This document shows positions 1 to 64,000 of a stretch of 64,000 bases of DNA, piece after piece. Source of the DNA: Lingula anatina (Eukaryota; Animalia; Brachiopoda); assembly GCA_051362555.1 (NCBI GenBank), contig CM120645.1, positions 14,756,001-14,820,000 on the forward strand, in the 5' to 3' direction. How positions within the stretch are numbered: position 1 is the stretch's first letter; the number at the start of each line of letters is the position of its first letter. The translations under genes were made by a program, and so were the position numbers. The notes beneath the pieces were generated by a model that did no database searches, was not told the DNA's origin, and worked only from the letters and a program-made list of their open reading frames with translations.

Positions 1-118
1 AAATTAGACATTTATGTACATTGTTTTAATGTTTTAATGTGTATATACAACTGTTCACTATGATCAACTTACAATGCAATTATGTATTTCAATAAAATCA
101 TGTTTTATTTACAAATTT

Positions 119-268
119 ACTTGTTTATCACTACATTGTGCCTTTTTCCTTAGTAATTCTTTAAAATCTCCTACATGCCCAGGCCCGTTCTGTACTTGTT
201 TATCACTACATTGTGCCTTTTTCCTTAGTAATTCTTTAAAATCTCCTACATGCCCAGGCCCGTTCTGT
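119..268. repeat. Perfect 75-bp tandem duplication (2 copies)
   Basis: acttgtttatcactac...gcccgttctgt starts at 119 and again at 194. Confidence 0.9.
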
Positions 269-636
269 GACGTCATCCGTTACTATAGTGAAACGTAAAC
301 AAAAATAGGGAGTCTCGTTTGTTTACATTAAAAAAAATGTTTGTTTATTTTGTAAACATCCCCATTGTCCGGTATAGGTTTTCCATTGTTCAAATGATGT
401 AACATAACAAAAGAAAAAAGTGGAATTCTTTTCTCCCGTATAGTACGGATGTAACTACTCACACACACCTGTAGTGTGCCCACCACAAGCTCAGGAAAGT
501 TATTATTATTATTATTATTAATATTATTATTATTGCTACGTGGTGGGCTAACGCTCATTATATGCTTTTATAACAATAACAAAACAATTTTTGAGATCAA
601 TTTTCTATAAGGAAATATTTCCTTTATTTATTCCAG

Positions 637-1263
637 GAGCCATCTCATTCATAGGTACGCCATATTTTGCCCGAGTGTACCCAGGAGCGCCTGCGGGAAC
701 CCACGTAATCACCGTAACAGCAGTGCCATCTAGCGGCATCACAACCGGGCAACCGATACGCTACTATATTTCGAATAACGCTAACAAATATTTCTCTATA
801 GACCATACAAGTGGAAAAATCGAGGTGAAGAAATCATACTCTACTTCAAAGGGACAGCAGTTCATTTTCGACGTTATTGCCAGACAAGGATCCAAGATAG
901 GACAGACAAGAGTTTCTGTAGAGATATCAGAAGAGAATAAATACCCCCCAGTTTTTTCTCGTCCGTCTTACAACACTGTCGTATGGCGACGAAGTAGCGT
1001 CGGAACGACGATTCTGATCGTCAGTACGTCGGACAATGATACGGCGCCGTACAACCGACTCGTAAGGTATAGCGTCAACGCGACAAGCAGCGGGTCTTCA
1101 TATTTTTCGATAGACGCTAGAAGCGGAAAAGTTAATCTAAGGCAGCAGCTGCCGCAGGCACGAAGTGTGACACAAATAGAGGCCACTATAGTTGCCACAG
1201 ACCCAGGTGTGCCTGAAATAACAGCTTCTGCAACGCTGTCGGTCAATATTTCTTTAATATCAG
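637..1263 (+). CDS. Exon encoding two cadherin-like repeats of the adhesion GPCR
   Basis: ORF 591-1424 translation: [48 protein letters not shown]; boundaries ttccag|G and CAG|gtagg. Confidence 0.88.
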
Positions 1264-4200
1264 GTAGGTGCTTTCTTTTAGATACTAATTGTTTTTGCGA
1301 TAGAGGCATGCACCAAATTGCAGCTGTTAGCCCACTTCTCATGGAACAGAAATTAGAATTGCCTCTCATCAATTGTTTGTTGCAGATAATTTATTGGATA
1401 TTCCTTTTCTACTGTAAACAATGAGAAAAGTCTGCCTCAAACAAGTATAGCCTACTAATTTGTGTAATTCATTTTCCTCATGTATTTATTCCTCAGAACC
1501 AACACAACTGGAAACAAAATTTTCAAATGAGACAACAGTATTGTTGTGTTGGCGCGAGCCAGCGCATGGTTCACAAATCAAAGGCTATCTGGTGGAATAT
1601 TGGCCAATTGACAGCTACGATGCCAGGAGGTCCGAGACTGTAAGGGCAGACAAATTTTCCTCTCTCTACTGCACGACGGTGGGAAATCTGACATCTTGGG
1701 ACGTGTATCATTTTCAAGTATCAGCATATAACGATGATGGCTACGGTGTTCCAAGCGTGATTCCAAATGTTCCGACTGTTCCACGAGGTGGTACGTATTT
1801 TACCGTAGTTTGATTGTATGTTGAACTTTCATGTGTCCAACCTGTTATAATGGTTTTGAATTTTACTACTTTTACAAATTTGCGCAAACACATATATATA
1901 TAAAGGGTTTACTAAACTATATAGGTTATTGCTTCAAATTGACCAACGATAATAAGTACTAGTAATGTTTCTTTTTTCAAACGTTGTACATAGTAGGCCT
2001 ACATGTGAATTAATCAATAATACCAGTTTAACAGTATAGCTCTGAGCAACAACTACATATAGATGTTTTTCCTCAAATGAAACTTCACCTCTTATTTGTT
2101 TAATTTCCCTTTTTTTGCCAGTGTGTGGCCTCAAGCCCTGTCGTAACGAGGGTACCTGCGTCCCTGTCAGACAGCGTCCGGGATTCAAATGCCAATGCAA
2201 AGAAGGTTATTATGGGAGGATTTGCGAAAGGAAAACAGCATGTGCCTCACAGCCTTGTCTAAATAACGGCCAATGTGTCCCTTTGAACTTGCGAGGGCCG
2301 ACTTTGGGCGCTTCTATTACGGCAGCTTTTATCCTTTCATACAGATGCCGATGTCCGCCCGGGACGTCCGGCAAAAACTGTGAACACGTAGATGCATGTT
2401 TTTCTAATCCCTGCCAAAATCTTGGCTCTTGTATAAATCTGAAAAGCAACAACTCCTATGCATGTCGTTGCTTACCTATGAACTATGGTACAAACTGTGA
2501 GTTGTCAAATCACTGTCATTCCTCGCCTTGTAAAAATTCCGGAACTTGTCGGAATTTATCGAATTCGCCAAAACCCGATGGCTATTCTTGCGATTGCTTG
2601 CCAGGCTACTCTGGTTCTGAGTGTGAACTCTTTGATCCTTGTTTTAGTTCCCCTTGCTTGCACAAAGGTAGCTGCACTCCTCTAGGCGACAGATTTTCAT
2701 GCACTTGTCCTCCTGGTAAGATGCACATACAGTACCGTCATTATTTGCCGATACAATGCACACGACATTTTGAAATGAGGAAGAGTGTGACACAACTGGA
2801 GCAAAACGTGATGCTTGTTTTTGTTGATAATGGCGTTACTGTAGTTAAAACTTTGCACTTGACTGAAGCTTATTTAAACGCGTTTCTCTTCACTATGCCT
2901 ATTTATAATGTTAGATATTAAATAGATGCACCTGATTAGTATTTTTTCTCTGATGGCAATTCTGTTATGACATGCACTGCTTAAATACTCTCTTTACCCT
3001 CGACGCTTTTCTTTTCGTTCTAGATTTTGATTTAAGTTTCAAGTTATGTGTGTGAATTCTCTTTCCGCACAGACCATTTCACTAGTATATCAAACATTTA
3101 CAGTCGAAGCATTATCAGCATAATCAATTGTGCAATAATTGCCACGCTGATGACATTTTATTGTTTATTTGCAGGGTACTACAACGACACGTGTGAACTT
3201 ATAAACGCTTGCGAATTGCACAGTCCGTGCAGGAACAATGCCACGTGTGTGCACACAGACACGGCGGGTGACTACATGTGCACTTGCGCGCCGGGCTGGA
3301 CGGGGTTTAACTGCACGGACTACAACGCGTGCCTACTTTCTCCGTGCGCAAACAATGCCACATGCGTTCAAACTGATGGCGGGGCCTCCTTTCAGTGCAA
3401 TTGCCTCACTGGTTACTATGGCGACACGTGCCAATCGTTCAACCCCTGCGTGTCGTCCCCTTGCTTCGGGAACGCCACGTGTTTGAATACGACATCCGAC
3501 ACTTTCCAGTGTCAGTGCCCCGATGGGTACTATGGGAAAATATGCGACCAAACTTATAACAAGTGTGTTGGGAACACTTGTGAGAATATGAATTGTACAA
3601 TTGACAGTGGCAGGACCGAAGTCTGTTCCTGCACAGAGAACTACTTCGGTAACAACTGCCAGTACTTCGACTACTGCTCAAAGAATCCTTGCGAAAATAA
3701 CGGCACATGCCAAACCGAAAATGCGACATACAAATGCACGTGTATTGATGGTTACTATGGTAACCATTGCCAATTCCGCAACCCCTGTGTGATCAGAGGC
3801 TGTCTTAATGGCGGAAAATGCGAGAACGTGTCCCTAACTGATTTTATCTGCCACTGCCGAGACGGTTACAGCGGTGAGAACTGTGAGACTTATGACCCAT
3901 GTGCTTCGTCACCCTGCCAAAATGGCGCCCTTTGCAACAGGAGCAGCGACACCAACTTCACGTGCATCTGTGGGACGGGATTCTACGGCGAACTGTGCGA
4001 CCTTTTCGATCCATGTTCTTCGAATCCTTGCTCGGTCATGTCGACGTGTAATGCTACGTCGAACGAGAACTTTACCTGCGAGTGCTCTCACGGGTACTAC
4101 GGGGAACGCTGCGACTTCTTCGACATTTGCAGCATCGATGGACTCTGCGAGAACGGGGGTACCTGTCGGAATGCGTCCATTAACAATACCTACACCTGTG

Positions 4201-7200
4201 ACTGCCCTGCGGGATTTTGGGGTGAAGCTTGTGAAATGATAGACCCGTGCTTCACCGCCGACTGCAAAAACAACGCCACCTGTCGGGCGATCAATGAAAC
4301 CAATTTTGAATGCGCATGCGCTGCTGGATATACTGGTGAGAGATGTGAAACTTTCGATATATGTAGCAACGCCTTATCAGTCGTGTGTTTTAACGGTGGT
4401 GTGTGCACTGCTAGAGCTAATAGTACTTTTGAATGCAAGTGCGGTGCTGGTTTTTCAGGCAACCGGTGTCAGAATTATAATTTTTGTAGCTCGAGTGTGT
4501 GCCAAAATGGTGGAAGTTGTGTGCTTTATAACGTAACTGCGACCCTTCCACTTAATGCAAGTCTTCAATCAGTGATTGACTATGATGATGAAGAAGCATT
4601 TATAGTTAATTCATATAAATGCGCTTGTATTGATCCATATACCGGTCCCAATTGTGAGACAAACCTTGGTCATTGCTTCTCCCATCCCTGCAAATATAAT
4701 TCAACTTGTATGAACTTGCCTGGTGGTTATAAATGTTTTTGCTTGCCTGGGTATTCTGGGATCAATTGTGAAGACGAATTGAACAAATGTTTCTCAAGTC
4801 CATGTAAAAATGGCGCCACTTGCGTTGATCTCGTAGACTCCTACTCCTGCATCTGCTCGTCGCACCTAACTGGAACTCACTGTGAACATATGATAATCTC
4901 AGCAAATTTGACGGAAGTCGAACCCAATGATAATGCTACCATTATAAACCCTTGTGATTCTAACCCCTGTCTGAATAACGGCGCATGTGTACCCGGAAAC
5001 CAAAATCACACATACACCTGCACATGCCCGCTTCATTTCACTGGAAGAGCATGCGAAGAGATGGCGAAACCCAATAACGCTAGTACTAACGTCACAGAAT
5101 GCGAGCCTTGCAAGAACAATGCTTCATGTTTAATGACAGCAGACGGAGGCATAAATTGCGTATGTTCTGCTAATTTTACAGGCGAGAACTGCGAGACGAA
5201 GATACCCGAAGTTGTCGATCCGTGCGACGATTTGCCATGTTTGAATAATGGTACATGTACGGCAAAAGACACTGAACTGTATACTTGCGAGTGTCTAGAA
5301 CTTTATACAGGGGAAAACTGTGAGCTCAAATTTGTTGAAGACGAATTTACAAACCAAACCCAGAACGTTTCATCAACATTGTGTGCCTCAAATCCCTGTA
5401 AGAACTCTGGATCGTGCCAAGAGGTGGATTCCAGTTACGTTTGTGTTTGCATGCCCCCTTTTATAGGAACGGACTGTGAAAACACGACTTTTACCGCCAA
5501 TGGTACTGCTAACACGCCTAACGCCACCAAAACCTGTGACTCAAACCCTTGTAAAAACAATGCCACGTGTGTGCAAGAAAACGGTAGCTTCACATGCGAG
5601 TGCAGTAAAAGCTATGTCGGTGTGCTGTGTGAGACATTTGTAGTGGGCGACGACACAAATAGAACCCAAACTAACGTGAGTGGCCTGTGTGATACAAATC
5701 CCTGTATGAACAATGGCTCGTGTCTGGAGAGAGAGGGTGAAATCATTTGTGTCTGCACCTCTGGATTCCGTGGTAAAACGTGCGACACTCCTCTTTCAAA
5801 TAACAACGCCACTGATCCCAATAGTGCCTTGCAATGTGAAACGAACCCCTGTTGGAATGGAGGCACCTGTTTCCAGCTAAACCAGAATTTTAGATGCGAT
5901 TGTGTGGATGGATTTGCAGGGAAATTTTGCAACATACGTATGCCAACTCAAAACGAAACTGAGTCCAGCTGTTATCCAAGCCCATGTCATAATAACGGAA
6001 CGTGTGTGGAAACCGGAATCACTTTCCGTTGCCACTGCCCAAGAGGATTTGCAGGTCGTCATTGTGAACTCGCAAATGCTAACGGTTCTGCGGCCTGTGA
6101 CTCACTGCCTTGTATGAACAATGGAACGTGTACAACAACCGACAGTGGTTTTCAATGCCTTTGCCAAGAAGGCTTCACGGGAGAACGTTGTGAAGGAGAG
6201 AATGTGACTACTCCATGTTATTCCGGATATTGTCTAAATGGCGGAACCTGTTCGAATAACGGAACGGACGCACAATGCGAGTGTTTTTCAAATTATACAG
6301 GGCCTCGTTGCGAGTTATCAAGAGTCAACGCATGCGCGTCAAACCCTTGCCATCGGGCGGCCACCTGCTTAGAGGATGGGGCAATGGGATACACGTGTAT
6401 TTGCGCACCTGGTAAGACAGGGAGGAATTGTCATCGTAACATTGACTCCTGTTCTTCTAGCCCCTGCAAACATGCTGGCACGTGTGTAATAGACCCTTCT
6501 AACGAGACGTTCAGTTGCATTTGCCAACGGGGTTATAGTGGTGCATTGTGCGACAGATTAAATGATACACATGACGCATGCGCCGAACACACGTGCTTTA
6601 ATAATGGAACTTGTACAGTATTGCCTAATGGTCCGGTGTGTCATTGCCTACCAGATTTCACCGGAGAAGATTGCCAAATGCTCACCAACCCATGTGCATC
6701 CAGCCCGTGTGTTGGAAATTCTGTTTGTGAAATAGTAGAAGACAGCTACCGATGCTTATGTACAGATGACTCCACGGACCCCCTTTGTCGTGAAAATGAG
6801 AACCCTTGCTCATCCAGCCCTTGTCTCCATGGGGCCACGTGCAGCGTCCATAACAACAACACGTTCAAATGCATCTGCGCAGAGGGTTTCCAAGGACTCC
6901 ATTGCGATACTGAAACCGATCCTTGCTCACCATCCCCTTGTGTGAATAATGCTAGTTGTGTTAGAGTAGACAATATGACCACTGCTTTTAATTGTCAGTG
7001 CCAGCCAGGCTATGGTGGCGACCTCTGCCAAGATGAGCTAGATGAGTGCCTTTCCAACCCGTGTGTCAATAATGCTACATGTGTTGACGAGGTTGGCGGG
7101 TATGGGTGTCAGTGTCCCCCGGGGTATACAGGTATTTGCCTTTGTTTTGTGATTTTTGTCGTTGCTTGAGCAACTCTGATTTTCAGATGACTGACGGCGA

Positions 7201-10200
7201 TTCAGCTTCACTTTTAAAAGTTCTCGAAATGAACTTCTAAAAGACTTAAGAATTCTTCAAGTGTTAGAGTGGTCTACCTGTGAGGTAGACGAGACGTGCT
7301 TGTAACGTGGAAAAATTAATTCAGAAGCAACCTAAATATGACATCGAGTTGTCTCTGAATAATACAAGGCTCATATGTTCCGGTGGCTGTGCTTTGTACC
7401 CATCCACTGCAAAAATAGGCCCACTATATATTGGGCATGGTTGCCGTCAGTTATCTAAAACTCAGACTGAATATAAGTTTACTTGTTTATTTATTTTTGT
7501 TTGTTTGCTAGGGACGTTTAGCATAGTTAGATTATTGAATTGTGCATGCTTGTCCTCAGTATTCTGGCGCTGTTTTATGCGCTTTGAATATATTGCTGTC
7601 TGTCAAATACAAAGCATGAAGATACATGTTTTTGAATAAGGGTTGCATGAAAGCGTGGTAACAGCTGGTAGAAAAATACAAACATGCAGGTTTGCGTTAT
7701 ATTTGTTTCCAGTGCACGTTTGTAGTGTCACAGCGGGTATATAGTGTGATTTTAAAGTATATAAAAACTCCAGTCCTCCAGTCCAGTCCTTGTTAATTTC
7801 TATTTTTTAAAATTGCCGTAGTAGAATTTTAATTTTAATTAAAATACGAAGTCGCTATTACATGCATGCATGTGCTTGTGTATTAATCTGAAAAATCTCC
7901 AATAGGTGAAAAGTGTGAAAGCATCGTTGATTTATGTGCCTCCAACCCGTGCAGCGAAACGAGCCGGCGATGCACCCCGTCTCTCAATAACTACACGTGC
8001 GACTGCATGGCAGGTTTTGCTGGACCAGACTGCGCGGTTAACATTGACGAGTGTGCCTCCTCCCCCTGCCACCCCGACCACTCCACGTATTGTAAGGACG
8101 GGGTGAATGCGTACCTTTGTGAATGCAAGGCTGGATTCACCGGTATGCTTTGAGAATTCGTAGATATAAATATGTTAGACATTATATAATATTTTTAGAA
8201 GCTTTGGGCCTACTAACTCAAATATTTTTTTCTATTTGTTTATTTGTTGGCTCTTTGCATGGAAAAGTTCTAGACGTTGCATGAAAAGGCATGTTTCAGA
8301 ATAGTCACATCGAAGCTCTGAATGAAAAGTGGCCATGTTTGTTTACGTTCAGTGTAGTTTCAAATATAGGCAGCATGTGCAGAATAATCTGAGCCTCAGG
8401 TTTATCTGTATAGGACATAGTTCGTACATTTGCCTACATACAAGACAGTCCCTGTGGCCCAAATGGACAACGTAAGGTTATTCCAAACAGAAGAGTTCGT
8501 GTGATAAAAATTATTAAAAAAGACACACATTCAAACTTTTTTTTACTCTGTATCCCTCTTAATCAATTCTTAATCATAGATCTTACAAACAATTTACCTA
8601 TTATACTTTAGAATTAATGCAGGTAGCACTCATTTTTCTTTCCATCAGGTGCAAATTGTGAAATAGATCTTGACGAGTGTCGTTCGGATCCCTGTCAAAA
8701 TGGCGGCAGTTGCGATGACGGTCCTAGCGGTTACACCTGTAGCTGTCAACCTGGATACAGCGGGGTACATTGTCAGATTGCCGGTGAGTGAAGCAAAGGA
8801 AAAACTCGTCGTCAGTTCACCACTGAGCGTGGTCCCGTTTTACTAAAGAACTAAAGTTGATAGTTGGTTCGATCCTTAAGATTTATGTATTTAGCATTTT
8901 TGTAGTCTTTTAAAATACATTTGTAGTCTTTTAAAATGCGAATGTTTTTCATACAACGGTAACTAATGCTTTAGAGTGACACTCGGGTACATGTAAGTGA
9001 GGGTATTTCTGGATCAAACTAAGTTTTATGTTTCGATCTTCATTTTAAGTCCAACTTTTCTATGTTTCTTCGTTTTTATGTGCAAGCGACATTTTCATTC
9101 TTACTTTAGTGGGGTAGCATAAATCATACCCTATAGCCCAAAACCAGTGAGAGAATCCTGTTAGAATTTGTAATAGTTCTTTTTGTACTTAGTAGTTTGT
9201 ACTTACTTCTTTTTGGTCATTAATACAGTACAAGAAGCCTTGACGCTCTCAGCGATACCTCTCTTTTTCATCTTTAAACTTCCTGTTTCTTTTCCCAGCA
9301 ACATGCCAGAATGAGACTTTGATCAACTCAAAGGGCAAATTCGTATGGCCGAAATCACGTCACTCTCAGGGTGTGGTCAGCATCGAATGTCCTTACGGGT
9401 CTCCTGGAAACGGACAAGCAACACGCCGCTGCTCTGTTGATTCCTCAGGCATGGCGCGCTGGGAAACCCCACAGCTTGAACAGTGCAATGAGGTTTGTTT
9501 TAATTTTTTTAATTTTTAAATTTATTTTTAGAGGTGATTTATGTTCTGGTGGGGTATCCTTCAACCGTTTCCCTTCTCAAATATCAAATCCTTATTTCCA
9601 ACTTTAATTTTAGTCATTGCATATGTTGCTTTTGTAGCCGAGTCACTTTTCATCAAAAATCCTTTGGGAATGTCTTACAGACCATTTCTTTAAATTTTGT
9701 AATGCGGTTTTACAGTGTGGTATTTCGACGCACGCACACATACAAACACAAGCCAAACTTCACAAACTTTTTACTATAATATCTATTGTCCAGCTTGGAC
9801 CTTCGGGAGCCAGAGAAGTAGCCACCAAGACAGTGAACGCCACGTCCGTTCCGGAGAACCTAGCTCCAGAGAAAGTCTCCAGTGTGGCAGACGAGATGCA
9901 GATTGTGGTGGATTATGCCACTGTAGACATGGAAGTAAGGGGTGGTTGTTTTAATATCTTATATAATATTTAATATAATATTCATATATTATAATATGAC
10001 AACTTGTATGTGCCGTCAGACACGTGTTATTTCCCTGGGCGACAGGACGGAAAAGGAGGGGGGTAATCACCTGTAAATAAAAAATCTCTTGTGTTGTTTT
10101 ATTCTTGCTCAATTATTGGGCTTTCTTTTGCGTGGAGTTTATTGTTGTTTCTCGAGGACAAGGATTCCTTCTTATAATCAACCAACAATTTCAGATGGAG

Positions 10201-13200
10201 TAAGGCGCACCGATGATTAAAAATTGAAAATCTTTGAAGCAAAAAATGCAGTGATTTATTTTAATTAAAATCTGAAATTTGTTCAAAAAATACAGAATTA
10301 AAATTGGCCGATCGAGATAAAAAATGTATTTATTGGAAGAATAAAATGCATGAGACATGATACAAATTTATCAGCTTACTACTTATCTCGGATATTTTTT
10401 CTGTCAAACAGATTGCTAAGAACATGTTAACCACCATCAGTAACGTTATGGACGCAGACGAGGAGGTTTTGCACGAGAGCAACGACCAATCGCACGCTGC
10501 AGAAAGGTAAGCCATCTATTGTTACTTGTAGAGCTTCATGTAAGCCCCCCCCCCCCCACCCCACCCCCATTTGTGGTGGGCCTCTGCAAAGTGTGATACG
10601 AAGACGTGCTCGTAAAATGTCTTGGTTTGCCATTTTCACGTTAACGTACACGCCACAGGAAGGACAGTTTAAGGCTTCTCCCTTTAGACTGAAATCCATA
10701 TAAACAGCAGTATTTGTAAGTTGCTCATATACATCGTACAATGCTGTCAGTGAAATCCATTGTTGTAAACATCAATACTTTTTAAAAGTTTATGTTTATT
10801 CCCATTGCTTCAGATTGCTCCAAGTTCTCGAGCACTTTACAGAGAGCGTCAACCTTACCTCTGTAAGTAAAATACAGCTTGAGTCCAGCAACATTGCCGT
10901 AGAGGCCATGGAAGTCCCTCTTCCAAACAGACGGGGTCCAGAGAATTCTGAAGAAAAAAATACAACACGTGGTGGAGTCAAAACACAATGGGTATAGTAT
11001 AAAATGCATTTCTCTTCTTGCCTACGGTGCAGTCAAGCTGGTGTACATATACATGTATATAGGCCGTAGAAGATTTAATGTTTTTTTTTCCTAATTTGCC
11101 ATGAGTGTCGGTGGTCAGTAAGGTAAAGCGGTAAATCGCGTTTTAAATAAATGGTCGAGGTCGAGTTTTTTTTTTTTTTTTTTTTTTTTTTGACTTTTTA
11201 TTTTATTTTTTATTTATTTTTATTGAAGTATTTTGGACATTAATTCGCTCCCCTTCCCACTCGTCTTACGTTTGTGCGTGTAGCTTTCATTATTAGAGTA
11301 GCCTACATGTTTTTATTGTGACGTCGTTACTTTGAATTAAGAGAAATTGACTTTTTCCCCGCACGGAAAGTTGCTACTCAGTCACTGCATTCCTTCTTCA
11401 ATCGGTCATCATCCAGCCTCCTTATTTTTCTTTTCAAATCAGAAAAACACCAGAATGTTCCTTCCCACTGAGGTTTTTGAACAGTCCGCGTCCGAGGCTG
11501 AAAACGTCAACGCAACAACTACGCGGGTTTCGTTCGTCTACTACGCTAACAGCAAGTTCTTCATGGAACATAACCATTCAGTGGAGAAATACGGGTCCCT
11601 GGAGAACAGAGGGGTGGTGGCGGCCACTGTGAAGAATACACGCATTCTGAATCTCACGGAGCCAGTGGTTTTCACTCTTCCGAATGTGGAGGTATAAAGT
11701 TGTCATTTTCAGCGCGCTTTCAGTTTTACTGATAATATAAGATTGTTAGTAGGGCAATTAATGTTTGGAATTAAATTGATTCCTCGGGGGTAAGAACATG
11801 TTTATTTTATATCATATTCTATGACCCATCAAATGAGTAGTTTGGTGGGTCCTAGCCCCATTTGGTAAGAGTCGTTGTATAAATGGATTAAGAAGGGTTA
11901 TTTATTATGCAAGATCTATATATCGATCAATACAGAACGTAGAGGATTTCATTCATGATCTAACGTTAACCACTTATCGTTTCAGGTCGGTGCCCCTCAC
12001 ATATGTGCCTTTTGGAATGCCACAGGTATGGGGTGGTGTTCGAAGTTTACATTCTGAATTTATAGTCTCGGAATATGCTGAGAAAAATACCACATTGTCA
12101 AGTCAAGTCGTTTCACAATTTTAATCGACTAATCCTTTAGTAACCCCTATTTTTTTCTACAATCGATGTCACGCTTGTGACTTCCGGGTAAAGGCATTGC
12201 CAGTTTTATTTGTGCTGTTATATCACTTTATTTCACCATATGGGACAATACTACTTTAAAAACGATAAACCATACTCGCACTATGCCATCCTATTACTCA
12301 TGTGAAAAACAGCACTTACCGGTACTTAGATTTCCACTGCATCTTTTGTATTTCCATTGAATTTATTAGTTATGGGTGTTAACCAGAACTTGGACTGCAA
12401 ATAAAAAGTGCAATGCAATCTTTCAGCGAGAGTGTGGTCCACTGACGGCCTGGAGGTCAACTCGACGGACGAGAATTCCACCACGTGCTTTTCTCGCCAT
12501 CTGACCAACTTTGCTATCCTGCTGGTAAGTTATATTTATCAGCTTAAAGCCTATGATTATGAATTTAAATTGCAACCAACCATTTTTCTAAAGACAGCAG
12601 GCGGATGCGACTAATTGCCGCGAAATTCTCCTTTAGAATGGCTTTTGATTGTGCTATTGATGATTGTGCTTTGTATTTTTAATGGATGGGCCCTCAAAAG
12701 ATACCATGTAAAGTGTCATTACTTATAATCCGTAGGACCGCCCATTAGTGATAAAAACCTTGTAAGCGTGAAACTTGTTATAGACCGAGTTACTTACCTG
12801 AACGTAGATATGCTCTGTCTCATCATTGGTAATGTTATCGACGGCGGTTTTGTTATTATTTTCAACTTATGACAGTGTGAAGAGTTAGGTTTGAAGGGGG
12901 AATATTGAAAACTCGAGTAACTAACAAAAAATAAATCACAATTTACTTTTGAGAAAAATGACAAAGCGCTTGGTCTTGATATGCTTTCTGCGCATGCGCG
13001 ACATGCAATTTTTATTTTAATATATAATATTTTTTATTTATTACCTGACATATTGTTGATATATTGCTATCAAAATAATAAATCAATAAATGTTAACTGA
13101 AAACAATGTTCATTTGGTAAATATGTTCATTGATTGTATTTTTAAACCTTCGCAAATGCAAACCCATTCATGGATAGGTGGCCTTTCTTCAGCTATTGCG

Positions 13201-16200
13201 ATAGCTATTATATATAAGAATGTGCATTTGCAATTTACATTTTCGAACTTGACCTGGTAAGCGTAAATCTTAGCAAAGGCTGAGTCGCTTGCAGGTTAAT
13301 TTGTGTAGACCCCCCATTCAGGACCGGGGTTGACAAAATATAGATATGGAATCCTTCACCAACATGGCCTTCAAATGTAATTGGAATGGGGCGGTGAAAG
13401 GGGCATGTCACCCCTTACAACGATAATCGGGCTTAGTATGAATTTATTATACTCCAGATCACTATTTCCTTAGTAACAGAGCCTGGACTTTTTACAAACG
13501 ATGTTAATTAGTTTTTATATCTAACGGAGTGTGATGTTTTTTATCTCTGTCTCCCTCGGTCTTACCCCTAACAATACACGGTACTTTGTTACCAGTGACG
13601 GTTGAATTAGGCAGGTGAGCTACAATTTGCCCTTACCTTGCATGGAGGGGGTAATGTCCATTCATGGACATAATAAGAGACTCCTATTTAGGTCCAAGGT
13701 CCATTGCACTACATTTAATTACCCTTTCGCTAATAAAAGTGTGGAGAGTTGCATTTAAAGGAGGATTATCAGAAGAGTTTAAAAAATGAATTTAGATTCT
13801 GAAAAGTCCACTTCTAAAAAGGCCGAAAGTGTCATCCGATGCGTTCATGTCGTGCTTAAATTGTGCACGTATCAAGGTTGAAAATACCACATCATTCATA
13901 AGCTTATTCAATTATTTTTAAAATTAATAAACACTTGGAGATTAATTATCTATTCATATAATGACCAAACCACTATGTGCAAGATATACACAAGCGCTAA
14001 GAGGACAATACACTAACACTGTTAGATTGCTCATTGCCACACATTCTGCATTAAGCCACGGCTTATTTACTCTGTCTGATATATTACTATCAAAATAATA
14101 AATCAATAAATGTTAACTGAAAGCAATGTTCAATTGGTAAATATGTGTATTGATTGTATTTTTAAACCTTCGCAAATGCAAATCCAATCATGGATAGGTG
14201 GCCTTTCTTAAGCTATCGCGATAGCTATTATATATAAGAATGTGCAGGTACAATCTACATTTTCGAACTTGACCTGGTAAGCGTAAATCTTAGCAACGGC
14301 TGAGTCGCTTGCAGGTTAATTTATGTAGACCCCCATTCAGGACCGGGGTTGACAAAATTTAAAATATAAGATCCTTCACCAACATGGCCTTTAAATGTAA
14401 TTGGAATGGGGCGGTGAAAGGGGCATGTCACCTCTTACAACATTAATCGTGCTTAGTAAGAATTTCTTGTACTGTGGATCACTATTTCCGTAGTAACAGA
14501 GCCTGTGGTTAGTAATACTAATTATAATAATTAATTGAGCAACGTGTGCAGTTACCTTTTTACAAGTTGTAAATTGAATTTTACATAAATTTTAATAAGC
14601 TTAAATAAGTATAACTACTTTAGATCATTATAATACCAAAATACATATTATGTAACTACTTCAGACATATAGCTCACAACAGTAAGACACAATCTTATAA
14701 TATTGGACATAACTTACTGTCTAAACCTGGCCACTGCTGATGCACTTGCACGACACTGTGCTTTTCGTCTGTAATTACAGAGCAAAAAATCCTCGTCTTT
14801 TTTATTTTCTGTAGTTGACCTGATAAGGTCCAAATGACCCGTAAGTAATTTATTGGGGAGGGGAAGGGAAGGGAGGGGGGCAGCTAGGTAACAAAATCCA
14901 GGGTCCGCCTGGTACTAACATCATAGATTGGAAAAAATGTGCATTTTCTTTATTTCCCCTTTCTTTTGCCAGGATCCTACCCCCAGTGAAGCCATTCCAT
15001 TGCAGCATCAGATATCCCTGGCCCTCATTTCATATATTGGATGTGGGCTTTCTCTCTGCGGCCTGGTGCTAACTATTCTGACTTACGGACTGTTTAGGTA
15101 TTTATGCATTACATTATTTTCTGAAGTGTATTTTTATTAAATGTTGATGAACATATGTATTGTCTCTTTAATAACGCGCTGTTTACATCATAAAGTAATC
15201 ATCACACCCATCCGTGCTTTTTTGCAAGTACCTGAACCAGAGCTGCAAAAGAGGGTACAATGTAATGAAATAGTGATGACACAGATCCTATGTGCGTGCA
15301 AGCTGTATAATTGCTGCTGTTCAAAATTTGGTACAATTTGTATCTAAGAGTGATTCTAAATTCACGTCTAATGTACGTTGTTATCAAAATAGGTGTCTCC
15401 ATGGCGACAACTCGGGCAAAATCCTGATCAATTTATGCGCCTCCATGCTGCTGATGAATATAACTTTCGTGGCGGGCACTGCTAGATCAGTGTCAGGTAA
15501 GGGGATTTATTTTTGTGAATTTCAATGAAATAATGACATTTCCCTGATGCATAGGTAGCACTTTTTTGTTAGGCAGGTGAAAGATATAATGAAAAGACAG
15601 GGTGTGTTAAGTTGGCCACTGGGCGCTGTTTTAAAGTTGGACGATAATTCATTTTATCCGTCCGAGTTTGTAAGAATCTGAATTTGAAGAAACCGTGTGA
15701 GGCCTTTTTATTATTGTATTTGTAACTTCAGATGCCGAGGTCGTCTGCACAGTTGTTGCAGTGCTACTGCACTATTTCACCCTGACGACCCTGATGTGGA
15801 TGTTAGTGGAAGCAGTGCACATGTACCGGCTTCTGGTGAAGATATTTAGGACTTACGAGCCTCGATTTATGCTAAAGAGACTCCTGATCGCGTGGGGAAT
15901 CCCCCTGATAATTGTCGGAGTAACAGTCGGGATTAACGTGGACAACTATGGCGGAAGGGATGATCTGTGAGAAACCAATATTTATTTCAGTGTTTTCTTT
16001 ATAATTGATGTTGATCCTATTTTGTTTAAAATTTATCGAAGCTCCTTCTCACAATTGCAAAAGCAAAATATGGATTTTTAGTAATCTCGAATGTCTGTTT
16101 GGCTCTCTGTCTCTTATAAAGCACCACAGTACGTTTTAATGGTTATAATATTTTTGAAAGGAAAATGATTTATCAAGATGTATTTTATTTCTTTATTTTC

Positions 16201-16900
16201 TTTTTATAGGTGTCGACTAACCAGCGCCAACCCTTACGTCTACTATATAAGCTTTTTGGGACCCTCGTGTTTGATACTTATCTTCAACTCCGTCGTGTTT
16301 GTATTGGTGTCAAGGGTCATTCTGCGACCTCGGGTCAAAGGTCTTCAAGGAAAAAGGAGTCAAGAGCAGCCGAAGGTGTCCGCTGCGCAGGTCCGCGGCG
16401 CAATTTCCGTTATGGTGCTGCTGGGCATCACCTGGGTGTTCGGTGCATTCGCTGCAGGGGAAGCAAAAGTCGTCTTCGCTTACATCTTCTGCGTTGCGAA
16501 CTCTCTCCAGGGATTCTTAATTTTTCTGTTCAGATGCTTGCTACACCCTGAGGCTCGAAGCGCCTGGGTCCAGCTGGTGACCACGGGAACTTTCAAAAAG
16601 ACGCGATCTCGCGCTTCCTCGCGAGCAAGTTCGGGAGAGCACACTAACTCCCACAATAGTAATCATGACAACAGGAGGACCTTTAAAGAAACTTTTACAA
16701 CAAATAAAATTGTAAAAAACACCAACGTGTGGCACAAGGCCAGAAGGTTTTCCAGCGATTCGGACGAAAAAAATCTAAAACCTCTGAAATACCACGACAT
16801 TAATCTATCATATACATTTGAGGATAAATTCGACAATCCTTTGTTTAAAGCATTAAACAATAGTCCGTCTATGGCTGGTCCAGATGACACGAAACTTTGA
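637..16900 (+). CDS. Adhesion GPCR (cadherin-FN3-EGFx~39-HRM-GAIN/GPS-7TM), 5'-incomplete; 17 exons: 637-1263,1497-1790,2122-2715,3175-7131,7906-8142,8649-8783,9299-9492,9794-9934,10412-10506,10814-10991,11443-11691,11986-12025,12427-12524,14973-15097,15393-15496,15732-15966,16210-16900
   Basis: All exons have AG/GT boundaries and the phases join in frame. Cadherin motifs ([19 protein letters not shown]), FN3 (W..P....GY.V.Y), EGF repeats, HRM (C...FVWPKS...C..G.....RRC......W.....EQC), GPS (CAFW...WSTDG...HLTNFAILL), secretin-like 7TM ([42 protein letters not shown]), C-terminus DDTKL. The donor at 10991 is weak, so a small exon may be missing there. Confidence 0.92.
3175..7131 (+). CDS. 3957-nt single exon encoding about 31 tandem EGF-like repeats with many N-x-S/T sequons
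   Basis: ORF 3048-7169; recurrent C..NPC.N.G.C......Y.C.C..G..G..CE pattern, counted by hand; phase 1-1 boundaries. Confidence 0.95.
11986..12524 (+). CDS. GPS motif split over two exons (11986-12025, 12427-12524), autoproteolysis site HL|T and Stachel TNFAILL
   Basis: [46 protein letters not shown]. Confidence 0.9.
12740..12800 (+). pseudogene. Decayed copy of the Sm-site small RNA family (no Sm site or 3' hairpin)
   Basis: gtaagcgtgaaacttgttatagaccgagttacttac resembles the family hairpin; a ggccctc element lies 73 bp upstream of GTAAGC (77-78 bp in intact copies A and H). Confidence 0.45.
13144..13218 (+). promoter_or_regulatory. Putative snRNA-type promoter of copy A (octamer-like GCAAATGCAAA, GGCCYT element, TATA-like); equivalent modules precede copies B-I
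   Basis: The GCAA(A/T)T motif starts at 13152, 14172, 18435, 19083, 20031, 21304, 22242, 23051 and 24180, always 100-107 bp before the donor-like site. Confidence 0.65.
13234..13331 (+). ncRNA. Sm-site small RNA candidate, copy A (in GPCR intron)
   Basis: attttcgaacttgacctg|GTAAGC at 13257; hairpin ACCTG.TAAGCG/CGCTTGCAGGT with inner CTTAGC/GCTGAG; Sm-like AATTTGTGTAG 13298-13308; 3' hairpin ACCCC/GGGGT. Confidence 0.72.
14254..14350 (+). ncRNA. Sm-site small RNA candidate, copy B (in GPCR intron)
   Basis: Near-identical to copy A at offset 1020; donor-like GTAAGC at 14277; AATTTATGTAG 14318-14328. Confidence 0.72.
14973..16900 (+). CDS. 7TM (family B2/adhesion) domain and cytoplasmic tail, 4 exons
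   Basis: Seven hydrophobic segments with adhesion-GPCR signature motifs; stop TGA ends at 16900. Confidence 0.93.
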
Positions 16901-18514
16901 ATTCCTGTGTTTTTCGACAGAATTTCTACCCAAAGACAATTATTAGTTAATATACCTGGGCATCAGTATACCGGTACCGTTTGACAGTTGGAAGCAGTTT
17001 TATGTCAGAGGCGAAAGTCACATAAGAAATATAAGGACATAACACGGGCGGTTAGGTTTTTAGGAATTTATAGTTATCTGAATAAACGTGTTAGTTCACA
17101 CCAACATGTAAGATATGTATTCTGAATCTCAAGTGAAGCAATATCATAGCAACTTTGTATATACATGTACTTCTCGTAAATGCCAAAATGTTAAGTAACT
17201 ACTATTAATTACTATTTATTATTGTTGGTGCCATCATTACTTTTTAATGCGAAGTGATCAATACATATGTATATGTTGATTAAACTGTCGTCTTAGTGCT
17301 AGTTACGATGTATCATTACACAGGAAAAAAAGACGTTCAAGAAATCCAGTTGAGCATTTTTCTAATCCAAATACACTACTCAGTATATTTGTACATACAC
17401 TGTATGATATGTTGGGTATCTATATTGACTTAATTAACGTACTGGGCACGTGTGCTGCGTAATAAGGTGCATTTAAATGATTTTTTGAACAAGACACTCT
17501 CTACCAGTCGTGAGGTCGTGTAGCAGTTACAAATTGTACAGATTTCTATACAATTTTGTAACAGGTAGAAAACCTCTGTTAGAGAGTCAGTAGTCACTCA
17601 GTCAGAGACCTCCGACAAGGCTGTGCTTGGAAATAACCTTGAATAATAATGCGATTACATGAGATAAGTTTTCAACACGGGGTAGCAGGCACCAATCTGA
17701 TAGCACACTGTACAAATAAAGCCCACCGTCTATCCCAGAGCAATCGAGCAAGGGCAAATAATACATAAATGGATGAAATTGTAAGCCAATAGATCAAAAG
17801 CAAATCCAAAACGACCCAATCAAACAGAAAGAATGTTTATTTTCTATAAGCAATGTTTCAGAATTTGTTAAGAGGCATAGACTGTATTTATATTTTTAAT
17901 TTAAGAATTTGAATAAACGTTTAAAACTGAGCCGAAATGTTTTTCTGTGTTGTTTGAAAGAGGGGGGAGTGTATTTGGGTATGTCTCACGCTTCTTCTAA
18001 TACTAATACCACTGTGGAGCTGTATAATAATCAATCAGTGTACTTCACCAGAAGATAGCTTCGGCTTGAAACTCAAAGGAGCGATTATTGTAATAAAGAT
18101 CTGTAAAGGAATGTGATATTTTTGTCTCCGTCTTCCTTGTTTGGTACAGTTTAGGGGAAATGACCATACTCTTATTTAATTTATACTCTTTGCTAATGAC
18201 TTTTTAAAGAGCTGGGGAAAAAACCAAAGTAAATGATCCTTTCCTGAGAAAGGAACAGAATGTGTTTGCGCATGCGTCAAATTACAATTCATAGTAATTC
18301 ATATTTGCAAATATTTCTGTAAAAATTGTGATTATGACATTTTTTTAAAATATCATAATAATTTATTAATATATTGCAATTGTAATTATATGTATTGGCT
18401 AAGAATTCTTTTTTAAGTATATTTGAATTGCTATGCAAATATATATCTAAGCACGAAGTAAAAGCCCTTCATAACATAACGCAGATTATACATATAAGCT
18501 AACCAAGTACTACA

Positions 18515-18599
18515 AACTCTCTTAATGCATGTTCCTGGCACGGACCCGCCTAACCGTGCACAAAAGATTATTTTGTGGGTCTCTATTAACCCCAGGGAC
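18515..18599 (+). ncRNA. Divergent Sm-site small RNA candidate, copy C
   Basis: Same upstream motifs (ATGCAAAT 18433, gcccttc, TATA-like) and spacing; cctg|GCACGG/CCGTGC hairpin 18538-18559; ATTTTGTGG 18570-18578; 3' hairpin GTCTCT/AGGGAC. Confidence 0.55.
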
Positions 18600-19164
18600 T
18601 GACATTGACGCATATTGACACCATAATATAACTGGAGTAGTAAACGTTGTTAAGCCGCACAACTATTCCCAAAGCAAATGGGTCTCATTGTATAGGCGTT
18701 TGTCACCTTTGTACGCCATTTATACGACCGAATCTTGTATAACTGCGAGCGACGTTACTGCGTCCACTGTTCCCTCTAACAGGGCCACACACATTGATAT
18801 TTCACTAGATATTAACAGATGTGTCCCTGGTTTAATAGATAGCTAGTCTCTGGCTCTGGCTAAATGGCTCGCCTTAGCAAAAATGTTCACAATAATAACT
18901 GCGGCCGTGGTAGAGGGCATGTCCCCTGTGCAACCCTACTATATCATTTATATGTTTATTCAATCACTTCTAAAGTTATTAAAATTAGCTCAGTTAAATA
19001 TCAAAATTATAAGTTAAAATTTAGAAAAAGTAAATTGCACAAACTGATTAGAAATTATGTTTCAGTATATTTTCATAGCTTTGCAAATGCAAATTTAATC
19101 ATCGATAGGATAATAATGATAATAAGATATCAATGTTGGTAAAAGTATCAAGATGCCTATATGT

Positions 19165-19255
19165 CGGTGCTGTTATTCAAACGTAAGCGTAAATCTTGGC
19201 AATAGGCCGAGTGGCTTACGGTAATTTATGGGCGGCCCCGGTGGTCAATGGGGCC
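19165..19255 (+). ncRNA. Sm-site small RNA candidate, copy D
   Basis: CGTAAGC/GCTTACG outer stem, CTTGGC/GCCGAG inner stem, AATTTATGG 19223-19231, GGCCCC/GGGGCC 3' hairpin. Confidence 0.72.
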
Positions 19256-20114
19256 ACAGTTAAAGTAAATAAAAAGCAAGATATACATAAGATGTCAGCT
19301 GCAACCAATGAGATATTTTAATTTATGGCACTTTACGAAGAGTCAATGTGTAAAAGAGGTTTTGGGTTACAGCTCGTGGGGCAAAAGTGTGGTTAAAAGT
19401 GAATGGTCGTTTAAAACTGGTCTGATAACGATTTAAAAACAATTGAGGAAGTTTTAATAAATATCTATAACGGAATGTGATCTATTCATCATAAACATGC
19501 ATGGTTAAACATAATATCTGGCACTGGCTAGATGGCTTGCCTCAGCAAAAATGTCCACAATAATGACTGCTGACCTGGTAGAGGGCACGTCCACTGTGCG
19601 TTCCCTGTGCAACCCTCAGCACAAATTGCGACGTTCGAGCTCGTAACCGTAAACTAATGATTCGTCGGTTGGGTTTCCATTGCTTTGCTCGGAAGGAGAA
19701 GTGTCCATATACTTCATATATTAAAACTTTCTAGTAAAGACAGTGTAAGGAGTTAGGGTACAAGGGGGGGATTGCAAAAGAAGTTCAAGAAGAAATGAAT
19801 GAAAATGAAATCAACTTTTGGGAAAGACAGGAAATTCCAGTTTAGGCAGTCTTATAAGATAACTAAAATATGCTTTACGCATATTGGCCATGATAAGACA
19901 TTGAACCTTTTGCATTTTATTTATTTTTTGAAAGCATTTTGGTCAATATCAAATTCATATGTCAATATAAAATAACAAGAAGCTTTGCTTATATTGTCTG
20001 CAATGCATTAACTGCAATTTTTGAAGCTTTGCAATTGTTAATATAATCATTTAACGTACGGCCCTCGACAAAGTATCGCGGCTGCTATAATTTGAACAAC
20101 GTCAGCTGTTTGGA

Positions 20115-20209
20115 CAGATTTGCCAATATATAGACTGGCGAGTGTAAACCTTAGCATAGGCTAAGTGGCTTGCTAGAGAATTTATGGCAGCCTCTTTCTC
20201 TGCAGGGGC
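20115..20209 (+). ncRNA. Sm-site small RNA candidate, copy E
   Basis: CTGGCGAGT/GCTTGCTAG outer stem, CTTAGC/GCTAAG inner stem, AATTTATGG 20179-20187, GCCTCT/AGGGGC 3' hairpin. Confidence 0.7.
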
Positions 20210-21386
20210 ATGCAAGTTACTTAAAAAGGAATGCGTAAATTTTCATGTTGTGCATGAGAAGGTTTGATTTGTGCGTGTCCCTGTATGACAGCGTGTTTGC
20301 GAAGTTTAGGTTACTGCATGTGAGCTAGGATATTTCGGATCCTAGATGTGAGAAATCCGTAAATTCCAATTGTAAGACAAACTAACCGTGCCCAGGGGGA
20401 GTAAAAAGTATAAAGAAAAATGCAGTGAGCAGTCTCAATACTTACACGAAGAAGTGCGTATTCATTTGAACAGTGAATCGAACACGGCCAAGTACTCAGG
20501 CATTAGGGCTATTTATATATTCAATGAGTATTTACACGTAGAATCATCGTTTTATATGACATACTGGGTAGAATCATTATTTAAAATAAATCTTGAGTTG
20601 ATAACAAATATTTCATTTATTTACACTTTTATACTTATGACAGAGTTAGGTTTTAATGAGTGATTTTTAAATACAATTTTTTTTTTTTAAAAAAAGCACG
20701 AGTGAAAAAACTGAAATGGAATTAAAATCTACCTCTGAGTAGGTAGAAAATGTTATCCTGTGTGGTTTTAATATGCTTTCAACGCATGCGCCAAAATTTG
20801 CACATGACGTCTTTTTTTTATAACAGCTACGGATTTTTGAGGAAAATAAAAAGGAGAGGATTTTTTGCTCTGTTTTATGGTTATATTTCAACTTTTGGGT
20901 CTTTGGAGTCACTTCCTATTCTGTGTTAATACAATGGGCGTTAACCCATTGTTCTAATTCACAACCTTGTTTGGGTAAACACATTTTACCAGGGATGAAT
21001 AACTCCTTCATATTTTTCAACCTAATAGGTAAAATAATTGATTCCTATTGCGTAATATGGTGTCATTTCCTTTAACCATAAAAGGTGGGGAGAAAAAGCG
21101 ATAGACCTTAGACGGGCCCAAGGAAAGTTCTCTAAATTATCGTACGGTACCGTACATGTTGTACTTTCGAGAAAGGTAAAGATACCATTCTATCAGTCTT
21201 GATAATCATCGATTTTTTAATATCTAAATTATAAAGTAATATATTTTAACTATAATCTGCATTTGTTAAGCGTATAATTACATACAAAAATTTTTAAAGC
21301 TTTGCAAATGCAAATCTATTCATTACATGAACGGCCCTTCATAAAATGGTGCGAGTGCTAAAATATACACCATGTTTCCGGAGGTT

Positions 21387-21481
21387 GAACGGTTTTCTAA
21401 TTTGAGCTGGCAAGCGTAAAACTTGGCTTAGACCAAGTGGTTTGCTAGTGAATTTATGGGAGTCCCATGCTCAACTGGGAC
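21387..21481 (+). ncRNA. Sm-site small RNA candidate, copy F
   Basis: CTGGCAAGC/GTTTGCTAG outer stem, ACTTGG/CCAAGT inner stem, AATTTATGG 21451-21459, GTCCCA/TGGGAC 3' hairpin. Confidence 0.72.
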
Positions 21482-22323
21482 AAAATAATAAAAAATCAAT
21501 TAGTTCTAACCTGTAACAGAGTTAGTTTTATGTATGCAGTATGGCATAATACTAAAACACGAGTTAAAAACTATAAAACATATTGATTTTGAAATTAATT
21601 ATATTGAAACGTCTACTTGTGTGATTGCAGAAGATGTCACCCCGTGTGCTCTACCTTTAGTTTCAACGCAAGCGCCTAAATTTAAACATGATATTTTTTT
21701 TTATTTGTAATATAAAACCCTGTGGCTATTGTGCAAGGTAGCGGAAACGTTCAAATTAGCTCACGAGGTAAGGAGCTCGGGTATCTTGCTCCATTTTTCT
21801 TTTAATGTATCGACTTTAAAAAATGTCCGGGAATTATGCCTGATCATGATGTCCTGGCTACGATAATAGCATTGGTTGGCTTTTCCCCAACGTTTTGTAC
21901 ATATTCCTATCAATATAAACAAGCGCTAAGAGGACAATGAAGCAGCACTGTTATATTGCTCAATGCCACACATTCTGCATTAAGCCACGGCTTATTTACC
22001 CTGTCGACATAGTGCCTTGTTTGCATGACCTCCGTAATTGTAATGGCGAGAAAGGTAGAAATATCATTTCGCTATAGTATTGATAGGCACTGTGCGCATG
22101 CGCCACGATGAAAGAAACTTTTTTATCTTTTATCAAATAAAGATAAACATATTTTTAATATCCGAATTATAAAATAATACATTTCAACCAAGGGCTGCGT
22201 TTGTAAAGCATACAGTTATCTGCGTGAATTTGTAAACCTTCGCAAATGCATATCTATTCATAGAATGACCACACTATATAACATAGCGCGATATCTAATA
22301 TATGAACCATTTTTCTAACACTT

Positions 22324-22418
22324 CGGCGGTTTTCCAATTTAAGCTGGCAAGCGTAAAACTTGGCCATGGCTAAGTGGTTTGCTAGTGAATTTATGGGAGC
22401 CCCATGCACAACTGGGGC
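22324..22418 (+). ncRNA. Sm-site small RNA candidate, copy G
   Basis: CTGGCAAGC/GTTTGCTAG outer stem, ACTTGGC/GCTAAGT inner stem, AATTTATGG 22388-22396, GCCCCA/TGGGGC 3' hairpin. Confidence 0.72.
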
Positions 22419-23133
22419 AGAAGATATGAATGTTAGAACAGAAATCATGACAACAAAAGCAGTCTATTCCTCAATTATGTTATGGACCATTATGAAATTC
22501 ATGTTCTTATATTAAGGAGGTGTAAACCCATGTTATTGTTTGCGATGTACTAGATTGTTTTTTCTCCAAACCCAAAGCTTGACTGCGCTATGCTAAAGTA
22601 TAACTATTGAAATAAGTCTTAAGGTGTAAGTATATACACGCACCCTGTACTCATTCAGTGAACCGAACTCAGCTATCATTAGTGCTTCTGCACTCAGGCT
22701 ATTTATAGAGTCATTCAGCTGGTATAATACGTAATAAAATAAAGCTTTAAGATACGTCTTGCGTTTTCAGCAAACATTATAATTCATTCATTTACTTTAA
22801 GGGGATAATTGAAATGACAAAAAAAAAAAAAAAAAAAAAAACGATTTACTCATGAGAAAAACAGAAAATGTCACCCCACTCTTCTTCCATTGCATTCTCC
22901 GCGATTACTATATTCTTACTGTGTTATAAATTGAACTTAAAATACATATGAAAATATTTTTTTAATTTTCAAAATGATTGGATAATAAATCTCAATGCTA
23001 CACATTGATAGTTTTGTTTCTAATTGTATTACTTATATTTTTAAAGCTTTGCAAATGAAAATATAATTACGGATAGATGGCCCTTAGGGATATCACGGGT
23101 TGTTGTATAAATAATACGATATCGTTGTCAAAC

Positions 23134-23225
23134 TGCTGATTTTCGAACTTGACCTGGTAAACGTAAATCTTAGCAAAGGCTGAGTAGTTTACAGGTTAAT
23201 TTATGGAACCCCCAGACCATCGGGG
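23134..23225 (+). ncRNA. Sm-site small RNA candidate, copy H
   Basis: tgctgattttcgaacttgacctg|GTAAAC at 23157; ACCTG.TAAAC/GTTTACAGGT stem; AATTTATGG 23198-23206; CCCC/GGGG 3' hairpin. Confidence 0.72.
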
Positions 23226-23503
23226 CTAATATGTAAAAATACCCATATCCAAGCTTTGCTCTGTTCAGATTAACGGTGCGTTAGAGTAGTATGTTAGTGA
23301 TTACTTGACCAAAACACTTACCTAATCTTGGGACACTTCCTACTGTATTTTCTTGGTTTTCAGTTTCGTTTACAGTTTATTATAACCTGGATGACGTAAT
23401 CCATGTTTTCCATACTAAAAATTGAGCGAATTCGCAGTATTCGATTTATGTTTTTACATAAAATATCGCACTGATGCTTTTCCTGATGATGTGCGTGGTT
23501 TAC

Positions 23504-23536
<33 letters not shown>

Positions 23537-24262
23537 TCGGTGTGTATGGTTTACGTATGTGTGTTTTCCTGATGTTGTGCGTGGTTTACGTGTATGTGTG
23601 TTTGTGTGTGTTTTTGTGTGAGCGCACGTATTGTGTAAAATAAGTGAAGTTCCAAGCTACGACAATGTTTTCTAAAATTAAATAAAAGTTTTAAAGAGCA
23701 AACCGTAAAATTCGCTAACTACAATGTATAACGACATTAGACCAGATTGGTGATTGGCCTGGAATGGCTACCCTGAGTGTCAAAGCAAGGAAAAAGCTAG
23801 CTTGTTAAATATTATACCTTGTGATGGAGTCGCTTTTACTGGCTCTGACGAACAGCGACAATCCTACAGTTGGTATAATACGTAATAAAATAAAGCTTTA
23901 AGATACGTCTTGCGTTTTCAGTAAACATTATAATTCATTCATTTACCTAAAGGGAATAATTGAAATGACAAAAAAAACGATAGACTCATGAGAAAAACAG
24001 AAAATGTTACCCCACTTTTCTTCCATAACATTCTCCGCGATTACTACACTGTCTTATAAATTGAACTTAAAATACATATGACAATAATTTTTAATTTTCA
24101 AAATGATAAGATAATAGATCTTAATGCTACACATTGATAGTTTTGTTTCTAATTGTATTACTTATATTTTTAAAGCTTTGCAAATGAAAATATAATTACG
24201 GATAGATGGCCCTTAGGGATATCACGGCTTGTTATATAAATAAGACAATATCATATTTGAGG

Positions 24263-24357
24263 TGCTGATTTTCGAACTTAACCTGGTAAGCGTAAATCTT
24301 AGCAAAGGCTGAGTAGTTTACAGGTTAATTTGTGGAGACCCCCTGACCATCGGGGTT
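24263..24357 (+). ncRNA. Sm-site small RNA candidate, copy I
   Basis: tgctgattttcgaacttaacctg|GTAAGC at 24286; AATTTGTGG 24327-24335 (identical to the U1 Sm site); ACCCC/GGGGT 3' hairpin. Confidence 0.72.
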
Positions 24358-25878
24358 AATATGTAAAGTATGATGTTATCTATAAGAAATACCCTTATCC
24401 TAGCTTTGTTCTGTTCAGAATAACGGTACGTTAGAGTAGTATGTTAGTGATTACTTGACCAAAACACTTACCTAATCTTGGGACACTTCCTACTGTATGC
24501 ATTTTCTTGGTTTTCAGTTTCGTTTACAGTTTATTATAACCTGGATGACGTAATCCATGTTTTTCATACTTAAAATTGAGCGAATTCACAGTATTCGATT
24601 TATGTTTTTACATAAAATATCGCACTGATGCTTTTCCTGATGATGATTTTCCTGATGATGTGCGTGGTTTACGTGTGAGTGTGTGTGTCGGTGTGTGTGG
24701 TTTACGTATGTGTGTTTTCCTGATGTTGTACGTGGTTTACGTGTACGTGTGTTTGTGTGTGCGCGCACGTATTGTGTAAAATAAGTGAAGTTCCAAGCTA
24801 CAACAATGTTTTCTAAAATAAAATAAAAGTTTTAAAGAGCAAACCGTAAAATTCGCTAACTACAATGTATAACGACATTAGACCAGATTGGTGTTTGGCC
24901 AGGAATGGCTGAAGTTATAATGAAATATTTTACCACATCATGTCTTCTCTTTACAGTATCGAGTAGTTAAAGATGCATACAAAGTCAATTTTTTGTCACA
25001 AAAACCAACCAAATGCCAGCATATAGTTTCAAGTAGTATAACTAAGAGAATCACCAAAAGGCATTGTTTAATTTTACCCGAAAATGATGTTTGAACAGAT
25101 TTTTCTGCAGGCATTCTAAGCTGTATCTCAATGGGGCAGGAAAGTAGGTCACAGAAGTAGGTTAAATTTACAACCAAAAATTTAAAGAAAGGAGCAGTCT
25201 AAAGGTCTTTTATGGCTGATCGAGTGATCTATTCAGTTTATCCCTTGGCATGTCAAATTAATTTGAGTCATATAAGAATCTAGTAGAAGTGGTTTTCATG
25301 TGTTACTGGGAATCCAAGCTCCACCGATGCTCGGTTCGTATGTACCTTTAACATCTTATGTTGGATCTAAAGGTTTCACGAAAAAAAAATGACTCATTCA
25401 TTTTGTACGTTTTTATTCTCTGATAATAGGAAAATATAAGGAAATCATACTATTAATTACAGTGTTATACCCGATATATCTATCTGGAAGAATACTAGCT
25501 CCTATTAGTGATTATAACCATCTATATGAATACTTTCAATTTTTACCACACTACTAACAACACTTTTCAACACCACTTACGGCACCAAAACGCACCGACA
25601 ACTTATGGCCATGAAAGTATTCTACCGCCATTTTAAAAACTGTTTCAGGAAAGTTAACGTTAAAGTCATACAGGCAATACGACATGATGTAGACACGTAA
25701 TTTACAAGTTCTTTGCTGTATACAGTACACAAGGTTTACTTCCTATAAACTTTCTTATGGCCTTAACCATTTGATTTGCCTCTCATACTATTTAAATGGA
25801 CGTCTGGACTGGATATGATACATCACAGCTGTAACGAATGAAGAAAGTTGCGTCACTTCTGAGAAAATCTGATGGAAG

Positions 25879-28645
25879 TTATTCATTTGGGTTTTCTAGC
25901 TCATAATAGTCGTGTATTATTTCAGAGCCACTGGGACTTTGAGACGTTTCCTCGGGATTTTCCAGTACGAAATAGTCATGATCTTCCACAGGTTTCGACA
26001 CAGTTTGCCCTTGGGAATTATCGTTGCCGCTAGGCCGATTAGAACTATTACGAGAACCGTCAATGACTTCCAAGTATTCTGGTATTTTTCCTTTGAAGCT
26101 TGAAACACCGTTGTACGGGTTGGATGCATTTCTTCTATAAGAGTTCCAAGGTCTAGATGAAGTGTCCTTCACAGATGATCCGCTAGTACAGGGCCTAGCT
26201 GGATTACTCCTCAAAGAGGAGCTACCGTTGTAGAGCCTGGGTCCGTTATTCCTCAAAGAGGACGCACCATTACGGGGCTTGGAAGCAGTGCTCTTTATCG
26301 ACGATACGGTGTTATATAGCCTCGGTGAATCGCTCTTGAATGAAGAAACTCCCCTATAAGGCATGTCCCCACGCGCTTGCGAATATTCCGAATTACCAGA
26401 CTGAGAGTTGATTTCACTGTAGTCTCCATTTTCAGATGTCGCTGGTCCTCCTACATAAATAAAGGATTGTAGACTGTCTCGCGCGTTCCCGTCACGTCTG
26501 GCGGGAGTTGACTTTTCTTCCAGGACAGAATAAACAGGTTCCCCGGTGCTGGGATCGTATAGGGAGTTATCACTGAGTAAAACTTGGTAGCTGTTAGCGC
26601 TCCCAACTGACCCCCGGGATGGCACCTCGTACAAGTACGTCTGGGATTTGTCGTTACTGAGGATGGCCCGTCTTGGGGGAACCGTTATTATGGAGTTATC
26701 GATGTAGTTTGGATAGCCCTGTTTGAAGAAAAAGAGAAATTAGGTTTCACAGATTTCAGTGCATTAGGCGTGAAAATAAAAATTATTAAATATTAGAGAG
26801 TTTTTTTTAAATATATCTTCTGTAGCTACAGATTTGCATTAAAGAAATTGAAATGCCGAAAAACGATACATGAATTTGATGATTAGTGCAATGAATATCG
26901 TAAACGGCACAAAATATTTTCCATTTTTGTCTTTCATATTTCAGATCTCATACACATACATATCTTGATGGAAGGAAATATTAACCAAAGGAAATAAACA
27001 AACATACCAAAGCGCCATCTTCAGGCCGCCGATTTCGCATGATTTCCCTAATATCAGGAGTGTCCTTGGACTTATTACATCTGAAAATTAATACAGATAC
27101 ATTTGAATTTAATTTATTTTAAAACTTTTCTCTTAAAAAGGTTAAGAAGTACCATTATTGAATAACTGAAATAATTTGCATGAACTAACACTGTGAATAA
27201 TGGACAACTGGTGAACATATTGAACATCGCCATTTTAAATTGTGTTCGCATGCCGAGGTTTTAGAGTTAAGTAAAGGTACTGTAGTGCATTCACCTTCCG
27301 AGAGACTCCGAATTTTTCACACAAATGACGGCAATGAATAACAATACAAGCAAAGAGACACCTCCTAAAGCACCACCAATTATAAATCCTGTGTCGTCAG
27401 TTACTGCTACGGCGCCATCTGGAAGATTTGAAGTTTTAAGAAGAGTAAGTAGTTGTGTACAATTAAAACTGTTTCTTTTCAATAAGAAATGTTCATCTGA
27501 AGTGGATAGTTGATGAAAAACATAACATAAAACTGCTTCGCAGTATGAGGTCAAGGAAACAAGAGTTGCAAACGATAATATTTCAAATATCCTTTGACAC
27601 TGATAGAACATATAAAATATAAGAAATAGAAAATATAGCAAATGTTTATTATTATTATTGTTGTTGTTATTATTGAATAACTCACCACTTATCTCGTCTC
27701 CTTTTAATACAGTTATCGGGATATCACTCAGGCCGGTGTCTTTCCTGGTAGTAAGAACCAAATCCTGAGAAGTGCTGCTTGTAGTGTCCGAGGTTGCATT
27801 AGTTGTGACATACTCAGTTGTGCCGGTCGCAATCGGTGAAATTGCGGTAGATGTGCTCCCTGTAGCAATGCTTTCGCCAGTTGTTGGCCTGTTATAACTG
27901 TTTTCATCAGACGGCAAAACACTGGGTCTTCTCGCAGTTGGAGAGGTAGATGTAATAGTTGAAGATGGCATTGTATTGTTTGGGTTTTGTGTGTTTCCGC
28001 CATTTTCTGTTGTTGTAGAAGACTGTGCCGTTGTGCTTGATTTCGTGGGTTGAAAAGTGGTGGGATACCGTCTAGTTGTAGTCGTGGTTCTAGTTGTAGA
28101 TGTGGGGACAGCTGGCGTTGATCTGGTGGGAATTAGAAGTGTGGGGTAAATAATGCTGGGTATTGTGATAGCAGGAGGGGTAGTCGTCGGGTGTGTTGGT
28201 GTTGGGCGTGTAGTTATAGGTCGGAAAACCGTCGGTCGGACCGCCGTGTGTCGGGTAGTCGTGGAAGGTCGAACGGTTGTCGTTGGTCGGGTGCTTGTTG
28301 ATCGGGTAGTTGTTGTTGCTGCTTTTGTTGTTGTTGTCGTTGTTGTTGTTGACGCAGTTGTTGATGGTGCGGTAGATGTCGTTATCGGTAGGGTAGTAGT
28401 CGTCGTTGGTAGCCGAATTACAGGGTCTAAGCCGCAAAAATTCATGCACATATAATCATCCAAGAAACTTGACTGGTATGTCACCGTCCTGCACATCCCC
28501 TGCTGTCCCACAATGCACATCTTCATCACCCACTTCATGCCTTCCACAGTGTTCTTACATACAAAGTAGATGTCCTCACACGGCCCCAGCTCCCACCGGT
28601 TTAAGTTGTCACATTCCAGGCTTGAGTATCCGCATGGCCAGTCGA
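25879..28645 (-). CDS. Single-pass mucin-stalk receptor-like protein (Cys-rich module, Thr/Pro/Ser stalk, TM, Tyr-motif tail); exons 28645-27686, 27418-27295, 27080-27008, 26718-25879; 5' end unresolved
   Basis: Canonical AG/GT boundaries with compatible phases (1-1, 1-2, 2-0, 0-stop); DWPCGYSSLECD..GPCEDIYFVC...KMC; poly-Thr stalk; TM FIIGGALGGVSLLVLLFIAVICV; tail ends HDYFVLE...HDYYELENPNE. Confidence 0.82.
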
Positions 28646-29520
28646 CTGAAGTAAAAAAAAAAACGATATCAGTTATTTATCTGATAATGGATAAAAATTA
28701 GTATTTATGAAAAAAGAGGGACATCTTAGGCTACATGCACCTTTTGTTTTTTGTGCTTCAGAAGGGACTAGATGTCTAGCGCGAAAACGTATCCACAAGC
28801 ATCCATTTGGATACATGCGTGCACGTGGATTTTGATCATATATTTCAAACACAGTGTACATTTCAATTCCAACTTATTCTTTTTTTTTATATTTGAATGA
28901 TATTTTTCCTCCCTTTTAATAATTTTAGTTTCGTTTGGCTAGATGACGAAGTATGTTGTCCATGTATATGTGTGTGCGTGCGTACGGGCGTCCATGCGTT
29001 CGTATCTGTGTGTGTGTGGGGGGGGGGGGGTACGCTAATAAGCTGCCTACCATTTCAAAAACGCGCAATGCCATCCTCATATACAGCCACATTGAATGGC
29101 ACGGCGGCGGGGAAACCGTTGGACCATGCTACCTGTCTCGGTGATATGCATGACGTGATGTTTACGAACACAATATTTTTGGACAAACTTACAGTCAGGC
29201 CGCGGTTTGAAAGCCTTCTTTCAAGGTGAATTTTGATCCGGGTTAAATGTACAAAGAAATGAAAAACAAAGTTTTATGCCGTAATATTTACCGCATGTGC
29301 ACTGGCGCGTCACCGCGGTAAACCGTTAAATGAGGTGACAAGTGACAGGATTCGTATTGTATTGAGTCATCTGGTTTGCTGTGATACGATTCGTATATAG
29401 AAAACTTATGGCTGGAATGAGTAACATCCCAAGTAAAAGATGGAAAGTACTGATGATTTTGGAAGTCATAAGTCATAAATAGAAACACTAGAAGGGCATA
29501 AAATATATCATTTCGCCAGG

Positions 29521-29524
<4 letters not shown>

Positions 29525-29585
<61 letters not shown>
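29525..29585. repeat. Compound (TC)n(AC)n microsatellite
   Basis: Seen directly. Confidence 0.95.
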
Positions 29586-29588
<3 letters not shown>

Positions 29589-32500
29589 ACAGTTTACATA
29601 TGCAATTACATTTAAATTTGATAAATCAAAATTCCAAGAGAATTTTGGTTTAGCCGAGCAATAACTTCATAATTGACCGCAAAATGTTGATAGACTGCAA
29701 TGTATATCGTGTTACTGATCAAGTTAAAGATTCTCACGGAAATTTACGTAATTTGATTAATCACAGTCAGCATCTTATCAGGTGTTTGCATAGATGCATC
29801 ACGAGATGATAGCCGTTTGATATTTAAGAAAAAAATTAAGATGCACGCACGCGTACGTAAATAGATGAATCATCGCGTGTTACATTAATTAGTGCGATAT
29901 CTAAATGTCACAGGTGTTTTACATCGAGTTGCTTTTACACAAAACACGAATTTCTTTCGTTTCGAATGAATCAGCCGGGTAATATATCCATTAAGAATAA
30001 CGTAAACGTGTTGTTCAAAACACTTTGCAGACTTTGATTTCGACCCTATAATCAGGTGAGATCTAGGCAAAACTCTAGATACCGAAAACAATAAATTACA
30101 TTAGAAAGCTGCTCAAGGATTTGGGATCCAATTAGAACAAGGTTTTCAGGAAAGTATCAAGCAAGTAACAGGCTGTGCAACGAAATACTCGAAATTTTTG
30201 AAGCGGTGTCATTTGGTTCGCACGCGGCACTCGCGGGTTCCTTGTGTGTGTGAACCTTCTTGTGACATCAAGATTATTTTTGCACCTGCAAATGACTACT
30301 ATACAAGCGGTCACTGCGGTATATATTGCAGATTCTAAAATAGATTACCTTTAACTACGCATTCATCCTTAAACCTTATTACAGTCATTCATGCTGCTGT
30401 GGTTTTTATAGGAAATTAATCTCAACTTATCTATGATAATTTGGGCACTTGTCGTTGGTCATGTGGAATAAATAACGCACAGGATGCGCAGTCCGTTTCG
30501 TCGCTATGCTAGACAAAGTGCAATGGGAATTATCTTAGAAATATTGCGTATCATTTCAAGTGACGTGACGTTGTTAATGATTATAGGTCGGCTTCACAAG
30601 ATAAAAATATCCCCTTTTAAGTTAGATGTTTAATCTCGGTGTTAAAGGCTACATTAGGAAACCTTTAATCACGATGGAAAATGAAAAAAAAACGGTTTAG
30701 ACCTAAAAGCTCCGTTTAATGCTACTCTGGTCTTCATGGTCGACAGTCTGCAAAAATGAGGGAAAAAAGGTACACGTGTATAATACTCGTTTCACCGAGC
30801 AAAAATCTCTATTTTTTTATATTTACCCACGTGCCTTAATTATATCTACCATAGAAATTGACTTTCCGGACGACGTGTTAACTGTCAATGGCAATTCAAT
30901 AAACTGTCGCTTCTTTTGCAGTAATTACACCTGTCTCATTTGCAGAAATTGAGACCAAGTGGCTCGACCATATAGATTCCATTATCTGGGGATTTTACCA
31001 TCAATACAAGCACAGTTCGTAGCACCTTCCTCAGCAGAGGGATTCCATTATCTCCATGGAAGTTCAAAGCTGCATCTTCTTTTTGGAGATATTATATATT
31101 TTCAGCTGATTGAATTAGTGTATGTCGTGCTCTTGTGTTTTCTGCGTCGTTGCTTTAATCATTAAAAAAACAACCATAAGATTAGGGTTATCAGTAAAGC
31201 CCGTTTTTTTCTGTGCCTAGTATTTAGATGAAGAGCACGTTTAAGTGCTGTCTTCCATTATCAGATTTTATGGATCGCGGTGTGACATTTCTTTTATGTT
31301 GTCCTCAGCTGCTTACTGCTCCAGTGTTATCACGTCAGGGCTTGAGGGATCTAATTCTTCTGTCAGGAGATTTGAGGAAAACGGGGAAATATATACCGCT
31401 TCATGTACAACAAAGGACATCTATCTCTTGGGGTGGGAGGGCGGGGGGGGGGGGGGGGCTCAGGCTGAGCGGTAATGTGGGCTGATTTTACTGAGTATAT
31501 ATTATGATAACAGTTCTATGTCTGATTCAGAACTTCAGAACCGTGCTGGACTCACACCCTTATTGTTCTTTCTTTCTGATGCTTTCCTCGCCTTTGCAAA
31601 AGGTTAAAGAAAAAGTCGCTCTCTTTCTTAAGTCTCATATTAATTAATAAATTCTTAATGAAGCAATAATTATGCCCGCGGGGAGATATTAAAGTGTACC
31701 AGTAGCAGAACGCAGCCTGTCATAATCGCCCTTAATGGCGGCTTAATTACGCACGGTTTCTTTTTCGATTAAAGCTGTTGTGTAACCCCTGCCTTAGTAA
31801 TGTTCGTCGCCACTGAAATTGAATATCAAATATCACAATCAATTCAATTATGAGAATTTTCTTGACGACACGTCCCAAATTGAAAGTACATTGGCGTCAA
31901 AAACAGAAAAGACTTTTAATGTTTCGGATTCCTTTTATTATCTAGGCGTCAAAACTGATGGTGTGTTTAAAGTTTCCCTGTTCGGTGTCATGTTTCCACA
32001 TAATAGGATGATGGCCATAGCAGATTGGAGAGTGCAGTGCCAATTTTATGATCAAATTTTACTAACAAGTCAAACGTCTTTTTTAAAAGCAATTTTAAAT
32101 GGCGATCGATTCTAGAGAAAATTAAAATTATAAAATTAAAGAATAATATAGGTAATTTGTATCTTACAGCTTTTATTCCCTTTTTACTAGTTTTATATTG
32201 ATTTTAGCGGTTTTAGGTTTTACATGCCATATTTTTGTAAACACTGCTGAGACCTTTGTGTTGCTTAGTTTGAAAAAATAAATTATCATTATTAGTATAG
32301 ATCCCTTTGTTATCCTTATTACAGAAGAAATGACAATGTGTTTCAGCTTACAAAACTGATATAAACTACTACATTGCGTCCTTGGTTTGTGAAGTCCTTC
32401 CAAATCTGTGTTTCCAGTTTTCTTTTAGTCTGTATATACTCCGCACAGGTCGCTTCATAAACCCCATTAGAAATTCGTTTACCCTAACCACAAGGAATAA

Positions 32501-35500
32501 AAATGAAGCGAAATTCATCAAAAACTAATAAATGTTGCGATATTGCGTGTTAGAAGTCATTGGAACCCCAATTCATATGTATATGCAGTCAACCGCAAGT
32601 TACAGGGAAGTCTCATCTTTTCCCAATGGTATAATTAGCACAGTGCACAACACTTCAAAACAGAAAAAAACAATGATTGCAAGACTTGTATTTCTCTACA
32701 GATAAAAAAGCGTCACGAAACCACCATTGAATGCAGCTGGATATATCATATAGCATATGAATCAGCATGTTTCATTATTTTTTGGTTCCGCTTTCATTAT
32801 CTGTTTGTAAGACGATGTATCGTATGCCGTTAAAAATCATTGTTGTTGGTCATTGCAACAGAATGCCCAAATGCATTGCCTCTTGCGCGTTCAATAATGG
32901 CTACAGGTTTAATCGTTAAGACTTTTGTCTTGGGAGACGATATTTTAAGCACAACATCATTTCTGAATAGAATACATTTCCCAAGACAGAAGAGGGAAAG
33001 TAGTAACTAACGCCTAGGGTTTTCTCTAGAAAAAGCCGAAAGATTTTCTGCAATCGTTTCACAGACAATTTATGCAGGAATTTACATTAAGCGGATCAAT
33101 TACCAAAATGAGTTTCGTTGGCAAAAATATATTTGATCTTTGCGTTTTTAGATAACAATTCCAGCGTTCATATTTCCATTACTACAAAGGTATTCGTCTG
33201 GAAACATGTAAATGCAAGTTTGATTTATTACAAAAATACGTCTGCGTCGCCCAGTATTGCTTGCTGCTCTGAAAAAAACTCTGCCTTTCAGAAAAAAAAT
33301 CATCAGCTGTCTAACCTGACTTATGACTTGTGGCAGTACCTGGTTTGTGTGAAATGATAAACATGTCGCTTGTTGAGGCAGAAAGCGACTGTGGACTTGC
33401 AGCAGCCTTTTATATTTTAAGAAGAAGATTTCAAATCGCATTCAAACCCTTGTGTTCATTAGCAAAAGCTTGTAAATGCTTAAAATGCATTAAAATGATG
33501 GCTAATTATCCCAGACTCCAATTCCTAATTATTCAAGGAAAAATGTCGTCTGCTGCAGTACACACAAAATGGAAAATGGAGGATAGCATAAAACTCATCT
33601 GCTGCTTCCAGAACAGTCTGTTGATCTGCAGGCAGCGCCCGAGTTATTCCCTAAGCGTAATTAAAGTGATGAACGTCTCGATAGGTCGCGATTAAATACA
33701 CACAATACTCCAGGCGATAGCGCGTGATTCGTTAATGTGAGGTGAGTCATAGTCGTCTGCGCTGAAGAACATACTGTCTTCTCTAGATAGTCTTTTATTT
33801 GATTTGATGAGGAGGTAGTTTAAAAGGGGGGAGGAGTTTTTTTTTTTTTTTAAGTATAGGCATTTCAATAATATTGTTAGTACTTTCACCGGCGAATGAC
33901 ATGGACTGCCATATATATTTGTGCATGTATGTAGAGCCCCCTTTGTATATTTTATTTATCTATGCATCATCTTTATTTATTTATTTATTTATTTTATTTA
34001 TTTAATACTTGTGTGGTGGTAGGGGCGGTTGTGGTGGTAAAGACACCTTTTGGCGACATCGTTTCAGGCCTATCTTGTAAAAATAGTACCAGAAAATGGA
34101 CCGCCGAAGGCATGCGTCTCTCTTATCACACCTTCACCGGTATCTGGGGCCCTAGCTCACACCTTTCCAACCACCGGAAATGACCAGTGGTCATCCCCGC
34201 TCTCTACCACGTGCACCACTCCCATCAGACTGGCCACAGGACTGACCGTTATCGCCATGTCCAGCTATTATTATATTAGTGGCCAACAAACAACCAGAGA
34301 TGAATAAACTTTGAGTAACAGATGTTAACACTGATAGTTCCAGCAAAACGATGATCCAGTCACTATTTTTTTTATCCCTCTGATGGAAGGATACGGTATT
34401 CACTCTCCATGTCGTCGAGCACTCTCCAGGCATAGACTCAGGTATCATTAGTCACCGCAAGTCGGGTTAATTGCTGCTTTTTTCTCTTTTCACTTTTTTT
34501 ATTAGCAGACAGTTCTGCAGGTTATCAATCTGTGTAGGTAAAGCTTGAGTGTAAGAAATGATACGTGCAGGCTTCTTCACTTTCTAATATCCATAGAGAT
34601 AAGGCAGGCGTTCTGATACAGCTGTAAAAATATTTCACAGTGGAGAAACTAGCTCACATCGGATCTGAAACTCAGGGTGCGTGTGGTATAGTTTGGGAGA
34701 AAATTTTGCTGAGAGAGAAGAGTAGTTTGGTTGCAAAATGATGGAAGTCCGCCAAGGGGAATGGCCTTGTGGCTGACCAAGGAAGGCACACCGTTATTTC
34801 TAATAAGCGTGTCCATGCGCCATTTTTTATAGTGCATGTCAGCAGCATAGGAGGAGCTGACCCCCCACGCTATCCCTCTTCCAACTCTACTCACACACAC
34901 TTCCAAACACACACGCATGCACGCGCATGCACACACACATGCAGTGAGAGAGGTATAGAGAGAGACTAACGCTTCACTGAACACAGGCTTTTAGAATAAA
35001 CAATGGTCGTCTATCTGTTAAACAAGCGTTAAGAAATGACACAATGACCAAAACGGCGACATCTCAGTAGTCAAGCGTGACACGCGCGTCGTGACGTAGA
35101 CAGCGTGACCGTCGTCGTCGACACTCCCATCACTTATCCTACTGATAATTACTACTTGTCTATATTATTAATATTTCACATGGAAAGCGGTCAAGCGGGA
35201 AATGAAATGGAGTATTGGCCCCGTGTGTATTAAAAGCTCTGCTATCGCTTTTCTAATATGCATTTGTAGCCTTCAATTAACCATGTTTGTTGTTTAAATC
35301 AGTCGAAGATACTAGCCACGGGAATATTTATCTTTGTTTGAAACCGACTCGTGTGTTAATTCCACACGGTTCACTTCTCATAATGTCCATATTATCATTC
35401 TCTGATAGCTAATTAGCAGGCTCTAGAAAATATAGCCTTAAGGCGTACAGTGGCCATTTGACCTCTAATTAAAAGGCTCTCGTCAGAATGAATGTGTTAT

Positions 35501-35683
35501 CTGTTAAAGAAAATTACTGGTACCAATGTGTTCTATGCAAGAGGAAGAACGTGATGGGGTTAATAAATATATACATGTATGACCCAGAGATGCAGAATCC
35601 TTGCCTACTGTAAAAATTTAAATATGAGGTTTTCAGAAAAGTATCTCTTTACGTGAGCCTGTACGTAAAAAGAAACGATGTAA

Positions 35684-35685
<2 letters not shown>

Positions 35686-35727
<42 letters not shown>
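35686..35727. repeat. (CT)n microsatellite
   Basis: Seen directly. Confidence 0.95.
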
Positions 35728-35729
<2 letters not shown>

Positions 35730-37442
35730 TTGTGGACTTATCACACCTTTATTTCTAGATTGACTGTATTTAACGATGTTTTCTAATGAAACAATGACAA
35801 ATTTGGCACAGCAACAATTTCCATCATGAAGAAAAAGTGACCACGAGTGACTATCACTCAAAGGGCTTCAAGTTTTATGACGAAACCAATAAAAGTCTTT
35901 CCGAAAAATAATATTAACACTTACCGCCTTCTTGTGCTAAAGTCATTTTATCTAACAGCAGCAATCCCCATGCTACCAGAAACAAAGCGTCCATCCGAAC
36001 GCGTAAATCCATCGTTTGTGTTAAACGTAGAGTTCTGTATCTGTTAACCTCGAGTGCCTCAGTAAATCTATTTCTCCTCGAAGGCCTCGGAAAATCTGTT
36101 TCTCCTTCTCGCGATGATGGCTTGTACAAGTATGGTCTTTGCTAAGTGGTTTTAACATCCTTAATATGCCCGTGTGCTATCAGAGCCGCATCTCTGAGGC
36201 TTCGTGTTGTAAATTACACGGTGAGTCAAATCGTCAGCTATCGAGGCTTTCGTGTCCACTGAATATATGTTAACGAGATGGAACAGACCGGGTAGCCTCT
36301 TAAACAAAGCTTAGCCGCCTTTATCTGTCCATCGGCCAGGTGGGTGGATGAGTGTGAAGGCGGGTGGAAGGGTGAATGTGAGCGTGTTTGAAAGTGATCA
36401 GGCGAGAATGGAAAGGGGAAGGAAGATGGAGCACAATACAGTGTTAATGTCCAACTAAATATAACCGATGACGTGATAAGACAGACGCGACACTCGCTTT
36501 AACAGGCCTATGGTTTCGCATACGACTTTCTCTCGTCCTCTCTATGTTTTAATCATTTCTCATTATTCTCTAGGTAAAATAACTGGTCGTTTAAAATGCC
36601 AGTCATTCATTACTCTTTTTTTTATAAAGCAGTCCATCATTGATTTAATTTCGATTAAATATTGAGGATTGTGAAATAACCAACCGTAAAAAAATTTATA
36701 ATCTAATCTAGCTGACGCAATTCTAAACCTCGATGCTTTAAAAAAAGCCCCTGGGTTTTGAGCTAGGAGTTGTACTGATACTTATGTATGCCATACAACT
36801 CCTTGGTTTTGAGAGAGCTTTGGAATTCCTTTACTGTACTATTTTTACATAACAACTAGCTAGAATTCGTTTATCTATCTTAGACACTGGTTGCAAATAC
36901 ATCGTCTTCAAAACAATTTAAATCATTGGGTATAAAAATAAGTAACAAGGTGTGCTATTTTGTTCGAAGCGTTTCTTTATTATTATCCAACTTCTTATCA
37001 CGATTTTCAAGTATCTCCTCCCCCTCCCCCCTGTGCATTTGCATTTTTACATTGGTTTGTATTGCCAATGGTTTGAAAGGTGGCGATGGAGAGTGATTTT
37101 AGGATTCTGCAACAAATTGTCCTTCGTACATGTGTTTACACATTCCACTATTACATGTAGCTGACATTTATTAAAACTGAAAATCTGAGTGCATCCCGCA
37201 ACAGCCGTGCAAGAGAGCATCAAAAGCAGTTTCTGAACGGTAGCCCTAATTGTTTGAAAGATTTTGATAAATAGATTATTACCCTTTTTATCAAAGTTAT
37301 ATCAAACCTGACGTTTTAATTGATTGTGTTACAGCCCCGACAGGTTCTTGATTACATAAGGAATGCCGGCGCCACCGAGATTATATCAAATGCCGCGGGA
37401 TATGATCTTCCAGATTTGTATTTGTATTAGACCCCTTCCCAT

Positions 37443-37662
37443 ACCTAGATCGATCTAGTAGGCTCGACCCATCTCCGAGGGGATTCCCGCTTAACTACAT
37501 TCAGATTAAGCGGCTTAGCGACACGCCCACTGAAGCTGCTAAAAGATAGTTCATTGTAACAGCTTCAGTAGGCGTGTCAATCATCGAGCCGCTAATAAAG
37601 CTGAACGTAATTTAGCGGGAAACCTCTCGGAGATGGGTCGATCCTGCTAGATCGATCTTGGT
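37443..37662. mobile_element. About 220-bp foldback/MITE-like palindrome
   Basis: acctagatcgatctag...tcgacccatctccgagggg...gacacgcccactgaagctg is mirrored by cagcttcagtaggcgtgtc...cctctcggagatgggtcga...ctagatcgatcttggt. Confidence 0.75.
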
Positions 37663-40600
37663 TACTGATAACTAAAACTGAAAGAAAACAAGTCTGAAAC
37701 GTTTGTCAGGCATAACTGATTTATTTTTATTTACTTCTGCGTGATTCAAAGCAATAGAAAGAGATACATGATTTAATTGGATGTAATAGGATCGAAGTTT
37801 GACTTCATCAAGATACAAATAACTTATTATAAGTTAGTTATAATAAACAGATCACTGAAATGATTCTTAACATACATAACAGTATAAAACATAATTCAAC
37901 TTAAATTTAAAACATAAAATTATAGTTCATAAAGGGTAATGTAGTGAAGTACACGTCAGTGTATTTATCAGGATTAAATAAATTCATATTCTATAAGAGG
38001 CAGTAAAGCTTGCAGATGTACATTAATACTGCTTTCTTCAAAATTTTATTACTGTCCATTCCAACATGTCTTCCTGAACTCCCTATTCCATCAGTAATAT
38101 ACAAGTGCTGGAGATCAAGCACATGCATTTCCCCTCTATGGCTAATATAATTATCTTTGGCTATAAGGAAAATGAAACCATCTCAGTTATTTCTACTTAT
38201 TGTTATTCAGTGATATGGCTCATAAACAAATTGCTTTGGATGAAATTACTTAAAATGATTTGGTACGAAAAAAATGTTAGTGGGTTCTTAGTCATTTGTT
38301 TAGAGCAATGTATTCACAATTTTTCCATGGTTTTAATTTGAGGGCTATTCCTTTCAACAGTAATCTTTACCATAGCATTTTTCTCTTTAGTCTCAGAAAA
38401 AGACAACCTATCACATATCATTATCAAAAACAATCACCATGCACTTTCATTATAACAAAACAATAAATCATTCAAACATATCAAAACATGCAGGACACAA
38501 CAATACACAAGCATACTTAACACTGAACAATGACTCTTCTTTGTTCGACTTTTGACATGGACGCCTTCTTTCCAAAATATTATAAACATAGTCATACACA
38601 CAAAAATGTACAGAAGTACATAAGAGTCATATTGTGCTCTAAGTACCAAACTTGAATACGACCCATTTTTTAGTCAAAATGGACATAAGCACCTTATTTA
38701 TGCCAATACAACTGTTAATTAAGTGTAATTATACCTTTTATGTACATGTTAAGGACAAAGCATCACATCACCATTCCAATTAGACCATGCGTATATGGGA
38801 TCCAAACATGACAGATGGTTTTGCCTACAAATCTAACGAACAAAAATAATGATTATGATGTAGTAACCCATTGGTGATGAGAACTGCTTACTTTGGAACA
38901 AAATCTTATGAAATGGCAATGTTTGGCTCTCAGAAGCACTATCGGGTGTGATACCCACAGGTGGTCGAGTCTTGGATGCCCTGCCGGTGATTCTTGGTTC
39001 TTATACTAGGACTTGGAACCATAAGTAATGGTATAGAAAATTATTATGATGTTATATCACTCCTACTAGTACATGTCAATGTGCGTGAGAAAGCAAACTG
39101 TTACAGAATAACCTACTTTTTTGCGTGAAACCAGACGTGAGATTAATTTGTTTATCCATACTTTCTAGGTAAGTTGATAATATGTCTGTACAATAATGTA
39201 TATATCACAATTCTATACATTGGTTTAAAAAAAAGAGATATGAACTTTTTTCAGACTGATAGTTTTACAATTTTTTAAATCAACAAAAGGTATTTTAAAA
39301 TTTCCTTAAAAATGAAAATGCATTACCTTTAAAATGCTTAAAATCAATTCAAATCCATCCTACAATTCAATTCAAATCCATCTTTTATAATGTTATTCTA
39401 CATGTATATAACCTTGCTGTGATGGAAAAAAGTACAACTATCACAATTTAATTTTTTTCAAATAAAAGATATGTTGGCATAAGTACCATATTTTCTCACT
39501 AAATCATCAAGACATACACATTTCTGACTCCAATCACAGTTTTTAAGTGCACTGCACTATTCTCAAGTTAAAACACAAATTTAAGTGCCCTGGCTTCATG
39601 CCAAAATAGTCTAGAACAATAAAAACCAATTCCTCAGATGTTTTATCATTTGATCATCCAGTGAAATAAGTACATACCTCAGGATTAAATGAAAAATAGA
39701 AAATCGTCTGAGATAGCCCAAAACGAGGCTATGGGCACTGCACAATGTCATACGAGACTAGAAATCTTGGGAAAATCTGCATGAAGTTAGGTTAAGTTTA
39801 CAAGCAAGAAGAATGAAACTCTATGCACCATGAATGTTGCTATTATAGAAACCATTACAAAAATGACATGCAAATTATGGTGAAATAAACTGTTATTCAA
39901 CAAAACTTAAAAGCTAAAAACCAGAAAAATATCTGCAGATAAATCTGCCAACTCTTATTCATTGCAGCATCACACTCCCAAAGCCCATGAAATCTTTCTC
40001 AATTCTATTCCAAGTTGTGGGGCATCAGGCTATTTAACATAAACTGTTTTCCTTATTAGATTAGTATGAAATAATTATCTGCATTAACCAGTGAACAAGT
40101 CATACGTGTAAAATACATAAAATGTATGATTAACAGTAAGAATATTTCTTAGGATATTGTTTTAGCATCAAGCAGCTCAAAGCTTTACAAAGCCATTTAA
40201 ACATTTAGAGAAAAGACATTTAACTGTTCATAATACAAGAATAAGAATGAGCTTTAATACTCAAAAATGTACTTCTAATATGGCACAAAAATAGCACAAA
40301 CAACATAGTACATCCAAGAAGTGTACTGCAACATGAGTTTCAAAAACATGTAGGATTTTGCACTCAAAAGCAGCCTCAAAGTTTTTTCCTCTGAACATGT
40401 GATACAATTACCTACACTGAACAAGAACACATAATAGATTGAAACTGTGTGCAGTTTTGTCAATTTTTCTCATTTGCTATAAGTGCATCTTACAACCTGT
40501 TACCTCAAACACTCTATTATAACTCTTCATAACTGTACTAATCTTAAACAGGATACCTTGAAGTGTTTTGGCTAATTGTCAAAGTGCAAAACTTCGAGGA

Positions 40601-40778
40601 TACCTAACTTCTTTAACATTGCTCCTTAAAACAATAAGTAAATGGCACTTTGACAAGACATACATTTATGAATGAGTCTAATTTATTCTCAGGCATAAAA
40701 CTAATGCTAATATGAGATTGACCTTAGAATGACCTTGATCCAGGTCAAGGTCAAGGCCAAGGCCATCCTACTAGGGCA

Positions 40779-43700
40779 TTACGGCAGCTTCCATGCTCCA
40801 ATCATGGGCCGTGGTCCTTGTGGTTTACGTTCATTTCTGTGTGGAAACTCTGAAATGGAGCAAACGATGAGTTTATAATTATTTTTTTTGATGGAAACTT
40901 TACTGCAAATTAAACAAAAATATGAATGACAAAGATACATGCCATGATAAGCTCATTTTTCTTGTCATAATTTGTTTGTTATCCATGAATAAATATTATG
41001 GTGGTTTACATGGATAAGAAACATCTGAAAAGGATAAAATAACAAATCATTTTTAAATGTTCACGGTATAAGAATAAGAATTAAATCATCATAAAATGCA
41101 GCTTATCTTTAAATGTGAATGGCCAAAGTAACACAAAAGATAAGAATTTCAAACAATAATATCAAAACAATGAGAAATGCAAAGACACCTTTATTTTTTA
41201 CATAATATATTTCTGAAATTCAAGGCATTAAGATCATGTGTGTCATCCTGGACAGATTAGTTCAAGAATCATACACCCCATTTCCATAGATTAGATCGAC
41301 CTACTTTAGATCGACCTAACTCCCCGGGGTTCGCGCTAAATAGCTGTCAGCCGGGTGGATACGAAAGTTAATTACTCCTTACAGCTTCTAGTAGGCGGGG
41401 AGGGACACTTAAGGGGGATTATCTGACAGTAATCTAGTGAGACTCCCCGCGGTGATAGATCGATCTAAAGTTGTGGGAATAGACCCCTACATAGGGTTAA
41501 ATATACCACTGGTGAGCTTCTCTTTTAATATCTATCAATAAACCTATTCTCAACCTTATTTCTAAACTGTGTGATTTAGTGAACTCATTTTCTCTTTCAA
41601 AAATGTCAGCATAAATCCATTTATGATGACCACATGCATTGTCCACTATTAGTATAATACTATTTTGGCTTTAGCTTACTACTTGATCCAAGAAGGCACT
41701 ATCAAGAAAACTTCATGCTCACCCATATTAATTCTAAATACCAAAAGTCCAATTCTCACACATTTTACACAAAAAGGAGAAAAAAAAAACAAATTAGTCA
41801 ATGTACCAACCAAACTTATCCAAACATCACCAAATATACCATTATTTCACCACACATCATCAAATATGCCAATATTTCACCATACATGTCTCAGGGGCAT
41901 TGCCTTTTTTCTATAGGTCAAAAAATGCTGATTCCATATGTTTAGTATGTTAGTATAATGAGGAACAAGATAGGACAAATGCATGCAATAAGTGATCTAT
42001 CAGTACAATAGTTGCTGCTAAAGTGAACCTCTTTTCATTCACGGCAGATGTTTATACCTTTACAAATGTACTCAAATATTTTTTATACTGGAAACCAAAA
42101 CCCACATTTTCTCCCCCCCCCCCCCCCCCAAATATAACCATGCACTTATGTTACACATATTATTGCAAGATGTCTCCAATTTTAAAGCTAAATAACAAGA
42201 ATTATGAAAACTTTTTTTATTTTTATTTTAGTGATGATTATATATCTGGAAGATGTGTGCAGTGGTATGTACAAGTTTTTCCTACCCTGTAAGATAGAAT
42301 ACAGAAGTACTTTAAAAAGCAATGCACAAAAGGTTGGTGGATATGCATAATGTATACTCCTAAAAAGCTAGAGGCAGCAAAACTAATTCTCATTGATCTC
42401 TCTTTCTTTCTCCCTCTCTCTCTCTCTCTCTCTCTCTCGAATGATGCGTGAATAGGCAAATGCTTTGACATGCAAGCACAAAAATCACACAGATGGACAT
42501 ATACACACACACACATACACACACACTTTCTAAATATACATAAATAGCAAACTAAATGCCAAGTCCCATATGCATATCTGGAAAAGCACAGCAGAATCAT
42601 TCAACCTATAGGCAAGTCAGATTACAATATACACCATTGCAGTAAGTGTGACGTTAGATGTTATTTCAAGTAAATGTGTTGAAAAGAAGACAACTCGGGT
42701 GTTAATAAAAATACATAAAAACCTTGACTGTAAGATCAAAAGCTTTAATCTACTTCAATTCAAGATGCTATTTTTATTGCAGTGGAATTCTACTGACCTA
42801 TCTAGGCTTAAAGCAGCTATATGATTCTAGTTATAAAAAAATAAAGTTAAGACCAACTCAGCTGCCAGTCAATAGTTCCCATGTGAAACTACCACCTCTA
42901 ATCCCAGGCAAAGCAGGTTATAAATAAATAAATAACTAATCATGAATCTAATTTCAATAATATTAAAATACCAGCTTTATATCACCATCCAGTTGAAATG
43001 CTATAAATATATATTTACAAATTTATGAAAAGCCTCATAACTACTATATTTTAAAGTTTATCCAGGTTAATCTAATTAAAAAAGTTAAAATACACCGATG
43101 TGAACAAAAATAAGTTTTGAAAAAAATCAGCCTGCTTTATTTTACTGAATCTTAGGTGAAATCATGTTATGTTGTATTTCAAAAAGTAGCTGTTAGTAAA
43201 AGTAACTCCAATTGACAGTACCGAAATGAGAAATAATGCTTGAAGTTAAAAGTGAAAAAACAAGACCAGAATACAAATCATGTGAGAAAAGGTCACCAAA
43301 CAAAATCCTCTCTACTCTATGTCACTCTCAACTGAAAATCTCATCATATTCTTACCAACTTTTTTGAAAAAAGGATGGTGAGAAGGAGGACAAAACAATG
43401 CCTCGTCTGAATCTGAAACAAATGCACAATGAACAAAACAAAGCATGTGATACACTGCACATTTTTTGACAAAAAACATCCTACCACATTTAGAAACATA
43501 AATGAAGGTGTCATATAAGAGTCCAGATATCATATTAATAAAAGCTGCATTTCTAGACCAGTTGGGACAGTTTAACTTGGAACAACACATCTCATTTCTC
43601 ACCGTGTTTACCAAGTTATGGCCGCATTCACATCGAGTTGAGTCATGGCTCTACAAAGCCACGACCTAAATATGGCGGACGTACATGAAAGGAAAGCCGC

Positions 43701-46700
43701 CTAATCTTTTAATAGTCTCTCCGCCTTTCACACGCCTGCCCACGTGTTGTCCCAATGGAGCCGAGATTTAATGACTGTACCCCCGCAGGGACGACGCATG
43801 GGGAGGCGTGTGACAGGCAGGGAGACTATTAAAAGAGTTTTCCTTTCATGTACATCTGCCATATTTAGGCCGTGGCTTTGTAGAGCCATGGCTCAACTCT
43901 ATGTGAATGTGGCCTATGTCTCACAAATACCATGATGGAATCCTTCCATGACCATATGTTCACAAAATTCGGGCAACTGGTCCAAAGAGCATTTCATCAT
44001 CAAGAGTCATACATGTATATATAGAGAGCATGTACTTATCAACGAACTCTTGGAGCTTCAGCAAAACCCCCAAAAAGGATACCAGGGCTACATGTATCTA
44101 CTGTTACAGTAAGTTTAGTATTTTGGAAAAAGCTAGACCAAACAACAGCAATTTGTGTTTGAACAGTCATGTCCTTCACTGCCCATCGTCTAGTATGATA
44201 CTGACCTGTTTTAAATGGAATGAATACAGCAGGAGTGCTGACACCAGCTGATGGAAGACTGGGTTCCCTTCCCTGAAGATTGACAAATGACATATTTTAG
44301 CAGTAGAATTATAATTTTATCACACCTGTCTTCCCATAATGCAACAGCGATTGTTGATGTAGCAATCATAAATGTCTTCCCATAATACAACAGCAATTAT
44401 TGATGTAACAATCATCAATATCTTCCCATAATACAACAGCAATTGTTGATGTAACAATCATCAATATCTTCCCATAATACAACAGCAATTGTTGATGTAA
44501 CAATCATCAATATCTTCCCATAAAACAACAACAATTGTTGATGTAACAATCATCAATGTCTTCCCATAATACAACAGCAATTGTTGATGTAACAATCATC
44601 AATATCTTCCCATAATACAACAGCAATTGTTGATGTAACAATCATCAATATCTTCCCATAAAACAACAACAATTGTTGATGTAACAATCATCAATATCTT
44701 CTCATAATACAACACCAATTGTTGATGTAACAATCATCAATGTCTTCCCATAATACAACGGCAATTGTTGATGTAACAATCATCAATATCTTCCCATAAT
44801 ACAACAGCAATTGTTGATGTAACAATCATCAATATCTTCCCATAAAACAACAACAATTGTTGATGTAACAATCATCCAGTCTGTCCGCAGATCTTGCATA
44901 TCAATGCGTAAGCGGTGATCATTACAAAAACACCTACGCGCTTGCACAAAATAGTCCGCGACGTGTGTTTCGCGCCATGTTTTCCAAAATCCAAAGTTGT
45001 TATATAAATCCATGAAGCTCTGTGAATAACTCATTATTCAGCTTGAAACTTTCAAAAAATAATATTTAGAACTTGATGTAAACGCACAATGTAAAATGAA
45101 CATTTCAATTTCCACGAAAGCCTTGTATCAGTTGTCTACAAAGAGCACACGCATTTTTCTCAAGCGGATCGTGTAATTTTGTACCCTAAAATGAAATGAT
45201 TGTAGAAAAAATGGACAAACTTACTTTATTGATATTATAACGATTTATGCAACTATATATGCTGGAATTGAACCAAAAAGAATGAAAAATTTGTACAACC
45301 GTCCTTTTTTGTGAAATCCCTATTTTAGTTCGAAGTATGTAGGTCAGTCGAAACTGGGACTGTCACGCTGCACTGAGGAAGTGACTCGAAAGCGATTTTC
45401 TCGGCAAATCTTGCATTTCGGTTTAAAAAATTGAATGTTCAGCTTCTCAAGTGTATATTTATAGTATACAGTGTGTCATTGTCATAGTGAGAGTTGTTAT
45501 GGAAAATAATACGTGAAAAAAACGCCATCGGTGCTGCAGATCGACCATATCGCTGCCATAACATGGTTTTAGAATGGAAAAAATCTGCCGTTTGCCTTTC
45601 AAGTTACATAGCTTTGGGTTTGCAGACTTAAAGGTGAGTCTTTTTTTTTTTTTTTTTTTTTTTTTGCATTCACTAAGTTTCATATAAGCGCCGAAATGTA
45701 TAGAAATGATTTTGGAGTAACCTCCCTTCGCATAGTTCAGATGCACTTGTTGGGGTCCGCCATATAGATAAACGTCCCAATAAAATATTCGCCCCGATAG
45801 ATACGTCTCTATACATACACGTCTCAATAGATTTACGTCTCGTTAAATTTACGTTCCGATAGATCCACCAACAGATTCCTATAAACCCACGTATCTTTAG
45901 ATCCAGGTACCGCTAGATCCATCTATCTGACATCGTAATCGGCTAAAAGGCCCATATCAACTTGCGTTGTGAAATTTAGAACACATTTTTATGTTCTTTT
46001 TTGTTTTGTTTTGTTTAGAACACATTTACATGTAAATTCAGAACACTTTTTACGTGTTCGAATGTTGCATTTTGAGAACGCTTTAAACAGTGTTCTGACG
46101 CTAGAACAGTAATTAAGCGTTGTGAAATATAGAACACACTTTTGTTCTTTTTATGTTCTTTCACTGAGTATTGTTTGAAAACGATCTAGTAGAATAATAT
46201 ATTGCTGACTGCGTACTGCCGTTTTAAAGAAGTGCATTTTATGTACTGAGTAGTATACCAACCATTTCGAGCAATAGTGTACCTGTAATGGATCTATCGG
46301 TATTTGGATCTAAAAATACGTGGATCTATAGGTATGCGGATTTAAAGGACGTGGGTTTATGAGGACGTCATATCTATAGGAACGCAAATATATAGGACAG
46401 CAGAAAAAAATCGGATCTATCGGTATTTAAATCTAAAAAGACGTTTTTTCCGTTTTTCCTTTATGTATCTATCGGTAACGGGAGTATAGGGACGTGTAAT
46501 ATTTTGGGACTAAATTTTATCCGTACGTACCCCACTTGTTGACGTTCAGTACCAGTGAAATGTTATATTTTGTTGCAAAGTTATAGTTTTACTTTGTTTA
46601 CATACAATGTGTAGGCCTACTAGGATACCTTTATTCGTTCTATTTCCTTTACATACATGTATGATTTTATCATTATTGTACCACCAGCGTTAGCGCTGGC

Positions 46701-49700
46701 GGTACACATGGTTTCGGTCCCGTCCGGATCGTTCCGCCGGCTCCGCCGGCTCCGTTGGCTCCGCCGGCTCCGCCGGACGGCTACCGTTACCGCTTCTCCT
46801 CCTAGACGGTAAGGGCCCCCGTACCCATCTCATGGATTTAGGTCACCTATAATCTCAACTCGTTCCACGTAAAATTTGGGCTTTGTCGGTATTGGGGTCT
46901 GGGTGTGGCACTCATTGCAATGCACCCTTGTCTAAAAATGGCAAAATTAAATGCTAATTATCTACCCTACGGAAGGAGTTATGGGAAAAATTTCTATAGA
47001 CGGCTTTCCAAAAGTCATATGTGTTGATTTCAAATATACCCTTGGATTTGACCTTTGACCTTTACTTCAAGGTCAAATGGGCCAAAATTTTCAAAAAAAT
47101 GAAATTTTTTACGAAAAAAATTTTTTTTGCCCTGTTTTTCAGACACCACACAGACTTAACCAATAATATTATTGGAAGGTGTTACCCTTCAGGTCATCTT
47201 TCATCTCCATGAATTTGGGGTCAATCGGTGCATTTTCACGGGAGTAGCGGCCATAAGATACCGAAACTGAAAACTGTCTCTAATTCGGGAACCGTTAATG
47301 CTAGAGACCCATTCTTTTTTGCATTTTGTAGAGCATGTAAAGCCCAACACTGGAGGTGGTCTCCGTTTTTTTGTATTCCATACGGTTTTCGAGTTACGCT
47401 GTATCAAAAAGTACATATTGGTGGTAAAAGCAAAATGTGCAGTACGGTAATGGATAATAAATTTTGAACTCTGGAAAAATAAAACATAAGGCTTGGCAAA
47501 GCAGACAACTTGTGTTCAAAAATGACATTATTTCATCAAATTTGAACTTCTGAAACTTCAGAGCACCTCCTATTTCAAGAATTTTGACCAAAATGACATT
47601 TTCTTTATTTTAATTAATTTTTTCTGTACGAAATTTAAGGCACATTATGGTAACTCCAAAATTATAACATTTAGTCCCTTATATCTCCAAAACTGGCAGA
47701 GATAGGTCCATAGTTACTATTGAACTTGAATAGGAAGTCATATACTGGCAATCTTACTATGACCTTGAAAGTGACCTTTGACCTACTTTTCACCATGAAC
47801 TGAACTTTGCAAATTTTTCTTCCCTTTTATCTCCAAAACTGGCAGAGATAGGTCCATAGTTACTATTGAAGTTGAATAGGAAGTCATATACTGGCAATCT
47901 TACTATGACCTTGAAAGTGACCTTTGACCTACTTTTCACCATGAACTGAACTTTGCAAATTTTTCTTCCCTTTTATCTCCAAAACTGGCAGAGATAGGTC
48001 CATAGTTACTATTGAACTTGAATAGGAAGTCATATACTGGCAATCTAAATGTGACCTTAAAATTGACCTTTGACCTACTTTTCACCATAAACTGAACTTT
48101 GCAAAATTTGCTTCCCTTTTATCTCCAAAACTGGCAGAGATAGGTCCATAGTTACTATTGAACTTGAATAGGAAGTCATATACTGGCAATCTAAATGTGA
48201 CCTTAAAATTGACCTTTGACCTACTTTACACCATGAACTGAATTTTGCAAATTTTGCTTTCCTTTTATCTCCAAAACTGGCTGAGATAGGTCCGTAGTTA
48301 CTATTGAACTTGAATAGGAAGTCATATACTGGCAATCTAAATGTGACCTCAAAATTGACCTTTGACCTACTTTTCACCCAACTGAACTTTGCAAATTTTG
48401 CTTCCCTTTTATCTCCAAAACTGGCAGAGATAGGTCCATAGTTACTATTGAACTTGAATAGGAAGTCATATACTGGCAATCTAAATGTGACCTTGAAATT
48501 GACCTTTGACCTACTTTTCACCATGAACTGAATTTTGCAAATTTTGCTTCCCTTTTATCTCCAAAACTGGCTGAGATAGGTCCATAGTTACTATTGAACT
48601 TGAATAGGAAGTCATATACTGGCAATCTAAATGTGACCTTGAAATTGACCTTTGACCTACTTTTCACCATGAACTGAACTTTGCAAATTTTGCTTTCCTT
48701 TTATCTCCAAAACTGGCAGAGATAGGTCCATAGTTACTATTGAACTTGAAAAGGAAGTCATATACTGGCAATCTAAATGTGACCTTAAAATTGACCTTTG
48801 ACCTACTTTACACCATAAACTGAATTTTGCAAATTTTGCTTTCCTTTTATCTCCAAAACTGGCTGAGATAGGTCGGTAGTTACTATTGAACTTGAATAGG
48901 AAGTCATATACTGGCATTATAAATGTGACATTAAAATTGACCTTTGTCCTACTTTTCACCATAAACTGAACTTTGCAAATTTTGCTTCCCTTTTATCTCC
49001 AAAACTGGCAGAGATAGGTCCATAGTTACTATTGAACTTGAAAAGGAAGTCATATACTGGCAATCTAAATGTGACCTTAAAATTGACCTTTGACCTACTT
49101 TACACCATAAACTGAATTTTGCAAATTTTGCTTTCCTTTTATCTCCAAAACTGGCTGAGATAGGTCGGTAGTTACTATTGAACTTGAATAGGAAGTCATA
49201 TACTGGTATTATAAATGTGACATTAAAATTGACCTTTGTCCTACTTTTCACCATAAACTGAACTTTGCAAATTTTGCTTCCCTTTTATCTCCAAAACTGG
49301 CAGAGATAGGTCCATAGTTACTCTTGAACTTGAATAGGAAGTCATATACTGGCAATTTACTGTGACCTTGAAATTGACCCTTGACCTACCTTACGAAGAA
49401 CTTAAATTTGATTGTACCATATATATTTTTTGCAATAGTTTAAAAATTCTTGTTGATTGCATTTTTACAGCTTGTCAAGCACAAAACTGGTGGCTATGTC
49501 CCTTATTTTGTGTATGTGGGGGTCTATACGAATGCGCTTGCTCCAGCTGGTGGTACAATATTCGGAGGCGGTATCGCCTCTCTGATCCTCTAGTATTATA
49601 TTTATTTTTAACAGATTCCCGAATTTCATATCAGCTGACAATAAGGGAAGAGGTGTTCTAGTCAAGACCAGGGAAAATTTATTTCCATACGATTGTGTGT

Positions 49701-52700
49701 GATGGTGCTGTTGATGCAGGTGTGACTGAACAAGAGATGGTGTTTTGTAGAGTCTTGGATACTGTTTACCCTAGAAACCTTTCTCATAGCAGACAAATTC
49801 TGGAACAATACTTTTTTCAAGTATTAAACAGGATGGGCTTTGACCCACAAGACTTCCACTGAGAGTGGCCTGCATTTAAAGAGCACATAGATAGGTGGCA
49901 TGTTTATAGTGAATAAAAGTAAAGATATGTGTATGGATTTGTTTCAAGGCTAGGAGACCAGACAAAGATTAGAATACATACAATAATGCTAATTGAAATT
50001 GCCTTGTTCACCCTGTCCACTTCACAGGTGGAGAGAGGATACAGTGCTCTCTAAAGAATCAAATCTGACTGGAGGTCATGTTTGGGGATTATTATGCTTA
50101 AGTTAACCAAATTTTGACAGCAGTTTTATAGGGGCCAAGTTTTGATGATCATTTAGTCAAAGAATCTATCAACCACTGGGTGGCAGGGTGACACTCTGGG
50201 AAAACGGCCCAATTTTGAACTTGAAAATTGATTTAGTTTTCTGATTGTCATATCCAGCAGGTAAATGACCTGGCCATTGAAGGTTCTAAGGAAATAAAAA
50301 AATTGAAACATACTCTATACTGAAGTTTTCTTTTTTTTTTTTAATTTTTAATGCATTTTACTTTGTTATGTATTTAATTACAAATTATATTCAAGAATTT
50401 TCAACCGGGGATGATCTTAATTGTATGTCAGTTTTGGCAAAGGTAATATTCATAACTTGCTGGGGCAGGTGCTTCTCCTGCCTTCAGAATAGACAGATCA
50501 AGTTGGCCAACGAGTTTATTGGAACCTTGTTATCTGCTTTAATTTTAAAGGCAAAAAGTTTCCAAAAAACTTTTAACAAGGTCAGTGCATATTCATGAGG
50601 CTGAATGAACATTTCCCAGGAACAGTGCTTTAAGGACATGAATTTTAAATGTTTACTTAGTTTTGTTTATCACACAGATTTCAATATTTTGCATTTTTAA
50701 AAACAGAAATGTAAATTTTAAATAGATTAGGGATATTTTTAAAAATTATAATTGGAAGGGTCTAATTTTAAATAGTTTAATATGTAAGAGACAAAAATAG
50801 TACTAGTAAATAGAAATAAATCTTGAGCAGTAAAATAAGAGAACAAGGCAGAAGTGCAGATCTTAATATAATGATTAAACCGGTGTTGAATGATTTTTTA
50901 TCAAAACCCTTTCAGGCTTTAAAAAGTACAACCTGGTCATAGGCCAGTACTTCTTTGTAAATATTTATTCAATTAAAAAATCTTGTTTTATTTATAACTA
51001 GATCTAGCAATATCTTTCTATATTGGTCAAAATTCACACTGGATTTCTTGTGGATTGGATCATGTTTTAAGAATGAAGTATATAACTCTTGGAATATTCT
51101 GGCGGTATATATATTTTATATATTTTTTTATATATATTATATATATATTTTTTATATAAATAGAATATTTAAGAAAACTTGTAGTCTTGCTAGGTCGGGC
51201 CAGTGCTTCAGGTTGGTCACGTGACGCTATAAATTATGATGAAAATGGGGTTCCATTTTTGTCGTCGTTTTGGAGATGCTATATTTCCCCACACAAAATG
51301 GGCAAAATTGTAGGAGACATACCTTATGATATATCATTTAAAAGTTTATGATTTCGTCTTTCTGAAGAATATAAATGTTTGATAATATTTCGCGTTTCCT
51401 GCGATACATAGTCACAGTAACCTACTGCACTTGAAAAAATCGGTTTTGCCAACTTTTACACCGACTTCACGGGATTATCAACACTTTGCCAACCAGATGG
51501 GAGCCGAACGCAACATATATTTTATATCAATACGAAGCCCACTTGTTTAGCTTTTAGAATTTATATAAAACGCTGGTGATATAAACATTATAGCAATTTT
51601 GTTATAATTTAAACGCCCCAATGTTATACGCTTCAAAAATGCGAGTGTTTGGCGTCGCGTTCACCTCGCGCTTAAAAAAATGGACAAAGCTGAATTCACA
51701 AAATATATATACCGCCAGAAAGCGAGTTTAACCGGCTTTCATGATTTAGTTTTTAAAAATTTGTACAATTTAAACTTCTTATAGAAATCTTTACATATAA
51801 AATTTCGGACACCTGAAACGGGACACCATTTGCAATCACCCGCGTGGATAAATCTTCCATTTTACCGTTCTGAATCTATGTTTTATGACAACTAACCTTA
51901 AAATAGCGAATCCCTAGATATTCCCGCTTCTTTTTATATATCTATCGTTTAATCACATCAACTGTTGACAAAAATACACATGAAAATACGAAGAGCTGAA
52001 AAGTCGTCCATTTTCACTCGATTTTGCTGAAAGTAGTGCGAAAATGGCCGTCGCTTCAGACAGTGTGCACGCGCAGCTCGGAATCTGCGGACAGACTGAT
52101 CAATGTCTTCCCATAATACAATGGCAATTGTTGATGTAACAATCATCAATATCTTCCCATAATACAACAGCAATAGTTGATGTAACAATCATCAATATCT
52201 TCCCATAATACAACACCAATTGTTGATGTAACAATCATCAATATCTTCCCATAATACAACAGCAATTGTTGATGTAACAATCATCAATGTCTTCCCATAA
52301 TACAACACCAATTGTTGATGTAACAATCATCAATGTCTTCCCATAATACAACACCAATTGTTGATGTAACAATCATCAATATCTTCCCATAATACAACAG
52401 CAATTGTTGATGTAACAATCATATCTTCCCATAATACAACAGCAATTGTTGATGTAACAATCATCAATATCTTCCCATAATACAACAGCAATTGTTGATG
52501 TAACAATCATCAATATCTTCCCATAATACAACAGCAATTGTTGATGTAACAATCATCAATATCTTCCCATAAAACAAAAACAATTGTTGATGTAACAATC
52601 ATCAATATCTTCCCATAATACAACACCAATTGTTGATGTAACAATCATCAATGTCTTCCCATAATACAACACCAATTGTTGATGTAACAATGATTATTGC

Positions 52701-55700
52701 CTTCCCATAATACAACAGCAATTGTTGATGTAACAATCATCAATATCTTCCCATAATACAACAGCAATTGTTGATGTAACAATCATCAATATCTTCCCAT
52801 AAAACAACAACAATTGTTGATGTAACAATCATCAATATCTTCTCATGATACAACACCAATTGTTGATGTAACAATCATCAATGTCTTCCCATAATACAAC
52901 GGCAATTGTTGATGTAACAATCATCAATATCTTCCCATAATACAACAGCAATTGTTGATGTAACAATCATCAATATCTTCCCATAATACAACACCAATTG
53001 TTGATGTAACAATCATCAATATCTTCCCATAATACAACACCAATTGTTGATGTAACAATCATCAATGTCTTCCCATAATACAACACCAATTGTTGATGTA
53101 ACAATCATCAATGTCTTCCCATAATACAACACCAATTGTTGATGTAACAATCATCAATATCTTCCCATAATACAACAGCAATTGTTGATGTAACAATCAT
53201 ATCTTCCCATAATACAACAGCAATTGTTGATGTAACAATCATCAATATCTTCCCATAATACAACAGCAATTGTTGATGTAACAATCATCAATATCTTCCC
53301 ATAAAACAACAACAATTGTTGATGTAACAATCAACAATATCTTCCCATAATACAACACCAATTGTTGATGTAACAATGATTATTGCCTTCCCATAATACA
53401 ACAGCAATTGTTGATGTAACAATCATCAATGTCTTCCCATAATACAACACCAATTGTTGATGTAACAATCATCAATGTCTTCCCATAATACAACAGCAAT
53501 TGTTGATGTAACCATCATCAATATCTTCCCATAATACAACAGCAATTGTTGCTGTAACAATGATCAATGTCTTCCCATAATAAAACAGCAATTGTTGATG
53601 CAACAATCATCAATGTCTTCCCATAATACAACAGCAATTGTTGATGTAACAATCATCAATGTCTTTCCATAATACAACAGCAATTGTTGATGTAACAATG
53701 TCTTCCCATAATACAACTGAACAGCAATTGTTTTATGTCACAATGATCAATGTCTTCCCATAATACAACAGCAAATGTTGATGTAACAGTCATGGTAAAT
53801 ATCTTCTCATAATACAACAGCAATTACTGATGTTACAATACTCTGCTTATTCCCATAATACAGCAGTATTTGTTGATGCATCATGTTTAATATGTTTTCA
53901 TAATACAATAGCAATAAATAATAACAGTAGCAATTGTTAAATTTATAAATCAATGTAATTACAGCTCCCTTTACCCAGTTGCAATATCATGAATACAAAG
54001 AAATATCATCTTTGTCAATATAATATTTTATCCACTTTAATCCTTCCTATCCACTGAGCACTGAATCTTTTCTTAATAAAAATACATAGACCTACCTTGT
54101 TGCTTTTCATAGGCACTTTGCTCATTAATTTCTCCAGCACATTTGTTGTCTTAGGTTTCCCCCCAGATTCTGGACCACTTTCTTCTGGCTTCTCAGATAC
54201 ATCTGCAAGTCAGTGAAAGAAATGAGTGACATTTTGACAAATACGTTACAACTGCTAAATAAAATAAATCCTTAAACAAAACAAGGCAGCAAAGCTGTCA
54301 AATGTACAGACAAAAAACAGAAAAAAAAAAGATGCAAAAGAGGTCATTTTGTCAATTTTGATGCAACAATAAATAATGCTTATAATAGCAGTCAGTCAAC
54401 ACTGATTTTTCATTATGCACAACAGGTAACATGGTCAATAACAGGAGCAGATCCAGAAATATTTTTGACAGTATTCTAAAGTATCTTTATTGATCCATCT
54501 TCCATTTTGATGGTCTTCCAAAAGAAAAAAATAGATACCCATCAATATAAAAAATCTAACTGTCTTCCAGGAGACCCAGAAGATGGTCTCAATCCACCCC
54601 TTCAATAAGATTATAGTTTCATGACCATGAGAGTTAAAATTCACATGATGAAAGTCCCAATATAAGAAAAATGATGACAGTGCATAAAATAATATTACTA
54701 GTGTTTAAAGACATGAATACCAATACAACTGCTTACGTGGAAATACAGAAATTGTGCAGAGCCTCAGGTGGATGGGAAAGTCACATCTTAAAAATGCCAG
54801 TGTTGGAGAAGAAATTAAAAAGAAAACAACAAAAATATAATCTAATGAAGCTGCTATTCAGTGCTTCCTTATTATGGACACTGTTATCTAGCAGAGAGCT
54901 TAACCTTTGGGAGTTTACAGGGAAATATCAACAAGTGTGATTTATGAAATCTCATTTAATGGCCACTTAATCAGGCAAATGAGTTTATAGCACTAAACTT
55001 AGCCTAGTGAATACCCAAGGGGAATTTACAGACTGACCACACAAATTTGTCCCATAAGACACAGCTTAAGAAAAGCACAAAACAATAATGCACAAAAATA
55101 GGAGACTGCCAATTCTGATGCAATAGTACATTATGTTTAACTGCACAGTCAATATCAAATTTTAATTATGCAGAACAGGTAACAACGACGAAAGTAAAAG
55201 CATAAGGCTTCAGGTCCATCAAAGTTCAAATTTACAATTAGAAAGAGCCAGAATGAGAAAAATGAAAATTTAACACAAAATTGCATAAATTCAATGATAA
55301 ATGATAACCCAATTGAGCTGGCTTTCTAATTTGAACTGCATGCCAATCCTAAAAATCATACTTGTAAGTTAAACATAATAATAAGTAACACAGTTTTCTT
55401 TCCATAATGTTTGCAGAAGCAGTACAAAAATATTTTTGTCAATTTTGATGTAACATTACATAATAATTTATAGAATAATGATCACCAATTTTTTATTATT
55501 GACCATTCGGCTTCATGTCCATGGGAGTTCTGAGTCCCACAATGAATATGCCAAAAAGATAATAATGAATATTTCACTAAAATGTATAAATTCCAGAAAA
55601 AGAAGCCAATTAGACTGCTTTTCCAACTTTTTTTGAAAAGTTGAGTCGTAAGTAACATGATTTTCCCATAATGGTCATCATGGCAGCAACACCAAAAATT

Positions 55701-57317
55701 ATGTTTTCTTCTATTTTGATGCAACATTACATAATGTTTAACAGCATAATGACCATCAATTTTTAATAATAAAATATTAGTATCATGGATATTCAGAAAA
55801 TGTGACTAGCAAAGGTCTTCAAGCCCGTGGAGGTTCTAAGTCACACCTTGAAAATGCCAATAAATGAATAATTAAATTTTTACAAAAAACTGTTTAATTG
55901 CCAGAAAAATTTACCAAACAGACTGCATTGCCTACTGAAGCTATATTTTAGTCCCATGTATCTTTCCTGTAAGTTTGAGAACAGTGAGTGATATGATTTT
56001 CCTTAAATGATCATCATGGGAACAGTGCCCAAAATAGGGGTTTCTTCAAATTTTGATGCAATATTACATAATGTTTAACAGCATAATGACCATCAATTTT
56101 TAATAATAAAATATTAGTATCATGGATATTCAGAAAATGTGACCAGCAAAGGTCTTCAGGACCATGGAACTTCAAAGTCACATCTTGAAAATGCCAAAAT
56201 GTAAACAAGACAGCACTTTTCTGAAATGGGTTTATTTCCATTTTTAACACTTTTTTAACATAAAACAAAATTAACAATTAACTGCCATTTTTATATGACC
56301 AACTAATAAAATTGATGAGATGGGGAAAATATCAATAGAACAGTGTTAAATGTCCAATTTCCTCCATCTAAGATTCTGAACATAGTGGATGATTGAATAT
56401 GACAAATTGCAATGATATGTGTTTATTTCCAGTTTTGACACTTCATTACACAATACATGATAACAAATTTACCATCATTTTTACATGATCAACTGACAAT
56501 GTTGTAAAGATGCAGGAAATGTCAAACAAACACTTTTATGTATCTTATTAGTTCAATAATGAGACTATTAACATGCCTAAGAATTGAATCTGAGGAAATG
56601 TAAAAAAAAAGAATAACTTCTAAAATAATGGACCGATTATGCTGATTTTCATACTCAACCTATGTTTTAGTAAGATTGACCACTCTTGTGAGTAAAATGA
56701 CAATTTGCCTATCTGTTTTTCCTATATTGTATTATCAGTGTTGTATATATGCTAAAAAAATGAAAAAACAGCATAACTTCTATAAAAGTGGCTCTATCAT
56801 GCTGTTTTTCAAACTTGACCTGCGTATTATGAAAATTCATCAGTTCTGTAAGTTTCAAGCCAAAAGGTAAAATGGTATTTCACATATCGTGTTATCGGTG
56901 CTGCATATATGCTGAGAAAAGTGAAATAAAGATGCAAATAAGTGAAAAATTAAATTTTCACAAAAAACTGTTAAATTGCCAGAAAATTTTACCAAACAGA
57001 CTGCGTTGCCTATTGAAGCTGTATGTTAGACCCATGTTTCTTTCCTGTAAGTTTGAGAACAGTAAGTGACATGATTTCCCTCAAATGGTCATCATAAGAG
57101 CAGTGCCCAAAATAGGGGTTTCTTCAAATTTTGATGCAACATTACATAATGTTTAACAGCATAATGACAATCAAATGTTATTAATAAAATATTAGTAACA
57201 TGGACATTCAGAAAATGTGACAAGCAAAAGTCTTCAGTATCATGGAACTTTAAAGTCACACCTTGAAAATACCAATATGTGAAAAATTAAATTTTCACAA
57301 AAAACTGTTTAACTGCC

Positions 57318-57348
<31 letters not shown>

Positions 57349-60300
57349 CAAACAGACTGCATTGCCTACTGAAGCTGTATTTTAGTCCCATGTTTCTATC
57401 CTGTAAGTTTGAGAACAGTAAGTGACATGATTTTCCTTAAATGGTCATCATGGAAGCAGTGCCCAAAATGGGGGTTTCTTCAAATTTTGATGCAATATTA
57501 CATAATGTTTAACAGCTTAATGACCATCAATTTTTAATTATAAAATATTTGTATCACAGATATTCAGAAAATGTGACTAGCAAAGGTCTTCAGGCCCATG
57601 GAACTTCAAAGTCACGCCTTGATAATGCCAAAATGTAAACAAGACGGCACTGTTCTGAAATGGGTTTATTTCCATTTTTAACACTTTTTTTAACATAAAA
57701 CAAACATTTTACTGCCATTTTTATATGTCCAACTAAGAAAATTGATGAGATGGGAAAAGTATCAATAGAACAGTGTTAAATGTCCAATTTCCTCCATTCT
57801 GAGCTTCTGAACATAGTGGATGATTGAATCTGACAAACTGCAATGATATGAGTTTATTTCCATTTTTGACACTTTATTACACAATACATGATAACAAGTT
57901 TACCATGTTTTTTACATAATCAACTAACAATGTTGTAAAGATGCAGGAAATATCAAACAAACACTTTTAGGCATCTTATTAGTTAAATAATGAGACTGTT
58001 AACATGCCTAATAATTGAATCTGAGGAAATGTGAAAAAACAGTATAACTTCTTAAGTAATGGCCCGATTATGCTTATTTTCGAACTCAACCTGTGTTTTA
58101 GTAAGATTGACCACTCCTGTGAGTATAATTACAATTGGCCAATCCGTTTTTCTTATATTGTGTTATCAGTGTTGCATTTATATTGAAAATAGTGAAAAAA
58201 CAGCATAAATTACCTAAAAGTGACCCGATCATGCTGATTTTCGAACTTGACCTGCGTATTATGAATATTCATCAGTTCTGTAAGTTTCAAGTCAAAAGGT
58301 AAAATGGTTTTCCACTTATCGTGTTATCGGTGCTGCATATATGCTGAAAAAAGTGAAAAAACAGCATAAATTCCCTAAAAGTGACCCGATCATGCTGATT
58401 TTCGAACTTGACCTGCGTATTATGAATATTCATCAGTTCTGTAAGTTTCAAGTCAAAAGGTAAAATGGTTTTCCACTTATCGTGTTATCGGTGCTGCATA
58501 TATGCTGAAAAAAGTGAAAAAACAGCATAAATTCCCTAAAAGTGACCCGATCATGCTGATTTTCGAACTTGTCCTGCGTATTATGAATATTCATCAGTTC
58601 TGTAAGTTTCAAGTCAAAAGGTAAAATGGTTTTCCACTTATCGTGTTATCGGTGCTGCATACATGCTGAAAAAAGTGAAAAAACAGCATAAATTCCCTAA
58701 AAGTGACCCGATCATGCTGATTTTCGAACTTGACCTGCGTATTATGAATATTCATCAGTTCTGTAAGTTTCAAGTCAAAAGGTAAAATGGTTTTCCACTT
58801 ATCGTGTTATCGGTGCTGCATATATGCTGAAAAAAGTGAAAAAACAGCATAAATTCCCTAAAAGTGACCCGATCATGCTGATTTTCGAACTTGACCTGCG
58901 TATTATGAATATTCATCAGTTCTGCAAGTTTCAAGTCAAAAGGTAAAATGGTTTTCCACTTATCGTGTTATCGGTAAAAGTGCACGGCGACGGCGACGGC
59001 GACGACGACAGCGACGACGGCGACGACAGACGCAGATGATGGCTATATGTACAGACACATCTGTGTCTGTACATAATAAAAATTGCATATTTCCTAGCTA
59101 AATGAGTACCTTTTATGCCATTGCACCTGAAAAAGAAAAAAAAAAAAAAGAAAATGACAGCCAAAACCACTAATCATATGCATTACTGGTAATGTTTTTC
59201 ACAACTTTCTGCAATATGTTCAACATTTTTCCCCCTCTCAAATTTACTTATAAAGTTCTGTCACCCAGTGTGCAGTCCTCTAGGTTCAAATTGTCTTAAC
59301 TATCATGTACAACTGAAACACTGTACATCTGAAACATCAGCTAGCATAGCATTCTGAAGAATCTACTCAATTAAACAGACACTAATCACTGTCAATGATT
59401 CTATATCTAGTCCATCATATTGTAATATGTATTGCTCTGAACATCTCATTCACATAGGCTAAGCATAAAATAGCTAGCAGTAAACTTAATATCCACTCAA
59501 ATAGGTTGCATTATAAACTTAAAGTTTAGAATAAGGATAGAAAAGCCTATACACACCTACCAGTGCTGCACTTGTAATATACAGGCTACAAATATACATA
59601 TTCATATATAAATAGTTCATGGCATATATTGGAGATATGTCACGTCTTAATAGTGAGCATAACAAAACTGCCCTAATTAGAACACTTTACCCTATATAAT
59701 CATTGCAACATTTGTTGTACCTTTCTTAGAAAAGAAATTCCTCTCCAAGGAATGGTACTTGTTGTCTGTTGATGACCTTGACCTTGTCATTGGTGGGTAT
59801 CGCATCACCCCATCATAATGTTGGCCTGGAGTAAAGTAACACTTAGCGCAAAATGTCAGAGATGGGAAGGAAAGTTTTCAATTAGTTTAGGTATCAAATT
59901 CAAAAGTTTTTCTATTGCCTAAGGTTTTTATCAATCTGAATTTAATTATTTCTATATATAAAATATCTTATATATCTTTATATACAAAAATTCATATAAC
60001 CTTTGACGAAACCTGACAGATATGTTATACACTTGCAAGATTTTACAAACTATAGTCTAAATTAATTTTTCATATATCAAAAAAAAAAAAAAACATGCGT
60101 CAGGACAACATTTAAATAATACAGATTGCGATAAATTCACCCAACATGTGTGCACATGATACAACAAAAAGTGATGTATTTTGGAACAAGAAAGCAAAAC
60201 ATTTCAGGGTCTGAAAAAATGTCAGTGTCTTAAAACTGTGCCCATAAGTGCACCATTCAGGACTGAGATTAAATATTTTTTTAATATATTAAGGGAGGAG

Positions 60301-60890
60301 ACAGATATTTACTTGCATTACTTCATGTACATAGCTGAAGCCTTTAAAATTTGCAATTTATCAAGTTGTAATAAAATTTTTAATCTAGATCCTCATACTT
60401 GGAAGACTGTAAAGGATGCTGCATGCTATTTTTTTAAACATTTTTGATAAACCTTGTATGAATTACCACTAGATTAAGTCCATTATACCATTGTGAACAA
60501 TATCATAAACATCACAAAGTTATTCTTGATCTAAATAAATTCCTTTTACTTTGTACAGGGAAATTGTCATTCATGAATAATATACCTTTAAATCTATTTA
60601 TATCTACATCATTTCATTATCATTTTCATTATTATTATTTTCTCTAATTGACTGTTTAATAACAAAAAATCAATTTACACAACTACACGTAACAAATAAT
60701 GTCATTCCACTTTGTTTAGTTCCCAACATGCTAGATGCAAGAACTCACAAAATTTCTGCAACACAAAGAATTAGTTCAAATCAGAGCAGCACTGGAGATG
60801 TGAGTTAAAAAATGTGTCCTTTACCAACTAAAAGTCTAACTAATAGCCAAATCATGCTCACTAAAAATACACTCACAAATTTATACACAT

Positions 60891-60923
<33 letters not shown>

Positions 60924-62852
60924 ATAATCTACACATAGCACAACATGTACATAGTCATATATTCAAGGATTAGTAGAATAAGTAGAATTCCAAGAGGATG
61001 AAGTTCTATTAGTAAGTCATCTTATAACGGCAATAACTTATGCCAAAAAACAGCTAATAATAAACTATTCTAATATTGTGCTTTTTATAATAATCATAAG
61101 TGATGAAGCAAAAAAAAAAGCAATAATTAGTTAACTAACGTTTTTTTTCAATGTTGACAGCCATTCAACAGTATGTATTTATTCTTTTCAAAAATTTTAT
61201 AAGATTTAAAAAAAAATTTTCACATTGGCTGCTTTTATGCCAACCAATTTGGTCCACCAGAATTTATAAGGGTTAAAATAACTAAAATAGTAATTCTGTT
61301 CTTCTTTTAATGGATTCAAATAAGAGAGCAATAAACCCCAAGAAATGAACCTTATATTAAAAAAAACTTGACAAAAAATGAAATTGCAAAAATTAATAAA
61401 CATTTTAATGCTATTGTTTTCTAATGAATTTCTAATTTGAATTCAAGACTGCATGACTAAAAAGGTCTATAAGTCCATAGATAGTCCACAATTGCATATA
61501 CTTTTATATATGTTTTAACTTTTTTACCTGGGCAAATAAAATTTAAAACATGAAATTATCATTTTGCAAAAGAGGCATTGAGAAATCATAAAATATCATT
61601 TTTACATACAATGTATGTCCTTGACTCTTTCACCTGCGTAAATAAAAATAACAACATAAAAATAATCAAAAGCATTTGGTAAAAGAGGCATTGAGAAACC
61701 ATAAAATATAAAATCTGGATATACAAAAAAAAAAAAAAAAAAATCATGCAAACACCACCAGTGGCATGCACTAAACAATGAACCCGAGTCCATGAATTAA
61801 TACCTCTGGTACGTGGTAGCATGTACGCCTCAGGTGTTTTTATTGGCACCGGAGGCGGGCAGGAATATTTCTCTGCCCAAATTTTATCATCCCAACTACG
61901 CCTTTTATAACTTTTTACTGAAATGGTGGATAAATATTAAATAAAGGTTAGAAATATTGTATTTGTTTTTTCTGTGTGTGCGAATGAAATACACTGTAAC
62001 AGTAAGAATAATAATCTTGCTGAAATTTTTTTCTCAACTTCTCCTGTCACTAATACTGCCCATATAGTGCAGACATAAAAATTTAATGACATTCAGAATA
62101 TTACAAAAATTGTCATTTTTGCAAATCTATGGATTTTAGTTCTAACAGGCCTAGGTTGTCAATAAAATTGAACCAAATCCCCTACCAAGTGCAACACAAA
62201 AATACAGAAAAATATTCACAATCTTGATAACAAATAACCCTCAAAAATACTTTTCCCTCTCCTCTTTAAGCAAAAAATGATGAACCTGTGCATTTACAAA
62301 AGCCTCTATCATCCTCCATTAATGTTTCCATCAGCGCAGTTGCAAAATTATTTTTTTTAAAGTTAATATTTTTATGACACACATGTAGCTGATCAAACAC
62401 TCACACATTACCTTGAGAGACGTCCAAAAATGCTCCTTCAGACTTTGTCGGAATAGGAGGGGGTTTATCATCATCTTCACTGACCGCCCTGGCACGCTGT
62501 AATGTATTGAAATGCTAGTTTTAAATCTACACGTTCAAAATGAAATGTGTAACCCTCATATTCAAAACCAATATATTAATACACTGCCAAAAAAAGAGCA
62601 ATGCTAATTTTCAGTCATTTGTAAGGACATTATAACCATAAAAATGATTTCTAACAAAAAAAGAAAAAAACCAACAAATTTTAAACATAGTTCAGAGAAA
62701 ATACTGAAACATAATAGTAGTGAGCATTTTAGGCACTGTATAATTAATTTATCGAATATCTAACAATGTATATGACATTTCTTTTCAAATCACCTGGAAT
62801 GGCTGTTTCACCTCCGTAGGTCTGTTTTCCCTACTGCCAGGGGGGTTAACAT
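40779..62852 (-). CDS. 3' part of a PEST-family non-receptor tyrosine phosphatase (PTPN12/18/22-like); exons 62852-62794, 62496-62412, 59825-59721, 54202-54096, 44272-44206, 40849-40779
   Basis: Six small AG/GT exons join in frame: (D)VNPPGSRENRPTEVKQPFQ-RARAVSEDDDKPPPIPTKSEGAFLDVSQ-GQHYDGVMRYPP...FSKK-DVSEKPEE...MKSNK-GREPSLP...FIPFKT-EFPHRNERKPQGPRPMIGAWKLP*. The last exon matches the PEST C-terminal homology motif (F..R..KPKGPR.P...W). The catalytic domain lies outside the window. Confidence 0.75.
41291..41475. mobile_element. Degenerate relative of the 37443 palindromic element
   Basis: ctttagatcgacct ... agatcgatctaaag inverted ends; shares acagcttc.agtaggcg with the 37443 element. Confidence 0.5.
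43620..43914. mobile_element. 295-bp MITE with long TIRs, GGCC termini and 3-bp TSD (PIF/Harbinger-like)
   Basis: GGCCGCATTCACAT.GAGTTGAG.CATGGCTCTACAAAGCCACG... is inverted at the right end; flanked by TAT on both sides. Confidence 0.82.
44328..44876. repeat. 46-bp minisatellite, left part (about 12 units)
   Basis: Unit tcttcccataatacaacagcaattgttgatgtaacaatcatcaata; period 46. Confidence 0.95.
45753..46532. mobile_element. 780-bp Mutator/foldback-like element nested in the 7.2-kb element
   Basis: 9-bp TSD CACTTGTTG (45744-45752, 46533-46541); GGGT...ACCC termini; gatagatcc subrepeats in the left arm are inverted (ggatctatc) in the right arm. Confidence 0.78.
46674..49594 (+). mobile_element. 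Helentron-associated non-autonomous element (HINE/DINE-1-like) 1
   Basis: 5' subTIR TATTGTACCACCAGC with adjacent inverted copy (hairpin 46677-46706), GCCGGCTCC microsatellite, central 146-bp array, 3' subTIR GCTGGTGGTACAATA 49546-49560, hairpin GAGGCG/CGCCTC, CTAGT end. Confidence 0.85.
47680..49390. repeat. 146-bp tandem array (about 12 units) with TGACCTT motifs; 292-bp dimer structure distally
   Basis: ctccaaaactgg recurs at 47685, 47831, 47977, 48123, 48269, 48413, 48559, 48705, 48851, 48997, 49143 and 49289. Confidence 0.95.
49640..50200 (+). pseudogene. Internally deleted hAT (ZNF862-like) transposase remnant
   Basis: TIVCDGAVDAGVTEQEMVFCRV from 49689 (first catalytic D region); MLIEIALFTLSTSQVERGYSAL*RIKSDWRSCLG from 49986 (hAT dimerisation motif) with an in-frame stop. 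Confidence 0.72.
52099..53880. repeat. 46-bp minisatellite, right part (about 38 units, decaying distally)
   Basis: Same unit resumes in register after the 7.2-kb insertion. Confidence 0.95.
55700..58350. repeat. Higher-order diverged repeats: about 350-bp block x4 and about 1.44-kb duplication
   Basis: ttttgatgcaa.attacataatgtttaacagc near 55715, 56052, 57130 and 57485; 56000-56930 parallels 57435-58350. Confidence 0.8.
58190..58975. repeat. 161-bp tandem array (about 5 near-identical units)
   Basis: atgctgattttcgaactt at 58231, 58392, 58553, 58714 and 58875. Confidence 0.95.
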
Positions 62853-64000
62853 CTGAAAGAACAACCACAAAAGTTTCATATTAAGTCTCATTGTACTATA
62901 AATACAAGTCACATCAATAATTATACTAGCTTTTTATTTTGTCTTACAAACTGTCACATGTTTCCAACTCATATATGTCAAAACTAGCTAGCTATAGAAT
63001 GTATAGAATATATGCTGCCCCTGACTCCACACTGCCATATAAAATATTATTTTAATAAGTTTTGAAAAATTACAGAAAAGATGGATTTATAACCTGCTAT
63101 CCACAATAAATGAGATTTGCTGCCAAAAAAAAAAAAAAATTACTACAATTTATACCCAACCATTTTGTATAAACTCAATCCTGAAATGATCTCATCTCCT
63201 AAGATTGGGGGATTGTTTTCAAAGATATTCAAAACCATATTTTAAAATGAACCAACTTGTTGGTTTGTGAAGGACAAAGAACTGCCAGTTTCTGTATTCT
63301 GGTTGCTCAAAATGATTCCTCTTCATATTGAACTTCCTGGTACCGTAATTATTATAAATCCTTTCAATAGAAATGTTATGATTTCTATCTTTTGAAATTC
63401 TTATGTAATTTTGTTATATGCTGGAAAAACTGCAGCTTCTTCTTCAAAACCAAATATCCCATATGCCACAAAAGTTTCACAGGATTCAAACTAATGAAAA
63501 TGCTTCACAATGAAATTCTCTTGCAAGTAACAATTGCCAATTCCTGCTGCTGGTGATGATGACTTCACTGCACTATATCGACATAAGAGATAGTGCTTGC
63601 AGACAGCAGTAACTGTACTTAAGCTTACAAATGATCTCTCATTGTCCCAGTATAGTTTCAATTCAGAAAGCCTAAATTAAAAGTCATAATCAGAAAAACC
63701 TCATTAAATCAGTCAGCATACAGTTACTGGATGCACAGCTTTCCCACGGTATTTTCACTGACACAGGCAGTCTTTTTTATTACTGTTACAGTGTACAGGG
63801 TGACTGCAAAAGTTTGTACCACCTAAAAAAGCAAACCAGCACTTCCTACTTACTTCAAAATCTGATTTTCAGGTTTGAATGAAAAAAATTAAGCTTAGCC
63901 TAATAATTAGTTACTTAAGCAAGTAACTTTAAGTAATTAAGGCCCAAAATGTTATTCCATGGTTGAATTCCATTCAAACTGTGTATAATCATAGTGTGAA

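Follow-up and report, generated by a model that had tools for sequence, protein, structure and literature searches.

A cluster of predicted Sm-type small RNA genes in the brachiopod Lingula and the match of their 5' segments to a transposon repeat

Related small RNAs and transposons

The small RNA genes of the brachiopod Lingula described here reside in a 64-kb stretch of DNA, the whole of which was analysed (the window), and they share features with several known systems. As outlined in PMC12360213, U7 contains a 5' single-stranded segment for target pairing, an Sm site and a 3' hairpin, and it derives from a 3'-extended Pol II precursor. The Lingula units resemble this organization, but in them the Sm site is preceded by an additional hairpin, and none of nine units contains the AAUUUGUCUAG site of U7, as a prior sequence-only reading of the same DNA had noted. 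They further differ from U7 by their many paralogs with differing putative guides and by their predicted target, which is a transposon repeat instead of histone pre-mRNA; the U7-like complementarity to a box in this repeat, which belongs to a non-autonomous Helentron (HINE), is found at the sequence level in six of eight units.

A likeness to spliced-leader (SL) RNAs concerns the length (78-103 nt), the clustered paralogs, the large hairpin with GU at an internal loop and the interrupted Sm-like site followed by a hairpin, as described in the cited passages of PMC12582326 and PMC7986045. In contrast to SL RNAs, the donor ending the 5' segment of the Lingula units is in part GC, and this segment matches a transposon box. 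SmY RNAs are presented as nematode-specific in PMC11229312 and an SmY identity was thus rejected in light of the brachiopod host and the absence of an Rfam match; the variable 5' segment of 14-22 nt is a further difference. Drosophila snRNA:LU, similarly restricted to its lineage, is an Sm-class snRNA with covarying stems and a PSE-type promoter of its own, and it is intronic, as are the first two units of the cluster (u1 and u2), which share one intron of a GPCR gene. Unlike the Lingula units, LU is essentially a single gene of 116 nt with TMG and Sm association shown, and a repeat-matching 5' segment is not among the features described in the cited part of the LU account (PMC4053861).

In the literature, we found no snRNP family described that has a transposon repeat as its target. 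HSUR2 is an Sm-class RNA. As a small adaptor RNA that base-pairs with target transcripts it resembles the role considered below, but it is viral, pairs via variable regions instead of one 5' guide and recruits microRNAs (PMC6763288, in the part cited). The transposon, in turn, resembles HINE/pearl/DTC84 elements in its subTIRs, IR, microsatellite, 3' palindrome and core repeats of about 160 bp with low-variability segments (PMC7492417, PMC3879986, PMC4067079). In the cited passages of these accounts the conserved segments are either unexplained or put down to chromatin proteins or rearrangement and no RNA partner is named; according to one of them, experimental evidence on the low-variability boxes was missing in 2013 (PMC3879986).

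Organization and transcription of the cluster

The small RNA gene cluster in the window is real. It contains eight co-oriented units with a common upstream block, a GTAAA hairpin, an Sm-like site and a 3' hairpin (Table 1), whose positions and shared plan agree with the sequence-only reading. A single degenerate pattern combining loop, inner stem and Sm-like site yields eight matches in the window and none in each of 100 shuffled versions. The proposed family of nine units is retained for these eight members, whereas the ninth, at 18515 (u3), keeps the upstream block, the Sm-like site and the 3' hairpin but contains a different body without GTAAA, which a covariance model of the family misses even at E<=5; a relic at 12742 (covariance model E 0.02, fold z 0.15) has to be added. 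The statement that spacers are mostly unrelated does not apply to three pairs, u1/u2 (430 nt at 92%), u8/u9 (923 nt at 88%) and u6/u7 (272 nt at 76%), and the units thus represent about five lineages. The upstream motif is located 118-120 nt from GTAAA in seven of eight units and 113 nt in u4, and the identity of the upstream block across the five lineages amounts to 0.72-0.88, compared to 0.20-0.28 at 140-200 nt further upstream.

Table 1. Coordinates of the units and of the transposon in the window
Feature	Position	Strand	Upstream motif	GTAAA	Sm-like site	Description
Relic	12742..12833	+				hairpin degenerate, promoter partial; lacks Sm-like site and 3' hairpin
u1 promoter-like block	13135..13217	+	13145			octamer-containing motif, GGCC element, TATA-like box
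u1	13237..13334	+		13263	13298	predicted ~95-nt RNA, 5' end from promoter spacing; 5' segment to 13256; 3' hairpin after Sm-like site
u2	14257..14353	+	14165	14283		recent duplicate of u1
u3	18516..18600	+	18427		18570	22-nt 5' segment with CTG end; 3' hairpin
u4	19169..19258	+	19076	19189	19223	14-nt 5' segment, hairpin, 3' hairpin
u5	20116..20212	+	20024	20144		covariance-model family member
u6	21390..21484	+	21297	21416		covariance-model family member
u7	22327..22421	+	22235	22353		sister of u6
u8	23135..23230	+	23044	23163		5' segment identical to HINE box
u9	24264..24360	+	24173	24292		recent duplicate of u8
HINE (Helentron non-autonomous)	54280..59080	-				sense in intron of predicted minus-strand gene
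HINE 5' subTIR and IR	59046-59075
HINE GTC microsatellite	58984-59032
HINE 3' subTIR	54301-54312
HINE palindrome	about 54286-54300
Target box, five 161-bp core repeats	58233, 58394, 58555, 58716, 58877 (span 58233..58898)	-				22 nt each; plus-strand coordinates
Variant boxes, diverged monomers	55317, 55614, 55922, 56641, 56801, 57000, 57356, 58072 (span 55317..58093)	-
Candidate exons flanking HINE	62794-62852, 62412-62496, 54096-54202	-				picked by eye

The stems had been described as changing in sequence while keeping their pairing, which is reflected in compensated changes: the two central helices are paired in 95 of 96 cells, and in an alignment of seven units 6 of 20 pairs have changed on both sides, a value reached by 2 of 500 shuffles that ignore the relatedness of the units. 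Only one of ten distinct non-majority pair states is broken, compared to 5.7 expected (P=0.001). Pair counts from one alignment were set aside because chance hits had been fitted to the covariance model. When built from seven units with u4 left out, this model recovers u4 in the window (55.6 bits, E 9e-10) and returns no match below E 0.5 outside 12742-24360. The Sm-like site, AATTT(A/G)TG, is found between covarying stems in all eight units and is interrupted instead of forming a plain U-run. No Rfam family matches the 64-kb window at gathering level, and searches with the cluster and with u1, u3, u4 and u6 gave just weak matches to unrelated families, none with E better than 0.2, as expected from the claim that the units fit no canonical snRNA. 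An origin from U5 or U1, based on a resemblance without support from Rfam, was rejected.

The lack of an internal B box and of a T-run terminator past the 3' hairpin suggests that the units fit the Pol II type. With patterns taken from consensus sequences, a B box was found in none and an A box in one of the eight units; T4 occurs within the scanned 45 nt downstream of two and within the 5' segment of six. A dispersed SINE or MITE, which the sequence-only reading had listed as a possible refutation, was rejected for the window, since it contains no copies elsewhere, no B box and no poly(A) tail, and the homology between units takes in the upstream promoter.

At least one unit, u4, is transcribed in sense direction. 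In RNA-seq runs from standard libraries, picked by species label and compared, with u9 left out, to separate pieces of the sequence no shorter than about 35 nt, u4 is covered by 11 read pairs, all sense. Within this small number, ten begin inside the unit with nothing upstream and one begins upstream. Depth is zero over 160 nt (19020-19179) in three poly(A) runs, whereas the predicted start is preceded by about 47 nt in the single u4 pair from outside the poly(A) runs. No reads fall into the bins of u3, u5, u6 and u8 in the three stranded runs, for u8 despite its 23-nt repeat match. This upstream start and the empty bins speak against the guide role discussed below, as do the rarity of reads (22 among 46 million records), the extension of every u4 read beyond the predicted 3' end and the absence of the u4 5' segment from all ten pairs of the poly(A) runs. 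Taken with structure, promoter spacing and the Rfam negatives, the rare sense reads support the earlier description of a selected, diversified Sm-type family outside Rfam.

In a wider search, the strict unit pattern was absent from metagenome contigs and the 22-nt box from viral contigs. A relaxed unit pattern was found at no fewer than 120 metagenome loci (at least that number in 18 of 64 parts scanned) and 10 viral loci; to none of these 130 did the covariance model assign an E value below 0.47. Since the collections searched hold little animal DNA, these negatives say little on distribution.

Correspondence between 5' segments and the HINE repeat

The match of the 5' segments to a transposon repeat was absent from the sequence-only reading and is new here. 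It comprises the first 14-22 nt of six of the eight units, which match variants of a single box that recurs in the core repeats of a HINE located 30-35 kb from the cluster. This element contains the modules described in the cited part of PMC7492417, with 5' subTIR, IR and microsatellite, central repeats, and 3' subTIR and palindrome. Its centre consists of diverged monomers, which were located by nhmmer before their boxes were put in register. A scripted search for exons around the element returned nothing. The HINE repeat probably occurs in other animals as well; a protein search for it there with a repeat-encoded frame found no match. The box is internal and in register in every monomer, with variant monomers being similar on both flanks, and it contains the best-conserved 10-mer (0.85 vs 0.48-0.70). 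The target begins at YAG in eight of nine variant boxes, with a branch-point-like motif, defined by the branch consensus, about 25-30 nt upstream on the same strand.

The match is most pronounced in u8, where 23134-23156 is identical to the box (23/23, expected 1.7e-9 in 2x64 kb) and where it ends exactly at the start of the hairpin, the rest of the unit being unlike the repeat. Its duplicate u9 matches at 21/22 positions, and u1 (13239-13256) and u2 each contain an 18-nt identity run, compared to at most 17-19/22 in shuffled 22-mers. The shorter segment of u4 corresponds to the box minus 8 nt and matches variant 56801 at 14/15 positions. For u6, full pairing with two G-U is predicted with variant 55317 (-27.4 kcal/mol vs -27.9 if perfect), but its box match of 17/22 is no better than the shuffle maximum, and u7 shows only partial matches within the window with no good target. 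In the window, u5 has no convincing target (net pairing -4.5 kcal/mol) and u3 has none, its best match being 16/22. The results for these four units count against a guide role.

In u8 and u9, the alignment with a repeat HMM is confined to the 5' segment, and no similarity to the monomer is seen in the body of the hairpin (P 0.12-0.94 in 28 comparisons) or in the 100 nt upstream (P 0.06-0.83 in 7 comparisons); a repeat monomer was rejected as the source of the whole unit. Separate paralogs match separate repeat variants, with 12 of 17 derived letters of the 5' segments common to a variant (null 5.0+/-1.3, P 1e-5), a correspondence that weakens to P 0.002-0.07 under stricter nulls in which variable positions are kept and u5 or a sister copy is left out. 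As far as sequence identity goes, either partner may be the one that follows. When the Sm-like site is kept open in the fold, 11-16 nt of every 5' segment are predicted to be unpaired, and the predicted net pairing of the six matched units ranges from -12.7 to -32.6 kcal/mol. The strand predicted to pair is the forward strand of the element, here sense in the intron. In naked folds, the 5' segment is paired to the flank of the Sm site, resembling a structure near this site depicted in the cited part of PMC10584915.

Possible roles of the RNAs

In our view there is an even chance that the RNAs act as U7/U1-style antisense guide snRNPs against transposon repeats. The sequence-only reading had assigned no function, and the match to the HINE box points to such a role, which is suggested by the confinement of matches to the 5' segment, the correspondence of paralogs and variants, the accessible segments, the YAG with its branch-point-like motif, the sense reads and the zero depth over 19020-19179. 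For the combination of 5' guide, Sm site and hairpin, U7 provides the precedent (PMC12360213, in the part cited). Eight linked genes with their own promoter-like blocks would give rise to predicted Sm-type snRNAs of about 95 nt, probably transcribed by Pol II/SNAPc and trimmed at the 3' end; an Sm ring on AAUUU(A/G)UG would free the guide and a protein may bind to the invariant GUAAA loop. The 5' segment would then pair in vivo with the HINE box, bringing the snRNP onto repeats in nascent host transcripts, where it would cover a splice-acceptor-like site. Masking of a cryptic YAG acceptor as downstream effect is the weakest step, which we hold with about half the confidence of the guide reading; alternatively, under this guide model, the bound transcript would be silenced or cleaved in the way of U7. 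Against the guide reading, the YAG is not preceded by a polypyrimidine tract, stronger splice-like signals (GTRAGT, 8/9 variants) reside on the strand with which the RNA cannot pair and a single HINE copy was seen within the 64-kb window. More tentatively, Lingula might maintain a library of Sm-snRNP guides, one paralog per repeat subfamily, that would recognise Helentron/HINE repeats in nascent transcripts and either block their processing or cut them in a U7-like manner, an RNA-guided transposon surveillance on an snRNP chassis instead of Argonaute/PIWI. If true, this would be an snRNP family targeting a transposon repeat, with guides diversifying along with the repeat, and the guide reading would offer an explanation of the low-variability boxes in HINE/pearl core repeats.

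The direction of the relationship might also be reversed, which we consider unlikely: the units would then be Sm-class RNAs of other function on an SmY-like GUAAA scaffold, whose 5' ends were captured or are tracked by the transposon, serving it for instance as primers or as docking sites where its single strand is displaced. Retroelements track tRNA ends, but we know of no HINE that uses host RNA. An exact match confined to the 5' segment is equally predicted by such tracking, and the strong conservation of the box, read starts located 19-23 nt past the predicted start, as after loss of a 5' piece, and the resemblance of the invariant loop to the protein-binding motif in the first stem-loop of SmY (PMC11229312, in the part cited) are in its favour. 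However, the internal, in-register position of the box in monomers that are similar on both sides argues against it, and diversified 5' ends on one conserved body suit a set of guides better than a single function.

It is quite unlikely that the units encode spliced-leader RNAs, in which an exon of about 20-26 nt would be followed by a donor within the first hairpin, the Sm site and the 3' hairpin, and that the box is a relic of the leader; this would imply trans-splicing in a phylum for which we found no report of it in the literature. The units agree with the schistosome type, where the donor is located at the internal loop (PMC12582326, in the part cited), in their length, in the single large hairpin and in the interrupted Sm-like site with a hairpin downstream of it. 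Two donor-like sites are found before the Sm-like site, at 41 and 35 nt (range 34-41 nt), within the 20-60 nt default of SLIDR, whose default Sm motif AT4-6G differs from that of the units. The repeat match ends exactly at the first candidate donor, and, by bin arithmetic, the 5'-most fragments of u1 and u2 begin within 1 nt of it and those of u4 at the G of GTAAA in two libraries. Yet these read starts differ in site between units, belong to 3'-extended RNAs and are also explained by ordinary 5' loss in library preparation. Moreover, the first donor is GU in five but GC in three of eight copies, the latter with a changed partner base that preserves the pair, and it thus behaves as a stem position; flatworm SL copies without GU are taken as pseudogenes in the cited part of PMC12582326. 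The second donor is GU in 8/8 copies, preceded by C or T, but with it the relic would run 6 nt beyond the actual match.

Finally, it appears very improbable that the units arose as chimeras of an snRNA promoter with pieces of the repeat, were multiplied by local duplication and are now inert or in decay. The relic, the recent duplication of three pairs and the rarity of reads would be compatible with this origin, whereas the near-complete pairing maintained by compensated changes and a body that is not derived from the repeat speak against it, and the identity of promoter block, loop and Sm-like site (0.7-0.9) contrasts with a value of about 0.25 in the downstream flanks.

Structure of the small-RNA units

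The sequence-only reading had described nine co-oriented units as one family of small RNAs with an Sm-like site that fits no canonical snRNA. Our analysis, which is based on the 64-kb window, mapped RNA-seq reads and published papers, confirms a cluster of structured units with compensated pairing but narrows the membership of the family. Eight units share a single pattern of loop, inner stem and Sm-like site, which has eight matches in the window compared to none in 100 shuffles, whereas u3, which contains another first hairpin, was not recovered in a window search with a model built from seven units that found u4 at an E of 9e-10 and also the relic copy at 12742. The eight family members fold with z-values of -1.6 to -3.3. 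Pairing in the two central helices is kept in 95 of 96 cells, with one of ten distinct variant pair states broken compared to 5.7 expected (P=0.001), and both sides have changed in 6 of 20 pairs of a seven-unit alignment, where the shuffles ignore relatedness and only about five lineages are represented. Across these lineages, identity peaks at 0.88 in an upstream motif, 0.87 in the loop and 0.84 in the Sm-like site, and is about 0.25 in the downstream flanks. All eight members have the motif 113-120 nt ahead of GTAAA, and it also precedes u3.

Rfam scans of the window, the cluster and units u1, u3, u4 and u6 returned nothing relevant, which agrees with the claimed lack of a canonical counterpart. 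The proposal of a novel Sm snRNA family is partly supported, and it is extended by a match to transposon repeats. The units represent a new family built on the Sm-snRNA chassis that is already known, and a guide role against such repeats is probable. Unit u3 may belong to a second family or have its target outside the window; its 5' end holds CUCU, which is named for U7 guides in PMC12360213. An octamer, ATGCAAAT, at 13145 and equivalent positions occurs unchanged in u2, u4 and u6 and nearly so in other units, and it directly adjoins the putative proximal element rather than occupying a far-upstream place.

Positions of the genes, the element and the divergent unit
Feature	Position	Strand	Description
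Adhesion GPCR gene	576-16900		cadherin, FN3, very long EGF exon, GPS, 7TM
u3	18516-18600	plus	upstream block, 22-nt 5' segment ending CTG, Sm-like site, 3' hairpin; other first hairpin
Gene for a mucin-like single-pass membrane protein	25879-28676 and about 35925-35995	minus	with a likely exon for a signal peptide further upstream
HINE element	about 54280-59080	minus (its forward strand)	5' subTIR and adjacent IR, GTC microsatellite, central monomers, 3' subTIR (11/12), palindrome

Transcription of the units

RNA-seq runs were picked by species label, and six of the nine candidates were mapped. In a first mapping of four runs (X1, X4, X5 and X7) to 12600-23350, a range with u9 outside it, the poly(A) run X1 has depths of 0.34, 1.33, 1.56 and 0.70 in the bins of u1, u2, u4 and u7, in the direction of the GPCR mRNA in X4 and X5, X1 itself being devoid of GPCR reads; depth in the opposite direction is 0.1, at u1. 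No reads of X1, X4 or X5 fall into the bins of u3, u5, u6 and u8. Among the unit bins, X4 covers only u4 and X5 none, and the unstranded X7 leaves traces at u3 and u4. The GPCR gene, which accommodates u1 and u2 in an intron and lies upstream of the remaining units, is expressed, with splicing, in three of four runs. An NCBI protein of Lingula anatina is matched at 100% identity by the 7TM exon at 16211-16897, so the window comes from a brachiopod. For the first stretch of the gene in the window, identity to the database protein is only 90%, compared to 100% for the 7TM exons.

A second mapping, comprising 46 million records, was confined to u4. All 11 read pairs run in GPCR-mRNA direction, and ten of them stem from X1-X3, runs not strand-calibrated on a known gene, and leave 19020-19179 empty. 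Transcription of u4 thus follows the predicted strand and apparently comes mostly from inside the unit. The reads of X1-X3 pass the predicted end at 19258 and extend to about 19300-19395, and the single X4 pair starts near 19120. The observed u4 RNAs are exclusively 3'-extended fragments without the first ~20 nt, with 5'-most starts at 19189, 19191 and 19189 by bin arithmetic, two of which coincide with the G of GTAAA. In three units the 5'-most starts are found 19-23 nt past the predicted start (19189, about 13257 and about 14276), an offset that could reflect library loss, guide-releasing cleavage or splicing. In the interval that separates u3 from u4, a short dispersed repeat (18788-18917) attracts reads of many other loci on both strands.

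Relationship to transposon repeats

A repeat at 55-59 kb came up when we looked for 5' segments copied without the rest of the unit; it lies within a HINE, a non-autonomous Helentron element whose modules match the plan outlined in PMC7492417 and PMC4067079. The five 161-bp core repeats share a segment, the box, which in four of them is identical to positions 23134-23156 of u8 (expected number 1.7e-9). This identity begins one base ahead of the predicted 5' end and stops at the start of the hairpin. The box is matched by u9 at 21 of 22 positions and by u1 and u2 over 18 nt; u4 agrees at 14 of 15 positions with a variant box at 56801, and for u6 full pairing with a variant at 55317, two G-U pairs included, is predicted. 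For u5, u7 and u3 no good target was found in the 64-kb window, and neither the hairpin bodies nor the upstream 100 nt of the units resemble the monomers. In u4, u5, u6, u7 and u9, 12 of the 17 letters departing from the box recur in the repeat variant that suits each unit best (5.0 under the null, P 1e-5), and with one sister copy dropped P is 0.0008 and 0.0001. The register of u5 was set by hand; without it, nulls keeping the variable positions give P 0.002-0.008 when four units are used and 0.01-0.07 when three are, so that support for the correspondence between paralogs and variants is moderate rather than overwhelming.

The forward strand of the element is that of three flanking candidate coding exons, picked by eye on the minus strand, so that pairing of the small RNAs with this element would take place in the host pre-mRNA. 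The paired stretch starts at YAG in eight of nine variant boxes. In the proposed mechanism, an snRNA-type promoter would transcribe each gene, the transcript would be trimmed and an Sm ring would be loaded between the two hairpins. When the Sm-like site is kept open in the folding model, 11-16 nt of the 5' segment are predicted to be free, and net pairing to the box comes to -12.7 to -32.6 kcal/mol in the six units that have a match. The invariant GUAAA loop would bind a partner protein and the particle would be seated over the YAG in HINE repeats within introns, most likely masking it, with U7-like cleavage or silencing as alternative effects.

We give an about even chance to the small RNAs acting as guides to HINE repeats, and masking of the acceptor-like YAG would take up roughly half of it. 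It is rather unlikely that the transposon instead tracks a host RNA having another job; the sequence alone does not give the direction of tracking. The units might be spliced-leader RNAs, as their layout fits that of schistosome SL RNAs in PMC12582326 and the read starts would suit this role, but donor 1, a donor-like site in the first hairpin, is GC in three of eight copies, a change compensated in its pairing partner, and the repeat match ends elsewhere than at donor 2, which leaves this assignment unlikely. Inert duplication would not explain the compensated base changes and appears highly improbable. Within the open-access literature we found no description of the unit family, of snRNA guides to transposon repeats or of brachiopod trans-splicing, and a term search in the main text of the Lingula genome paper (PMC4595640) gave no matches for trans-splic, operon or snRNA.

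On the plus strand of the monomers at 55317-58920, GTRAGT is located about 25 nt past the box in eight of nine variants and TTTTAG 17 nt ahead of it in several, a microexon-like pattern on the strand with which the small RNAs cannot pair. A second HINE-like element (46680-49400) contains an inverted repeat (about 46680-46705), a TCCGCCGGC microsatellite and a 146-bp repeat in about 12 copies, and it has no good match to the 5' segment of any unit. One 46-bp minisatellite forms two arrays, at 44329-44876 (12 copies) and 52099-53915 (40 copies).

Follow-up and report, generated by a model that had tools for sequence, protein, structure and literature searches.

A family of putative small nuclear RNA genes with variable, repeat-matching 5' segments in Lingula anatina

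Eight intact-looking genes in a 64-kb window of Lingula anatina DNA (the whole stretch analysed, 64,000 nt) appear from their sequence to encode a putative small nuclear RNA (snRNA) of an undescribed type. With an odd member (copy C) and a decayed copy (copy J) they form a family whose units run from an upstream box through a 5' segment, a helix and a U1-type Sm-like site to a 3' hairpin. We tentatively read the copies as guide RNAs of the Sm class whose 5' segments are antisense to boxes of transposon repeats, a reading we consider a real possibility. The members of the family and their upstream boxes are as follows.

12757..12836, plus strand: copy J, tenth member of the family and decayed; broken helix, promoter remnant and GTAAGC at 12762, without an Sm-like site
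13140..13163, plus strand: octamer-like upstream box of copy A, conserved and at fixed spacing
13239..13334, plus strand: copy A; 5' box at 13239-13256, helix at 13257-13292, Sm-like site AATTTGTGT at 13298-13306, then the 3' hairpin
14259..14353, plus strand: copy B; helix start at 14277, Sm-like site at 14318
18516..18600, plus strand: copy C, odd member; 6-bp helix from 18538, ATTTTGTGG at 18570, hairpin
19161..19258, plus strand: copy D; shortened leader, C at -1 paired with G, helix from 19183, Sm-like site at 19223
20116..20214, plus strand: copy E, a GC variant whose 5' segment shows weak complementarity to a 146-bp repeat
21391..21484, plus strand: copy F, a GC variant whose 5' segment is complementary to a diverged monomer near 55313
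22328..22421, plus strand: copy G, GC variant and paralogue of F
23134..23230, plus strand: copy H; 23 nt of its 5' segment are identical to the 161-bp repeat box and 21 nt to the oyster CL9 box
24263..24360, plus strand: copy I, which duplicates H; its Sm site at 24327, AATTTGTGG, is identical to the U1 nonamer
14160, 19071, 20019, 21292, 22230, 23039 and 24168, plus strand: starts of the equivalent upstream boxes

Copy A sits within an intron of an adhesion GPCR gene, and copy B is its 92% duplicate; the region of the copies is rich in repeats. In all eight intact-looking copies, the upstream box lies 112-119 nt before the helix, which suggests an snRNA-type promoter, and an Sm-like word stands at +41/+42. 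The Sm-like site is predicted to be single-stranded and followed by the 3' hairpin in 8/8, with unconstrained folds of some copies burying the site; the exact match in copy I is to the U1 Sm nonamer as given in an excerpt of PMC4383343. Copy C has upstream boxes like those of the other copies and begins its helix as G|GCACGG, and it was missed by the family covariance model, which matched copy J at 29.6 bits (E 7e-5; fold z 0.45). An Rfam search of the whole window returned 0 matches at the gathering threshold, and with the cutoff relaxed to E 10 for 13000-24600 it returned three weak, irrelevant matches, neither U1 nor U7 among them. We therefore rejected U7 (unmatched in Rfam) and U1 (unmatched even at E 10, with the copies having no four-way junction with SL1-SL3) as identities for the copies. 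Rfam likewise gave no support to a suspected resemblance between the internal loop and U5, and a hairpin-rich segment after A and B was discarded as an RNA domain since its stability was not above that of shuffles (z 0.40 and 0.51). A metagenome scan with the helix pattern gave two matches, both judged to be chance and neither followed by an Sm-like site; a motif search of paper texts found unrelated papers only, and the supplement of PMC8268682 gave 0 matches.

A splice-donor-like hexamer had been described at the helix start of eight copies, paired to a downstream strand, and all eight positions and hexamers proved correct. The pairing was complete (48 of 48 cells, six pairs in each of eight copies), and the downstream strand of F and G reads GTTTGC, a variant absent from the earlier list. 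Over the full helix 95 of 96 cells were paired, with 13 G-U pairs versus 1 true mismatch, and this tolerance of G-U rather than A-C is specific to RNA of the plus strand. Helix covariation exceeded that of 497 of 500 shuffles, which ignore relatedness and use a structure derived from the same sequences, while helices slid along the alignment as controls were 21-45% paired. Compensatory changes occurred at +2 and +5; at +2 the pair is U-A in three copies, U-G in two and C-G in three, the T>C change being matched by the partner base. The GC variants are thus accounted for by compensatory change that keeps the helix paired and, with the -1 G of copy D replaced by a paired C, the GC donors lose the standing of independent evidence for splicing that they had been given. 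Nor is the donor word more conserved than its neighbors: positions +7 to +11, +13 to +15, +17 and +18 are invariant, whereas +2, +3, +5 and +6 vary. GTAAGC is present in A, B, D, I and J and is probably the ancestral state in the family. Since the copies are paralogues, the unusual donor-like word counts as a single event.

The 5' segments were compared with tandem repeats elsewhere in the window, of which the following are relevant.

46677..49557, plus strand: HINE-like element with 12-bp inverted ends (46677 and 49546), a microsatellite, a 146-bp array and a 3' palindrome; possible target of copy E
55277..55341, minus strand: diverged monomer of the 161-bp family (nhmmer E 0.006); predicted target of copy F
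56596-56883 and 58027-58147: additional 161-bp monomers
58156..58975, minus strand: HINE-like 161-bp tandem array of 5.1 copies, with a hairpin and microsatellite at 58984-59075; predicted target

The 161-bp array is flanked by exon-like segments belonging to a gene on the minus strand. The preliminary description held that the repeat match ends exactly at the junction with the helix, and this was borne out for A and B (18/18), H (23/23) and I (22/23), each exceeding all 30 shuffles, but not for D, E, G and C, which were not above shuffles. The match of copy F is to the diverged monomer (55313-55338); it reaches the same junction and has two differences, both wobble-compatible. Predicted duplexes were evaluated against sets of 6 and 16 chosen repeat strands, all within the 64-kb window. 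Duplex energies with the 161-bp monomer were -39.6 (H), -33.2 (I), -27.5 (A/B) and -21.1 kcal/mol (D), each reached by 0/60 shuffles. Copy F paired best with the diverged monomer (-27.2 kcal/mol; 0/60 shuffles, and again 0/60 when corrected for best-of-16), a poor partner for A and H. Pairing of E with the 146-bp repeat was marginal (4/600 shuffles for a single target picked by eye, 4/60 after best-of-16), and G (10/60) and C (24/60) had no significant target among the repeat strands tested in the window. With the RNA folded, predicted binding was -28.7 (H), -24.2 (I), -17.6 (F) and -15.6 kcal/mol (A), and only -1.4 kcal/mol for D with the 161-bp box, next to no binding; the final 3-7 guide bases are predicted to be paired within the RNA itself. 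In each of the two elements, it is the strand reading left to right along the element that is predicted to pair.

The 21-nt box of copy H recurs in the Cg_HINE repeats (cluster CL9) of the oyster Crassostrea gigas, as excerpted from PMC7492417, where a 15-mer of the box has 236 + 202 occurrences in supplement 2. The suggestion that the repeat core is a relic of a leader fails because this identical box, present hundreds of times in Helentron-borne oyster repeats, is followed there by other bases. According to those excerpts, Cg_HINE CL9 has the layout of the two arrays found here (inverted ends, microsatellite and an array of 140-180-bp units) and is a counterpart of the predicted targets, not of the RNA genes; they mention no matching small RNA.

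Expression was assessed in 4 of 9 raw-read runs from the same species (41,357,674 records; polyA/standard libraries). In run X1 a handful of reads in the same direction as the copies fell on A, B, D and G (four on B), with 0 in the host-gene exon bins, and the bins of C, E, H and I had zero reads in the four runs. At the leader junctions of H, I and E no reads or loose ends were found in these runs, where the shortest aligned stretch was ~32 nt and exons of 18-23 nt would be invisible; the absence of leader-tagged reads argues against exons of at least 32 nt.

Three other readings were weighed against guide RNAs. The copies could be structured Sm-class RNAs of the LU or SmY kind, the box being a protein-bound DNA or RNA element common to genes and repeats and engaged in no pairing; presumably, a nuclear-receptor-like direct repeat would be an example of such an element. 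A common binding protein would likewise preserve the likeness of box and repeats in different phyla, and helix, Sm site and hairpin alone reproduce the layout of Drosophila LU (PMC4053861). We consider this somewhat unlikely, as conservation among paralogues sets in abruptly 18-23 nt ahead of the helix and there is a TA-rich box ~45 nt upstream of the helix, which fits the box being the first bases of the RNA, and as copy F tracks a particular monomer variant. Less likely still, the copies are decaying snRNA-derived pseudogenes or mobile-element DNA hairpins whose boxes, acquired from abundant repeats, are now functionless. The decay of copy J, the few reads and the repeat-rich surroundings agree with this improbable reading; against it stand the G-U tolerance specific to plus-strand RNA, the identity of A and H at 18/18 box bases in units only ~72-76% alike, and the absence of HINE/Helentron-type inverted ends (no exact 12-nt inverted copy, mismatches disallowed, within 2 kb of any of the eight copies).

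The spliced-leader (SL) RNAs originally proposed retain their Sm-class look, short 5' segment and donor-like word 40-41 nt before the Sm-like site, while losing the GC donors and the leader relic; in the version that stands, exons of 18-23 nt with a GT or GC donor would derive from the repeat box, opposite to the direction first suggested. The ancestral-looking G|GTAAG at the boundary speaks for it, GGTAAG being rare (23 of 128,000 positions; G-G[TC][AG]A[AG] at 203 of 128,000), and CTG|GT and AAG|GTAAGC serve as real donors of the host gene. Typical SL RNAs pair the donor with the exon in stem-loop I. Such pairing is described in the Dinozoa passage of PMC9399869, whereas here the donor is predicted to pair downstream (0.88-1.00) rather than with the leader (0.00-0.11, assuming a 22-nt leader). 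Among the excerpts consulted, the spacing falls inside the window of 20-60 nt from donor to Sm site used by SLIDR (PMC7986045), exon length fits 22-25 nt (PMC3795323) and SL families with numerous variants are known (PMC7986045), but the Sm-like word is U1-type and not the SLIDR default AT{4,6}G. Donors are GT in 5/8 and GC in 3/8, with A at +5 in H and C at -1 in D, pairing being kept each time; no reads were recovered at the H, I and E leaders, which bears on exons of at least 32 nt; and nothing would lead an SL exon to follow several repeat variants. A literature search brought up no account of SL trans-splicing in brachiopods, Lingula included. On balance, we regard SL RNAs as unlikely.

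Likenesses to known systems are partial. In the Sm-class RNA U7, the 5' end acts as a guide that pairs with the target, histone mRNA, and no helix separates guide from Sm site; the copies resemble it in Sm-class character and (predicted) 5' pairing end and differ in their intervening helix. With U1 and an engineered minimal U1, as excerpted from PMC4383343, they have in common a free 5' pairing end, a helix, a AAUUUGUGG-type Sm site and a 3' hairpin, and the leaders of A, B, H and I end like the first 11 nt of U1 plus one extra base; however, the copies have no four-way junction or U1-70K/U1A loops, and their 5' ends vary and match repeats. Drosophila snRNA:LU, per parts of PMC4053861, is also a lineage-restricted Sm-class RNA with its own promoter, stem-loops flanking the Sm site, covarying pairs and a possible intron location, but it exists as a single copy and has a conserved internal single strand for which pairing with U6 has been proposed, whereas Lingula has ten paralogues whose 5' ends vary and match transposon repeats. 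SL RNAs, in passages of PMC7986045, PMC3795323 and PMC9399869, have in common with the copies the short 5' segment, donor-like word, Sm-like distance and multiple variants; they differ in that the copies' donor is locked to a downstream strand, is GC in 3/8 and follows a putative exon identical to an oyster repeat box.

If the copies are guide RNAs, Pol II snRNA-type transcription would start ~18-23 nt before the helix and yield an RNA of ~100-110 nt, on which an Sm ring would assemble. Its free 5' end may then pair with the element-sense strand of Helentron-type tandem-repeat transcripts, and the 'donor' helix may stack on the guide-target duplex, as U1's helix H adjoins its pairing end. The junction would be the border of guide and scaffold, so that the repeat match stops there; the target start, CAGGTCAAGT, is one inserted base off a perfect U1 site. 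Most speculatively, the bound particle could mask or mark the repeat in nascent RNA. This model leaves the strong donor word at the helix start unexplained. In its boldest form, which we think highly improbable, the RNA would dock on a repeat-bearing transcript and its donor would be trans-spliced to the next acceptor.

To our knowledge, few Sm-class RNAs are known in animals beyond the spliceosomal set. Were the copies SL RNAs, trans-splicing would occur in a phylum for which we found no report of it, and its exon would have arisen from a transposon repeat. It is possible, and we hold this a little more loosely than the guide assignment itself, that Lingula encodes diversified guide snRNPs against the repeat boxes of rolling-circle transposons, a form of Sm-based transposon recognition that would also explain the identity of the box between oyster and brachiopod. 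If so, a family with 5' ends that track the variants of transposon repeats would put snRNPs to a new use, and the reason for the conservation of short boxes in Helentron-borne satellite monomers across phyla would become testable.

Re-examination of the eight clear copies (A, B and D to I) of the snRNA-like units bore out every coordinate and donor-like hexamer given in the preliminary description. A covariance model built from these copies recovered the same eight at 68-96 bits, as expected by construction, and identified copy J (12757-12836; 29.6 bits, E 7e-5) as a further, decayed member; in this search of the window it missed the odd member, copy C, and its other three of 12 matches were weak (E 0.26 or worse). 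Rfam gave no match to the copies in the window search, and folding z-scores for nine copies ranged from -1.5 to -4.0. The clear copies share the following elements on the + strand, with positions counted from the hexamer, the GTAAGC-like word directly after each 5' segment:

112-119 nt upstream: octamer-like box, each of the eight
near -77: GGCCCT-like word, six of the eight
near -45: TA-rich stretch, all eight
after the 5' segment: two-part helix, internal loop GTAAA invariant, all eight
+41/+42: AATTT[AG]TG, Sm-like, followed by a 3' hairpin, all eight

Only one of the eight has a T4 run within 40 nt past the 3' hairpin. In the available text of PMC4383343 the Sm nonamer of human U1 is AAUUUGUGG, with position 6 bound unlike the others; copy I carries the identical nonamer, copy A differs at the last base, and position 6 is A in six copies. 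Copy J, where the 3' helix strand would lie (12792-12800), contains ACTTACCTG, a match to the U1 5' end as printed in that text and probably a product of chance decay.

In the proposed structure, 95 of 96 cells were paired across the eight clear copies, 13 of them as G-U, compared with 21-45% in slid controls. Both-sided changes occurred in 3/12 pairs, and RNAalifold predicted identical helices. Covariation shuffles can be beaten by related sequences, and the G-U bias and slid controls weigh more. Since the helix tolerates G-U, the + strand is marked as the RNA, and these comparisons argue firmly that the helix is under selection as RNA. The RNA would start 18-23 nt before the helix, since paralogue pairs turn alike there: of the 13 bases that immediately precede the box, H and I differ at 7 (23121-23133 vs 24250-24262), the most diverged window of a duplication differing at 5.8% of 1,016 aligned columns, A and B at 3, and F and G at 7.

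The 161-bp array (58156-58975, - strand) and the 146-bp array (element 46677-49557, + strand) both show the layout of Helentron-associated elements, as given in the available parts of PMC7492417 and PMC4067079. The 146-bp element is bounded by 12-bp inverted ends (46677 and 49546) and includes a microsatellite as well as a 3' palindrome, and the 161-bp element, on the minus strand, has a hairpin and microsatellite at the one end located. Arrays of oyster cluster CL9 contain TGCTGATTTTCGAACTTGACC (PMC7492417 supplement), the first 21 of the 23 bases of copy H that match the 161-bp repeat; the oyster supplement file holds 236 occurrences of a 15-mer from it and 202 of that 15-mer's complement. 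Among the matches listed (13 per orientation) the next two bases in the oyster are AA in place of TG, and GTATTA three bases further on is, as judged by eye, common to CL9 and the Lingula monomer. The box is accordingly an old or horizontally shared motif running past the junction, and the suggestion that the repeat core descends from a Lingula leader does not hold. Two sequences are reminiscent of nuclear-receptor direct repeats: TGACCTTTGACCT in the 146-bp monomer (47675-49389), and the 161-bp box, which on the minus strand reads like a pair of neighbouring half-sites. Two 46-bp tandem arrays with similar flanks, at 44329-44876 (12 copies) and 52099-53915 (40 copies), are possibly the ends of another DNA transposon.

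Duplexes with the element-direction strand of the 161-bp monomer beat 60/60 shuffles for H, I, A, B and D, and 59/60 for F; C, E and G showed no significant pairing with this monomer (60 shuffles), and its opposite strand gave nothing significant for any copy. The best partner of F was a diverged monomer found by nhmmer (55277-55341, - strand), with ~20 contiguous pairs, two of them G-U. For copy E the partner is the 146-bp monomer, again in the element's own direction (-18.3; matched by 4 of 600 shuffles, or by 4 of 60 when allowing for a choice among 16 targets), G and C were at chance level across the 16 chosen repeat strands, and the best of 16 for D was a site in the 356-bp repeat (-21.4, 0 of 60 shuffles), level with its 161-bp score. 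On co-folding, binding was retained for H, I, F, A and G (-29 to -10), weak for E (-6.5) and lost for D (-1.4); in copy A the target is predicted to pair up to the junction, the "donor" helix continuing from there. The 161-bp array has exon-like segments on either side (minus strand, AG/GT borders), so pre-mRNA there would carry the predicted target.

Copies J, A and B lie within the intron after 12524 of an adhesion GPCR gene (+ strand, about 552-16900; exons placed by tblastn, 576-16897), the last exon of which matches a protein labelled Lingula anatina at 100% identity; C to I sit downstream, spaced ~1 kb. This gene encodes cadherin and fibronectin III domains and has a 4-kb EGF-repeat exon (3176-7132), to which residues 540-927 of database isoform P0001 have no >85% match. 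The gene at 25879-31100 (- strand) encodes a membrane protein that combines a Cys-rich domain with a Thr-rich stalk, a hydrophobic segment and a tail in which Tyr motifs recur; by eye it looks like a lectin/mucin-type signalling receptor.

Four of nine RNA-seq runs were mapped on 13000-24500 (41,357,674 records), and X4, X5 and X7 showed the expected splicing of host introns. Depth was 0 in all four runs in the bins with C, E, H and I, so the E, H and I junctions had no loose ends, listed or not; none of the 23 loose ends listed for these runs, out of 54, fell at any junction. The shortest mapped stretch was ~32 nt, so leader exons of about that length or more are disfavoured, and exons of 18-23 nt fall below this limit. 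Run X1 placed ~223, ~599, ~561 and ~253 letters in the bins of A, B, D and G, each time in the orientation that X4 and X5 show as sense, and 0 in host exon bins; this is a handful of fragments, and those at B, at ~150 nt, exceed the predicted RNA in length. The copy D bin also holds X4 and X7 reads, possibly repeats, the copy F bin holds traces in the opposite direction, and reads over copies may originate from copies elsewhere. The X1 reads are weak evidence for independent transcription of A, B, D and G. Dispersed short repeats at 13663-13699, 18788-18917 and 23768-23838 attract partial RNA reads from other loci.

Taken on their sequence, the units are demonstrably gene-like, with a selected RNA helix and five or six 5' segments identical to repeat boxes. 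We tentatively favor Sm-class guide RNAs pairing with repeat transcripts; a scaffold RNA whose box is bound by a protein is a less probable reading. Spliced-leader (SL) RNAs, as originally proposed, are unlikely and rank as second to third choice. The hexamer changes track pairing (U-A, U-G or C-G at +2; G-C, G-U or A-U at +5; C at -1 of copy D paired to G), and since every change keeps the pair, the GC donors cited for SL RNAs add nothing. Donor bases are predicted to pair downstream (0.88-1.00) rather than upstream (0.00-0.11; Sm site held open, 22-nt leader), although copy E with a 37-nt leader is ambiguous (0.31 up vs 0.27 down). For SL RNAs speak the rarity of GGTAAG (23 of 128,000 positions), the similar donors of the host gene, and a spacing within the 20-60 nt of the SLIDR rule (available text of PMC7986045); the donor-like word traces to one ancestral event, and is the strongest argument left for that proposal. 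SL exons end in WWG according to the available part of one review (PMC3795323). The 5' segments here terminate in CTG or AAC, a mismatch of little weight. The WWG ending has exceptions. That the units are relics is the least probable reading.

The snRNA-like family is real and undescribed, its nearest kinds being Drosophila snRNA:LU, U1 and U7. A literature search, mostly outside subscription papers, returned no description of it, no SL trans-splicing in brachiopods and no Sm RNAs matching Helitron repeats; the main text of the Lingula genome paper lacks "trans-splic", "snRNA" and "operon", and the chaetognath paper has Lingula in its references only. As guide RNAs, the units would undergo Pol II transcription of the snRNA type and Sm assembly, and the 5' segment may pair with repeat transcripts, the geometry resembling that of U1. 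When the junction of U1 was swapped for a short element, the engineered RNA still bound its target (available text of PMC4383343). Speculatively, the repeat would be masked or marked in nascent RNA.
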